DNA of 64,000 nucleotides from Negaprion brevirostris (lineage: Eukaryota), in assembly GCA_030324005.1 (NCBI GenBank), contig JARDVH010000042.1, positions 82,908,845 through 82,972,844 of the forward strand, read 5' to 3'. Numbering within the stretch: position 1 is the stretch's first letter; each line of letters begins with the position of its first letter. The translations under genes were made by a program, and so were the position numbers. The notes below the pieces were generated by a model that saw nothing but the letters and a program-made list of their open reading frames with translations, was not told the origin of the DNA and ran no database searches. Positions 1 through 64,000 of the stretch are shown piece after piece.

Positions 1-651
1 TGAACTGCATTTACTGCTATTGACCAGCAATGGGCTACCTAGGTTGATTGGGCTGCATGAGTGGCTCTCCTTCATCTCTGGGCTGCAAGCTGACTCATTC
101 ACTGACTATGACCAAGAATACAATTGATTACATTTGATATGTATCAGCTCCAAATGGCTAAATACTTCTGCACTGGATGCAGAGGAACACTGCACACATC
201 TATGGAGCAATCAGCATGCATCTTGCTTCACTTGCCCTTTATGTACACATCAATTCAGTCATACCAGCAGGGAAAAGAACTGGGTGGTTAAAATATGACA
301 GCCTGGCACTTGGTATGGGCCATCATCCAAACCCAGATGAGTTTGGGGGAGGTGGGGGTGGGTGTACAAAAGTTGGAATATTCAGTGTCTTGCAGACAGC
401 CTGCTTATTATTGTCATCCCCTATAAACTATTGGGAACAAATCATCAGTCTCAATTGTGTTATCTTGCAAGTTTGCTGTCATGGCTTCACATCTGAGAAG
501 AGAGGTATTTTTGAGAAAGGGGACATTCCACAAGGAATCTTGTGCTCTTGGAGCAGGCATGATGGGCCAGATGGTTATCTTCTGTGCTGTATGACTGCAA
601 AGACTTCTATGAAAGGAAACCATTGTTCATGTGTTGGCTTTTTTCCTGCAG

Positions 652-823
652 GGGAAGAGCCCTATTTAATTTTCACTAATCGTCATGACATCAGGAAAAT
701 TGGATTGCATCACATGGAATACACTCAGATAATTGATCAGCTGAGAAATGCTGTAGCACTTGATGCTGACATTGCAGCACAGAAAATCTTCTGGGCTGAC
801 CTGGGCCATCATGCAATTTTTAG
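652..823 (+). CDS. M1 propeller exon 1
   Basis: cctgcag|GGGAAGAG...TTTTAG|gtaaga; 172 nt; [19 protein letters not shown]...FWADL. Confidence 0.93.
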
Positions 824-3800
824 GTAAGATTTCTGAAATTCCATTATGTAATGACTTATTTGAGAATTTTCAATTCAAGATCTGTCTCTCTGCGTTGAGC
901 CACTTGAATAAATGTTGATAGATCAACTAACACTGGCTGGCTTTGCCTCTCCTGAATTGGATTCTTCCAGATTGCAGCCCTGCCTGGATGTAGACTTCAG
1001 TAAGAAGTCTCAACACCAGGTTAGAGTCCAACAGGTTTAACTGGTAGCAAAAGGCATTTGCTACCAAATAAACCTGTTGGACTTTAACCTGGTATTGAGA
1101 CTTCTTGCTGTTTACCCCAGTCCAATGCTGGCATCTCCATCATGGATATAGAACTTCCAGGGATTGGTATTCTAATTGAGCTAGAAAAAGTTTGTCACAT
1201 GTAGGCTTACATTAATACTGCAATCAAGTTACTGCTCCAGCACCTAACTGGGGTACACTGAGGGAGAATTGAGCATGGCCAATGCATCTAACCAAGTCTT
1301 TGAGGGAGGGGGTGGAGAAAGAAAGCACCTGATGGGTCAATGTGCAGAGTCTGCAAGGGCTTCCAAGATAGGAATGGAACCTGAATCCCAGAAGCAGCAG
1401 TGCTAGCTGCTGAGTTACTCAAGTAGACCTGAGGTGGGTTGACTCTAGCACAGGTTAAAAGCCTGCCACTGTTCCAACCTGATTTTTGGATGGGAGAATT
1501 GCTTTTTGCTCAAAGGCATGGTATAAACTGAAATTTATATGGTAATTGATTTATGGTGCAACATTAAGATCTGAGATTGATAGAGCCTAAGAAGCAATTC
1601 ATTCAGCCACCATTCAATATGCAGGAGAAGGTGATAGTGATCGAAAGGATGGGGTCTCCATTTTTTAACTTGGAAGGGAAGTGAAAATATAAGGCTGAAG
1701 GCTATAACTCTTGTAGAGTCACAAACTGAAATCATTAACTTCTTTTGAACTAGATGCAGGGCAAATGAATTTAAAATTGCTCTCAATCAAAATGCCAAGT
1801 GCAACATAGGGAGAATTAGAATTTGAACTTGTTAAATTGAGGTTTAAGAACTGATGTATGGAGAATCTTAATGCTATTTGCTCCAGAGATTCCTTTTGTG
1901 AATTGTAAATGGAGTCCAAAACCATATGACTGAATCAAGTGTCAGAAACCCAGACTGGTAACAACTAGAGGTTGGACTTCTCTAGTGAACTTAACCCAAA
2001 GTGTTCTCATCATTCAACAACCTTTTTTCATGAAACAAAAATGCTGTTGTTTAAAATCAAATTATTTTCATGACTCAAATTGAATGCTGTACATGGTAAC
2101 ACTGCATTGAAGACAATTCCTGGCAATGGAGAGCTCTTCCTGCTTCTGTTATAGTTTTTGCCTCCATCCAGTTGGTCTGATACAAATTCCAGCTGCCTTA
2201 AGTGATGACAACATGCCAGAAATGGACTGCTAATGAGTCTGCAAGAAATGATTTGTTCCCTTTTGAACAGGAGCAAGCCTGTGCAGGGGGCTACTCCTTG
2301 GATGAAAGCAAGTGGAAACTGATTTCTGGCCACCACTCAGCTGCCATTGTTTTTCCCCCACCCTCCTTTCTGTCCCACTAAAGCTGTGAAACCCAAAGTA
2401 TTTTAAATCACTTGAATGCAAGTATCATGCCAAGTGAAATACAAACATTAGATTGTCACCTTGTTCTGTTTTGCTGCTCTCATTCCTAATTTACAAGATA
2501 TTGGTTGAGGAGAAAGGATTTAAACTAGACCTCTTACCAAAATAAAACCTGTGCATTACCCTTTAAATACTTTAATTGTTACAGTCTGACAAGTATCAAA
2601 CTTTGGAGCTAAACAGTGTTCCAACCAACAATGTGCAATTGCTAACTGGGGGTTGCACAAATGTGAACTTCAATCCTGAATTTCTAGGTTTTCAATTTGA
2701 AGAATGTTTTATCCAGGTTTTGTATTTACTACTGTGATTTCATTTTGCAGTAAATCAATAGATAACCAAAGTGGTGCAATGGAGATTGCCAGAGTCATCA
2801 ATGATGCACGTCTTCCTTTGGGAATTGCAGTTGATTGGATCCACAAGAACATTTATTGGGCAGATGCAGGCCTTAAAATTCTTTCAGTGAGCAACTTTGA
2901 TGGAACCAAAAGGAAGATCCTCTTTGATACCAATCTAAAGGAACCAGGATCTATAGCTGCTGATCCACTAACTGGGTACTAAAGAATTTATAACTTGTCG
3001 TCGTCGTCATCATCAGGGTATCAGATGGAAAGTGTTTGGCAGTAATTCATACCAAGTTGATTGGCTTGACAAAGTGGCCAATTAACTAGTAATGCTAGCC
3101 ATGAGTTTAAATCATAAGTCATTTTGATTTATTCAATTGTCTGTAACTAAGCATGACCTGTGGATATGGAGGTAGCATGGTCAGATTATTCATAGTTTAA
3201 CTTTAATTTGCTACAATTCAATTTGAAGTTTTGTCTTTTGCATCTTTTTAATGGCACACTTGAATATTATCCAAACTCTGGAAAATAGGGGGCTCTTGTA
3301 TCTATGTTGAACTTTGAGGTTATGTTGTGGCTGTCAAACTGAATCCAGTAAAATGTAACTTTGACAATGCCAGTAGATACTATCATTTTCACCCAGTGAA
3401 GCATTTGATTCAAAAGTTCTCTTCTGACTCTTTTTCTGACTCTTTTTCTGCTTTGGATTATAAGGTTTATATACTGGTCAGACTGGGGTGAGCCTGCAAA
3501 GATTGAAAAAGCAGGCATGAATGGTGCTGACCGCCAGCTTTTTGTTAGCAGAGAGATTTATTGGCCAAATGGCATTACACTTGGTAAGTAAACTGAAACC
3601 TGCTTTGCAGCATTCATTATCAGGGTCTTGCTTAACTCCATACATCAAATCTGTTCACAGATCTTGTGAAAAGCCGCCTCTATTGGGTTGATTCAAAACT
3701 GCACATGCTGTCGAGCATTGATCTAAATGGTCAGGATAGAAGAACCATATTGCAGTCTGAAGAATTTCTTGTCCATCCTCTTGCTGTGTCCATCTTTGAG

Positions 3801-6800
3801 GTAAGAGGCATTGCCAGAACTTTTAATTACTGTAAGTGGAGCTAGAGTTGAATTAAGCAGCACAAGCTTGTAGGCTCACTTAACCCAGTTAGTGCTATTT
3901 ATGTATTGAGTTCAAAGTCTTAAATGGTGTATTTGCAAGCAAGGGAGTGATATGCCCCCCCCCTCAGATCAGCTAATAGCTAGATACTGGATAAGACTCA
4001 ATTATTCTTTAAACAACCAAAAGATGTTGGCTTACTGTTGGAGGGATATGTGAGAAGCAAATGTTTCCTCCTATTGTAGGAAAGTAACTGATCTACTCCA
4101 GTTTTGTGACCTAGTGTGCAGAATTAGCATCAGCTAACAAGCATTTTTTTGTTATCCAGGTTACGGGTGTTAACTAAAATATCAAATCCAAAAATAACTG
4201 GTGATAGTAAGGGATTCAATTGTGGGGCAGAAGTTTAAGGGGAAAGTACCTTAAGTCAATGTAATTTGTAACTTGATTTTGATATTTGTGGACTTGAGTA
4301 TTTTTGTTTGGAAGTCCTTTTTGTGTTTTCTGTATTTTTGCTTGTATACATCAAGTCTTGCATCTAAAAATGTCAGTTGAAGTATGCATTTTGTACAAAT
4401 CAAGGTATACTTGCACTGGCATCAGAATTCAAGATTTTGGGTAATATCTAATTTGACTGTTTTAGGATCGTATCTTTTGGATTGATGGTGAGGAAGAAAT
4501 CATTTATAGTGCTAATAAGTTCACAGGGGCCAATGTGGTGACATTAGTCTCCCATCTTGACGAACCTCATGATATGATTGCTTATCACAAGTTAACACAG
4601 CCATCAGGTAGGACATTTTGATTCAAGGGTGAGACTTGCCATTCTCATGAGCTGCACAAGAATCAGCTAGTCAAAATTAACTCAAATCAATTTGGAAAAT
4701 GAAATATCATAGAATCCCTTCAGTGCAGAAGGGGGTCATTTGGCCCATCAAGCCTGCATGAACAGCAATTCCACATAGGCTGTATTCCCATGAATTTACA
4801 TTGCTAATCCCCTGACTAAGGGGCAATTTAGCACAGCTGGCCAACCAATCTCACCTGCACATTTTGTGTGGGAGGAAACCCATGCAGTTATGGGAAGAAT
4901 GTGCAACTGCCTGGAGTTGGCACAAAGCTGGAATTGAACTCAGGTCCCTAGAGCTGAGACAGCAGTACTAACTACTGTGCCAGTGTTGCCTTAAAATCAT
5001 CATCCCCTTTTGTGTTTAAAATTTTAAGCTATTCCAAGCAGTAAATCTTGTGCTGCAATAATCTTAGTTTTATAACTAGCAATCTGACAAGAGATTGTAC
5101 TTCTATTGGCTGATTGCTGTAATTGTACAGTATCCTTGTCACCCTATGGAAACCAATTTGTTCTTTGACAAGCTGACTGATGTAACATTGTATATCACAA
5201 ATCACTAATAACAAACTTTTTGTAGTAAATCAAAATTCTGAATTGGCAAGCTGTGTGGCAGAACTAATCTTGAATGATTTGATTACATTTTTCCCCAGTG
5301 GTGATTTTCTTAAATCTTCAACAGGCAAAAATAGGTGCAGTGAGAGTTTGAATGGAGGCTGTGAATACATGTGTCTTCCTGCTCCTCGCATAACTGTGAA
5401 TTCAGTAACACATACTTGTGTATGTCCAGCTGGCTTTGAACTGAACAGAGATGGAAAGCGGTGTACAGAAAGTAAGAACAATTTTAGCTTGTTCACATAT
5501 TAACATTGAATGTTATAGCCTGGAATTTAGTCACAATCTAGGGGAAAGGTATTAGAAATTGAGCAACACTATATTTACATTTCTGCCCAATTCACTTACA
5601 CAAAGCTCAAACGTAAAATAGTCTATGAATCATTAATTGACTACAAAAAAGCTTCTGCTTATGGGTCAAAATTGCTGCAATTGAAGTTGCCAATCTGGTC
5701 ACTGTATAAAGTACAATTCACAAAAATATTTAGAGTCTCAGTTGACCAGCTGTAAGTCATTAACAAATGAATTGCAACATAGATTCATGTGTGGCTAAAA
5801 TTCTCTCAAATAATGGTGAATGCCTACAAATGACTGCATTTGATAAACTTGCCTTGCTGACTTGTGGGCAGATATTGCTTTGCAAATTGAATTTAAGTTC
5901 AATGCTTTTTCACATACTACTTGAGCAAGATATTGCTCAATCATATTGGGCATCTAAGCTGGAAATCTAAAACGCCTTGACATCTGGAGTTGGAACAAAG
6001 TTCTGATGGACTTCTTCCTGAATTTCTAGGATCCCTTCTTTCTGTTTCTTGAGCCTGTCTCCAGCTATCATTTCTGAATTGGAGCTATAAACTTCCAAAG
6101 ACCTCTTGGAAATATTCCTTGTGCAGTATTTCCTGTCCCCAGTTTAAAATCAGTAAACTCTGCATTTTAAACTGGTGGGAATGCATAATCAAGAGATCCC
6201 CTGCCACAAAGGTTTGGACTGTTACTTAATAAATAAACACCTAAAAATTGCCATAATGTGAGGTGAATTGTGCAATTGAAGTTCAGCAGTTTTGGCATTG
6301 GATAGTAAATTATCTGCAGTATTCTATGATGTGCTGTTTTAACTTTAAATGCCCTAAATGTCATGGTTTTTTTTTCTTGCCAGTTCAAATTTGTAACTTG
6401 CAGGTTGATCTTTGTAGATGCTGGTCCACTTCTGTCTTAGTTGTCTGGCCTTGCTCTAGAGCAATGAAATTAATGCCTGGTAGGATGGCTTACCACTTGT
6501 TCAGCTACATGTGAAGTATATGGGTAACTGGTGCTTGTGGAACCAGAGGTAGAGTGCAACTGCATATGAATCTTTAGCAGCTTAAACCACTCTCACTATT
6601 TCTCAATAAATGTTCTGGTTAGTAATATGCAAGATCTTATTTTAATTGATCCTCCTTCCAAACAGTTAACACTGCAACCTGTGAAGCATCAGACTTTGTG
6701 TGCCACAATGGGCAGTGTATACCCAATAAGCTGAAGTGTAATGGTCATGCTGACTGTGAAGATGGATCTGATGAAAACCCAGAACTCTGCTGTAAGTATT

Positions 6801-9800
6801 TGCTATTGCATATAAGCAAACATTCAGTTTTAAATGTGTAAACAACATTTGAATTGGAAGTAATTTTTGTTTGTGGTTTAGGTAAATTAGTCTGCATGAT
6901 GGTTACTAAACCTCACTTAGCCTCTTCAATGGTTTTGAATACTAAATTAACACCTATATCTGATATTGTCAATACATGTGCTTTAGGGAATGGGTTATTA
7001 AGACTGACTCAGAATGGGAGTTGCTGCTTCTCTTTTTCTGGACATTACATGGGCATAAGGCTGATGGTTTTGACTTTTCCAGCAAATGGTTTATTGATCA
7101 GTAAATTTAAACTGACTGCAGTCTATTGCCTTTTTTCTTTTCCCCCACCCCCCNNNNNNNNNNGCTAGTCCCCTTATCGACAACGGTCCAGTTTTTATTC
7201 TAGACTTTTTGATCACAGATCTGATCTACTTGAAGACTAAAAGTAATAGGACTATTCTGGATTGAACAATATTGCTGGCAAGGGCCGTTTTGCTGAAACT
7301 GTCTTGTATTCAGTGAGACAGTTGCTAAATTTCAGATTCTCTTTATAATGCAGTGATAGCTGGCTCCATAATTGAGGTTTTGCCAGAGGATTTCACAATC
7401 TGGTAATTTGAAAGTTGAATACATTTCCTTAGATGTAAACTGATACCACTCATTTACTGCAAATNNNNNNNNNNNNNNNNNNNNNNNNNNNNNNNNNNNN
7501 NNNNNNNNNNNNNNNNNNNNNNNNNNNNNNNNNNNNNNNNNNNNNNNNNNNNNNNNNNNNNNNNTTATAATGCAGTGATAGCTGGCTCCATAATTGAGGT
7601 TTTGCCAGAGGATTTCACAATCTGGTAATTCAAAAGTTGAAAGTTGAATACATTTCCTTAGATGTAAACTGATACCACTCATTTACTGCAAATGTGTTTA
7701 ACAGTTGGTGGCACGGTAGCACAGTGGTGAGCACTGCTGCTTCACAGCTCCAGGGACCTGGGTTTGATTCCTGGTTCGGGTCACTTTGTGGAGTTTGCAT
7801 ATTCTCATGTCTGTGTGGGTTTCCTCTCAGTCCAAAGATGTGCAGTTTAGGTTGATTGGCCATGCTAAAATTGCCCCCATGTCCTAAATTGTGGTAGATT
7901 AGCAGGTAAAATATGTAGGGTAGGGCCTGGATGGGATTGTGGTTGGTGTAGATTTGATGGGCTGAATGGCCTCTTCACTGTAGGGTTTCTATGATTTCTA
8001 TGAATTTTCTTATTTTGCAAGTATAGATGGGTTGAGTACAGTCTATTAAATCAACCAGCCACCCCCACAATTTGGCAATGTCATGTGTGCATTTCAGTAT
8101 CACTACAATGCTGAGGGTCCCTACCCCAATGATTTGATCAAATAAAAACACATTTTTTAGCTCATGGGCAGAGTAACAAAATCCAAAATATCTACTAAAA
8201 TTAAATGTGAATCTGCAATTGGGCAGCACTCACCAGTTGAATGAAGTGTGCTGGAAGTGACTTACACGATTCAATCCCTTAAATGTCAAGTGAGACATTC
8301 CAGATCCAAGCTGACCAAACAGGCAAGCTTCCCACCTTGGGCTTGATCTACATGCTCCAAGCTATTGGAGTAGGCATTGCACTTCCAAGGTTTGGTGGTT
8401 TTCTTGCATCTTAGCAAAGGCCAAGATGCTGTGCTTTTTTTAAAGGCTTCATTTGAAGCCTTAAATGCAGGATGTCAATACTATGCTTGATCTTGGCCAA
8501 AAGGCTGGAAGTGATATGCTCATGTGCAGGGACCTGTTGTGTAAACAAGAGAAATATGTTCAGGCCTGCACTTCAATTATTGGTGCTTTTGTGGCAATAC
8601 TTCATCAGAATTGGACTTGGCAACCATTCAACACTTACTGTGGCATAAATTGTCAAATTAAATGATTGCTTTTGCAATATAATTCTCTTCAGCAGTATTC
8701 AAGTTTTGTACTACCAAACTAAATTTAGGTTGACATTTGAATACTTTCCTTTTTGAAAGGAATCAATGCTATATTTAAATTTTCAGGGCAGGAAGCACTT
8801 AGCGATGTGATACCACACCTGAATGCATCAGTGCTTGCTTTTTCTGGCACATTCTGTGAAACTAGTGGGTAATTACTCCAAGCTCATGCTAATGATTTTA
8901 TCCTTTTTGAATAGGATGTTAAATGTCCTGTCTGACCTTGCCCAGTGGGTTGATACCATGGCACTCTAGGCAAGCAAGAGTTGTTCCCATCTCCTAGCTG
9001 ATATTGATATCTCAATCTGCACTGCAGTAAAATTCTGGTCATTATGTTGCTGTTTTTGGCAGCTTGTACAGTAGTGATTACATAGGCATTTGTGTAGATC
9101 TTTGCACAATGTGGAGTCCATCTTTTTTCCTTCCCCTTTTTGAGGGTTGTTGCAATATCCTTGTGAAGGAATGGGGTCCTATTATCTCTGGGTTAACTTC
9201 TGGCATTTGNNNNNNNNNNNNNNNNNNNNNNNNNNNNNNNNNNNNNNNNNNNNNNNNNNNNNNNNNNNNNNNNNNNNTTTGCTTTGTCCTACTGTTGGTA
9301 GAAACCCTGACTGACTTCCTACTTGGATAAAAGTCTTGTAGAGTTTAATATGCTTCCTCTTTTAGACAAGAGGACCTGTGCTTCTGATGAAATGAGCTGT
9401 GGCCCTGGGTTACCATGTATTCCCATCTTTTGGAAGTGTGATGGAGTAGAGGATTGTACTACTGGCAAAGATGAGGATGGTTGTGGTAAGTAGATGCTGG
9501 ATCATTAAGTTTTGAAAGCTCTTAATCTGTGCTATAGAATTGTTCACTATGCTGCTACCTTAATGCCAACCTCACATTTTGGAACTTTAATTTTGCCACT
9601 AACCTTCAGCTTGGACCCTCCTGAATTCACTAGTTAATCTGTGCCTTTTTATTAATGATTTTAAATCTATCTTTGTTCATCCTGTGAATAGCCCTGTCTT
9701 AGTCTCACCCCTCAATATTCTGGTGCCTCTGTCTATTTCTAGAATAGTGTCCAGAATGAATGCAATATCCTGGCTTAATTTTTAGTGAATTATCCTTCAT

Positions 9801-12800
9801 TGAAATTCTTGCCTTTTAAAATTGTCACCTGTTGGCTCTAGGTTTTACAAAATATTTACATTTGTTTGCAATAAAACTGTTTTTCAGATGTTGTTTGCAG
9901 TGCAGAAGAGTTTACCTGTGCAAATGGCAGATGCATTTCCAAGGCATTTGTTTGCAATAGTGATGATGATTGTGGTGATGGAAGTGATGAGAAAAACTGT
10001 GCACCAATTTTGTGTGGCCCACATGAGTTTCAGTGTAATAATTCTGAATGCATCCCTTTGGGCTGGGTCTGTGACACTAACATTGACTGTACTGACCAAT
10101 CTGATGAATCTCCAGAACGTTGTGGGCATGTGCTTCCTTCTGTGACTTGTTTGCCTACTGAAAGGCCATGTGATTCTGGTGAATGCATCCATGCTCGATG
10201 GTACTGTGATGGTGATACTGACTGTAAAGATGGAAGTGATGAAGCCAACTGCCGTAAGTGGTCTAACTTTTTTAGTGCCACATTGGGGTAGCAGATTTGA
10301 GTGCTGTGAAATAGGTAACTTTTAGTGAGCTGGCTCCAAGAATGCCACTGACATTTTCACTGATTTAGGGTGACAACTGAAGACAATGCCAAAGGTCTGT
10401 GTAAAGAACTGAACTTGGATAACATTTGGCAAGCTAAGTGCCAAATCAGTCATCTCTGTATACTTGTAGTATGTGGATGACAAGTATCAACACATTTTTC
10501 ATAGATCCTGGAAAAATTATCAGCTTTCTCTCCATTAAAATATTGTCATACTGTTGCCATCCATCTGTTCAAGTTACTGTCTCTTCACCCAAAGTTCATC
10601 AATTGTAGAATAAAATTAAGTTGCATATTGGAGAATTTTGAACATCTTTAGTGAGGTAGTCAAATAGAAATACTTGACCTGAAAGCTTAGCTTAACTTTA
10701 TCTAGCTGTGATTTTTTTTAGGATCTGCAGGTTCTGCTTTTTCCACTTGTGGAACAAGTTCAGTCTTACCATAATTGTTCTCAACACCCAATCATGACCT
10801 ACAGTGCTATAGGTGTCTGAAGCATGCAGTATAGCATTGCATGTTTGGGCAAATGCCAATCCAGCTCCAGTAAGTTCAGTTGAGTAAAATTTCAATCCAT
10901 AGCAAATCCTTGCAGATGAGTCCCCTCCAAAGTGTACTTTGGGTTGTTCCAGGAAATGTCTTTGTCTTTCTCTAAAATGCATTAGAGCTGTGTGGGCAGA
11001 AGTTGTTTCTCTACACAGCTTTTTGAATAGTCAGATGTGTCCAGGTAATAGTTTCTCACGTTCCAAATTCATCAGCTACCTTGGGCAGATGGTTCCAGGT
11101 TGTGAATGCTTGTATGACAATGTTAAATATTGAAATTCTCCACCATATGGAATCCCCTCCTGGAAGCTGTTACTCTTGAGTAACTTTTTTTACAGTTTTT
11201 GCCTGATGCAAAAGCTTCAGGGTATTCCAGTAATCATGAACTCCATCTTGAGTCATACAGGTATACAGTGTAGAAACAGCACTTTTTTTAATCCAACTAG
11301 TCATGCTGACCAGGTCTCCTAAACTGAACTATTCCCATTTGCCCCATATCCCTCCTAAACCTTCCTTATCCATGTACCTGTCCAAATGTCTTGTGATTTG
11401 GAATTGTACCTGCCTCTACCACCACCTCTAGCAGCTTATTCCATACATGCACGACCCTCAGGTCCCTCTTTTAAATTCCCCCCCCCTCACCTTTTAAAAC
11501 CTATGCCCTCTTGTTTTGGACCCTGGGGAAAAGAACATTCAAGAAACATTTTGGCCCAGGAGCATTTGGATTCACCAAAACTAACTGACCTAGTGAATGA
11601 CTCTTTCCAATTGAATTTCCACATCAACACTAGATATAAATATCTGACAGTGCATGCACACTGAAGCCCCTCCTTCCCCAACTTACAAAAAGTTGTGGCT
11701 TCCACTTTGCAGAGATGGTTTTGTGAAATGGAGTATAGCACAGGAACAGGTCCTTCAACCCTGTGCCAATCATGCCTGTCTAAACTAAAGTAGTATGCAC
11801 TTATGGAGTCTGTATCCTTTTCATTATCATTTTGTTCACATATTCATCTAGTTTCCCTTTTTTAAATGCTGCTATTGTAGCTGCTGCCACCATTCCCCAG
11901 GCAGCACATTCACCTGTGTGCATGTTTTTTTTGAAAAAAACTTGTCTCTCATTTCTAAACTTTCCCCATGCACCTTTAAACATATGTCTGCAGTACTTGG
12001 TTTTTTTTTTTAACCCTAGGAAACAGCATCTGACTATCCATTCAAACCTTGCTGGCCTCCACCAGGTCACCCCTCATAGCTAATACCCTTTAGACCAGAC
12101 AACAACCTCTATCCTCCCCAGCATCCATATCCTTTCAGTAGTGTGGTGACCAGAATTGTGTGCACATTCTAAATGAAGTTTTTAACTTGTTCTGTGCAGC
12201 TGCAGCATGACCTACCAATTTTTATATTCAATGCCCTGACTGATGAAGGCAAGCATGTCATGTTTCTTGACTACCTTATCCACCTGCATTGCCACTTTGA
12301 TCAGTGGACATTGTACACCCAGATTTGCCTGTCAATATTCCAAAGGATTCTATCATTACTGTATAATTCCTACATGCATTGGATTTTCCAAAATGCATTA
12401 TTCAGATTAAACTCATTTCTCCAACTGGTCCATATCTTACTGAATCCTCTTCACTATTTGCAATATCACCAATTTTTGTGTTTGCAAACTTGCTAATCAA
12501 ATCAGCTTCTGTATCCATATTGCCAGCTCTGATCCTATGTAACTTCACCTTTTTTGTACCTTGTCAAAGGCTTTACTGAAGTCGATGTTTACTACATCCA
12601 CTGCCTTTTGTCATCTCTCATTTATCATCTTTATTACATTCTCAAAACTCATTCAGGTTAGTGAGGCACAACCTCCCCTCACAAACATGTTTATTACCTG
12701 AGTCCATTGTTTCCAAATGTGAGTAAATCCTGTCCTTGAGAATTTTTTCCAATTTTCCCTACCACTGACTTAAGGCTTACTGACCTAAACTTCCCAGATT

Positions 12801-15800
12801 ATCCTGCTGCCCTTAAACAATGGAACAACATTGGCTGCAAGTGACATCCTGGACAGCCAGTGAGGAAACAGATTTCTGTCAAGGGCCCAGCAGTTTCTGC
12901 CCTTGCCTCCCTCAGTATTCTGGGGTAGATCCTGTTGGGCCCTGGGGACTTATCTACTTTAATGCTTTAAGACACCCCAAAATATTTTTATTTATAGGTA
13001 TGACCTGAAATATCTACACACCCTACCCAAGGCTCCTCACCCATCAAATACCCCTCTTGGTGAATACCAAGGCAAAGTATTCATTTAGAATCTCGTCCAT
13101 TTCCTTGTTCCATGTATAGATTCCCTCTATCCTTGAGTGGACCAGTCTTTTCTCTAACTACCCTCCATCCAAAGGACCACTCTTGTCCTTATCCACGAGC
13201 ACCTTTTTTTAACTTATGGAATTATGATCACTATTCCCAAAAAGCACTCATATCTTCAATCACCTGGCTGATTGGTTTCTGCAGAAACCAATGGCTAGAA
13301 TAATTAATTGAATTGACTAGCAAATGTGTAAATATAAACTGAATATAGCTGGTTGGGTAGGGGGGAGAAATTCCTTTTTTCCATCTCCTAAGCCTCTTTC
13401 TACCAGGCATGCTGCCATTGTGTTATAATGTAGAGCACTTGAGGACATGACATACCATAACATACTGAGTTGGATCTAATCTACAATTACCCTTTAGTAA
13501 TGGCTGCTCTGGAACTTGCTGTTGTCTACACTGTAAATGATGTAACCATTTTTCAAAAAAATACCTGTCCTACCAAGTATTATAGATGGGCAAATATCAA
13601 GGGTTGATCAATGATCCTGAACTGCAATTGCTGCTTTTCTGATGAACCAGAACCCAACTCTATATTGGATGATGCCCTGACACTTGTGATGGAAATTTGG
13701 TGTTTACAAATCCTGATATTTTTATTTTTAAATATGCTTGCATGCTGAATACTTTTGCATGTGCAAGTGTATGCACTTTCAGTTGTTTAGTATTTGGTCT
13801 TGATGCAAAGTAGATGGTGTACAATGAGCAAAATGCTCAACTTGTGATTTAACTTTTTAATAGCAGTATTTTCTAATAGTCATGTGCATTCCTTTAAAAG
13901 TTCAGTTCCACCTTCTATTTTAATTTTCTCATGCAACAAATCCAATGGTATTAATGGTGAGGTGTTGGTAAGCTATTTCAAGAGGATAGCTCAACTTGCT
14001 CATTTCAGTCATCTTTTAGGAGAAGGAGCCATGACTTTTCACTCAGCCTATCCTGAGATTTCCAAGGTGATTTTTCTAGAGGTCTATAACACGCAGGGCA
14101 TAAATAGTCAGCATCTTTTCCTAAAGGTAGGAGAGCCTAAATTATGGACATAAGTTTAAGGGTCCAGAGGAGCAATTTTCATTAGGTGGTGAGTGTCTGA
14201 AATGAGCTGCCAGAGGCAGGTATAATTCTTTTTAAAGCATTTGGATAGTTACATGGGTAAGAGGGATGTGGGTAACTAGCTTAGTGGTTTTAAAAACTGG
14301 GTGGCATGGACAAGTTGGCCCAATGTGTGTATGTCAAGCTCTTCAGTAAATCAAATGTCATCTGATTTTTCAGCTCCTCATCCAACATGTCCACCACATT
14401 ACTTTCCATGTGGTAATGGTAGTTGCATTCCTGCAGACAAGCAATGCAATGGGTTTAAAGACTGCACTGATGGCAGTGATGAGTTGAACTGTAAGAATGG
14501 TAAGTGTCTGTCCACTGGATAAGAGTTAAGTTGCCATTTCCAAGTCACAAACCTGACTTTCTCTGTCCCTAGAATGTACAGGGCCAAATAACTTCAAATG
14601 TCAAAGTGGAGAATGCATAGCTAAAGACCAAGTATGTGATCGGCATCAGGATTGCAAGGACTGGAGTGATGAGCCCCTCAAATATTGTCGTAAGTGTTTT
14701 TATAGCTTTTAATTTGAAAACTAATTTACTCTATTCATCCCAACCATGGTGCTTAAATCTTCCTCTTTCTCCCCCTGCACTGATGAAAGTGTTCCTCTGT
14801 TGTCCAAATCAAGTTTATTCTGCACTTGTCTATACCATTCATCAGAGCATCACCTGGCAATGTATTTTCTTCACTGTGTCACTATCACCTTTTTTTATCC
14901 TTTGGCAATATCTGAAAATATGAAGAATTCACATTGCTGTCTTCCACCCTATCAAGCCCCTACCCTCCCCTTGACCTTGTAATACTCCATCTTGGTAGCT
15001 TTGACCACAACGTGTACTGGTTTAACTACTGTCCTAACATAATATTGCCTCAAGTTCACAACCTTTGCATTCTGTTCAGCCATAAGTAGAATTTCTGATT
15101 TTTGACATTCTTTCCACCACCTGAGCACTTGCTTGCCTTCAGCACTTAATCCTGTATGTCCCTAGTACAATCCATCAGCAGAGTCTTCTCTCTTGCCTTG
15201 TGACATTACAATGCTTGTTCCTCACTCTTGGCACATTCAAAACTCTGCAGCACCATCTTTTGTTCCTGTTCTCACTTATTTTGCATTTGACTTCCTGCTC
15301 CCAACAACAATTTTTGCCTTTTTATAGACTTTGACCCTCCATCATCCTTCCCTTTCTCTAATCTAATCCAGCTCTTTAAAAACAGAATTTTTACATTCCT
15401 GACTTGGTGCGAGCTATCATTTTTGGCAGTGTGGTTACAGCTATGTTAACTGATTTCCTTCCCTGACACCCCCCCACCCCCTCTGCATCAATACTTTTTT
15501 TGGCCTTTATACTATAGTTTAAACCAACTCTTGTCACTTGTCTTATTTTGTCTTATTCTTGCACCACTCCAAGACATGAAATCTTGTTCAATGTATGAAA
15601 TGAATTTTAACATTGACAAACTGGAGATGGTGTGGTTTAAATTATGAACTTCATTATACTGGAGAGTACATTGAGTTTCCACACAACCTAGATTATGGTA
15701 ATTGTTTGGAATGTCAGGACTTGACAAGTGCCATGAACTAAATTTAGATGCACATTTCACAATCCAGGCCATTTCAGACCCCACAAATTGTGTGGGGAGT

Positions 15801-18800
15801 TCCACAATTGGCATAACTTTTAATGTTGAAATGGAGAGTAATTTAACTAAGTTGGCCTGCTTATTACACTCAATTTCCCATGCTGTGAAGTTTAAGTGCC
15901 TTGATTAGAACTAAGCTTCACTTCATGTACTATCTCAGCTGGACTTGAAACCTAAAGTAATGCAGTCATAACATACTCATTCTCAATGAAATTTTCAAAC
16001 TCTTTGGAACCCAGAATTAGTTGCTATTGAGCAGTTTAAATATAGCTGGTCATATACTTAATTATCATTGTTATAAAAATCTTAATGTTCTGTTTGGGTA
16101 ACTTTTTTTTGTTTTACAACACTCCATTTTATATGAAACACATGGGTTTACATAAAATGTCCTTTTTTTTTTTGTAGCACTATATTTAAGCAGTCTGCCA
16201 ACGAATTCAGGACTAAAGATGTCCTGTTTTTCCCCCCCCCCCCCTCACAGAATCATTAAATCAAACTGCAAGTATTCTAGTTCCATATTTATAAAGGTTT
16301 CTCTCTACAGACCTAAACGAATGCTTAGTGAACAATGGAGGTTGTCCTCACATCTGCAGAGATCTTGTGATTGGTTATGAATGTGACTGTCCTGCTGGCT
16401 TTGAGTTGATTAATGGAACAACCTGTGAAGGTAAGTGACTTGCTGACATATAATCTGAGCAAAATCACTTTTTGTGGGGAGAGGATGAAGATGCTCTAAC
16501 TATCCCAATGCCAGGCAAAGGATTTACAACCATCTACATGTTTAGTGGTATTGCCATTGTTTTTTTTTTCATCTTCAACACCCAGACAGTCAACTGACCA
16601 CAAATGCTGTAGCAACTCAAGCAAGTTGAATGTAGGGATTCCATGGTCATTAATTTTAAGGCCTCCACTACACTTTGTATTTTTCTATAGTACACATTAG
16701 CTACTCAAGACCTCCTGGGCAATAGTTTGATTTTTCACTCCACTTGCTGGCATAGCACCTAGGTAATGTGCAAGTCAGAATTATACATGTACCTTCCCCC
16801 TTCACTGGGTTAAAACTGGCACTCCCTACCTAAACATGTTTTTGGGACTACTGTCACTTATGGGTTGCAGTGTTTCAAGAAGGCTGTGCACCAATATTTT
16901 TGTCAAAGGTGGCCGCATTTCAGGTATGTCCTGACAAGGTAGATTACAATTGCACTGATCTCTGGGTAAGCCTCCTGAAGATTGAGGTAGGGACAGTTGC
17001 TTTCTGGAACCATGTATGTATTGATTAGACTCTGATTTTTGAAACCAGCCCAGATTAACTAGTTGGAAGTCTGAGCAAAATTTCTGCCTCATTTGCCTAA
17101 ACTTGAGTATTTGAATTTTTTTATAGATATTGATGAATGTCAGGATCCTGGTGCCTGCAGTCAAATTTGCATTAATATAAACGGAAGCTTTGAATGTGCA
17201 TGCTTTGCAGGATATCGCATGGATGCCACTAATCATGTTTGCAAGGCAGTTGGAGGTAAATGGAACAAAAATGATTTCCCAGCTTGATGTTTAATTTGTT
17301 GAAATGTGGTGCAGCTTTCTTGTACTTGAGTAACTTGTGATATCCCAAGTGGAAATTTGAAGATCTTTGGAAGACCAGGGTAAAGAAATTATCAAAAGTA
17401 GCAAGCATGTTCTTTTTCAGTTTTGTTGCTGCACCTTGGATACATTGCCAAAAGTGGATGGTGAATCTTGCCTCCCTGATTTTGTATATCTTGGAAAAAT
17501 TTGTTATTTCCACTCCTAGCTTGAACACAAAGCTCACTACTACTCATTTTCAGTTAACTCATTGTTAATTTCAATATTAATACTAGACCAAGAAGCTGAG
17601 TATTTGGATCTGAGCCTGTTATTGACATGTGAAGGGTTTTGATAGTGTCATCTCTAATGTGCTTTGTCAACACTGACTTGCCCAGTGTTGCCATTTGGGA
17701 CATGCAGCCTTGGTAAAGCTAGATGGCACTGCATGGAATTTAATCTGAAATTCTGGTTGCCATGAATTTGGGGGCCTTGAGCTGTTTGAGTTAACTTCAG
17801 GCCCTAGATGTAACTGTCCTTAATATGGTCTATTGGGCTGTTTGCTGAGCAAGGAAATTTAGTACACTCTAAACTGTGTAAATACTATCTTTTCCTAGGC
17901 AAAGAGCCTTATTTGATCTTTACTAATCGTCATGACATCCGAAAACTAGGACTGCATCACCACGAGTACACCCAGGTAGCTGCACAGCTGAGAAATGCTG
18001 TTGCATTGGGTGCTGACATTGCTGAACAGAGAATCTTCTGGGCTGACTTGGGGCAGCAAGCAATTTTCAGGTAATGAATCAAGAAGCAATACTGGTGGTT
18101 ACAGTACTGAAACAATTTTTTTGCTAGATGGTACTGTTTTGAGTAAAATATTCTTAACAAAACAAAGCTGACTTTGTTTAACTGCATGAAGGTTTGTCTT
18201 GATCCCATAACTTCAGTTGGAACTAGTCACTGTTAATCTGACTGTCTATATCTGAACTTCAGCTACCCTTATTATAGTATGAATGTTGAAGAGGATTTGA
18301 TACATTTCAACTTCATGGCTTTGGTAGTGAGCATTTCCCAGCTTCTAAAGCTCACATTTAGGCTAGCTGATGTAACAATGGTATTCTTTTCTTTCCTTAG
18401 TATGTTCATGTATGAGAAGAAAAGTAAAACCAGTGTTTCTCAAGTTATTAAGGATGTTGCAATTCCTATGGGGATTGCAGTGGATTGGATCTACAAGCAT
18501 ATTTATTGGACAGATCGTGGTACTAAAACTATCTCTGTGGCTACGTTTAATGGAACTGAAAGAAAGATCCTCTTTGACACGGACTTGGGGGAACCAGCTT
18601 CTGTGGCAGTCAATCCACTAACTGGGTACTGAATTGTTTTTACCTGTCACTGAAGCCACTTGGCACTTGTAAAATACTTCTATAATGTTCAAATCTCTGG
18701 GTTTGTCTTGGGATGGTGAGTGAATTGGGTGTGAAATTGAGAAACTAATCTCTTGTGGAAAAACCAGGGGTGTGAGTGCTTTATATGCAAAAAAAAAAGT

Positions 18801-21800
18801 GCTTGGATCAACTGGATAATTCTCCTCCAGTTTTGAAGTGGAAATTGTTTTTTAGTAACTTCCCATTGATCAAAACTTGACAATACAGGAGGGAACAATA
18901 ACCTTGTTCCTTCAATGAAGGGGGAAAAGTGTAGCAGTCATCAGTGAAGTTTGAGATTTTGCAGGGGGGAAACAATTTGGATGACTATTCTCACTGGTGG
19001 GAGTGCTTTTTCCCCAAAACCCAGACCAGCTGAAGCAGGAGTTGCAAAATGTGCCTCAGTAGAAGGTGTGTTTTTCTGTTCTGCTTTGGAAGTTATTGAA
19101 ACCAACCGTACTAGCATTGGATGCCTGAGTGTTCAGTTCTCTAATATTTAATCTAATTTTCTGGAGTTTGTGATGCAGTGAGCCCTAGTGACCAGGTTGT
19201 GTGGGTGGGTGGTGACTTTGAAGGAGGAGAATAAATACCAAGGCTGGGTCTAGGAGTAGCCCCTAAACAAATACAAAGTTGCTGCCACTGTTTTGAGCTA
19301 ACTTTTTAAATGAGTGACCAGAATTGACCATACAGGGTGCTAGGCAATTATTAAATATTCAGATACAGGGGATTCTAGTGGATCCATGCAGCAAAATCCA
19401 ATAGTAAGCCTGAGAAGGTTCTAGATGAATACATGTGGTTTGAGTAGGAGCTGCTATTGGGTGAGAATGATTCATCCATTAAATGGAGCTGGAATTCTCC
19501 TGGGGGAATTGTCTTAGGTTTTTTTGGCTGAAATTGCTGCCACTTTGCCTGACAAGATCCTTGTATCTACTAATTTGAGATTTCTAATGGAATTGTCTGT
19601 TCTAGTTGAAACCCTATCTGGGTTAGGTTGGCAAATTCACTTGATTTGATCTCTAGGGGGTGTTCATAACAACACCCTCAGTTATACTTCTATGCTAGAG
19701 TATTTAAAATCCATTTGTGTTGAGATTCCTCTTGATGGCCTTTTGACTAATCCTGTCTCCATTGCTTTTCAAAGATTTATTTACTGGTCTGATCTGGGTG
19801 AACCAGCTGTGATAGAAAAAGCAGGAATGAATGGTGTCCATAGGCAACTTCTGGTTACCAGAGAGATCCAGTCACCAAATGGTATTGCACTTGGTAAGTA
19901 GGCAAGTCAATTTTCCCTCTTTTTCCCTTTTTATTGAGCTTGGTTAATAATTCCAATTTTCTTCACAGATCTTGTGAAGAACCAACTCTATTGGGTTGAC
20001 TCAAAACTGCACACATTGTCCAGTGTAGACTTAAATGGACAAGACAGAAGAACAGTCCTTTATTCACATGAATTCCTTGCTCATCCTTGTGCTGTTTCTG
20101 TATTTGAGGTAATGTCATTTAACAATAGCTATATTTTGCTTTGAGTGCACAGTTGGGTTTTTGAGGATATCTACAATTCAGTGATTTATTTTGAATCATT
20201 ACTTGAGAGCAGGTTTGTCTGAATCTCATGGTTATCACAACCCAGTCATATTAGGAAAATTTATCCTGGGCTAAAGTAATTAGCAAGCTGTTCAATATGT
20301 ACCTAGGCAAGAGTCATTCCTTGCTATGCTGCCTTAAACCAAAAGACACTGCTGCAGTGGTATTTTGCATGTTCTATATTTTTGGTCCATTCCCAAGAGC
20401 CCCTAATTTTTGTGGCCTGGATAAGGGTGCCAGTAGGAGCCTGTACCCTGACTGGCTGAGAACCCAGACTGTTGCAAAATGTGGGAGGAGAAGACTGTCT
20501 AACTGACAGCTTTATGATGTAATCTAATTGTGTAATGTTTTGTCAATGGCTTAATTTTTTTGTTAATTTGCCAAGTGCTTGGAGCTTCTGTTTTCAGTAC
20601 TTTAAAAAAAACTTGATAGTCCTAGGGTTGTAGCACCTACAATTGAAAAGAAAACTATGAATTGAGGCTGGAGCCAGAATTGAGTTTGACTTTCACTTTG
20701 TACTGAGACTGGTCTATTCTTGATTGCAAGCTGAGTGGTGCACACTTTGCTATATTATCTAAAGCCATGCTCCAATTGGGCACAATTCAAATTAAGGTGT
20801 ACTTTTTTTTTTTACTATAGCTGACCAATGGTTTAGTAGCAATATTTCTGATTATCCAACATATGGGTGGTGAAATGTTGACAATAGGAGAATTTTCCTA
20901 AAGGACTGAACAGTGGATCAGAATAAATATGATTTAGTATCTTGCTCTGAAATATAAGTTTCAGTACATTGAAGTATCTTGGGCAGAGATGCTCAGGGTT
21001 GAAAGATTGGTAGCACTCTGCTAGCCAGGCTCCTTGTGGGGAGAGGAGAGATGGGATTTATGACCTACATTATAAGCAAGAGATATGAGCAGAATACCAG
21101 ATGTGTAACTCAAATTTTGTTTTTGTTATCTCAACTAATGAGCCACTTTGTCTTTAGGACTTTTTATTGTAGTAGGCACAAGGCATCTTGCAAAGAATGA
21201 CAAGTTATTTCCTGATTGTGTTCCCATTGTTTCAGGATCATGTATTCTGGTNNNNNNNNNNNNNNNNNNNNNNNNNNNNNNNNNNNNNNNNNNNNNNNNN
21301 NNNNNNNNNNNNNNNNNNNNNNNNNNNNNNNNNNNNNNNNNNNNNNNNNNNNNNNNNNNNNNNNNNNNNNNNNNCTGAAACATCTACTTTTAATGTTATT
21401 ACTGGCTTTGCATTTACTCTGTAGGGTAGATGTGCCTAACTGCTAGCACGTGGATTTCCAATAGTTGGAGGTCAGTAAATTCCATTTGTTATAGAATAGT
21501 AATAATTCATCTATAGGTATAGTATGAATATTTTTGCCTTCACAGCAATCATTTTGCCTGCATTTGGATAAGACATTGTGGATATTTTGTTTGTGCACAA
21601 GTCCATGATTTCAATGACTACTGTGGAATTTTGAATGTTTCAAAGTAAATTTGGGTTTTCATTTGATCTTGGGCCACTGGCCTTGATTTGTTTCCAGTAC
21701 TGACAAATTTATTTGGTCTCAACAGGCATAAACTGGTGCAATGAGAAGTTGAAAAACGGAGGCTGTGAATACCTGTGTCTCCCTAGCCCACAGATTAATC

Positions 21801-24800
21801 AGCTGCCAAAATATACTTGTGTGTGTCCATCTGGAATCAAGATGAAGAATGAACACTGTGAATTTGGTAAATATTGGTTTTGGGGTTGGGGTTGCTAAGT
21901 GAGAATGTAACATGTTTAGAGTGTGATTTTGATTTTACAAAATAGATCAAAATCTTCAGACTAGGCAATCACCTTTGCATGAAGGATAGAAAAATTACCC
22001 AAGGCCTTGAGATTGCANNNNNNNNNNAATCTGACTACACACTATCAATCACTAATCTGCATAAAGCCATAGTTGGAATGTCACTATCCTTGCTTTGTGC
22101 ATTAGTTCCAGTAGTTTGTTTTTGTGGTATTTGCTTTTGGTTGCTACTGGTAGTTGATCCAATAGCTAAGTTCAAGTGGGGTGATGAAGTCTGTCTATCT
22201 GAATAGTTGGACATATATGGGAGGCCTCTAGATCTGATATGCATGTCATTTAGAGTAAAAATGCATATTAAGCAAATAGTAAATGCCCTTTTGTAGACAA
22301 GGGGAAGCAGTACACAAGTTCCCCCAAAGGGTTAACTATTTTTTTTGAGAGGGGATAGTATAAAGAAGAAATGTGAAAGGATGCCCAATAAAGTATTCTG
22401 GGAGCACTTATGTTAAGAAAAGTGGAAATAGATGGGCCTGGAATCCCACAGTTACAGAATCAAGGAGTGAGTTGTACATTGTGTGCCAACCCAGAAGTGG
22501 GTGGAGTGCTTTGTATTGGTCAAAGCCAGTATAAGTCAGCAAGAGCTCTCAGACAATAGATCATGTGACAAATCATTTGAAGTTCAGGCTTTATGTAATC
22601 CAGCCCAAATTGCTGCAATCTTAACAGCTAACCCACTGGGAGCAATTGTTTAGTTCATCAGTATTTACCCATCCTTGTCACAATCTGTAGTGGTTTCACC
22701 AATTTGCCTGGTACTTAAAGACATCATGACTGGACATGTTCATTACCCTTTTTTTAAATGAATTTTTCCAGGGTGCACTAAGGAAATAACTGACTCTTCC
22801 CTTTTAGACTCCACTGGTTGCCATTCAGCATCATGGCTAAATGGAGGGGTGAGGGTTCTTGCATACTAAATGTTCAACTTGGCCATGTGTCTTGAATTAG
22901 CAGTANNNNNNNNNNNNNNNNNNNNNNNNNNNNNNNNNNNNNNNNNNNNNNNNNNNNNNNNNNNNNNNNNNNNNNNNNNNNNNNNNNGCGATGCTGACTG
23001 CACAGATGGATCTGATGAAGCCCCAGATGCCTGTTCTAAATATCTTATGTTGGCAGTTCAACTGCAAAGGTCAATCACCTTTCTTGGGCAGAAAATACTA
23101 GTACAGCTTCCACAACTAGTTTACTTTGCATTTGACTGGGACTTTAACTTGATCTGCTAATCTCTTATGAAAGTGCCATCGGCAGTACACTGCCAAATCT
23201 GTTGGCTGCACTGAATTTTACCTATTGGACTCCTAACTCTTCTTGGTCAAACAGTTGAATTGTTAGCACACTTGTAATTTAATGGGCAGAAAGGTGGATG
23301 CAAACATTAAAATTTATTTTGTTTGTAAATTACCTCACTAGATCAGGTGAAAAAAGGTGGTAATGAGGAATCGATGGGAGCTGAAACTGGACAGCATATA
23401 AAATGCAAACTGATTCACTACCTAATTTTAACTAGTAGCAAATCAACAGCCATGGTGCTGGCCTAAAGTGTTAATGTTGCATGACCAAAGTTAGTTCTGG
23501 TATAAATGGATGGGTATGTTGTGCTCTAGCACAAGTCTGGGTCTATACATGCTTCTGCATACTCAGATGTGGTGTCTTTGACTACCTTGGAGCAAATCCT
23601 TTATACTGTAGTTAATCTGTTTGAGGAATGAAATTATGGAATAGCTGTTTATTTTAAAACCTTCTATTTCAGACACCAGAATCTGTCATATGAATGAAAT
23701 CAGCTGTGGCCCTGGATCTCTTCAGTGTATTCCTGCAAATTGGAAATGTGATGGAGAAAAGGACTGTACAAGTGGCAGTGATGAAGAGAACTGTGGTAGG
23801 TTTATAATGGCAAGATTTAAACTTGGTCTGCAAGCAGTCAAATAGTCCAGGGAAGGTGGCAAAGAGAATGCAATGAAGTTGCTGTGAAAATTCCCCCTAG
23901 CCACTACACTGTGTACTTGAACAGGCACCACTGAGGGAGAATTTAGCATGGCCAATGTCAGTCGATATGGTTTGAATTTTAATTGAAGGTAGGCTTGAAC
24001 TCAATTGTAGCTCAGGCTAGTGCTTGGTTCTGGCAATGAAAATGCCAATCTTTGAGAAGTTAGTTGGTAAATTTTGATGCTAGTCATTTTGTCAAATGCT
24101 CAGACTTTGCAGGTAAACACGTCAATACTAATCTATATCTCCTGCTGTCAGATCCTCTTGGAAAAGCAGTGTCTGTTGGCTGAAATAATTCATTATCTGA
24201 AATAAGAGCAATTTTTTTTTTACTCCAACTAAATCCATTTTTGGTTGATTGGTGTTCTTCTACCACTGGAGAATCCTCCTGGTCTGGCAGCATCTGAAGA
24301 AACAGTTCCAGTCAGAACTAGTGAAATGTCACAATTGAAACACACTCTGGAGAGAAGCACAGACCTGCTGACATTCTGATATTTTGCTTTTGAATTCATG
24401 ATGAACTTTTGGATGCATTATGGAATGAGTGATAAACATTAAACTAACACTATATACAAATAACATTTTTCAGGCAATCTTACTTGCAGTCCCAGGGAGT
24501 TTACTTGCTCCAGTGGCAATTGTGTTTCCAGAGCATTTCTCTGCAATGGGGAAGATGACTGCAGTGATGGAAGTGATGAAAGGGACTGTGCTCCATCTAT
24601 TTGTCACCCACATGAGTTCCAGTGCAATAATTCTCAGTGCATTCCCTTGGATTGGGTGTGTGACAGCAATGCTGATTGTGCTGATCAGTCTGATGAATCT
24701 CCAGACCGCTGTGGACACATCAGTCTTCCTCCTGTGACTTGTGCACCTGGTGATGTTCCATGTAATTCTGGTGAATGCATTCACAGTAAATGGCACTGTG

Positions 24801-27800
24801 ATGGTGATGTAGACTGTAAAGATGGGAGTGATGAAGTTAATTGTCGTAAGTAATCTGTTTTTATGCTATGCACCTCTTGTATAAATTTCAGTTGTGATGA
24901 GCCCTCTAATATGGTGAAGGAAAATGTAACCCTCTCCCAGCAGGAGTACTTGGAATAGATTTACACTGGATGTTTCAAATGAGTATTCTACATTTTTAGG
25001 ATCCTTTCTCATTAGAACAGGTTTAAAAGGCACCCAATACTTCACTGCTTTTTAAAATTTGTTTGTGACAAATAGGCTTGCATTAACACTGCAATGAAGT
25101 TACTGTGAAAATCCCCTAGTTGCCACAGTCTGGTGCCTGTTTGGATACACTCCAGGAGAACTTGGCATGACCAATGCACCTAAAGCTGCACATCTTTCAG
25201 ACCTGGGAGGAAACCCACACAGACATGGGAAGAATGTGCAAACTCCAATGACCTAAGCCAGGAAGCAAACCCTGGTCCCTAATGCTGAGGCAGCAGTGTT
25301 AACCACTGCCACTATGCTGCCCCCTATCACAAGTTCTGTATGTGTCATGATTTGAGGGCAATCCAGAACTGTTTGTGTCCACTAAGCTTGTCACATGCTT
25401 AGTTTTTAAATGTGATATTGTCAATGCCAAGTTGAATGTTTTGGAACAGCAATGCAATTTCAAGTGAAGCTTCAACGTAAGTATATTTATAACAAGTTTA
25501 AATATTCCAATGCTATGAATTAAACTTTTGGTCACCATCTTTGATTTCAGCTCCTCGCAAATGTAATCCAGGTTATTTCAAATGTGGTGATGGTGCCTGT
25601 ATCCCTGGTAATAAAATATGTAATGGAATTTGGGACTGTGCTAATGGCAGTGATGAAGCTGTCTGCAAAATTGGTAGGTTTGTAATTCACCAAAATAACT
25701 TCAAATGTTTTGGGTCACTTCAGAGTTTTTACTTTGTTCTCTTCTACAATTAGAATGTACAGGACTTGATGATTTCAGATGTCAAAGTGGGGAATGCATC
25801 AATGTGTCTCTAGTGTGTAATCACCATCCAGATTGCATGGATAAGAGTGACGAACCCCTGAAAGGATGCTGTAAGTTTAAATTATAGGCATGATTTGGCT
25901 TCATGTTCCAATTTAATGAATCTGATGCTGCTAACTCATAAAACTGTCTTGTGATGTAGACCATGTTCCTTCCCTTTTGAATGCAAAATCTTGCAAGTTC
26001 TTTAACTGTCAAATGTGCAGCCACTGATGTAGAAATGTTGCTGTTCAAGAGCTTTGTATAACTTAGCTGCAATGTGATGACAATGATCAAAATCTGGGGG
26101 ATAAGTGTCAGTCCTGACAGTAAGATTTTGCTCTGGAATAGTGTCTTGGGATCTTTGTACCCACAAAACAGATGGCCCTCCCCAAGTTCTAATGATGTAA
26201 AAAGATCCAATTTCATCTTGAAGCTTAAACTGGCACTTCCCACATAAAAATTGATTTTGTGAATAGTTGGCACCAAGTAATGATTGCAGCATTCCACTAG
26301 TCAGTGTCAACCTTGTGGCTTATTTCCACTTTGTTTTAAATGTCCTCATCCATGCCAGTACATTATCTACCTTCACCCCCTCCCCATGCCAAGTTTATTT
26401 GCTAATTTCCTGTGTGGCCCTTGTGCCAAAGTGCCTCAATCCATATTTGCAAACATCCACTTCTTTAATCTGTTCTGCTAGTTACATTCTCAAATTCTGA
26501 ACTAGTTTATTGAGTCTTTCCCTTTTTGACTAATCAAGTGTCTTGTTGTCATATCCCTTTTTAATCACATCCTTTTAATAGATTTTGGCATTTCCCCAAG
26601 TCAGATTATCTTTCTGTATTTTGCCCCACCTTTTTTATAGTGGGATTACATTTAAGAACATAAGAAATAGGAGCAGGAGTAGGCCATCTAGCCCCTTGAG
26701 CCTGCCCTGCCATTCAATAAGATCATGNNNNNNNNNNNNNNNNNNNNNNNNNNNNNNNNNNNNNNNNNNNNNNNNNNNNNNNNNNNNNNNNNNNNNNNNN
26801 NNNNNNNNNNNNNNNNNNNNNNNNNNNAACCCTTAATCCCCTTGCCTATCAAAAACCTATCAACACACCTCAAAAAATTTAGTGAGGCAGTCTCCACCAC
26901 TTCAACAGGCAGAGAGTTCCAGAGATTCACCACCCTTTTGAGTGAAGTTCCTCCTCAACTCCATTCTAAACTGCCCCTCCCTTATCTTGAGGCTGTGCCC
27001 CCTAGTCCTACTGTCCTTTCTGAGCAGGAAGAGCCTCTCCCACCTCCTCATTTGTTGCCTTCCAATCTCTAGAAATTATTCTAGAGCACTAACATAGCCA
27101 ACTTTTTTGGCATTTTGGAATGTAGATCAAGTCCAGGGGATTTATTGACTTTCAGTCCTGTCTTCTCCCATATGATTTTCACATCAATTTTTTTTTTGTC
27201 CATTTGGCTGTCTAGTATTTGAGGGAGGCTTTTTTCATCGAGGATCAAGGAGCCATGTGGCCACCTCATTTGTATGTTAAATCCACAAGCTTTGAGTGTT
27301 TATCCTTTTTTGAATTTATTCATTGACCACAGACCTATTGCATTCTTCCCTATTTACCCATTTATATCACCTCTGCTAGATAGTTGTGACTTGTTAAAGG
27401 TTATTTATTAGTTACATGTAAGGATTAAATTAACATTGCAATGAAGATTTTGTGAAATTCCCCTAGACACCAAAGTCCAGTGCCTGTTCAGGTCAATGCA
27501 CTTAACAAGTATGCCTTTTCAGAATGGGGGGAGAAGCTGGTACACCCCCACGCTGACACTATGCAAACTCCACATACAGGAACCCAAGCTGAGAATTGAA
27601 CTCTGGTCCCTGGTGCTGTGAAACAGCAATGCTAGCTCCTGCACTGCCCACATGTAAATTAAATGCCAAGATACATCCCTCAAACTCCAGCTTGCTAATT
27701 CTTCTAGGCAGCTTTCAATTTTGACCATTCATCTTGGACTGTTCAATTTCCATGGCTCAGAATATCCTTCTGCTCCTGGATTAACTTTGGGCATTTGCTT

Positions 27801-30800
27801 GAATTCTACTTCAGAGTTTCAGGCATGCAGGATGGCAGAACAATTGTGGTTGACATCAGTCTCAATTCTAGCCGTGATAGAATATTAACTGCTCAAGTAA
27901 ATTGAGTATTCAAGCTCTTGGTATTGAATTACAACAATCCTTAACCACATTGATCATTGCAAACTCCTGTTGTAAATATCTTGCCTTACAATGCACAGCT
28001 GTAATGCATTATTAATAATGCTTATTAAAAAGTTTGAATTTCTATCCATTTTTGTATAGTCCTCCAGTTTGAAGATATTAGCAGATTGATTCATAGTTTG
28101 GAAGATGCTGTGGAGTATGATTCTGCTGGTACTGGAGACCCTCGAAGTGGTGGTCTAACATCTGGATTTTACTGTCTTTGTAGATGTGAATGAATGTTTA
28201 GTGAACAATGGAGGCTGCTCTCACACCTGCACTGATCTTGTTATTGGTTACAAATGCGAATGTCCCTCAGGTTTTCAACTGTCCACCACAAAGGCCTGTG
28301 TAGGTAAGTAGAATCATAAACAGGCTAATGGAAAATGGTCACCTTGAATGATACAAAATTTTTTTTTCCAGACATTGATGAATGTCAAACTCCTGAAACC
28401 TGTAGTCAAATTTGTATCAATTTAGAAGGGAGCTACAAGTGTGAATGTCACCAAGGATATCACATGGAACCAGTGACTGGCACATGCAAAGCAGTTGGTA
28501 AGTAAACTGAAGATTTAGTGAATTGAATGATAAAACTTAAATTTCTTGCATTTAAAGCTTCCATCCCCATAGCCAATTTTCAAGAATATCATATTTTGTT
28601 GAATGTTACCTTTTTTGATCCTTTTGGAATCAGCCACACTTCAACAATATAGCTGTATAGTTCAGACAGTGGGAATAGCATTTCTGGTGTGTAGTTGGAA
28701 ATTTATTGCAACTATATACAAGTTATTGGCACTTCTTCTTATTTAGAAGAAATAAGTCCCTTGTCTGGCCCCACTTGGAGTACTGTGCGCAGTTCTGGTC
28801 ACCTCACTGTAGGAAGGACGTAAAAGCTATTGAAAGTGTACAGAGGAGATTTACAAGGATGTTGCCTGGATTGGGAGGCGTGCCTTATGAAGATAGGTTG
28901 AGGGAGCTGGGACTCTTCTCCCTGGAGAGACGAAGGTTGAGAGGCGACCTGATAGAGNNNNNNNNNNNNNNNNNNNNNNNNNNNNNNNNNNNNNNNNNNN
29001 NNNNNNNNNNNNNNNNNNNNNNNNNNNNNNNNNNNNNNNNNNNNNNNNNNNNNNNNNTAAAAGATTTCTGGATGAGTATATGGGATTTACTGGGGTTATA
29101 GATAGGTCTATGGATTGGTAGGTATTGATGTGATTGGCGCAACTTGTGGGCCGAAGGGCCTGTGTGCTGTAGTGTTCTATGTTCTAAATGTCAATGTCTT
29201 TGAAATGCATTTTGGCTTTTAAGCTGGTTGTTAAAGTTATTAACATACATAGGTAAAGAGCCTTATTTGATCTTCGCAAATCGCCATGACATCCGAAAGC
29301 TAGGACTACATCATCATGAGTACACCCAGGTAGCCGTACAGCTGAGAAATGCTGTAGCACTGGATGCAGATATTGCAGAACAGAGAATCTTCTGGGCTGA
29401 CTTGAGCCAGCAGGCAATTTTCAGGTAATGAAGTATTTGTGCATAAATCCTAGCTTGATGCTAAAACTTGCATACTATTTATGTGGAATTTTAAGTTTTT
29501 AAATTTAGATGAGTAAAACTTCAGCTTAATTTCTAATCCAGGACACTAGACATTGTGACAACTTATTTGCTTTTGTTTGGCACTGCAAATTGAATCTAAT
29601 TCCACTAACTTTTTTTAATTTTCGTATATTGAATTATAAGGCTGTTAATTTTCTTTTGGAGAAGTGAACTGTTTTAAAGTGGATGTGCAAGCTAACCTGA
29701 CTGTTCACCCTGTTTTAGCATGTCTCTCAATAAGTGGGAAGACAGAACTGGCCATTCCATAGTGGTCAAAGATGTAGAAATCCCTGTGGGAATTGCTGTC
29801 GATTGGGTTTACAAGCATCTCTACTGGACTGATCGTGGTACTAAAACTATATCCATCGCAACATTTGATGGAGCCAAAAGGTCTATCTTGTTTGAAACAG
29901 ACTTGAAGGAGCCAGGTTCCATTGAAGTTGATCCACTATCTGGGTACAGTAGTTCTAACTTCTGTAATTTTAGTAGTGTTTTAAGTTCTGAAACTTTAAT
30001 TTGGGATCTGAGTTTATCCCAACAAACTGAGTACAAATTGCCCTTCAGCCATCATGCATGCTGAAAATAGACAATTGTAGAATTGAAAATGAACACATGG
30101 AAATAGGAAGTACATGCTGTAATTAGAGGGAATGCTGACTTTAGTAGAAGGCTGTATACACCATCTTGAAAATGATGATCATGCTAAAATGATTCAGTAG
30201 CCATGGATCTAATTGAGTATAGGTTAACACTTATCTCGCTGCATGTGATTTTTCAAGCTCAACTGATTTTCTAACATGTCAATTTGAGGTATTGCTTTGC
30301 AAAGTTTAGATGGTCAGCTATTTTCCTAAATATATGCAACTATAATGGTTTAATTTATACTGTGCAGTCCATTCATTTGACTTCCCTTTGTTTTTTTTTT
30401 AAAATTAGGTTCGTTTACTGGTCAGACTGTGGTGAACCAGCAAAGATAGAAAAATCAGGAATGAATGGTGTGAATCGACAAATCCTTGTTGCCGATGAGA
30501 TTCAATGGCCAAGTGGCATTGCACTCGGTTAGTTAATGACACTTTAATTTGTTGAAACCTGCTTTTTGCCTTCTGAAACCTGACCATGCTTTTCTCTGCC
30601 TCCAGATCTAGTGAAAAGCCGCCTCTATTGGGTTGACTCTAAGTTGCACACATTATCCAGCGTAGATCTAAATGGGTGGGATAGAAGAACAGTACTGCAG
30701 TCACAAGAATTCCTTACTCGTCCACTTGCTGTCTCAATATTTCAGGTGAGATGGTGTTGGAAATTAGGGTTTTTTAGCCAGATGCATTGTACTGTTTTGA

Positions 30801-33800
30801 AATCACATTTCAGAATCCCTATTGTGTTGAATCATATGCCCAGTAAAGTGCTCCTGCCAAATATACCAGTGTTGCATGTATTTTGATCTTAAAAATAAGA
30901 GCAGTTTCAAACACTGCTCTTCCAGAATATGAAAAATTACTGACTGTCCCTTTTCCTGGAATGTACACAAGGCTGCCATTGCTTAATACCCTAATTCAGA
31001 ATGTCTGAAGCTTTTTGGAAGACTTTACTGGCATGAATACAGCTATTGCCACCTGTAGTTCTGAACTCACTCAATATTCTGACTTGGATGCATTTATTAG
31101 CAAGTGTATGCGCCTTGGCCGTTCTGTTGGTTAGATAGTTGGAGGCTGACATTTTGCATTCAATTACTTTTGAAGATCTGAATGAATAATTTTGATCTAA
31201 ATTTGCAAAGGCTGCATCTATTGCTCTTTAAATTGGCACAATGTGGAGCACAAACTACTTTAAGACTTTTTCTTTCCGTTCCAGGATAGTGCCTTCTGGA
31301 TTGATGAGGAGAATGAAGCCATTCATGAAGCCAACAAGTTCTCTGGTCAACGTGTGCTAACTTTGGTCTCTAACCTGAATGGACCACGAGATTTAATAAT
31401 TTATCACAAGTTAATTCAGCTATCAGGCAAGCTTGTACTGTTTTTACAAACAAAAAGCAACATTAATGTTGTACATCAGCTAAAGAGCAGTGAAGTTTCT
31501 ACAGATTGGGTAGTTTTTTTCAGTTTCATGCTGCAGGCTTATATTGCCAAAAATCTTAGCCAGTCTCACCAATGCGAGAAGCAAGTAAAAATATGCTGGA
31601 AAAACTCTGGCATCTTCTGTGGAGAGTTAAGTCTTGGCTTGAGTCTCTCTCTGGAGCCAACACCAGGTTAAAGTCCAACAGGGTTTATTTAGAATTGAGC
31701 TTTCAGACTCTGAACCTGGTGTTGAGACTTCTTACTGTGCCCACCTCAGACCAATGCTGATATCTCCACTCTATCTCCTTGAGCTAAGAGCTGGAGAAAT
31801 ATGATGGATTTTACACTTTAAAAGGATGGAGCAAAATAGGCTGGGGGTAAATCTTGAGCTCAAGATGTCATGGACACAAAGTATTATGTTAATGGCAAAA
31901 TAGCCCCATAATTTGAGGCAGGAGGAATTGACATCAGTATTTGCCTCTTTGACTTTGTTTTAAGGTACACATTTGAAGAGTTGGTGTAACATCATTCATT
32001 TGTTACATTGTAACTCATTAAAAGCAATTTTTGTTAAAATGGCACACAAAGTAACATCTTGATCTGTGATTCAATTACAACAGCATTGAAATTTGATTGA
32101 GTTTTTGATGTGCAATATCTTTTTGGTTTGTGGGGGGGGGGGAACAATTCCTGCTTCAAATTCTAAATATTTTTAAAATGGTTTCCTTCCTTCAGGAAGG
32201 AACTGGTGCAGTGTGAATGGAAAGAATGGAGGCTGTGAATATATGTGTGTGCCTGCACCTCAAATCAACAGTTATTCAGAGAAATCTGCCTGTCTGTGTC
32301 CCTCTGGAATGATGCTTGTGGATGGACAGTATTGTATGGCAGGTACATAATTAGCAATTTTCTTGCATAACTTCCCTCCATCTTTTTCTCGGAGGTGGGG
32401 GGGGGGAAAACCAAGTGGGATATTGACNNNNNNNNNNNNNNNNNNNNNNNNNNNNNNNNNNNNNNNNNNNNNNNNNNNNNNNNNNNNNNNNNNNNNNNNN
32501 NNNNNNNNNNNNNNNNNNNNNNNNNNNGAAAATGCTGGAAAATCTCAGCAGGCCTTTTTCCTTTGCTTTGACAAAGGGTCATCTGGTCTCGAAACGCCAG
32601 CTCTTTTCTCTCCTTACAGATGCTGCCAGGTCTGCTGAAATTTCCCAGCATTTTCTCATTTGGGACTCTCTGTCAGAGCTAAGAGCAGAAAAGTTTTATA
32701 CTACGAGGGTTGGTGGGGGGGGGAAAACCAAGTGGGATATTGACTTGCAGCCTTAAGGATGTCTTGCAGGGGTGATAATATGGAAAATGTTTATTTCTGA
32801 AGGTTAATCTATACTCTTCATAAAATCGGTGTAATACCTGTGCAAAGTAATGGTCTCATTAGTGAATTTATAGCTATACTCTGAAAAAACACAACCTTTA
32901 ATGTGTGGGTAGTCTGACATGTCCTAGTCAGAAGTACAAGATGGAGCAAGCTAGTATTTAGTATTCCCAGAATTTCCACTTTTTTTGTGCATACTTTATC
33001 AATCCCTTTCTCCCTCTTGTCTTAAGGTAAATTTTACATTTATCACTTCTAGTAAAGCAACATGTTAAATTAATTGTGCAATTGACCTGTTCAAAAATCA
33101 TCATTGTTTAAGGTAGACAAGATGATAGCATAGTATGGATTTTACTGAATTAAGTGTCACTTGTTCCTATTTGTTAGTTAACATGACCTGTAGGGAATCG
33201 GACTTTGTGTGCCGCAACAGACAATGTATACCTAGAAGATGGCTGTGTGATGGCAAAGCAGACTGTAAAGATGGATCTGATGAAAGTCAAGAAATCTGTT
33301 GTAAGTATCTGGTTGATTACTCCTGTGATGGAAATATTTCCATGATTTCATTGCTTCTGGCTCTTTATTCACCTGCACTGATATGGGGCAATACTTAAAA
33401 TCAACCAGTGGAATTTTTACATATTCCAGCAAAGTAATATCAGTAGGTGACACTACAGAAATTTCAAATGAGTAGCTGAAAAGTGAGAGATTCAACACTT
33501 ATTACTCAGTTCAGTCAGTAAATTAAAATGACTCGTGCCCTGGTTCAATTCTCGTAGCAGAAACAAATTTGGTAGTGGAAATACACTAATCATCATTAAA
33601 AAAAAACTTGCAGCTATGTAACCAGTTGTACTGCTTCTATTTGTGTACTTCTAAACAATCTCATAATCTGGCACTTGGATTGTTTCAGATGTGAAAACCT
33701 GTCTCCTCCATGAAATCAGCTGTGGCCCTGGATCTTCCCAATGTATTCCCATCTCTTGGAAGTGTGATGGTGAAAAGGACTGTGATAATGGTGGTGATGA

Positions 33801-36800
33801 GGAGAATTGTGGTAATGTGGCCTCTACCAATGGGAAATGCTTGTTAGACTAAATTTGGCAAAACTTATTTTAGAAATAAGAAAAAATCACAATGGATGGC
33901 TTGTGGCAGCTAACACCATACTTTTCCAATGCAATGAACAGTTCAGCTTTTTGTTACAGTAGCTAATTGACAAATGTAGATGAGGATTTTTGTAACAGGT
34001 GCTAAGCAGGGCAAATAGGCAAACAATTTGGGGAATTAAAAGATCAACTCCTGGGTTATAAACCTCCAAGGTGCTGTTTGGAACTGGCATCAAGAGCAGT
34101 GGTTTTTACTTATTCCTTAGCTAAAATTTCCCATTCATCCAGGATTTGAACTGTTGGCAATGTGATTTGGAGTCTTTAGCAGTGGTGGNNNNNNNNNNNN
34201 NNNNNNNNNNNNNNNNNNNNNNNNNNNNNNNNNNNNNNNNNNNNNNNNNNNNNNNNNNNNNNNNNNNNNNNNNNNNNNNNNNNNNNNNNNNNNNNNNNNN
34301 NNNNNNNNNNNNNNNNNNNNNNNNNNNNNNNNNNNNNNNNNNNNNNNNNNNNNNNNNNNNNNNNNNNNNNNNNNNNNNNNNNNNNNNNNNNNNNNNNNNN
34401 NNNNNNNNNNNNNNNNNNNNNNNNNNNNNNNNNNNNNNNNNNNNNNNNNNNNNNNNNNNNNNNNNNNNNNNNNNNNNNNNNNNNNNNNNNNNNNNNNNNN
34501 NNNNNNNNNNNNNNNNNNNNNNNNNNNNNNNNNNNNNNNNNNNNNNNNNNNNNNNNNNNNNNNNNNNNNNNNNNNNNNNNNNNNNNNNNNNNNNNNNNNN
34601 NNNNNNNNNNNNNNNNNNNNNNNNNNNNNNNNNNNNNNNNNNNNNNNNNNNNNNNNNNNNNNNNNNNNNNNNNNNNNNNNNNNNNNNNNNNNNNNNNNNN
34701 NNNNNNNNNNNNNNNNNNNNNNNNNNNNNNNNNNNNNNNNNNNNNNNNNNNNNNNNNNNNNNNNNNNNNNNNNNNNNNNNNNNNNNNNNNNNNNNNNNNN
34801 NNNNNNNNNNNNATCAACAATAGAAATACCAAAGACTGATAGTTGGATTGTCTCACTGGAGTTGATCTTTTGCCTGGTACTTGTATGGCATGAATGTTGC
34901 TTGCCACTGATCAGCCAAGTCTGAATATGTCCAGGTCTTGGCATATAGGCCTGAACAGCTTCAGCATCTGAAGAGTCATGGGTAGTGCTAAATGTCTTTT
35001 TAATATGGTGGGGAACTCATTGAAGCACTGAAGATGGTTGAGCATAGGACACTACTCCTGAGGAGCTTGTGCAGTGATGTTCTGGGTCAGAAATTTACCA
35101 GCCACAATCTTTTTGTGCTAGCTTTGTCTCCAAGTGATTTCCCATGAACTCCAGTTTTCCTAGGGTGTCTTGATGTCAAGAGCAGTCACTCTAATCTCTC
35201 CTGGAATTCGGCTCTTGTCTATGGTTGAACTAGGGTTAGAATAAGGTCTGGCGTTGAGTGGCAAACCAGAGTGCAGGTCAAATGCTACATGACAGCACAC
35301 CCAACAACCCTATCTATCTCTTTTAGTAGCATAGACTGGGGTAGTAATTGCCAAGTTGGATTTCTTTTTGTACAGAGGACATACCTGGGTAATTTTCCAA
35401 ACTGCTGGGTAGATGCCAGTGTTGCTGTACTAGAACAGCTTGGCTGAAAGGATGAGGCTAGTTCTGGGGTGCAAGTCCTCTACGACTGATGGAATGCTGT
35501 CAGGGCCCCATAACCTTTTCAGTATATGGTACTTTTTAACTCATTCAGTGGAATGAAATGAATGAACTGAACTGGCCGCTTGTGATGCTGAGAACCTCTG
35601 GAAGAGGCCAAGGTAGATCATTCATTCTGCACTCCTGGCTGAAGATTATTACAAATGCTTCAGCCTTTTGCACTGCGTGGGTTTCATTCATGTGAAGATG
35701 GGATATTTGCAGCATCATCTCATGAATACATTATTTAATTGTCCATCACGTTCACAAGATGTGGCAAGACTTGATCTGTTGGTTCTTGAATCACCTTTGG
35801 CTCTATCTAGTTCTGCTTAGTTTGTACAGGTGTTGTAGCTTCACCAGGTTGACCTGTCACCTGAGGTGTGCCTGAAGCTGCTTGTGCATTCTTAATTGAA
35901 TTTGGTGCCTGATTGTTAATGCCTACATGCCAAGACCTGGACACATTCTGGCTTGGGCTGATCAGTGGCAAGCAACATTCTTGCCACATACAAGTACCAG
36001 GCAAATATTGAATGCTAAAATGAAAATATAAGTACTTGGTCAGGTAGTATGTGTTGTGAAGGAAGTGGTTAAGGTTTCAGGTCTGTGACACTTAACCAGA
36101 ATATAACTTGTGTAAATGAATATTTACAGCAGAGGCAGGCAAGAGCACACCATACATCCAAGGCAACTAACTGAATTGGGATATGAATTAATTTATGAAA
36201 ATAATTGCACTTTAATGAAGTAACACTGGTCCTTGGATTTAAAGCTGAGAAGAGTATTAGAAATTCCCTAACTAAATTTTCCTTTTGGAAAATCGCACAT
36301 GTACCGCATTTTGGAGATGAGGAAACACAAATTTTGGGCCATGTGTCTAAGCACCTTTAAATGTCAGCTGAATGGTGACCCAGCCTGAATTTGTAAGACC
36401 TGTCTATCTTAATTACTACTTTGCAGTTTGGACAAATATCGGAGCATAAATCCTGCGTAAGATTGAAAGTCATGGCATTGAGGGTACTGGCTGTTAACAG
36501 ATGGGTTGAGCTGCAGGAAATCAAGTAGGAATATTAGCAGGATACAAATGCTGTCCCGTAGTCAGGTCTCAACTGTTCACTCAGCTTGTATGTGGCAGGA
36601 TGAAGCACCTCCTGGTTAAGACCAAGATTAGCTTAACTGGGCAAAACTGACAAAAGGATTATGATGTGTGTACAACAAAGTAAACTAGAAGTCATGGACA
36701 TCCAAAGATGCTTGGCAATCCAATGTGCTGAGAATCAAAGCTTGTTGGAATGCTGGTCTTCATATAGCTGAAGCATTTCATCCAGGCTTAGACCACATCT

Positions 36801-39800
36801 GGAGCAATTTTGGGCACTGCACTTCAGGAAGGATGTTTTGGTGTTGGAGAGTGCTGTTTTCTTGTATCTATAGTTTAAAGAACTAATTGTATCCATTGGA
36901 ATTTAGGAGGTTGGGTGATTGAGCTTTCAATGAGAACTGGCAATAGATAAAGTGCTAGCTGTGAATCTCTCTTAAAATTCATTTATGGGCTAAAGGCCTT
37001 AGCCAACATTTATTGTCCATCCCTAGTTGGTCTTGAAGACTGGAACATTGATCTGGCTCTAATGTATAGGTTTTCAGGAAACAATTTGATTACAAGAAAT
37101 TACTGTCAGTAAGTCTGAGCTCCACAATCCCCAATACATTAGTTTCTACACTACAGAACCACACTAGTTCAAATGGTGATAATATAGGTATTTCTATATT
37201 ACTTATCCCATTCTTCAGATGGTGCTGGGAATGTGCCAACTCAAGTCTGGTCTTTAAGACATGTAAAAGGGTTTCTGCACAAATTTCCTGTAATAAATTC
37301 AGTCCTGAAGATACTTCTCAAACCATGTCAGCTGGAGATTTCATTTGTGTAAAACAAGAAATTGACTAAATTTGAGTGACAACTGATTTAATGCTCCATG
37401 TGCAAAATATGATATTTGGTATAATCAAATATTTGAGTCATTCTGAATTGTATCTAAGTGCAAGTATAGGATACTGTTTTAAGCAGCCTTGAGTGGCAAT
37501 ATTAATACTTTTGTTCTACTTCCTGGTCAATCATATTGACTGTTACTCCACATCAGATCAGTTTCTTGAGCAGACTTTATCTTTTTCAGGGACCTTTACT
37601 TGTGACCCAGCAGAATTTGCCTGCTCCAATGGCAGATGCATTTCGATGATATTTATCTGCAATAATGAGGATGACTGTGGTGACAGAAGTGATGAAAAAG
37701 GCTGTGCACCAACTGCATGTAGTGCACATGAATTTCAGTGTAATAGTTCTGAATGCATTCCCTTGAGTTGGGTGTGTGACACACATGCTGATTGTGCAGA
37801 CCAATCTGATGAATTTGCAGACCGCTGTGAGTACATCCATTCTCTGACATGTTCTCCAAATGCAATTCAGTGTGGCTCAGGGGAATGCATCCATAGACGC
37901 TGGTACTGTGATGGAGATGCTGACTGTAGAGATGGCAGTGATGAAATCAACTGCCGTAAGTATTCAAGACTTTCTGCTTTGGATATTTTAGTGAGTGGTT
38001 AGTGCTAGGTGGAAAAGTGTGCAGATGTTGCTCCAAGGACCATAATGAGGTCATTTGGTCTGTTTTGCCAACTGGGTTAGTTCAGATGTATGTCTTGCAC
38101 CTTTTCTGCCACCCTTTAAATCCATACTTGGTGACCAAATTCAAAACTCTTACTCAAATTTTTTAATTTTGTGCCAGAATCCACAGCCCTCAAGGATTCC
38201 ATTGTCACTGTTCTGTGTGCAGTGGACATTCATTAGCTGTTAACAGCAACTACAGAGGCCTTGTTGCATGACTAAAATGTCAATGACCACAAATGGTCAC
38301 ATGGAAACTAGGTTAAATCTGAAAGGTATTGCACAGACCTTGTTTCATGATGTGAATTAAGGACCACATGATCACAGGTTGAAGAGAAAATTAGACATTA
38401 ATTCATTTCTTTCACTGAAGTTCTTTAATCTTTCATTCTGATTGTTCTCTTGGAGATCACTCTAGATAACATTCAGTTAATCTATTCAGCTCTTTCAAAC
38501 TTGCTCACTCCTCCTTACACACTCACTATACCTCCGCCTGCAATTTGGGATCTACCCTCAGAGTATCTGTCAACAATTGAATAAAGGTGTTATCCTTGGA
38601 ACATGTTAGAATACATCCTCTAAGCAATTCTGCTTATTTTTTGTGTGGTGATCTTGCTTTCTAGAAGTCCATGTTATCAAATCTGGAAGATCTCTCAATC
38701 TACTTCATGCTGTGACTTTTGCTCAGCTTGTATTCTTGGTGCTCCAGGATTAATTATAGCCTATGAATAATATGGGGATTGCTCTAGCAATTTTCTGCTT
38801 AATCCAATAAATGAATTTTAAATTCCAGAAGAGAACTTTAAGCTGATTTTTGGGATGAGAATAAAGCAGCTGTTTTCAAATATTAACCTTTCGGATTTAA
38901 AACTGGATGACTCACTTAAAATGTGACCTGCTATACTATTCTAACTTTCAGCCCATCACACATGTAGACCAGATCACTTCAGATGTGGTGATGGTACCTG
39001 TATCCATAATGACAAGAAATGTAATGGACTGAATGATTGCCTTGATGCCAGTGATGAATCTGGCTGTATAAATGGTAAGTGCATGGTGTCATTTAGAATG
39101 AATGATTTTTTTTTTGACTGAAGTTCTCAAATGTATTTCTTTTTCTGCAACAGTGGAGTGCAGAGGTGCCACTGAGTTTAAGTGTGGCAGTGGTGAATGT
39201 ATTGATATAACAAAAGTCTGTGACCAGCATCAAGACTGCAGAGATTGGAGTGATGAGCCAGCCAAAAAATGTAGTAAGTAGTGAATTAGTTGCATTGCAG
39301 ATAGAGCTTTTAATGGTTTACTGATTTGAACTTCCTGATACAAAATCTGTTCAATGCTTGGCTATAGTTAGCCTTTCACAGCAGCTAGCATTCAAATCAA
39401 TTATGGTCAGAATATTCCAGCCACTCACCCCAGTGGGATTCCTTGGTTTTGCTGCAGTGCTCAGACTTGGCTGAGCATCAATTCTTCTTTGCTTGCAGCA
39501 ATGGCAGGGTGTGAACGGGTGGAAAATTCCAGCCATTGCATGTGATTCTGGCAAGAACCTGGTTTAGTCTGTCATTCAGTGCTGATTTTCATTTATGCTT
39601 GTAGGGCATTGACTCTAATTACACTCGCTTTATTTATATTCAAAATATTTGTAAAGTTAAACATTGCTTCCAGCTATGAAATAGTTTTAACTAAAGTTAT
39701 TTGATTTTATAAGCTGTTACAATCCCTTTGGGATCTAAGATTTTCATTTGTACAAAATCAGTGCAATGCAGAGGTAATACAGTATACACTCTGTCTGTGT

Positions 39801-42800
39801 AGTCTCAGTTTTTGCCACAGTTCCAAGTAGAATCTCAATCCCTTTCAAGGACTTAATCATTTTTGTTTTTTGTAGGCAGCAGTGTTTGTGGTTCTCTGTG
39901 CACCTTTTCCCCATGGACGTACTTTTTCTGGTGTTTGTAGCATCTCCTTGTATCCGTTTCCTGTTTTATGCCTTCAACCACTAACCTGTTGGTACTGCTT
40001 TCAGTAAAGGATCACCAGGTCACTTAAGGATTTGATCCTGTATTTGGGCATTGAAATGTTTAGAATCTAATTTTTATGGCAAATTGAGGTCAAAGGTCAT
40101 CAATGCTTTCTACCAAAGCAGGAATTAAGCAACTAGACCTTGTGATTTAAGTATTTCTGGTTAGTTTGTAGAACTTTTTTGACATTAAATATCTGATCAT
40201 GCACTGACTTGGGCATCTCCAGAATGCAAGTATATAGAGCTGATAAGACCAACATTAAAATATAGGGTATTGTGTTGAAAGCATGTCAGAATGTGTGTCA
40301 AACTTGCTACAAAATTATGTAGCTTACTAGCAAAGCAGTTGTATACTTGAGGTAAATTTTGGAAGGGTGGGGGAGTTCTAAAGTGACTTCATCCTTTTTT
40401 TGCTTCCAGATGTGAATGAATGCTTGGACAACAATGGTGGCTGTTCTCACATCTGTAAAGATCTGACTGTTGGTTATAAATGTGATTGTCCCACTGGTTT
40501 TGAGTTGATTGGTAAAACTTGTGGTGGTAAGTTTACTTCACTATTCTACAGGAGAATAATGACTTGTTTGATGACACTCCAGAGGATATTGGTGTGGTTT
40601 TTTTTGCAGATATTGATGAATGTAAAATTCCTGGGACCTGCAGTCAAACTTGTATTAACTTAGAAGGAAGCTACATGTGCAAATGCCACGTTGGATATCA
40701 AATGGACCCAGCTAATGGGGTTTGCAAGGCTGTAGGCAAGTATATTTTCATCCTAAGAGATTGGGTTATAGACTTATGCCCAGTCACTTATTTGGGAGCA
40801 CCCTAGTGTTTTGCTCGATCACAATTGTCTTTCAGTGACCAACTTACTAATTGGGATGAAGAAGACTCCCATGGAATTGGAAAAACTTCCACTTGTACAG
40901 AACTGCTCTGCTGAACTTGATTCATAAGACTTTTTTATAGTAATGATATACCTGACTTGTCTTCAAATTAAATATTAAACTAGTTTGTTACTCAGTTCCC
41001 ATATATATTGAGCATTCAATAGCTCACACATGAAATGACCAACTGATCCATCAAGCCTGCCCTACACATGATGACTGGAGAATTATAACTAAACCACCAA
41101 CACCCTGGTGCCCCATTCTTAACTGAAATAAACAATCCAGATACTATAGTGTCAAGTTTATAGACATTTCTAGGAATCCAACATTTGTGTTGTAGCTTGG
41201 TCAGAGGAACAGGCATGTTCAATCTATTACTCCATTCTTCTAGCTCACCTCCAAACTTTTCCATGGTCACTTTCTCCTTGAGGGAATGAGGACTGGGTCT
41301 AGTGGTCATGTTCATTCTGCATAGTGCCATTGAGTTACACTGGTTCTTAACTATAGTTTCTTGCATTTGTCAAGGATCCTGAAACATTACCTCTTTAACT
41401 TTCTCACAGAATATGCAAGAATCCTTTCAACACATGACCATTTTTAATCTGAATGCAGTTTGCCACTAGCCCACTCCCTCAATACACTACCAAAGTTTCC
41501 AAAAGCACTATCTACCAGATTTACCACACTTCCTTACCTGTAATGACTTGAGTTCTGCTAAGGGAATATTAGAATATCTCTTTCTGACCAATCAAATCCT
41601 GTACCCTTTTTGGATAACTTGGCATAGTCAGGATGAATCTGACTGCAGTGTTTTGTAGCCAGTGAGGGAAAGTTATACTTCTAGTGGACCTCATCATCGA
41701 TCTGAAACGTGGATTTTTTTCACCACAGATGCTGCCTGACCTGAGAATTTCTAGTTTGTTTTTATTTCCAGCATCTGCAGTATTTTTGTGATTCATGTGA
41801 CCTGCCCTTTCTTCCCCCCACCCATGCAAAATGTTAAGGGCATTTCCTCTAACTGCTTTTAGCCTTCACCAACAAACTGGTTATTGTAGACTCAACACAG
41901 TTCATGTCCTCACGCTAGTGCTTTCTCTGGCATTACTTTTACGTTGTAACCATGCTGACCTTGTGTAGGCAATGCATGTAAAAAGGGATGGAGACGAGCT
42001 AGTCTATAAAAATTTGTTCCAGTTTGATTTCAACATTCTGGGAGAAGCAAGACACCTTTGTCAATTTAGGAGATGATTCTTGGGATAGATGTGGAGTGAT
42101 GTTTTTTCTCTCCTGGATGAATTTCAAATTGGCGGTCACTGCTTTAAGTCTCCCATGTAAATTGGATGAGATTTTTTTTCTTGAGGGTAGAGAGTCTCTG
42201 GAAGTCCCTCCAAAGGCAGATGAAGCAGTCTTATGGTAGAAGCAGAGGGATTATTGATAAGTGGTTAGCATCAAAGTAGCTATGAAATGATGAAGCAGAC
42301 TTGAGGGGCCAAATGGTCTGCTCATATCAGGTGAGCTCCAGGAGGCCAGTTGGATCTTTTTTCCACCCAATTTTCAATGACATTTAGAATTTGTCTCCCT
42401 TTGTAAAATGTTTGTAGAACACAGGTCCACAATCTATTGCAGATTACTTTAGTGCTTCCTAGTGTCTTAACAGCTTGTCTAGCTCAGCTAGTACTGGGCT
42501 GACTATTGCCACTGTTTCCTTGCTTGGATTTTAAAACACCAGTGCTGTNNNNNNNNNNNNNNNNNNNNNNNNNNNNNNNNNNNNNNNNNNNNNNNNNNNN
42601 NNNNNNNNNNNNNNNNNNNNNNNNNNNNNNNNNNNNNNNNNNNNNNNNTCCTTGCTTGGATTCTAAAACACCAGTGCTGTGCTCAATGCAACTTTACAAA
42701 GGTTGCTAGCATAATCCTTGGGCTACATCAAACCACCTAAGTTGTTCAATGAAACAAGGTGGATATGGTATTCAGAGAAGTGACTTGAATTCAGAAGTCT

Positions 42801-45800
42801 CCCTTTTTTAAACTAGAGTAATTATAATTGAAGTGAAAGATTTTATTTCCTTACAATGCAAGTAATACCACTAAGCTGAATGTGTTTCAACAAGATTGCT
42901 TTTGCAAGTGTAGAGCATAGGTAAATACAGTTGCTTCAGACAATCTTTTTCCTTCTGAGAATAATAGGAATGAATATGGCTTGGGCAATCTGCACTCGTC
43001 CTCTTGCAAGAGGATATGGCAAACTCTAGCTTTGTTCACTTATCTTCTAATGGTGAGGACAGACAAACTAATAGAATGTGTCCCTTCAACACCTCATGTA
43101 AATGCCTTGGTCTTGAGGTAAAATGGCAGTTGGTTGAGTAAATTTTGAGGGACATTTCATTTTAAGTTTCTCTTTTTAATAGGAGAGGAGCCATACCTGA
43201 TCTTCACTAATCACCATGATATCAGAAAATTGGGATTACACCACAAAGTGTATAGTCAGGTAGTTGCAGAATTGAGAAATGCTGTGGCACTGGATACTGA
43301 TGTGGCAGAGCAGATAATCTTCTGGGCTGACTTGGGACAACAGGCAATTTTCAGGTAATGTCATGTTGCACCTCCATAGCTGACCTTGTCCAAAACTGCA
43401 CTTGCTAGCTTCAGTAACCAATTTGGTCATTTTCTGAAGTGTTTCCATCATCTTTGAACATTTTTGGCTGAATAGTTTTTTGTGATGGCTTTGATTTTAT
43501 TTCATAGTCATTGCATATACTCAGATCTGTGACAGCAATAATCATTCATGCAATTACCTTGTTGAATTAATTTGAACCTCTTCAAATCATGATTACTTAG
43601 TGATCCAGAAAACAAGTCAATGACTTAATGTCAATGTGCTAAACTTTGTAATTAGCCTAACTTTGACTCCACTCCAAGTAGACTTGCTGGTGTTTCAGAT
43701 GTATGTCCAGTGTCTAGTAATCATGCAAGTCACATGGTGATTTGAGAGCAACCAGTAAATTGGTTATAATCATATACTACCTGTATTGTGCATTTTGAGG
43801 TGCACAAGTCTTGCAAGATCTTAATGGTTGGAATTTGTTTGCTTTAACTTTTTTTCTGCAGTATGCTGATGGATGGCAGCACTGGCATTTCCAGGATTGT
43901 CAACAATGTACGCATTCATGTGGGAATTGCTGTTGACTGGATCTACAACAATATTTACTGGACTGATATGGGTGCTAGAACCATATCTGTTGTGAGCTTT
44001 AATGGAATCAGAAGGAAAACTCTCTTTGACAGCAACTTGAGGGAGCCAGCTTCAGTAGCAGTTGATCCACTATTGGGGTACGAACTTTTGCCTTGAATGT
44101 ACAATTGGGTATTGATGCTTGATTCACTTTCGTTGGCATTGGTATTTTGTGACTAAGGTGTTTGGATGATCAAGTAATCAACCAGGTCTGGTAACTACAG
44201 ATGAGAGCAATGATTTGTCACTACAGCACGACAATCACATGGGCCATTTTTTGCATTTCCTTGTCTTCAGGTTGGAGTTGTCTAACAGCAATCTCATTTT
44301 TCACTTTTTTTACATTTTAAATATTTGACCTGTTCCAGTTTGCCTCAACAGCCATTTATAATTGTCCTAACTCCCTGAATGAATTTGGTTCTACCCTACT
44401 GCCCCCTCTCAACCCTTGGTCTTCCAGAATCACTAACCCAAAGCAACCACCCAATTTCTAAATATTTGCATTTCTTGTTTAAATTCAATTTTTTAAAAAG
44501 ATTTAGCCTTTGATTAAGTAATGTATACAATTTTTTATGCATGTTTTGTTTCTAATCATTCTCTATATCTAGCCCAAACCTGGGCTCAATAATACTGACC
44601 CTAACAGAACCATAGGGTGCTTGTTCACCATCTTGTATATAGATTGTATATTGAGACCATTTTTAATGGATGCTAAATTCACCCTACACAAGGCAATAGT
44701 TTAAGGCTAACATTTCATGGTTCACCAGAAGGGCTGCTTGCATATGCAAGATTAGGAGCAGTTTAATTTCATAGGTTACACATGTTGAGTACTGATTCCT
44801 ACCACTTGCCTTTTGCAGCAAAACTCTTTTAAAGTCACATCTGCCAGACAGTGACAGTCAAATTTCTGTTTTGGCTGCAAACTTAGCTAGTTTTGAAGCT
44901 TTTTTCCCTTGAAGCCTTTGGTATATTGCTGAACACTGCTATGCACTAATGCAATTTGACAGCATTGGCTGAAATTGGGCCATTCAGGGTAAAGGGATCT
45001 TCTGGTCCTGCAAGCAGCACACCCTGCTACAGGTTTCCCAGTGGCAGTGCATTCAACAGGAAACAGGACCAGAAGATGCTTTTACTGGTCAGTGGTGGAT
45101 TATCTCTACTTTGTGGTATGTGGAAAAGCCCACCCATTCTCTTCAAAAATGCTGACAGCTTGTAGCTCAAATTATTTTGCTGAAAAGAATTTTTAATTTG
45201 GTTTGCATGAGTTACTGGAGGGCCATGTTTGTTTGGAGAGCAGTAATTGCATACTTTGCAAATCCAAAAGGCATTGGAGTCATCAATCCTACTTGTCCTT
45301 GTCCCAAAAAGAACCAGTTTCTTTTCCAAGTCTCAAAAATCCTGCAAACCAGTGCAGCTAGCAGTAACTTGCAATGATGGTAGTCATCCCAGGGTCAGAA
45401 TCTGATTTTTTAGAAACATCTAAGTTTGTTTTAAGATGCAAGAGTAATTTATGTCTAGGTTGTATGTATAGAATCACTTTAGATAAGAACATAACATAAA
45501 AATAGGAGTAGGCCATCTAGCCCTTCGAGCCTGCCCCACCATTCAATAAGATCATGGCTGATCTGTCGTGGCTCAGTTCCNNNNNNNNNNNNNNNNNNNN
45601 NNNNNNNNNNNNNNNNNNNNNNNNNNNNNNNNNNNNNNNNNNNNNNNNNNNNNNNNNNNNNNNNNNNNNNNNNNNNNNNNTTGAGGCTGTGCCCCCTAGT
45701 CCTACTGTCCTTTGAGTGGGAAGAGTCTCAACTACACTTGTACCCAATATTATAACTTAGTATTACAAATTTATCATTGTTAGATTTGCAAGGAAAAAGT

Positions 45801-48800
45801 AACTGGTGTCCTTGAAATTGAGAGCTGGAATTTAAGAAGCAGAAATTCAATTAAATATTCCCTGGTTCTTACCACTGCCACACTCCCCACTAGCCCCCTG
45901 CTGCCAATGGATCAGCTTCCTTGGGTCAAATTTGGCATGCTTGAAATCATCCTGGTTTTCTAACTATCTATCACTGGGCAAACTCTAGTTGTGGGTTCAT
46001 GTTGCATTGGTGTTGACTTGGTTGCATCACCCACTATTTATAAAAATTCATTCAGTTCACTAATCTCTCTTTAGAGGTATATCTGCCATTTTCCTCTGGC
46101 CTGGTTTGTTACTCCGGATCCACTATAACATGGTTGAATCCTGACTGCTTGAGGATGGGCAACAGATGTTGGCATTGTCATTGACTCTGTCCATTGAATA
46201 ATGGCCCACTACACCCTGAAGTTACAGATATGCTAAGCAAAATCTTCAAATTTGGAAGTGCAGTTCAGTTTTCAATCTTGTAGTAATCACAGCTGCTCCT
46301 AGGGTGGTGTAGTGGCAGTAGTTAGCACTGCTACCTTACAGCACCAGGTACCCAGGTTTGATTCCTGGCTTGGTCATCCATGTGGAGTTTGTACATCCAC
46401 CATTTCTGCATGGATTTCCTGCAGGTGCTCAGGTTCCCTCCACCACTCAAGACATGTTGGTTGGATGCATTGACCCGAACAGGCATTGGAGTGTGGTGAC
46501 TAGGGGAATTTCACTAACTTCATTGCAATGTTAATGTGAGCCTTTAATAACTTTTCGGATGGTAGGAATCTAAAGTTGGATGTGCTACCATTTTTAACAG
46601 CAATGTAATAACTAGCCTTCTGGGGAAAAGGCCATAACAAACAGCCTGGATGTCTAGACAGAAAAGCAGTGCTACTGTTGCATTTGTTACTGAAACTTCA
46701 GGGACAGTTCAGATTGAATTCTTTTTGATCTTAATTTTATTTAAAGGTATATTTATTGGTCAGACTGGGGTGAACCTGCAGTGATTGAAAAAGCAGGAAT
46801 GAATGGTGTTGGCCGCAAGCTCCTAGTTACCAGAGATATTGAATGGCCAAATGCCATTGCACTTGGTGAGTAGAGCTGTATAAAAGTAGACTGATTGTTT
46901 TTGGTCTTTTGACAAGTATGGCTCATTTTGGTTCAATTATCCCATAGATCTTGTGAAAAATCGTCTTTATTGGGTTGACTCTAAGCTGCACACACTGTCA
47001 AGTGTGGATGTGACTGGACAGAATAGGAGAACTGTGCTTTCCTCACATGAATACCTTGCTCATCCTTTTGGCATATCAATATTTGAGGTAAGGTTTCATT
47101 ATAAAAAGTGTAGTGAATTGTTAAATGGTTTTTAATCAAATGAAATAATTTTGGAAGATTTTTGGATTTTAAGAAGCTCCAGAGCTTGTATTGGTTACAT
47201 CTTGTTATCTGTTCCTCATGTCCATATGGATGGTCAAAATAAGGTGGTTTATGCAGCATGAGGGTGTCATCAGGTGTACAATCTAACCCCTGTTCAGCAC
47301 TTTTTGACTACTTCATAGAATCCTGAACAGTACAGAAGAGGGCCAATTGAGCCTGCACTAATAATCCCATCCAGGCTCAATCCCCATAACCCACATTGCC
47401 CTTCTAATCACCCCAACACTAAAGGGCCAATCCACCTAACCTGCACACCTTTTGGAATTGCCTTTTACCTTTATTCATCATACTATGTTTATTGCACCAA
47501 ATTCATGTATGTTAGCTGTAGCGTGGAGCACTAACACTGGGGTAAACAGTTATAAAAAAGCAAAATGGTGTGCTGCAAGTGCACTGCTGGAAATAGCAAT
47601 CTGGCAGAATATTTGGAGAGGGGGATCTGAAAAGTTGTGGCCTGCACAAATTTAAACTTTTTAGGTGAGGTGGGCACATTTTGATTTCTGTATCATGTTC
47701 ATGGAATGTGGTTGTGACTGGTAAGGCCAACAGGTTGCCCATTGATATCCTTGAGTCAGTTGTATTGCTGTGGGTTATGGGGTAAGCTTATCAAATAAGG
47801 ATGGCTGGTTTGCTTCCCTAAAGGAATAGTAAAACCCACTTGTCTCAAGTTGTTGCCAAACATGTCATTTCCAGCATTTTATGTTGAACTGTTCTGATTT
47901 CAATAATGGAAGAATCTATGTTGTGGATAAATGTTCTATGTGACTTGGATCAGCTGGATGAACATCTATAAAGTGAAGTCAAAACTCCATTGCCGACACA
48001 TTTTGTAGTTGCCCATTCAGCAATTGTATCAGAACCCAGTTGCAGTACAAAGTATGTGAAGCTGTTTCCACCCACTGGAGGGTGGATTTGTGGTGAATAT
48101 TGACTGGCCTTTATGACCTTTGGAAGTGGTCTCATTTTCAGGATCATGTCTTCTGGACTGACTGGAAGAATAACACGATCTATCAAGCTAATAAATACAC
48201 AGGAGGGGATCTGATGATTTTACTCTCTCGTCTTAAGGAAGCTCGGGACATCATTGTTTCTCATGAGCTTGTACAGCCATCAGGTAGGAATTCTGATCAA
48301 TTAGCAAACCCTTGTTTCTAAACACATTTCCCATTGGCCATTCACTTGATTCTATAGATCAGTGACTTTGCATCTAAATAAAACTAGCTGTTTTTTACTC
48401 CATGTTTCTTATCAGAATTAGATCTCTGAATTATGAATTCAGTTCATGCTTTCAAATGCTGTAAGAACATTTTGTATTTCAGAACAATTTGGATGCTCAC
48501 CATGCCTGTAGCGCATCTGAAATGGCTGTTTTTAAAATAGAATGGGGTTCACTTGCATAATTTTAGGTTATCCTGTCCCACTTCAACTACTGACCATGCA
48601 ATTTGATCTTTCATCAAGATCTGCTTGGATTGTGGTTTCCTTCTGAAACTTACCTAGGTTAAACAAACATTAAGTAATATTGGCAGAATTCTCTAGTTTT
48701 GTCTGGCAGGACCTGTTGGGAGTGAGAATAGAGAACTTGGGCTTTGCAGCCCAAAACTCCACTTAGCCTTCTGGGTTATTTGGTATTAATCAGTTGTTTA

Positions 48801-51800
48801 CCCATGCTAAATTGCCACTCTTAAACATATCCAATGTTGTAAATGAGGAGTTGCATTTTATGGTCAATTTTGTAATATACAAATGATCAGAGTTGAAACT
48901 TGGCCCATTCAGCATGTGGCTATTTCTGTTGGTTTAAGTTTCTTTGCAATTTTAGTCACCAGTATTTGCAGATTTCAGCAACACTTGTTCATGTGGAAAT
49001 TTTTAATGCTTTGAGGTAATTGCAGTTGTATTGGAGCAGAATTTTAATATTCAAATTGTTTCCAAGAACCATTCAAGTCTTGTAATACTAAAGCCAAATG
49101 TACTCATCAAAAGATACATTGGGTTGGTTATAATTGGATGCACAAAAATTAATGAAGGTAGCTTGGTTTGAACTGTGCATTGGTTCTCTGTGCTTTTGTT
49201 AGATGTGAGATTGGGTTTTGTCATCTATTACTTGTAGTAATCACACTGCTCTGAACAGGGAAAATGAACAATCTTGCTGGGTTTGGGCTGTTGGCTGCAA
49301 GGTGAGATCTGGCCTGCTTTGAACTATGATGCCTGAGAAGAATACTGGCTTCTTGACTGTTTTTGTAAATCTGTTTCCAGGCAAAGACTGGTGCAATGAG
49401 AATCTGAAGAATGGAGGATGTAAATATATGTGCCTTCCAGCTCCTCAGATCAACAGTTACTCTCCAAAATACACCTGTGTATGTCCATCTGGAATGGAGT
49501 TGCAAAAGGATGGACAACACTGTAAAGCAGGTAAGCACTGCAGATGCTGGAAATAAGTACAGAAGTGCTGGGGGTCAGTTAGCATTGGGAGAGTTGCCTT
49601 TCTGATCAACTTGCAACATTAGTACTCCCCTCCCACTACAGCCCCAGACTCAACACATGCAAATACACATGTAGTGCAATGTTTGTTTCATTTCTGCAGA
49701 TCTAGATTTTTAATATCAGCAGTAATCTACCTACTTGTGGAGTTTTTAGAATCTGGATTTTTGCTCCATGGGGGGAATGCATGTTAACAAAATGACAGAC
49801 AATTGTAGTTGCCTTCATTCTGCTGTGCTGTTTTGCAACTATTGATCATCAACTAGGATACTAGGAAAACAAAAACTGGTGAAATAAGGTTTTCCTTGAC
49901 CAGGCCAGAGTAGTAGGTGTAATATACTTGGATTCTCAAAAGGCCTTCTCTTAAATTCTGCATGATAGACATGTGCAGACCTTGTCAAAAGAGCAGATAG
50001 CAAGCTGGCTATAAATGGTAATGACTGGCAGGAAAGTGCTACCAAGAGATTGGTGCTGGACCATTACTGATTATTTGCAGACTGACTAATTTTCAATTTG
50101 TAGATCCATCAATTGGGGGTGGGATGAGGAAGACTGACAAAACACAAGAATGGACATAAACAAGTAGCTTCAATTTGGCAACAGTATATTTTGTAGGAGT
50201 TAGAGCCATGTGCTCATACACTGAGCAAAGTGGGGTACACATGGTACAAAGCACAACTTGATTTCCAGATGAGTAAGCAGAGAATTTCTGTGTAGATATT
50301 ACATGACCAATTGTGCATAATTCTGGTCTCAAAAAAGCACTAAATTCCAAGTATGGTAGAACCACAGTTAATCCCTATCTGCAAGGATTGAACAGTTTGG
50401 CAATCAGTTATACCTATGTGCAAGGGAACGATGACTTCGAGGCAATGCTTTTTCCACATAAAAATCCAAAACGAGATCATGAATAAGATGCTAAAATGGG
50501 AATTCGAGGGAAGCTTTACCGAGAATGAAATGGCTTGGAGGAATTTTTAAGGGAAGCAAGTAGATGGGAAGACGCTTTGTGGAGCATAAACACTTGAGCT
50601 GAAATAACCTGTCTTTGTGCTGTAAATACTATGTACGGTCATAGCTTTCCTCATGATTTTCCCCCTGCAAATTCCCAACCATTGGCTGTCTGGTTGTGGC
50701 ATTAACCTTTTTTATTTGGTTCTGATTTGTCCTTCCAGGCGTTGGCTTTTTTCCCGACTGCACTGTCACCTGCAGCCCATTACTAGTCCACTGGTGACAC
50801 CGTGTGGGCATTGGATTTCTTTCCACACGTCCTGATACTTTATCTTTTCCCTTCCCTGTCACTCATCCCACCTGAGGCTTCACTAAGTCTGTCTGAAATC
50901 TGGTTGCACCTTGATGAGCTTCTGATCTCATTTTCCCTTCTCCCACCTGAGGACACATCCTTGTTACATAAGCCCAGCTAATTGTGGAGACTAGAAAGCA
51001 GCAAAACTTCCTGTTTTGAGCTTGTGTTCATAAGATTCACTTTCTTTTATATAAAAAAGCAATGTTAGTGTGCCATTAGTGTTGCAACATTGTAAGCCAT
51101 TACTTTAGGCTTGTCTGTCATTGTTTAGATGAGGAATTAATCTAATCTATCTTTGAACTAAAAATCTGTTTAAAACGCAATATTTTTAAGGCATGTTCAG
51201 TTTTGTATAAATCAGTACACTCTGATTCATGTTTTGGCATTTATATTCTAGTAGAAAATCTTGCATTTTATTCACATTGCAAATCTGGATTTTTAAAAAT
51301 TGGATACTATACATATTTCAACCACAACTTTGAGCATATCGAAAGTTGTTTAAATGTAACATTAGTCAAAAAAACAGGAACCCCTTGTATAGTTGATTTT
51401 TGAATACTAGATTTGAGTTTTGCTTTACCCACTTGCATCCTCTATAGCAGCAGGATGAGCTGGCGAGGATCACTGGACCAAACATGATCTGAAAGCCAGG
51501 GATATGTTGGCTTCAGAAACAATTTGACTTCATTGCCTAGCCTTTAAAAGGAATTGGGGGATACTTGTTGATACAAAAACGAGCTCTATCAGATTGTAGC
51601 TGACCGATCAAATAATACCAATGAATTGAATGCTGTTTTAATTTCTAATTTTATGCCATCTTCTACAGCTTAGTGCATTGCAATCTTTTAAGACTTGTTG
51701 AATAAACTGGACTAAGGGTAAAGTTCATGATAAACAGCAGATTTTATTTCAGTTGAATATTTCTGTAGGCAACATTTGTTCTGTGGATGAGAACTGTCTC

Positions 51801-54800
51801 ATTACTCAATAACCTCCACTGTTAATTCTGTGCACACTTCTGACTATCTTTTCACTAGTAAAAACTACGTGTGGTGTGATGGAGTACAAGTGCAATGATG
51901 GACAATGTATACCTAAGAGATGGCAATGTGATGGCCAAGCTGACTGCCGTGATGGTTCAGATGAGAGTGAAGAAGTTTGCTGTAAGTGTTCTTGGATCAG
52001 TTTCTTGCCTACCATAAGAACCAACTGGTAGCTTGGCTATTTGTATCTGCATATTTATTTAATACTTTGGAGTCTACATGGATTGTGAGCTCCATTTCCA
52101 TGTGCTTTCTGAACATCATTCCTTGGTGTCTTTCCTCTTTCTATTGCCCTGCCTACCCCTTGACATCAATCATGCTTGCCTTAGCCCTTTTTTGTGCTTC
52201 CTCCTGTTCCTTGCATGCAACCAATTAACAGCCATATCTTTTTAGTCAGCTGGATGAATGGGTCTTAAAGGAATTGAAATACAATCAACCAAGATTATGA
52301 TTACTGATCTAAAATTGTCTCTGGCTCAATAGTATCTTGGATTATGTTCTCTATAATGCTGGTATCTAACAAACTTTGCTGCACCTATAACTGAAACCAC
52401 AAAATCTGGCTTTCACAACTAGTGGAAAAAATTTCATTTTGCAGACAATGTTTGTTTCCTCCATAACTGGAGGGACAATTGTGTGCTTGGGGAGGCAGGG
52501 GCACAGTATAGTGTTTGAATACATGTGCACATAAGGAGCCTTCATTATATCTAATGAAATTTAGAGAATGTGAACAAAATTTAGGGCTAGAAAGGAAAGC
52601 GAGGTCTGGCATCAGCCCAGATGTTTCCTAAACCTGGCTTGGTCATTTTCCTCCTGCAGAAACTGAGGGCAAAGGACTAAAGTACTTAACTGGGGTTTGA
52701 GGGGAATAAATGGGAAGAAATAGTACTTTAAAAGATGGAACCAGCACTGACTTTAAGAACAAATATATATGGTGTAAATTTCCTATAATTGGCTATCATT
52801 ATTGAATCAACCCCATCCTATAAGCAAAGAAAGCTGACCACTTTAACAGAAACTTTGCTTATTTCAGACCTGAGAAGCTGTCCCATTGAAGAAATAAAAT
52901 GTGGCTCTGGATCTCATCAGTGTATTCCAGCTTCTTGGAAGTGCAATGGAATACAAGACTGCGATAATGGTGGTGATGAAGAAAACTGTAGTAAGTTTTT
53001 GTCAGGAAATTGATTTCTGGCCCAAGGCAAGATCTCTCTTCAGTCTGCCTGGCCCTTGCTGTGTTCCCTTCAACATTCCCCCTCAATTCTTTGATTCCCT
53101 GATTTGAAGCAAGATGTATTTGAACGATTTTTTTTGGGTGTCCAAATGACTTCTCACTTCTTCCTCTAACTTTACACTAAATGGGCTGATGGCCTCAGGC
53201 ACAGAAATCATCAGCGCTCTATCAGGCAAGCCTTTGCTCATTCAATGGGAGATGTGCAGCAGGGGGTTAAACCTATTGCTGCAACCCAAACTGCTATTCT
53301 GTTAATTCCCCCCAGTACTGACTGCAAGCCATGAGTGTGGCTTGTCATTCCATTTTTAANNNNNNNNNNTTTGGGGAAACTTGAATGCTATGATAGCAGG
53401 GAAGACTGGGCCTTGACAGAACATGTTACTACTTCTGCATTAATAACATTGAGATGAAAAACAAGTAACTTTCCAGGCATTCAAGGCCCTGACATTGTGT
53501 GGTTCTTGTAGTCTGACCTGCCCAGATGCCCCTGACTCAAATGAGCTAGTAAACTTAATGAAAAATACTGTCTGGAAGCCTGATGCTGCTTTAACAGCAG
53601 GGAGAACCATTGAGAATTGTGGCACCAAATTTCTGGCCAGTTATGAAAATTAGCTGAACATAAATTTGGACTGCCTCTAAACAATGAGACAGATTGGCAT
53701 GCAGCATAAATAAGCTATTGGCAGAGCCCAAACTGGATTTTTAAAAAGCCATTTGAAATTGACTCTCTTGCTGCCAAACACAGGAAAAGGGGCTTGAGCT
53801 GCTAGAGGGAAGTAAATACAGATGAAGGGGCTCTTGTGTCAGGAAGCAATGTTCTTTAGTCAGGGGTGAGGGGCTTAATTTAATCAGTCCTTGTGTTTAT
53901 GCAAGCAATTGGGTTAGCGGGTCACTTGCAACATCAAAGCTCTAACACCATGCAGCAGAGGCCCCAAGAGTATGGAGGAATATATTCCAGAGGAGTACAG
54001 ATGGCAGGCAGTGGGTTATTGCAAGTGCTGCCAAGGTGAAACTTTAGGATTGGGTAAAAATACTTGCTGTTCAGTGAAGCATCCAAGCCTATACCTAACA
54101 GCCATGTAGTATACCCACTTCCAGAACTGGGCATTACAACTGAATCTCATTTCACAATACAGGTGGCCCCCATAGCGAAAGAATTAGTGATGAATGATCA
54201 CCCTTGAAAATGAAGGTGAACATGGGGACTGTGGCCTCCATTATCAGAACAGACATCTGAGTACCTTGCAACTGGCATCCAACTTCTGAGCTTAAAAGAC
54301 ATGAGGCCAGAATAGCCACCTACGTGAGGCAACTTAATAAATAAAGGCACCACAGTCACCCTGATGACTTCCAGCCAACAATCTGCTCACCTCCCCATTT
54401 CCCAAGCCTTATAGGAAAGAGATGAGATCTTCAAGCTAGGATTGGGGGGCTGTCAGCAGATACCCTGGAGTTTTCCAAGGACTGGAAAATAAAAGGGGCC
54501 AAGATCCATGTTGACCCTGATGCTAGATCAGGGCAAGACCAGTCCCAAACTACAGTAGAAATGACTTCCTTATTCAGACACAAGGCCTGTGCAGTTTGCA
54601 GAATAGGCATCCATAGTTCCTGTTCCTGTTCTTGAGTTTGACACATTGATTCCCCTCCAGGCAGACCAAAGTTGATAAGTATCCTGTGCTCTGAATCAAG
54701 ACCTGTTAAGACATGAGCTGCACCCATATTCAGCTTGAATTGGACAAGTCATCCTGAAAGTGTGACTCTCAACATGCACAAAAGGACACTTGCTTGCACT

Positions 54801-57800
54801 TTAGTGTCTCATCCATGTGCACTATTTTCCAAGTTATACAGAATATATCCCCAAGGGCTACTCAGTGGTGGTGCACTTGGATGATATCTTGGTGTTTTGG
54901 GATGAGAGCACCTGGCAAACTCCATTTTTGCAAGATGTCCTCCCCAAGCCACAGTAAGCTGAAAGAGGGGAAAAATGTATCTCCAAGTGACTGAGCTATA
55001 ACCAGGAGATGGCGATTGCTTCTACCCAGTAGACAATCAGGTGAAGGCCAGCATGGATGCACTGACTCCAAGGAACAAGTCAAAGTCCTTCCTGGGATTA
55101 GTAATTAGTACACAAAATTTATCCCTAATTTGGCTTCCACGCTGGTCCCCCTTGTCCAACTATGAAAATATCAAATGTGGTCCTTGGGATTGCCACAGGT
55201 AGAAGCTTTCAACTTTTCATTTAACTTTTTGGTCCACTTTAACACAATGCTGCATGTGACATTTCTCCATATGGGGGCAGTGCTATCTCACTGCAGGAAA
55301 GACTGGCTGGAAAAGCCCATTGCATATACATCCAGGACTCTTTCCGATGCAGAACGGAGGTATTCTCAGATCGAGTTTGGTTGTATTTGGTGTGAAAAAG
55401 TTCCATCAATAAGCCTGGCAGACATTTCATAGTTATGGACAACAAATCTTTATTGGGACTTTAAGATTGTCTGCCTGGATACCACATTGGGTCTTGTTAC
55501 TTGCAGCCTATGAATACCTTCTAGAGCAGTAGTTCCCAACTGGTGTGCTGTGAAGACAACCCTTGCCCCCCTCAAATGTGCCACAAGTTTCCAAATTCAT
55601 TAAGTGAAACTAACCTTTTTCAGTTCCATGGTTGGCATCAAAGACTTAAGCCTCCAGTGCATGTTCTGACTGGGAAGGAGCTGCACGTGTGGTTTGACTT
55701 TTTTTGGTCAAGCCTGTGAACATGGAGCTGAAACAGGTTCATATACCTGCACAAAAAGCAAAAATCCTGGGAGAAGCAAGAAACAGACTTTAAATAAAGT
55801 GAAAGGACAGGAAGCTTAAGGTTTCCAGTAAGATTAAAATAGATGTGCCTCCATTTTTAAGAGGTGAATTAGTGTTCTAGAGTACTGCNNNNNNNNNNNN
55901 NNNNNNNNNNNNNNNNNNNNNNNNNNNNNNNNNNNNNNNNNNNNNNNNNNNNNNNNNNNNNNNNNNNNNNNNNNNNNNNNNNNNNNNNAGAGTACTGCCT
56001 TGGAATGCAGATAGCCAATGCTGATGTATCTCCATTTGCCCATAAGCCTGACTCCTTTACCAGGATTAGAGGTTGTGATGAAATTTTGTTTGGAAACAGT
56101 GTCCACATGGCAAATTTAAGGCTCAATCTTGTCTAAGTCTACATGGTGGGTTCAGAGGGCAACCCTCAAAATTCTATTGGAATAAGAAAAATTAGGTGAG
56201 GATGGGATCATTCTCCGTGGGGCCAGTCTCTTGTTCAGGGCAGCATCTGATATTAAGAACTACACAATAGCCTCCATGGAGTATGAAAGATGAAAAATGC
56301 TGGTTAGCAACATATCTGGTGGCTTGACCTCAGCTCAGACTTGAAGTGGTGTGCCTTATGCCAAGAGAATCAAAACATCCATCCCTCAGGTTTACTACAT
56401 TCATGGAGTGGCCTGGCAGGCATGGGTAACTGCATATGGACTTATGGATTACATGTTTTCAATCTTGATAACTGGGTTGAAGTTGCTCTTCCCCCTTTTT
56501 CCATGCAATGGAGATCAAGAATGCAGACTTGCCACTATTTCCAGCCTGATGGTGTTTCTCCATTTTATCCTGACATTTTGTAAATGGTTAACATATTTAT
56601 TTGGCAATTTATTAAACTGGATTTTGGCATTGGGATTTTAATTTGAATTTCATAATGGTTCTGCAATTCTGAAAGCATGAACCTTTTTTCTAAATGCCTT
56701 TTTATTCACTCTTTTTCAGGTCATGTTACTTGTAGTCCAGCTGAGTTCATCTGTGCCAGTGGCAGATGCATTTCCAAGAAATTTGTCTGCAATGGTGATG
56801 ACGACTGTGGAGATGGAAGCGATGAAGAAAGCTGTGCTCCACTCTCCTGTGGCCCACATGAGTTTCAGTGCAGTAATTCTTCAGAGTGTATATCTTCACA
56901 CTGGGTGTGTGACAACAAAGTTNNNNNNNNNNTTGATTGTGCTGATCAGTCTGATGAAGCTCCTGACAGATGTGGACAGACATCAGCTCCATTCGTCACC
57001 TGCTCTCCTGGTGATCTTCAATGTGGTTCCGGTGAATGTATCCACCACAAATGGTTCTGTGATGGAGATAGTGACTGCAAAGATGGAAGTGATGAAGCCA
57101 ACTGTCGTAAGTGATTTTTCAATAATATGACCATTTATTCATCCTTTTTAAGCAAAGGACAATATAAAGCAACTTTGGTTGCTACTGGCACTTTCAATTC
57201 TGTCAAATGCCCACAGGTGCAGTAAAGTTAATTTGACTACAGCAATGTACTGGCTGTGAAGTTGTTTCACAACCTAATTCCCAAATGGGCATTGCAGATG
57301 TAGCAAGATTTTCTCCCAAGTTGCTGTAGTAATCCTATGAGGAATGGAGACTGCCAGCATTTTGCAGCTACTTTCACTCCAACTTTAAAAGTCAAAGAAC
57401 TAAGAACAGTTGGGACTCTGGGAACTCTGGATAAGTTTAGGAAAGTGGTTCCTGGGACTAAAAGTTTTCCCTTTTTTATACTTGCTGTCTGTAATTTTAC
57501 AACAAAGGAGCCATTGAACTGATTTTTGTTTTTTTTTTGGGAATCCAGTTAAGTCTATTTAAACTTGCTATATGGTACTAAGTTGTCTGTCTATATGGCA
57601 AGTGTGCAGCCTTTAGGACCCAAAGAGATTGATCAAATCTTAGTAATACACCTTGTCAACTTTGGCTGAGTCACAATCAGCTGCTCTCTCTGAATCAGGA
57701 CAGAGAAAATCAAAGGTTTCCAACCTGATACCTGCTCCAATATGAGGGAATGAAGGTTTATGTACCAAAATGCGGAACTGAGTAAATTGATCATGGAAAT

Positions 57801-60800
57801 GCAATACAAATGTGTGGCTGTCTACAGTTGCTTTTGTTTTGTTAATATTTACTTTGTTCCATGCCCCAAAGGTGTCCTCTTAAATACCTAGTTTAAATCA
57901 AGTTCACCAAAGGTGGGACATGGAATGTAGCTAGCAAGACGTAACATAGATAAAACTTGAGCAGCAGATGAGAAAAGTAAGGATAAAGCTGACATAGGTG
58001 CAAATAAGTTTTCTGGTCATGAAACATCTTGGTCAAAAATAAGGTNNNNNNNNNNTTTGTCTTGGGATTTGATTCTCATCCAATACTACATGCTTGTTCT
58101 GTCTGGATAGGAAGGATTGAGAGCTCATGGTGAAGTAGAGGTGACAATTATCATTGCTTGCGTGGAAAAATGCTACAATCCAAAGATGTGTAGGTCAGGT
58201 GGATTGGCCATGTTAATTGCCCCTTAGTGTTGGGGGACTGGGTAGGATAAATGTATGGAGATGGGGCCTGGGTGGGATTGTGATTGGTGTGTACTCAATG
58301 GGCTAAATGGCCTTCTGCATTGTAATATACCGGTACTGAAAGGCAACTATGGGCATAAAGGATAGATGCTTTGGGGCACTAGAGGAATCAGAGGATTTTC
58401 AGGCTGCAACTAGAACTAAGAATGGGTAAAAGGCAAGATGGTTTTGTTGAACAATTCTGCCTTCAAACTCACCTGCCATCTATCCTGCTAAAAAGTTATT
58501 TGTGCATAGCTAATAGTTCATTAGTCAGACTGAACAAATCTAGCCCAATGTTAATCTTCCACCATTGCAAAAATTGGGGCGTTCTGCAGAGTAGAAACTT
58601 GATTTGAGCCTTGGCTGGTTTCTGTGCTTTAGCACTGTCCACATCTTAAGTTCAACTTTCTTTTAATGTTGTAATGCACAATTTTGTTCTAGCACCTCAA
58701 ACATGTAGGCCAGATCATTTTACGTGCCATGATGGCAGCTGTATCCCTGAACGTGGCCTATGTAATGGAATTAGTGATTGCCCGGATGGTAGCGATGAAA
58801 TCGACTGTAAGAAGGGTGAGTGCACAAATTTATTAGCTGTCTTTTGAATATCATGAACTCAACTCAAAACTCACCACTTATGTTTTTAATTTTTGACAGT
58901 TGCTGAATGTGCAGGACCCATGGACTTCAAGTGCCAAAGTGGTGAATGTATAAATATATCTCAAGTCTGTAATTCTCAAAAGGATTGCAAGGACTGGAGT
59001 GATGAACTCCTGGGAAAATGTAGTAAGTGTTTCAGGATTAAAAGTAAAGCTGATCTGAATTTTTGTTCCTGAGTCCCACTTCACAAACCTGTTTTGACTA
59101 CAATTGTATGACTTATGGCTTAAATATTTTCTTGGTGATCTTAAATGTGAATTTGGCATGTCAAATTGGTGTAATACATCAGTTCATAAATTTATTTGGC
59201 ATTATCCCAGCACCTTGCTGATACCTGTTGGTTCTGTTACATTGCAGTTGAGCACTAATTTGAAAGCAATATACATGCTGAATGAAATTAAGCTTGTTCT
59301 GTTGCTAAACATGGCAAGTGCTGACTAGTAAGCCTTCTGAAATACTTTGTTTCGTGCCCTCACCACTACCATCAATGTTTTTTAGGCTGTTACTGCTTTT
59401 CAGGGTCTGCTCTTTTTTTGTCCTGGCCCTCAATAGGCCATCCAAAATTGGGATTATCTTTTCGTCCTCACATGCTACTCCAACAGACTTTACATGATCC
59501 CATAAAGCATATCCTACTTTCTTTTCTTTCGCTCCTGCCAGGATTTCAGAAGATCAATTCCCTCCAGGGTATATTGTTTACTTCAGTGTTGGTGTTTGCA
59601 AATTTTTCAGAACATAGTAACTTTCTAATTTTGGTCACAAAGTTAGTGGTAAAGTTGGGCATTAATAATTAAACTCCATTCAATGGTAGATCTGATTTAA
59701 AATTCTACTTCATCTAGTTGTTCAGAGAATTGAGTTGTTATTATATATGCTGGCAATACTCACATGGGTTGGGGGTAAGACGTTCAGGGAATCACTCGAG
59801 GATTCAGTGTAGAGATTGGGTGAGGCAGGGGGAATGACCTACAGNNNNNNNNNNNNNNNNNNNNNNNNNNNNNNNNNNNNNNNNNNNNNNNNNNNNNNNN
59901 NNNNNNNNNNNNNNNNNNNNNNNNNNNNNNNNNNNNNNNNNNNNTAGAATTAAAATTTTCTGTCAATGTTTCCAAACCTCAGGCAACATTTTCTGATTTC
60001 CAGCATCTCTCTAGCATTTTGCTTTGGTAAATATCTGTGTGTGTATATTGAGAATTGAAGTATTTAAATGTAAAAACGATTGCAATTGTTAGTAATTAAC
60101 TGACATCGAGGAAAAAGTCAATCATAAATGAACCTTTACTGATTTTAGTGCAAAAAAAAGTTGATGCAAATAACTCTGGGCTGGAAGGGATGGCAGTGAT
60201 TGGCATTAAAGCCTGACAGCACCAGGGACCTGGGTTCAATTCCAATCACCGTTTCTGAAGTTTGCATGTTAGTGTCTGCATGGGTTTCCTCCCACAGTCC
60301 AAAGATGTGCAGGTTAGATTAATTAGCCATGCTAAATTGAATAGTATTGGGGCTAGCAGGGTACATTTTTATGTGGGGTTCCAGGATTGAGCCTGAGTGG
60401 GATTGCTATCAGGTGGAGGCTCGATGTGCAGGTGGTGGCCATTCAGCCCAGAGGATTCTGATTCTATGAAGTGAACCTTGAATAGGATGCTCACTTTGTT
60501 TCCTTTTGCAGATGTGAATGAATGCTTGGTGAATAATGGAGGTTGTTCTCACATCTGTCAGGACCTTTTCATTGGCTATGAATGTGACTGCCCTGCTGGT
60601 TTTAAACTGGTTGATAAGACTTGTGAAGGCAAGTTGAACCATTGAATTTTGTAGATCAGAAAAAATGGTCCTTTATGAATCTAAAGATGTTGTTGTCTTT
60701 TTTAGACCTTGATGAATGTCAAAATCCTGGAACCTGCAGCCAAATTTGTACCAATTTAGAAGGAAGCTATAAGTGTGAATGTCATGAAGGATATCACATG

Positions 60801-63800
60801 GATCTAAATAATTCGGTCTGCAAGGCATTAGGTAGGTTTGTGTTTAAGAGTAATTGAATACATACTATTTTTGAAATAGTCCTTTGGTGGATGTCACTAC
60901 TTTAGGGTAGTTTGAGAAGTTAAGGTATGGGGCACTAACAGACAAGTCAGCAGTAGATTAAAATTCTAGTCTTCTAGACATGGGTGTTTATGTTGGCAGA
61001 TTTTGCTCAGGCCAATTGCTGTCCATGATTTAATCAAAATCTGTGCACCTGAGTGAAAACTGATCCTTCCTTTCTACATTTTTAAGTTGCTTCTAGCCTC
61101 TGCACATGTGTAAAACTGGTCTTTTACATGTTCTCAAGTTTTTCAATTTTCTTGAATGCTATTCTGCCTTCAAGCCAACAATTTTTTGTTCAGTGCCTCT
61201 GATCAAAACTCAGTTCACTGGTTTAAGCTATATTTACAGAGAAAGCAAGTCAAACATGTTTAAAGGATCCTCCCAGGACTGCAAAATTGGAATTTCTGCT
61301 CCATCACTGCCTCAGAACTCATGACCCCCCCCCAAATGCTTGACCTACAAGCCCCTTGGGAGTCATGAGCCATAGTTTGGGACCCCTATCTTAAAACTGC
61401 AACTCTAACCTATTCTGCCTCTTTCAAACTGAATGATGATAAATCAGAAATACTCAAGAATATATCAGATCTGAGTTTTATTCTTGAAGTGAGTGTGACT
61501 AGCAGGCCTGCATTTGCTAATCCCTGAGTCAACCATGTTGCTGGGGACCTGGAGTGTCTCAAGTGAGACAGATTTCCTTCCCTAAAAGGATATTAAAGAA
61601 CCACATGAGTTTTTTTTTTTACAACAATCAACAAAGATTTCATGGTTATTGTTGGACTTATTTCCATATTATTGATTTCCAATTTCACCATCTACCATGG
61701 TGGAATTCAAACCCAGGTCCCTAGAATATTGAAATCAGGGTTGCATTCTGTTTCTGATCACCCAAGTCAGAAAAACCTAGACATCCCCGTTGTGGGAGAG
61801 ATTAGAACTAGGGACACAGTTTTAATAAGAGGTATCCCGAAATTATACATTTTTGAGGGTGACGAGTCTCTGGAATTCTTCCTCCAGAATGAAACAGTGC
61901 CATGTTTTGTGGAGTAGGCTTGAGGGACCAAAAGCCTACAACAATATTTTGTATCCCAATTGAGCTACGCTACAGTGTAAAAGGATGGAGTGTATCCATT
62001 TTTAGGTTTTTGTGCTGAAACTACACATTGATTTACTGACAAAATGAACACTAGTTTCATTTCATTTGTTTTTCTGAACTAAATGTGCAAATGATTGTTT
62101 ACAGTAGAATTGTACCTAATGCCAAGTATAAGCTACAAGAATCTTGATGCAGCATATTAGTCTTTCTGGAGATGGTAAGATTAAATCCTGTGGGAGCTTC
62201 CTGTAATAAACTGAAACCCTGTAAATGCTATTAAGTGGATGCAGGCCAGATGAAAAAGCCTTTTGCAACCAAATTTGTATATACTTTAATACACTGGCTG
62301 TATGTTTGGTATGCTGCTGTAATTTGGGTTTATAGAAGTTGCTGTTAACACAGTGCAAATCTTAGCACAGAGGTGACTTGTTGACAGCAGAGATCTTAGA
62401 TAATTTTTGTGGATAATTTATTATACTCATCCTACATAGGACAAGAACCTTATTTGATGTTCGCCAATCGCCATGACATCCGTAAACTTGGACTGCATCG
62501 TGGTGAATATACTCAGGTAGCCAGGCAGCTGAGAAATGCTGTCTCACTGGATGCTGATATTGCTGAACAGATACTCTTTTGGGCTGACTTGGGCCGACAG
62601 GCAATTTTCAGGTAAATTTGAGATTTAAGAACTGACATTCTACAATGCAACACCCCAAGATGCTGTGGCATTATCAAAGAGCAGGAATTTGTCCAGACTT
62701 CTATTTTGGTGTACTTCATTTGTCTAACAAGTAACTGGACTTGAGGAAACATGACTTGAATTGCATTTACTCAGATGAGATGAGACTTGGTGTCTAAACC
62801 AGTTGACTTTCTTTCAGCATGTCCATGAATGAAGGTGAACGTTCAACTGGGGTTCCCAAAATTAAGGATCTAGAAATCCCAGTAAAAATTGCAGTGGATT
62901 GGGTCTACAAGCACATCTACTGGACTGATCGGGGCACTAAGACGATATCTGTGGCCACGTTTGATGGGACCAAAAGGAAGACTCTCTTCACTGAACTGAG
63001 GGAACCAACTTCTCTTGCCGTTGATCCAATAACTGGGTACTGAAATTTAATATGCAAATATGTAAGCTTGACACACCCAAGAGAAATATCAAGTATCTGT
63101 AATATTTTGGTTTGAACAGTTTGTAGCCTTTGGGATTTGCATACAATTTTAGCATGGTTAGTTAGCTTAACAGATTAAAAGCTGTGAATATTCATCCTTC
63201 TACCTTACTGACTGCATTGTTAGAATTGCAAGGCATTTGATTAGAGTAGAAAGGAGAATTGTCCTACTGTTTGAGTATATCCTGACAGATTAAAGCAACT
63301 TTGGAGAAAGCTGAAGAGCAAACGAAATATGGTGAAATTTAAATGAGGTGGGATTTCTCCCTGAATCTTTGTTAGCAATTATTTGGTGTGAAATTAGTTT
63401 AGTTGAGAGTAAGTCTCTTGACTATATTTGTATACAGAAGTTCCCAATCATCGTTGCAAAGGCTGATCTAGATTAATGTTCTGATCATGCTTTGACTTTT
63501 TGAAGGTTTATTTACTGGTCAGACTGTGGTGAACCAGCAGTGATTGAAAAAGCAGGAATGAATGGTGCTGACCGTCAGCAACTTGTTGCCAGAGAGATTC
63601 AGTGGCCAAATGGCCTTGCACTTGGTAAGGAAATTTATATTTGGAGTCAGAAACTGCCTTTTTCACTGAATTGTTTATAACTTGTGAACTTTTATATCCA
63701 CAGATCTTGTGAAAAGCTGCTTGTATTGGGTTGATGCAAAGTTGCACACATTATCAAGTGTTGGCCTGAATGGTCAGGATAGAAGAACGGTGCTGTGGTC

Positions 63801-63843
63801 GCTGGAATACCTCGTTCATCCTTCTGCTGTCTCTGTCTTTGAG
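652..63843 (+). CDS. VLDLR-like: Multi-exon VLDLR-like receptor gene built from >=5 tandem ectodomain cassettes (7xLA, EGF-A, EGF-B, YWTD propeller, EGF-C); 5' and 3' ends outside window; about 8.8 kb spliced CDS in window
   Basis: 56 exons with AG/GT(GC) boundaries and compatible phases; no stops in readable exons; peptides closely match VLDLR as recalled (GKEPxLIFTNRxDIRKIGL, [15 protein letters not shown], [19 protein letters not shown], [15 protein letters not shown], SDFVCxNGQC, DWSDEP); exon lengths 172/119/140/142 recur as in LDLR/VLDLR genes. Confidence 0.88.
999..1145. repeat. Palindromic interspersed repeat (about 52-bp inverted arms) with short tail
   Basis: 999-1051 agtaagaagtctcaacaccagg...ggtagcaaa pairs with 1057-1109 tttgctacc...cctggtattgagacttcttgct; related copy at 31657-31770. 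Confidence 0.75.
1230..1420 (-). mobile_element. Degraded tRNA-derived (HE1-like) SINE
   Basis: reverse-complement similarity to copies at 7706 and 46300 (agcatggccaatgc...gcagcagtgcta); boundaries approximate. Confidence 0.5.
2751..2975 (+). CDS. M1 propeller exon 2
   Basis: ttgcag|...ACTGG|gtacta; 225 nt; [15 protein letters not shown]. Confidence 0.9.
3465..3583 (+). CDS. M1 propeller exon 3
   Basis: 119 nt; [20 protein letters not shown]...WPNGITL; donor gtaagt. Confidence 0.93.
3661..3800 (+). CDS. M1 propeller exon 4
   Basis: 140 nt; [28 protein letters not shown]. Confidence 0.93.
4466..4607 (+). CDS. M1 propeller exon 5
   Basis: 142 nt; [21 protein letters not shown]...QPS. Confidence 0.92.
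4705..4992 (-). mobile_element. HE1-like SINE
   Basis: catagaatccc tail, ggggcaatttagca, gggaggaaaccc, gcagtactaactactgtgcca head; boundaries approximate. Confidence 0.7.
5325..5471 (+). CDS. M1 EGF-C exon
   Basis: 147 nt; [20 protein letters not shown]...CVCPAG...C; phase-1 donor gtaaga. Confidence 0.92.
6666..6791 (+). CDS. M2 LA repeat a (VLDLR LA2-like)
   Basis: 126 nt; [38 protein letters not shown]; not shown on + strand in ORF track. Confidence 0.92.
7706..8005 (+). mobile_element. HE1-like tRNA-derived SINE
   Basis: ggcacggtagcacagtggtgagcactgctgc head with A/B-box-like motifs, gtccaaagatgtgc core, ttctatga repeated tail. Confidence 0.78.
9366..9485 (+). CDS. M2 LA repeat b (VLDLR LA3-like)
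   Basis: 120 nt; [37 protein letters not shown]. Confidence 0.92.
9888..10253 (+). CDS. M2 triple-LA exon (repeats c-e)
   Basis: 366 nt; three 6-Cys repeats each ending in an SDE motif. Confidence 0.93.
11250..13330 (-). mobile_element. Decayed CR1-type LINE fragments
   Basis: typical CR1 antisense motifs (ggtgaccagaattg, gtcaaaggctttactgaagtc, gagtaaatcctgtcc); no ORF left; boundaries approximate. Confidence 0.55.
14070..14330 (+). mobile_element. CR1-type LINE 3' end fragment
   Basis: gaggtctataa...aatgagctgccagagg...ggcatggacaagttggcc. Confidence 0.55.
14374..14499 (+). CDS. M2 LA repeat f
   Basis: 126 nt; [38 protein letters not shown]. Confidence 0.92.
14573..14689 (+). CDS. M2 LA repeat g
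   Basis: 117 nt; [38 protein letters not shown]. Confidence 0.92.
16311..16430 (+). CDS. M2 EGF-A exon
   Basis: 120 nt; [30 protein letters not shown]. Confidence 0.93.
17127..17255 (+). CDS. M2 EGF-B exon
   Basis: 129 nt (one extra Gly versus the other copies); [17 protein letters not shown]. Confidence 0.9.
17899..18070 (+). CDS. M2 propeller exon 1
   Basis: 172 nt; [23 protein letters not shown]...FWADL. Confidence 0.93.
18401..18625 (+). CDS. M2 propeller exon 2
   Basis: 225 nt; [22 protein letters not shown]. Confidence 0.92.
19775..19893 (+). CDS. M2 propeller exon 3
   Basis: 119 nt; [20 protein letters not shown]. Confidence 0.92.
19969..20108 (+). CDS. M2 propeller exon 4
   Basis: 140 nt; [19 protein letters not shown]. 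Confidence 0.92.
21236..21374 (+). CDS. M2 propeller exon 5 (mostly inside an N gap; end uncertain)
   Basis: tttcag|GATCATGTATTCTGG = DHVFW, as in the M4 paralogous exon, then N run 21252-21374. Confidence 0.75.
21726..21866 (+). CDS. M2 EGF-C exon
   Basis: 141 nt; [24 protein letters not shown]...; phase-1 donor gtaaat. Confidence 0.92.
22901..23035 (+). CDS. M3 LA repeat a (partly in N gap; donor reads CT not GT, so possibly a pseudo-exon)
   Basis: after gap: [15 protein letters not shown] followed by ctaaat where paralogs have gtaagt. Confidence 0.6.
23673..23795 (+). CDS. M3 LA repeat b
   Basis: 123 nt; [38 protein letters not shown]. Confidence 0.92.
24474..24845 (+). CDS. M3 triple-LA exon (repeats c-e)
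   Basis: 372 nt; [16 protein letters not shown]...[11 protein letters not shown]. Confidence 0.93.
25060..25322 (-). mobile_element. HE1-like SINE
   Basis: gggaggaaacccacacagacatgggaagaatgtgcaaactcc...gcagcagtgttaaccactg. Confidence 0.7.
25551..25673 (+). CDS. M3 LA repeat f
   Basis: 123 nt; [36 protein letters not shown]. Confidence 0.92.
25754..25870 (+). CDS. M3 LA repeat g
   Basis: 117 nt; [16 protein letters not shown]...[13 protein letters not shown]. Confidence 0.92.
26650..27250 (-). mobile_element. CR1-type LINE 3' end
   Basis: aagaacataagaaataggagcaggagtaggcc tail; minus-strand peptide [17 protein letters not shown]; sister copy at 45485-45730. Confidence 0.75.
27420..27652 (-). 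mobile_element. HE1-like SINE
   Basis: tgcaaactccaca...ggtccctggtgctgtgaaacagcaatgcta. Confidence 0.65.
28184..28303 (+). CDS. M3 EGF-A exon
   Basis: 120 nt; [30 protein letters not shown]. Confidence 0.92.
28372..28497 (+). CDS. M3 EGF-B exon
   Basis: 126 nt; [26 protein letters not shown]. Confidence 0.92.
28745..29185 (+). mobile_element. CR1-type LINE ORF2 C-terminus plus 3' tail (relatively young, CpGs retained)
   Basis: [40 protein letters not shown]...[15 protein letters not shown]; tail ttctatgttcta. Confidence 0.85.
29253..29424 (+). CDS. M3 propeller exon 1
   Basis: 172 nt; [23 protein letters not shown]. Confidence 0.93.
29719..29943 (+). CDS. M3 propeller exon 2
   Basis: 225 nt; [22 protein letters not shown]. 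Confidence 0.92.
30409..30527 (+). CDS. M3 propeller exon 3
   Basis: 119 nt; [20 protein letters not shown]. Confidence 0.92.
30606..30745 (+). CDS. M3 propeller exon 4
   Basis: 140 nt; [19 protein letters not shown]. Confidence 0.92.
31285..31426 (+). CDS. M3 propeller exon 5 (GC donor)
   Basis: 142 nt; [21 protein letters not shown]; ends TCAG|gcaagc. Confidence 0.88.
31657..31770. repeat. Second, internally deleted copy of the palindromic repeat
   Basis: caacaccaggttaaagtccaaca...aacctggtgttgagacttcttactgtg. Confidence 0.65.
32196..32342 (+). CDS. M3 EGF-C exon
   Basis: 147 nt; [24 protein letters not shown]...CLCPSG...C. Confidence 0.92.
32528..32656. repeat. Short repeat with terminal inverted arms (possibly Penelope- or MITE-derived)
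   Basis: gaaaatgctggaaaatctcagcagg ... tctgctgaaatttcccagcattttc; related remnants near 24270-24390 and 41690-41790. Confidence 0.55.
33178..33300 (+). CDS. M4 LA repeat a
   Basis: 123 nt; [38 protein letters not shown]. Confidence 0.93.
33689..33811 (+). CDS. M4 LA repeat b
   Basis: 123 nt; [38 protein letters not shown]. Confidence 0.92.
34814..35900 (-). mobile_element. Decayed non-LTR retrotransposon (CR1/L2-like) fragment
   Basis: antisense motifs cttgtatggcatgaatgttgcttgccac, gggtagatgccagtgttg, tgttgtagcttcaccaggttgac; family uncertain. Confidence 0.45.
37590..37955 (+). CDS. M4 triple-LA exon (repeats c-e)
   Basis: 366 nt; [14 protein letters not shown]...[11 protein letters not shown]. 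Confidence 0.93.
38952..39074 (+). CDS. M4 LA repeat f
   Basis: 123 nt; [36 protein letters not shown]. Confidence 0.92.
39154..39273 (+). CDS. M4 LA repeat g
   Basis: 120 nt; [39 protein letters not shown]. Confidence 0.92.
40410..40526 (+). CDS. M4 EGF-A exon
   Basis: 117 nt; [30 protein letters not shown]. Confidence 0.92.
40610..40735 (+). CDS. M4 EGF-B exon (GC donor)
   Basis: 126 nt; [17 protein letters not shown]; ends GTAG|gcaagt. Confidence 0.9.
43183..43354 (+). CDS. M4 propeller exon 1
   Basis: 172 nt; [23 protein letters not shown]...FWADL. Confidence 0.92.
43862..44077 (+). CDS. M4 propeller exon 2
   Basis: 216 nt; [22 protein letters not shown]. Confidence 0.9.
45485..45730 (-). 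mobile_element. CR1-type LINE 3' end
   Basis: same sequence as the 26650 copy (ccattcaataagatcatgg, gaggctgtgccccctagtcctac). Confidence 0.7.
46300..46550 (+). mobile_element. HE1-like SINE
   Basis: gttagcactgctaccttacagcaccagg...ggtttgattcctggc...tggagtttgtacat. Confidence 0.7.
46747..46865 (+). CDS. M4 propeller exon 3
   Basis: 119 nt; [20 protein letters not shown]. Confidence 0.92.
46948..47087 (+). CDS. M4 propeller exon 4
   Basis: 140 nt; [19 protein letters not shown]...LAHPFG. Confidence 0.92.
48142..48283 (+). CDS. M4 propeller exon 5
   Basis: 142 nt; [21 protein letters not shown]...HELVQPS. Confidence 0.92.
49381..49530 (+). CDS. M4 EGF-C exon
   Basis: 150 nt; [37 protein letters not shown]. 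Confidence 0.93.
51859..51981 (+). CDS. M5 LA repeat a
   Basis: 123 nt; [38 protein letters not shown]. Confidence 0.92.
52868..52990 (+). CDS. M5 LA repeat b
   Basis: 123 nt; [38 protein letters not shown]. Confidence 0.92.
53370..56430 (+). mobile_element. Decayed Ty3/Gypsy LTR retrotransposon internal region (gag-pol remnants)
   Basis: [12 protein letters not shown] gag-like start (~53373), [12 protein letters not shown] motif (~54865), [22 protein letters not shown] RNase H (~55310), AYEYLLEY..IANAD linker, CALCQ...HGVAWQ/WEWPGR-like integrase start (~56350); frameshifted. Confidence 0.78.
55527..55874. mobile_element. hAT-like non-autonomous insertion nested in the Gypsy remnant
   Basis: 8-bp direct repeat ttctagag at 55519-55526 and 55875-55882; left end cagtagttcccaac; right end degenerate. 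Confidence 0.6.
56720..57106 (+). CDS. M5 triple-LA exon (repeats c-e), contains a 10-N gap
   Basis: [14 protein letters not shown]...[11 protein letters not shown]; donor gtaagt. Confidence 0.92.
58693..58815 (+). CDS. M5 LA repeat f
   Basis: 123 nt; [36 protein letters not shown]. Confidence 0.92.
58900..59022 (+). CDS. M5 LA repeat g
   Basis: 123 nt; [39 protein letters not shown]. Confidence 0.92.
60185..60470 (+). mobile_element. HE1-like SINE
   Basis: cagcaccagggacctgggttcaattcc...cccacagtccaaagatgtgcaggttag...gattctatga. Confidence 0.72.
60512..60628 (+). CDS. M5 EGF-A exon (GC donor)
   Basis: 117 nt; [26 protein letters not shown]; ends GAAG|gcaagt. Confidence 0.9.
60706..60831 (+). 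CDS. M5 EGF-B exon
   Basis: 126 nt; [26 protein letters not shown]. Confidence 0.92.
62440..62611 (+). CDS. M5 propeller exon 1
   Basis: 172 nt; [23 protein letters not shown]. Confidence 0.93.
62818..63036 (+). CDS. M5 propeller exon 2
   Basis: 219 nt; [21 protein letters not shown]. Confidence 0.92.
63506..63624 (+). CDS. M5 propeller exon 3
   Basis: 119 nt; [20 protein letters not shown]. Confidence 0.92.
63704..63843 (+). CDS. M5 propeller exon 4 (last exon visible)
   Basis: 140 nt; [19 protein letters not shown]. Confidence 0.92.
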
Positions 63844-64000
63844 GTAATGTGTTTCACCTTCCTATGTTTAAGTGTTAAAGTCTTGGAATTCTTGGTCACT
63901 GACTCGTATTTTATACCATTTATAGTGCAAAAACATAGTTTTTAGACATTGGCCACATTTTAAAAGAAATCCCCCATTACGTGGCCCTACCAGCAAAGAC

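Follow-up and report, generated by a model that had tools for sequence, protein, structure and literature searches.

A stretch of Negaprion brevirostris DNA read as the body of the five-cassette receptor gene VLDLRc3, likely spliced into one chain

Introduction

The window, the whole stretch of 64,000 nucleotides of Negaprion brevirostris DNA analysed here, is read as the body of the five-cassette shark gene VLDLRc3. It is likely spliced to a single membrane receptor of ~3,450 residues that is predicted to bring yolk protein into oocytes, and we put the probability of this reading at about 0.87. The five-cassette architecture is already known, being that of the VLDLRc3 of Ohishi et al. 2023 (PMC10015161). 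In the sections of that paper used here, catshark VLDLRc3 has five units and is expressed in the ovary only, and the supplement holds a chimaera VLDLRc3, curated from the genome, which by eye has five propellers (the first partial), one TM segment and a FENPVF tail. The main text of the paper has no match for NPxY, cytoplasmic, intron or splic; nor does it contain the correspondence of the cassette to VLDLR exons 3–15, the short FENPxF tail or the apparent decay of the first LA exon of cassette 3, all described below. Beyond that paper, a literature search that left subscription journals mostly outside returned a one-line mention of these genes (bioRxiv 10.1101/2025.06.08.657570).

Results

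The window corresponds to C42:82908845–82972844 in a genome of 2.69 Gb, and was studied together with 60 kb upstream and 210 kb downstream, a region of 334 kb with 296,545 called bases. Searches with seed exons (tblastn) found LA, EGF-A, EGF-B, YWTD-propeller and EGF-C exons recurring in the window, all on the + strand, and the proteins it matches best are VLDLR-like ones from Chondrichthyes. Nine strong copies of the three-LA exon fall in a span of ~245 kb on C42. Across the 334 kb, nine ectodomain cassettes, resolving as blocks of five, three and one, stand against three signal exons and three TM/tail exons, the former placed by tblastn at −10722, 95215 and 228884 and the latter at 70167, 137962 and 243804 (extended window coordinates). 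The gene of the window is thus the first of three in tandem at the VLDLR locus, with VLDLRc2 and VLDLRc1 following it. VLDLRc2 is found 95–138 kb past the window start on the same strand, with three cassettes of 8+6+7 LA modules and a FENPVF tail, and VLDLRc1 229–244 kb past it, also on the same strand, with one cassette and a FDNPVY tail. A PUM3-type CPL domain occurs ~43 kb beyond VLDLRc1, in keeping with the VLDLR–PUM3 synteny of a VLDLR locus.

Matches to the three-LA exon also occur at C179:7382192–7478648 (53%) and C150:40654563 (50%), the former ~95 kb from a QLQ-domain gene; by synteny these are presumably LDLR and LRP8. QLQ matches (SMARCA2-type synteny) fall on contigs other than C42.

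From the splice candidates of the individual exons we assembled and translated a model of 67 exons, with one acceptor set at 62818. It has no stops in 3,403 residues, and its 64 readable donors comprise 59 GT, 4 GC and 1 CT (63/64 GT or GC). There are 1,747 N in the window, where the EGF-B exon of cassette 1 lies inside a gap and several other exons lie partly in gaps. LA modules number 6+7+6(7)+7+7 over the five cassettes. The features are as follows, in window coordinates unless stated otherwise.

C42:82898122–82898188, ~10.7 kb upstream of the window: signal exon, followed by the six LA modules and EGF-A of cassette 1
652–5471, + strand: 3′ half of cassette 1, five YWTD-propeller exons and EGF-C (5325–5471), with Pfam EGF and LDLR-B
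5472–6665, + strand: junction intron 1, 1194 bp, no N, GT-AG, phase 1/1
6666–21866, + strand: cassette 2, seven LA (first LA exon 6666–6791), EGF-A, EGF-B, propeller and EGF-C (21726–21866)
21867–22900, + strand: junction intron 2, 1034 bp, 10 N, GT-AG, phase 1/1
22901–23035, + strand: first LA exon of cassette 3, CT donor, 82 N inside, probably decaying
23673–32342, + strand: cassette 3, six intact LA, EGF-A, EGF-B, propeller and EGF-C (32196–32342)
32343–33177, + strand: junction intron 3, 835 bp with a gap of 100 N at 32428–32527 (true size not fixed), GT-AG, phase 1/1
33178–49530, + strand: cassette 4, seven LA, EGF-A, EGF-B, propeller and EGF-C (49381–49530)
49531–51858, + strand: junction intron 4, 2328 bp, no N, GT-AG, phase 1/1
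51859–63843, + strand: cassette 5, seven LA, EGF-A, EGF-B and the four propeller exons inside the window
64918 and 67704–67853 (extended coordinates), + strand: last propeller exon and EGF-C of cassette 5, past the window
69590–69655, 69889–69969 and 70165–70268 (extended coordinates), + strand: stalk, TM and TM/tail exons, the sole such set of the gene

Pfam matches fall on both sides of junction intron 1, with EGF at 5327–5470 and LA (PF00057) at 6668–6790. The last propeller exon of cassette 2 is mostly in an N gap, for which contigs of related organisms supply 136 letters, consistent with an intact exon. The TM/tail exon ends in FENPVF, three residues and a stop. Four GC-AG introns are present in the gene, at 31426, 40735 and 60628 of the window and at the cassette-1 EGF-A exon upstream. 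A direct repeat (7343–7464 and 7565–7693, 94.6% identical) flanks a 100-N gap and is probably an assembly overlap. Intronic open frames at 28679–29101 and ~54750–55460 resemble what we take to be fragments of a LINE reverse transcriptase and an LTR-retrotransposon pol.

By exon mapping the VLDLR extracellular domain is therefore present five times, with, gaps aside, a single signal peptide and a single TM segment plus tail for all five cassettes. The gene is orthologous to catshark VLDLRc3 and not to c2 or c1, as judged from its global identity to S. torazame 'VLDLR c3' (84.3% to BDQ29913.1) and from cassettes that tree with the same-position c3 cassettes. A protein search at 3,326–5,000 aa gave three clusters far above LRP2, with single-chain models of 3,423–3,491 aa from five shark species. 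Of the other four, M. asterias has a global identity of 92.3% (3037/3290) with the window model, S. canicula 83.2%, R. typus 77.3% and C. plagiosum 75.6%, and junction 1 is spliced oddly in two of the five full-length models. In six species or more the annotated gene is broken up or cut short, and the breaks frequently coincide with cassette junctions: it is split in H. ocellatum (686+2078+848 aa), C. punctatum (647+1425) and H. perlo (1900+1065), and short in P. japonicus (1427 aa), thorny skate (2154 aa) and little skate (2765 aa). No internal piece has a signal or a TM, and the breaks fall in different places from one species to the next, as would be expected if annotation had failed. In whale shark, each of four isoform models covers the full length, with differences of 1–2 residues where exons meet in cassettes 1, 4 and 5; under RefSeq practice as we understand it, such isoforms suggest that RNA supports the gene along its length. 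The models from the rays Hypanus, Hemitrygon, Mobula, Narcine and Pristis are all c2-type, with no c3-type among the best 120 matches listed.

Catshark primers from Table S5 of PMC10015161 could be mapped with 1–3 mismatches, to c2 cassette 1 and to the span from the last c2 cassette to the 3′ end. The c3 primers in that table lie in the last propeller exon (65039) and in the TM exon (70168), and no primer pair in it crosses a cassette junction.

An earlier note on this DNA had placed the inter-cassette introns between 5471/6666, 21866/22901, 32342/33178 and 49530/51859, and exon mapping reproduced both these borders and the sizes in the list above. It had also described every EGF-C donor and next LA acceptor as phase 1, which is the case at 4/4 junctions, with 4/4 GT and 4/4 AG. 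The single-cassette VLDLRc1 next door has phase 1 at the same boundaries, an inheritance from ordinary VLDLR; the phase is compatible with joining, but cannot tell one gene from a cluster. The reported lack of signal, stalk, TM or tail exons in the four introns was borne out by a tblastn search over the 334 kb with 21 signal, stalk, TM and tail peptides taken from this locus and six other proteins, the best match in these introns having E≥1.2. The same search detected no such exon anywhere in the window while recovering all three true sets. The absence of a tail exon from the junction introns stands on this homology search, as the scan for FDNPVY behind the original statement is blind to the real tail of the gene, FENPVF. 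When a motif scan of the FDNPVY type was tried for tails it found VLDLRc1 only, missing c2 and c3, and homology search was used instead. A genome-wide search with the c3 tail returned itself and one weak match (E=0.1), and is insensitive, the c1 and c2 tails being missed.

Junction intron 2 contains one hydrophobic open stretch (21946–22206, hydropathy 2.77) with an internal ATG. These introns would be expected to hold ~0.11 such stretches, this one has no Pfam match, and of eight codons that differ in related organisms six encode another residue (F to S and L to P among them); we read the stretch as due to chance. It also shares no homology with the signal or TM exons of VLDLR.

The first LA exon of cassette 3 appears decayed in the window gene, in contrast to catshark, whale shark, bamboo sharks and Heptranchias, where it is intact. 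Contigs of two related organisms put 68 letters in the gap of this exon, which makes it 119 nt long rather than 123 (among the differences listed); over the junction-2 region the contigs of related organisms are unspliced and DNA-like. The M. asterias model lacks the first Cys of this module, which is intact in the models of five other species that reach the exon after the cassette-2 EGF-C. Skipping from 22901–23035 to 23673 keeps the frame, and the same joint is seen in c2 cassette 2 and in a chimaera model. The exon has therefore probably lost its donor and is skipped in frame; given the CT donor and the part lost to N, junction 2 probably lands at 23673, the acceptor that the earlier note had offered as an alternative. 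A search of the genome for a second copy of the cassette-3 LA region gave one match, the region itself.

Exons were numbered after the 19-exon VLDLRc1 of the same genome. Each of cassettes 2–5 runs from an exon of the exon-3 (LA2) type to exon 15 (EGF-C), while in cassette 1 the signal exon is joined straight to an exon-4 type, as it is in whale shark. Intron positions, including those of introns of 68–84 nt, are retained in every cassette, from which it follows that the copies are duplications at the DNA level. Cassettes of different position are 56–66% identical in protein, compared with 70–91% for cassettes of the same position in other sharks. Trees were built with FastTree from 63 cassette cores and with IQ-TREE from 40 (23 rows of near-redundant species omitted, bootstrap of 200 iterations at most). 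The position clades have support of 100 and include skate copies for cassettes 2–5, so the array is older than the shark–skate split. Support along the backbone is 17–75, and the order of the cassette duplications is not fixed by it. The cassettes of Callorhinchus milii fall outside the shark position clades and two of its c2 cassettes pair (support 93), a hint of a separate duplication or of gene conversion in holocephalans.

We infer that VLDLR exons 3–15 were duplicated in tandem, with breakpoints in phase-1 introns 2 and 15, before the shark–skate split, and that the five-cassette array has been frozen since. Unequal crossing-over, proposed earlier as the means by which a phase-1 cassette could be amplified, is most likely the process responsible. 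It is plausible in that the introns and orientation of VLDLR have been kept, but no intron similarity is left that could demonstrate an exchange: equivalent introns of different cassettes share none, six non-exonic self-matches include no pair that is equivalent by coordinates, and the intron DNA common to cassettes consists of repeats only.

Discussion

A single chain of ~3,450 residues is the best and likely reading of this gene, on the basis of its exon structure and of orthologue models. The earlier proposal of one continuous polypeptide is supported by the one signal exon and one stalk/TM/tail set for five cassettes, by single-chain models in five species and by the published VLDLRc3. The accompanying statement that this is not a tandem gene cluster is correct for the five cassettes within VLDLRc3, but not at the higher level, where the locus is itself a cluster of c3, c2 and c1.

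One gene could still give mixed products by in-frame skipping of cassettes or by intronic polyadenylation after EGF-C, with the five-cassette chain possibly a minor one. Phase 1 is shared by the stalk acceptor and by every EGF-C donor and LA acceptor, two bamboo-shark annotations stop just after the cassette-1 EGF-C, and AATAAA is present in junction introns 1, 2 and 4. This motif is, however, expected by chance in AT-rich introns, the whale-shark isoforms that differ by 1–2 residues are all full length, and the annotation breaks fall at different junctions in different species; we consider such a mixture unlikely. Far less probable is a tandem cluster of single-cassette genes, each with its own transcription from internal promoters and with signal and anchor exons that escaped recognition. 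The split annotations, the hydrophobic stretch in junction 2 and the unsized gap in junction 3 would be compatible with it, but the junction introns have no exon homologous to a signal, TM or tail exon in a search that recovered all three true sets, and their CpG observed/expected is 0.00–0.21 against 0.92 at the real signal exon. The internal annotated pieces lack signal and TM, and the hydrophobic stretch varies in relatives as neutral DNA does.

A gappy assembly, with the N noted above, and one exon with a broken donor might also be taken as signs of an assembly artefact or of a recent segmental duplication of pseudogene fragments. Cassettes only 56–66% identical in protein, with nothing but repeats in common in their introns, no stops, and the same cassette order in other sharks and in skates speak against this, and position-specific orthology refutes it, leaving it practically no weight.

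Compared with its relatives, the single-chain VLDLRc3 proposed here is closest to that of the catshark (BDQ29913.1; PMC10015161). The two have in common five units, one TM, a tandem arrangement with VLDLRc2 (three units) and VLDLRc1 (one) and orthology position by position, and differ at the species level only, namely in the first LA exon of cassette 3. VLDLRc2 has the same cassettes and short FENPxF tail, and its last cassette groups with c3 cassette 5 (support 75 / 0.91), but it differs in its number of cassettes, in its LA numbers and in having kept LA1. Ordinary VLDLR/LR8, represented by VLDLRc1, has the same exon order, intron phases and domain types, and the window cassettes are 60–67% identical to catshark c1; it differs in having one cassette with a single cluster of eight LA modules, and a FDNPVY tail with a 36-residue distal part where the window gene has FENPVF and a stop three residues on.

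LRP1, LRP2 (megalin) and the insect vitellogenin receptors also carry several LA clusters split by EGF-propeller units in one chain, and RefSeq labels these shark proteins 'LRP1/2-like'. The gene is not an LRP1 or LRP2 orthologue, matches to LRP1/2 being 33–41% against 70–76% for c3 proteins (the trees were built without LRP1/2). VLDLRc3 differs from the LRP1/LRP2 and insect receptors in being a strict repeat of one cluster and one propeller derived from VLDLR, which makes the likeness to LRP1/LRP2 convergent.

The tail was surveyed in 45 proteins, of which 11 lack the motif, nearly all of them truncated models. FENPxF is found in 24/24 c2/c3 models bearing the motif, with the stop 3–9 residues on, and FDNPVY plus 36 residues in 10/10 single-cassette VLDLRs. 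An LDLR with FDNPVF has an internalisation index of 0.95 (Table I of PMC2133019). For Jedi-1, a change to NPXF abolished engulfment, as given in the part of PMC4055271 used here, and the choice of adaptor may thus differ for a FENPxF tail. LA1 is missing from every c3 cassette. In a fish receptor, LA1–3 are reported to be indispensable for the binding of vitellogenin (Li et al. 2003, as cited in PMC11772764), and the loss of LA1 would count against a vitellogenin-binding role. In the LA modules a W or F occupies the ligand-contact position, and this is retained in 22/33 readable modules.

Family knowledge and the catshark expression pattern suggest how splicing, ligand binding and release would operate. 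One mRNA would encode a type I receptor whose five clusters hold ~33 LA modules between them. The 6–7 LA modules of each cassette would bind vitellogenin or lipoprotein, five clusters giving high capacity and avidity, so that vitellogenin could be captured multivalently at the oocyte surface. The short FENPVF tail would then drive clathrin uptake. Acid-triggered release by the EGF-propeller unit is the mechanism of the LDLR family, and at low endosomal pH each cluster's own unit would release its ligand. Binding and uptake of vitellogenin by VLDLRc3 are predicted from orthology and the published ovary expression. Because any EGF-C donor would keep the reading frame on joining any LA exon or the single stalk exon, splicing might even tune valency, one gene providing receptors of 1 to 5 cassettes during vitellogenesis; a megalin-sized receptor would have been rebuilt from VLDLR, with a short FENPxF tail that keeps uptake and drops the VLDLR signalling tail. 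This we regard as a doubtful extension.

With the single-chain VLDLRc3 read from this window, another shark confirms the multiplication of a whole ectodomain in a vertebrate lipoprotein receptor. The multiplication may relate to the very yolky eggs of sharks, a suggestion made in PMC10015161, and VLDLRc3 shows a route from a one-cluster receptor to the multi-cluster giants of the LDLR family.
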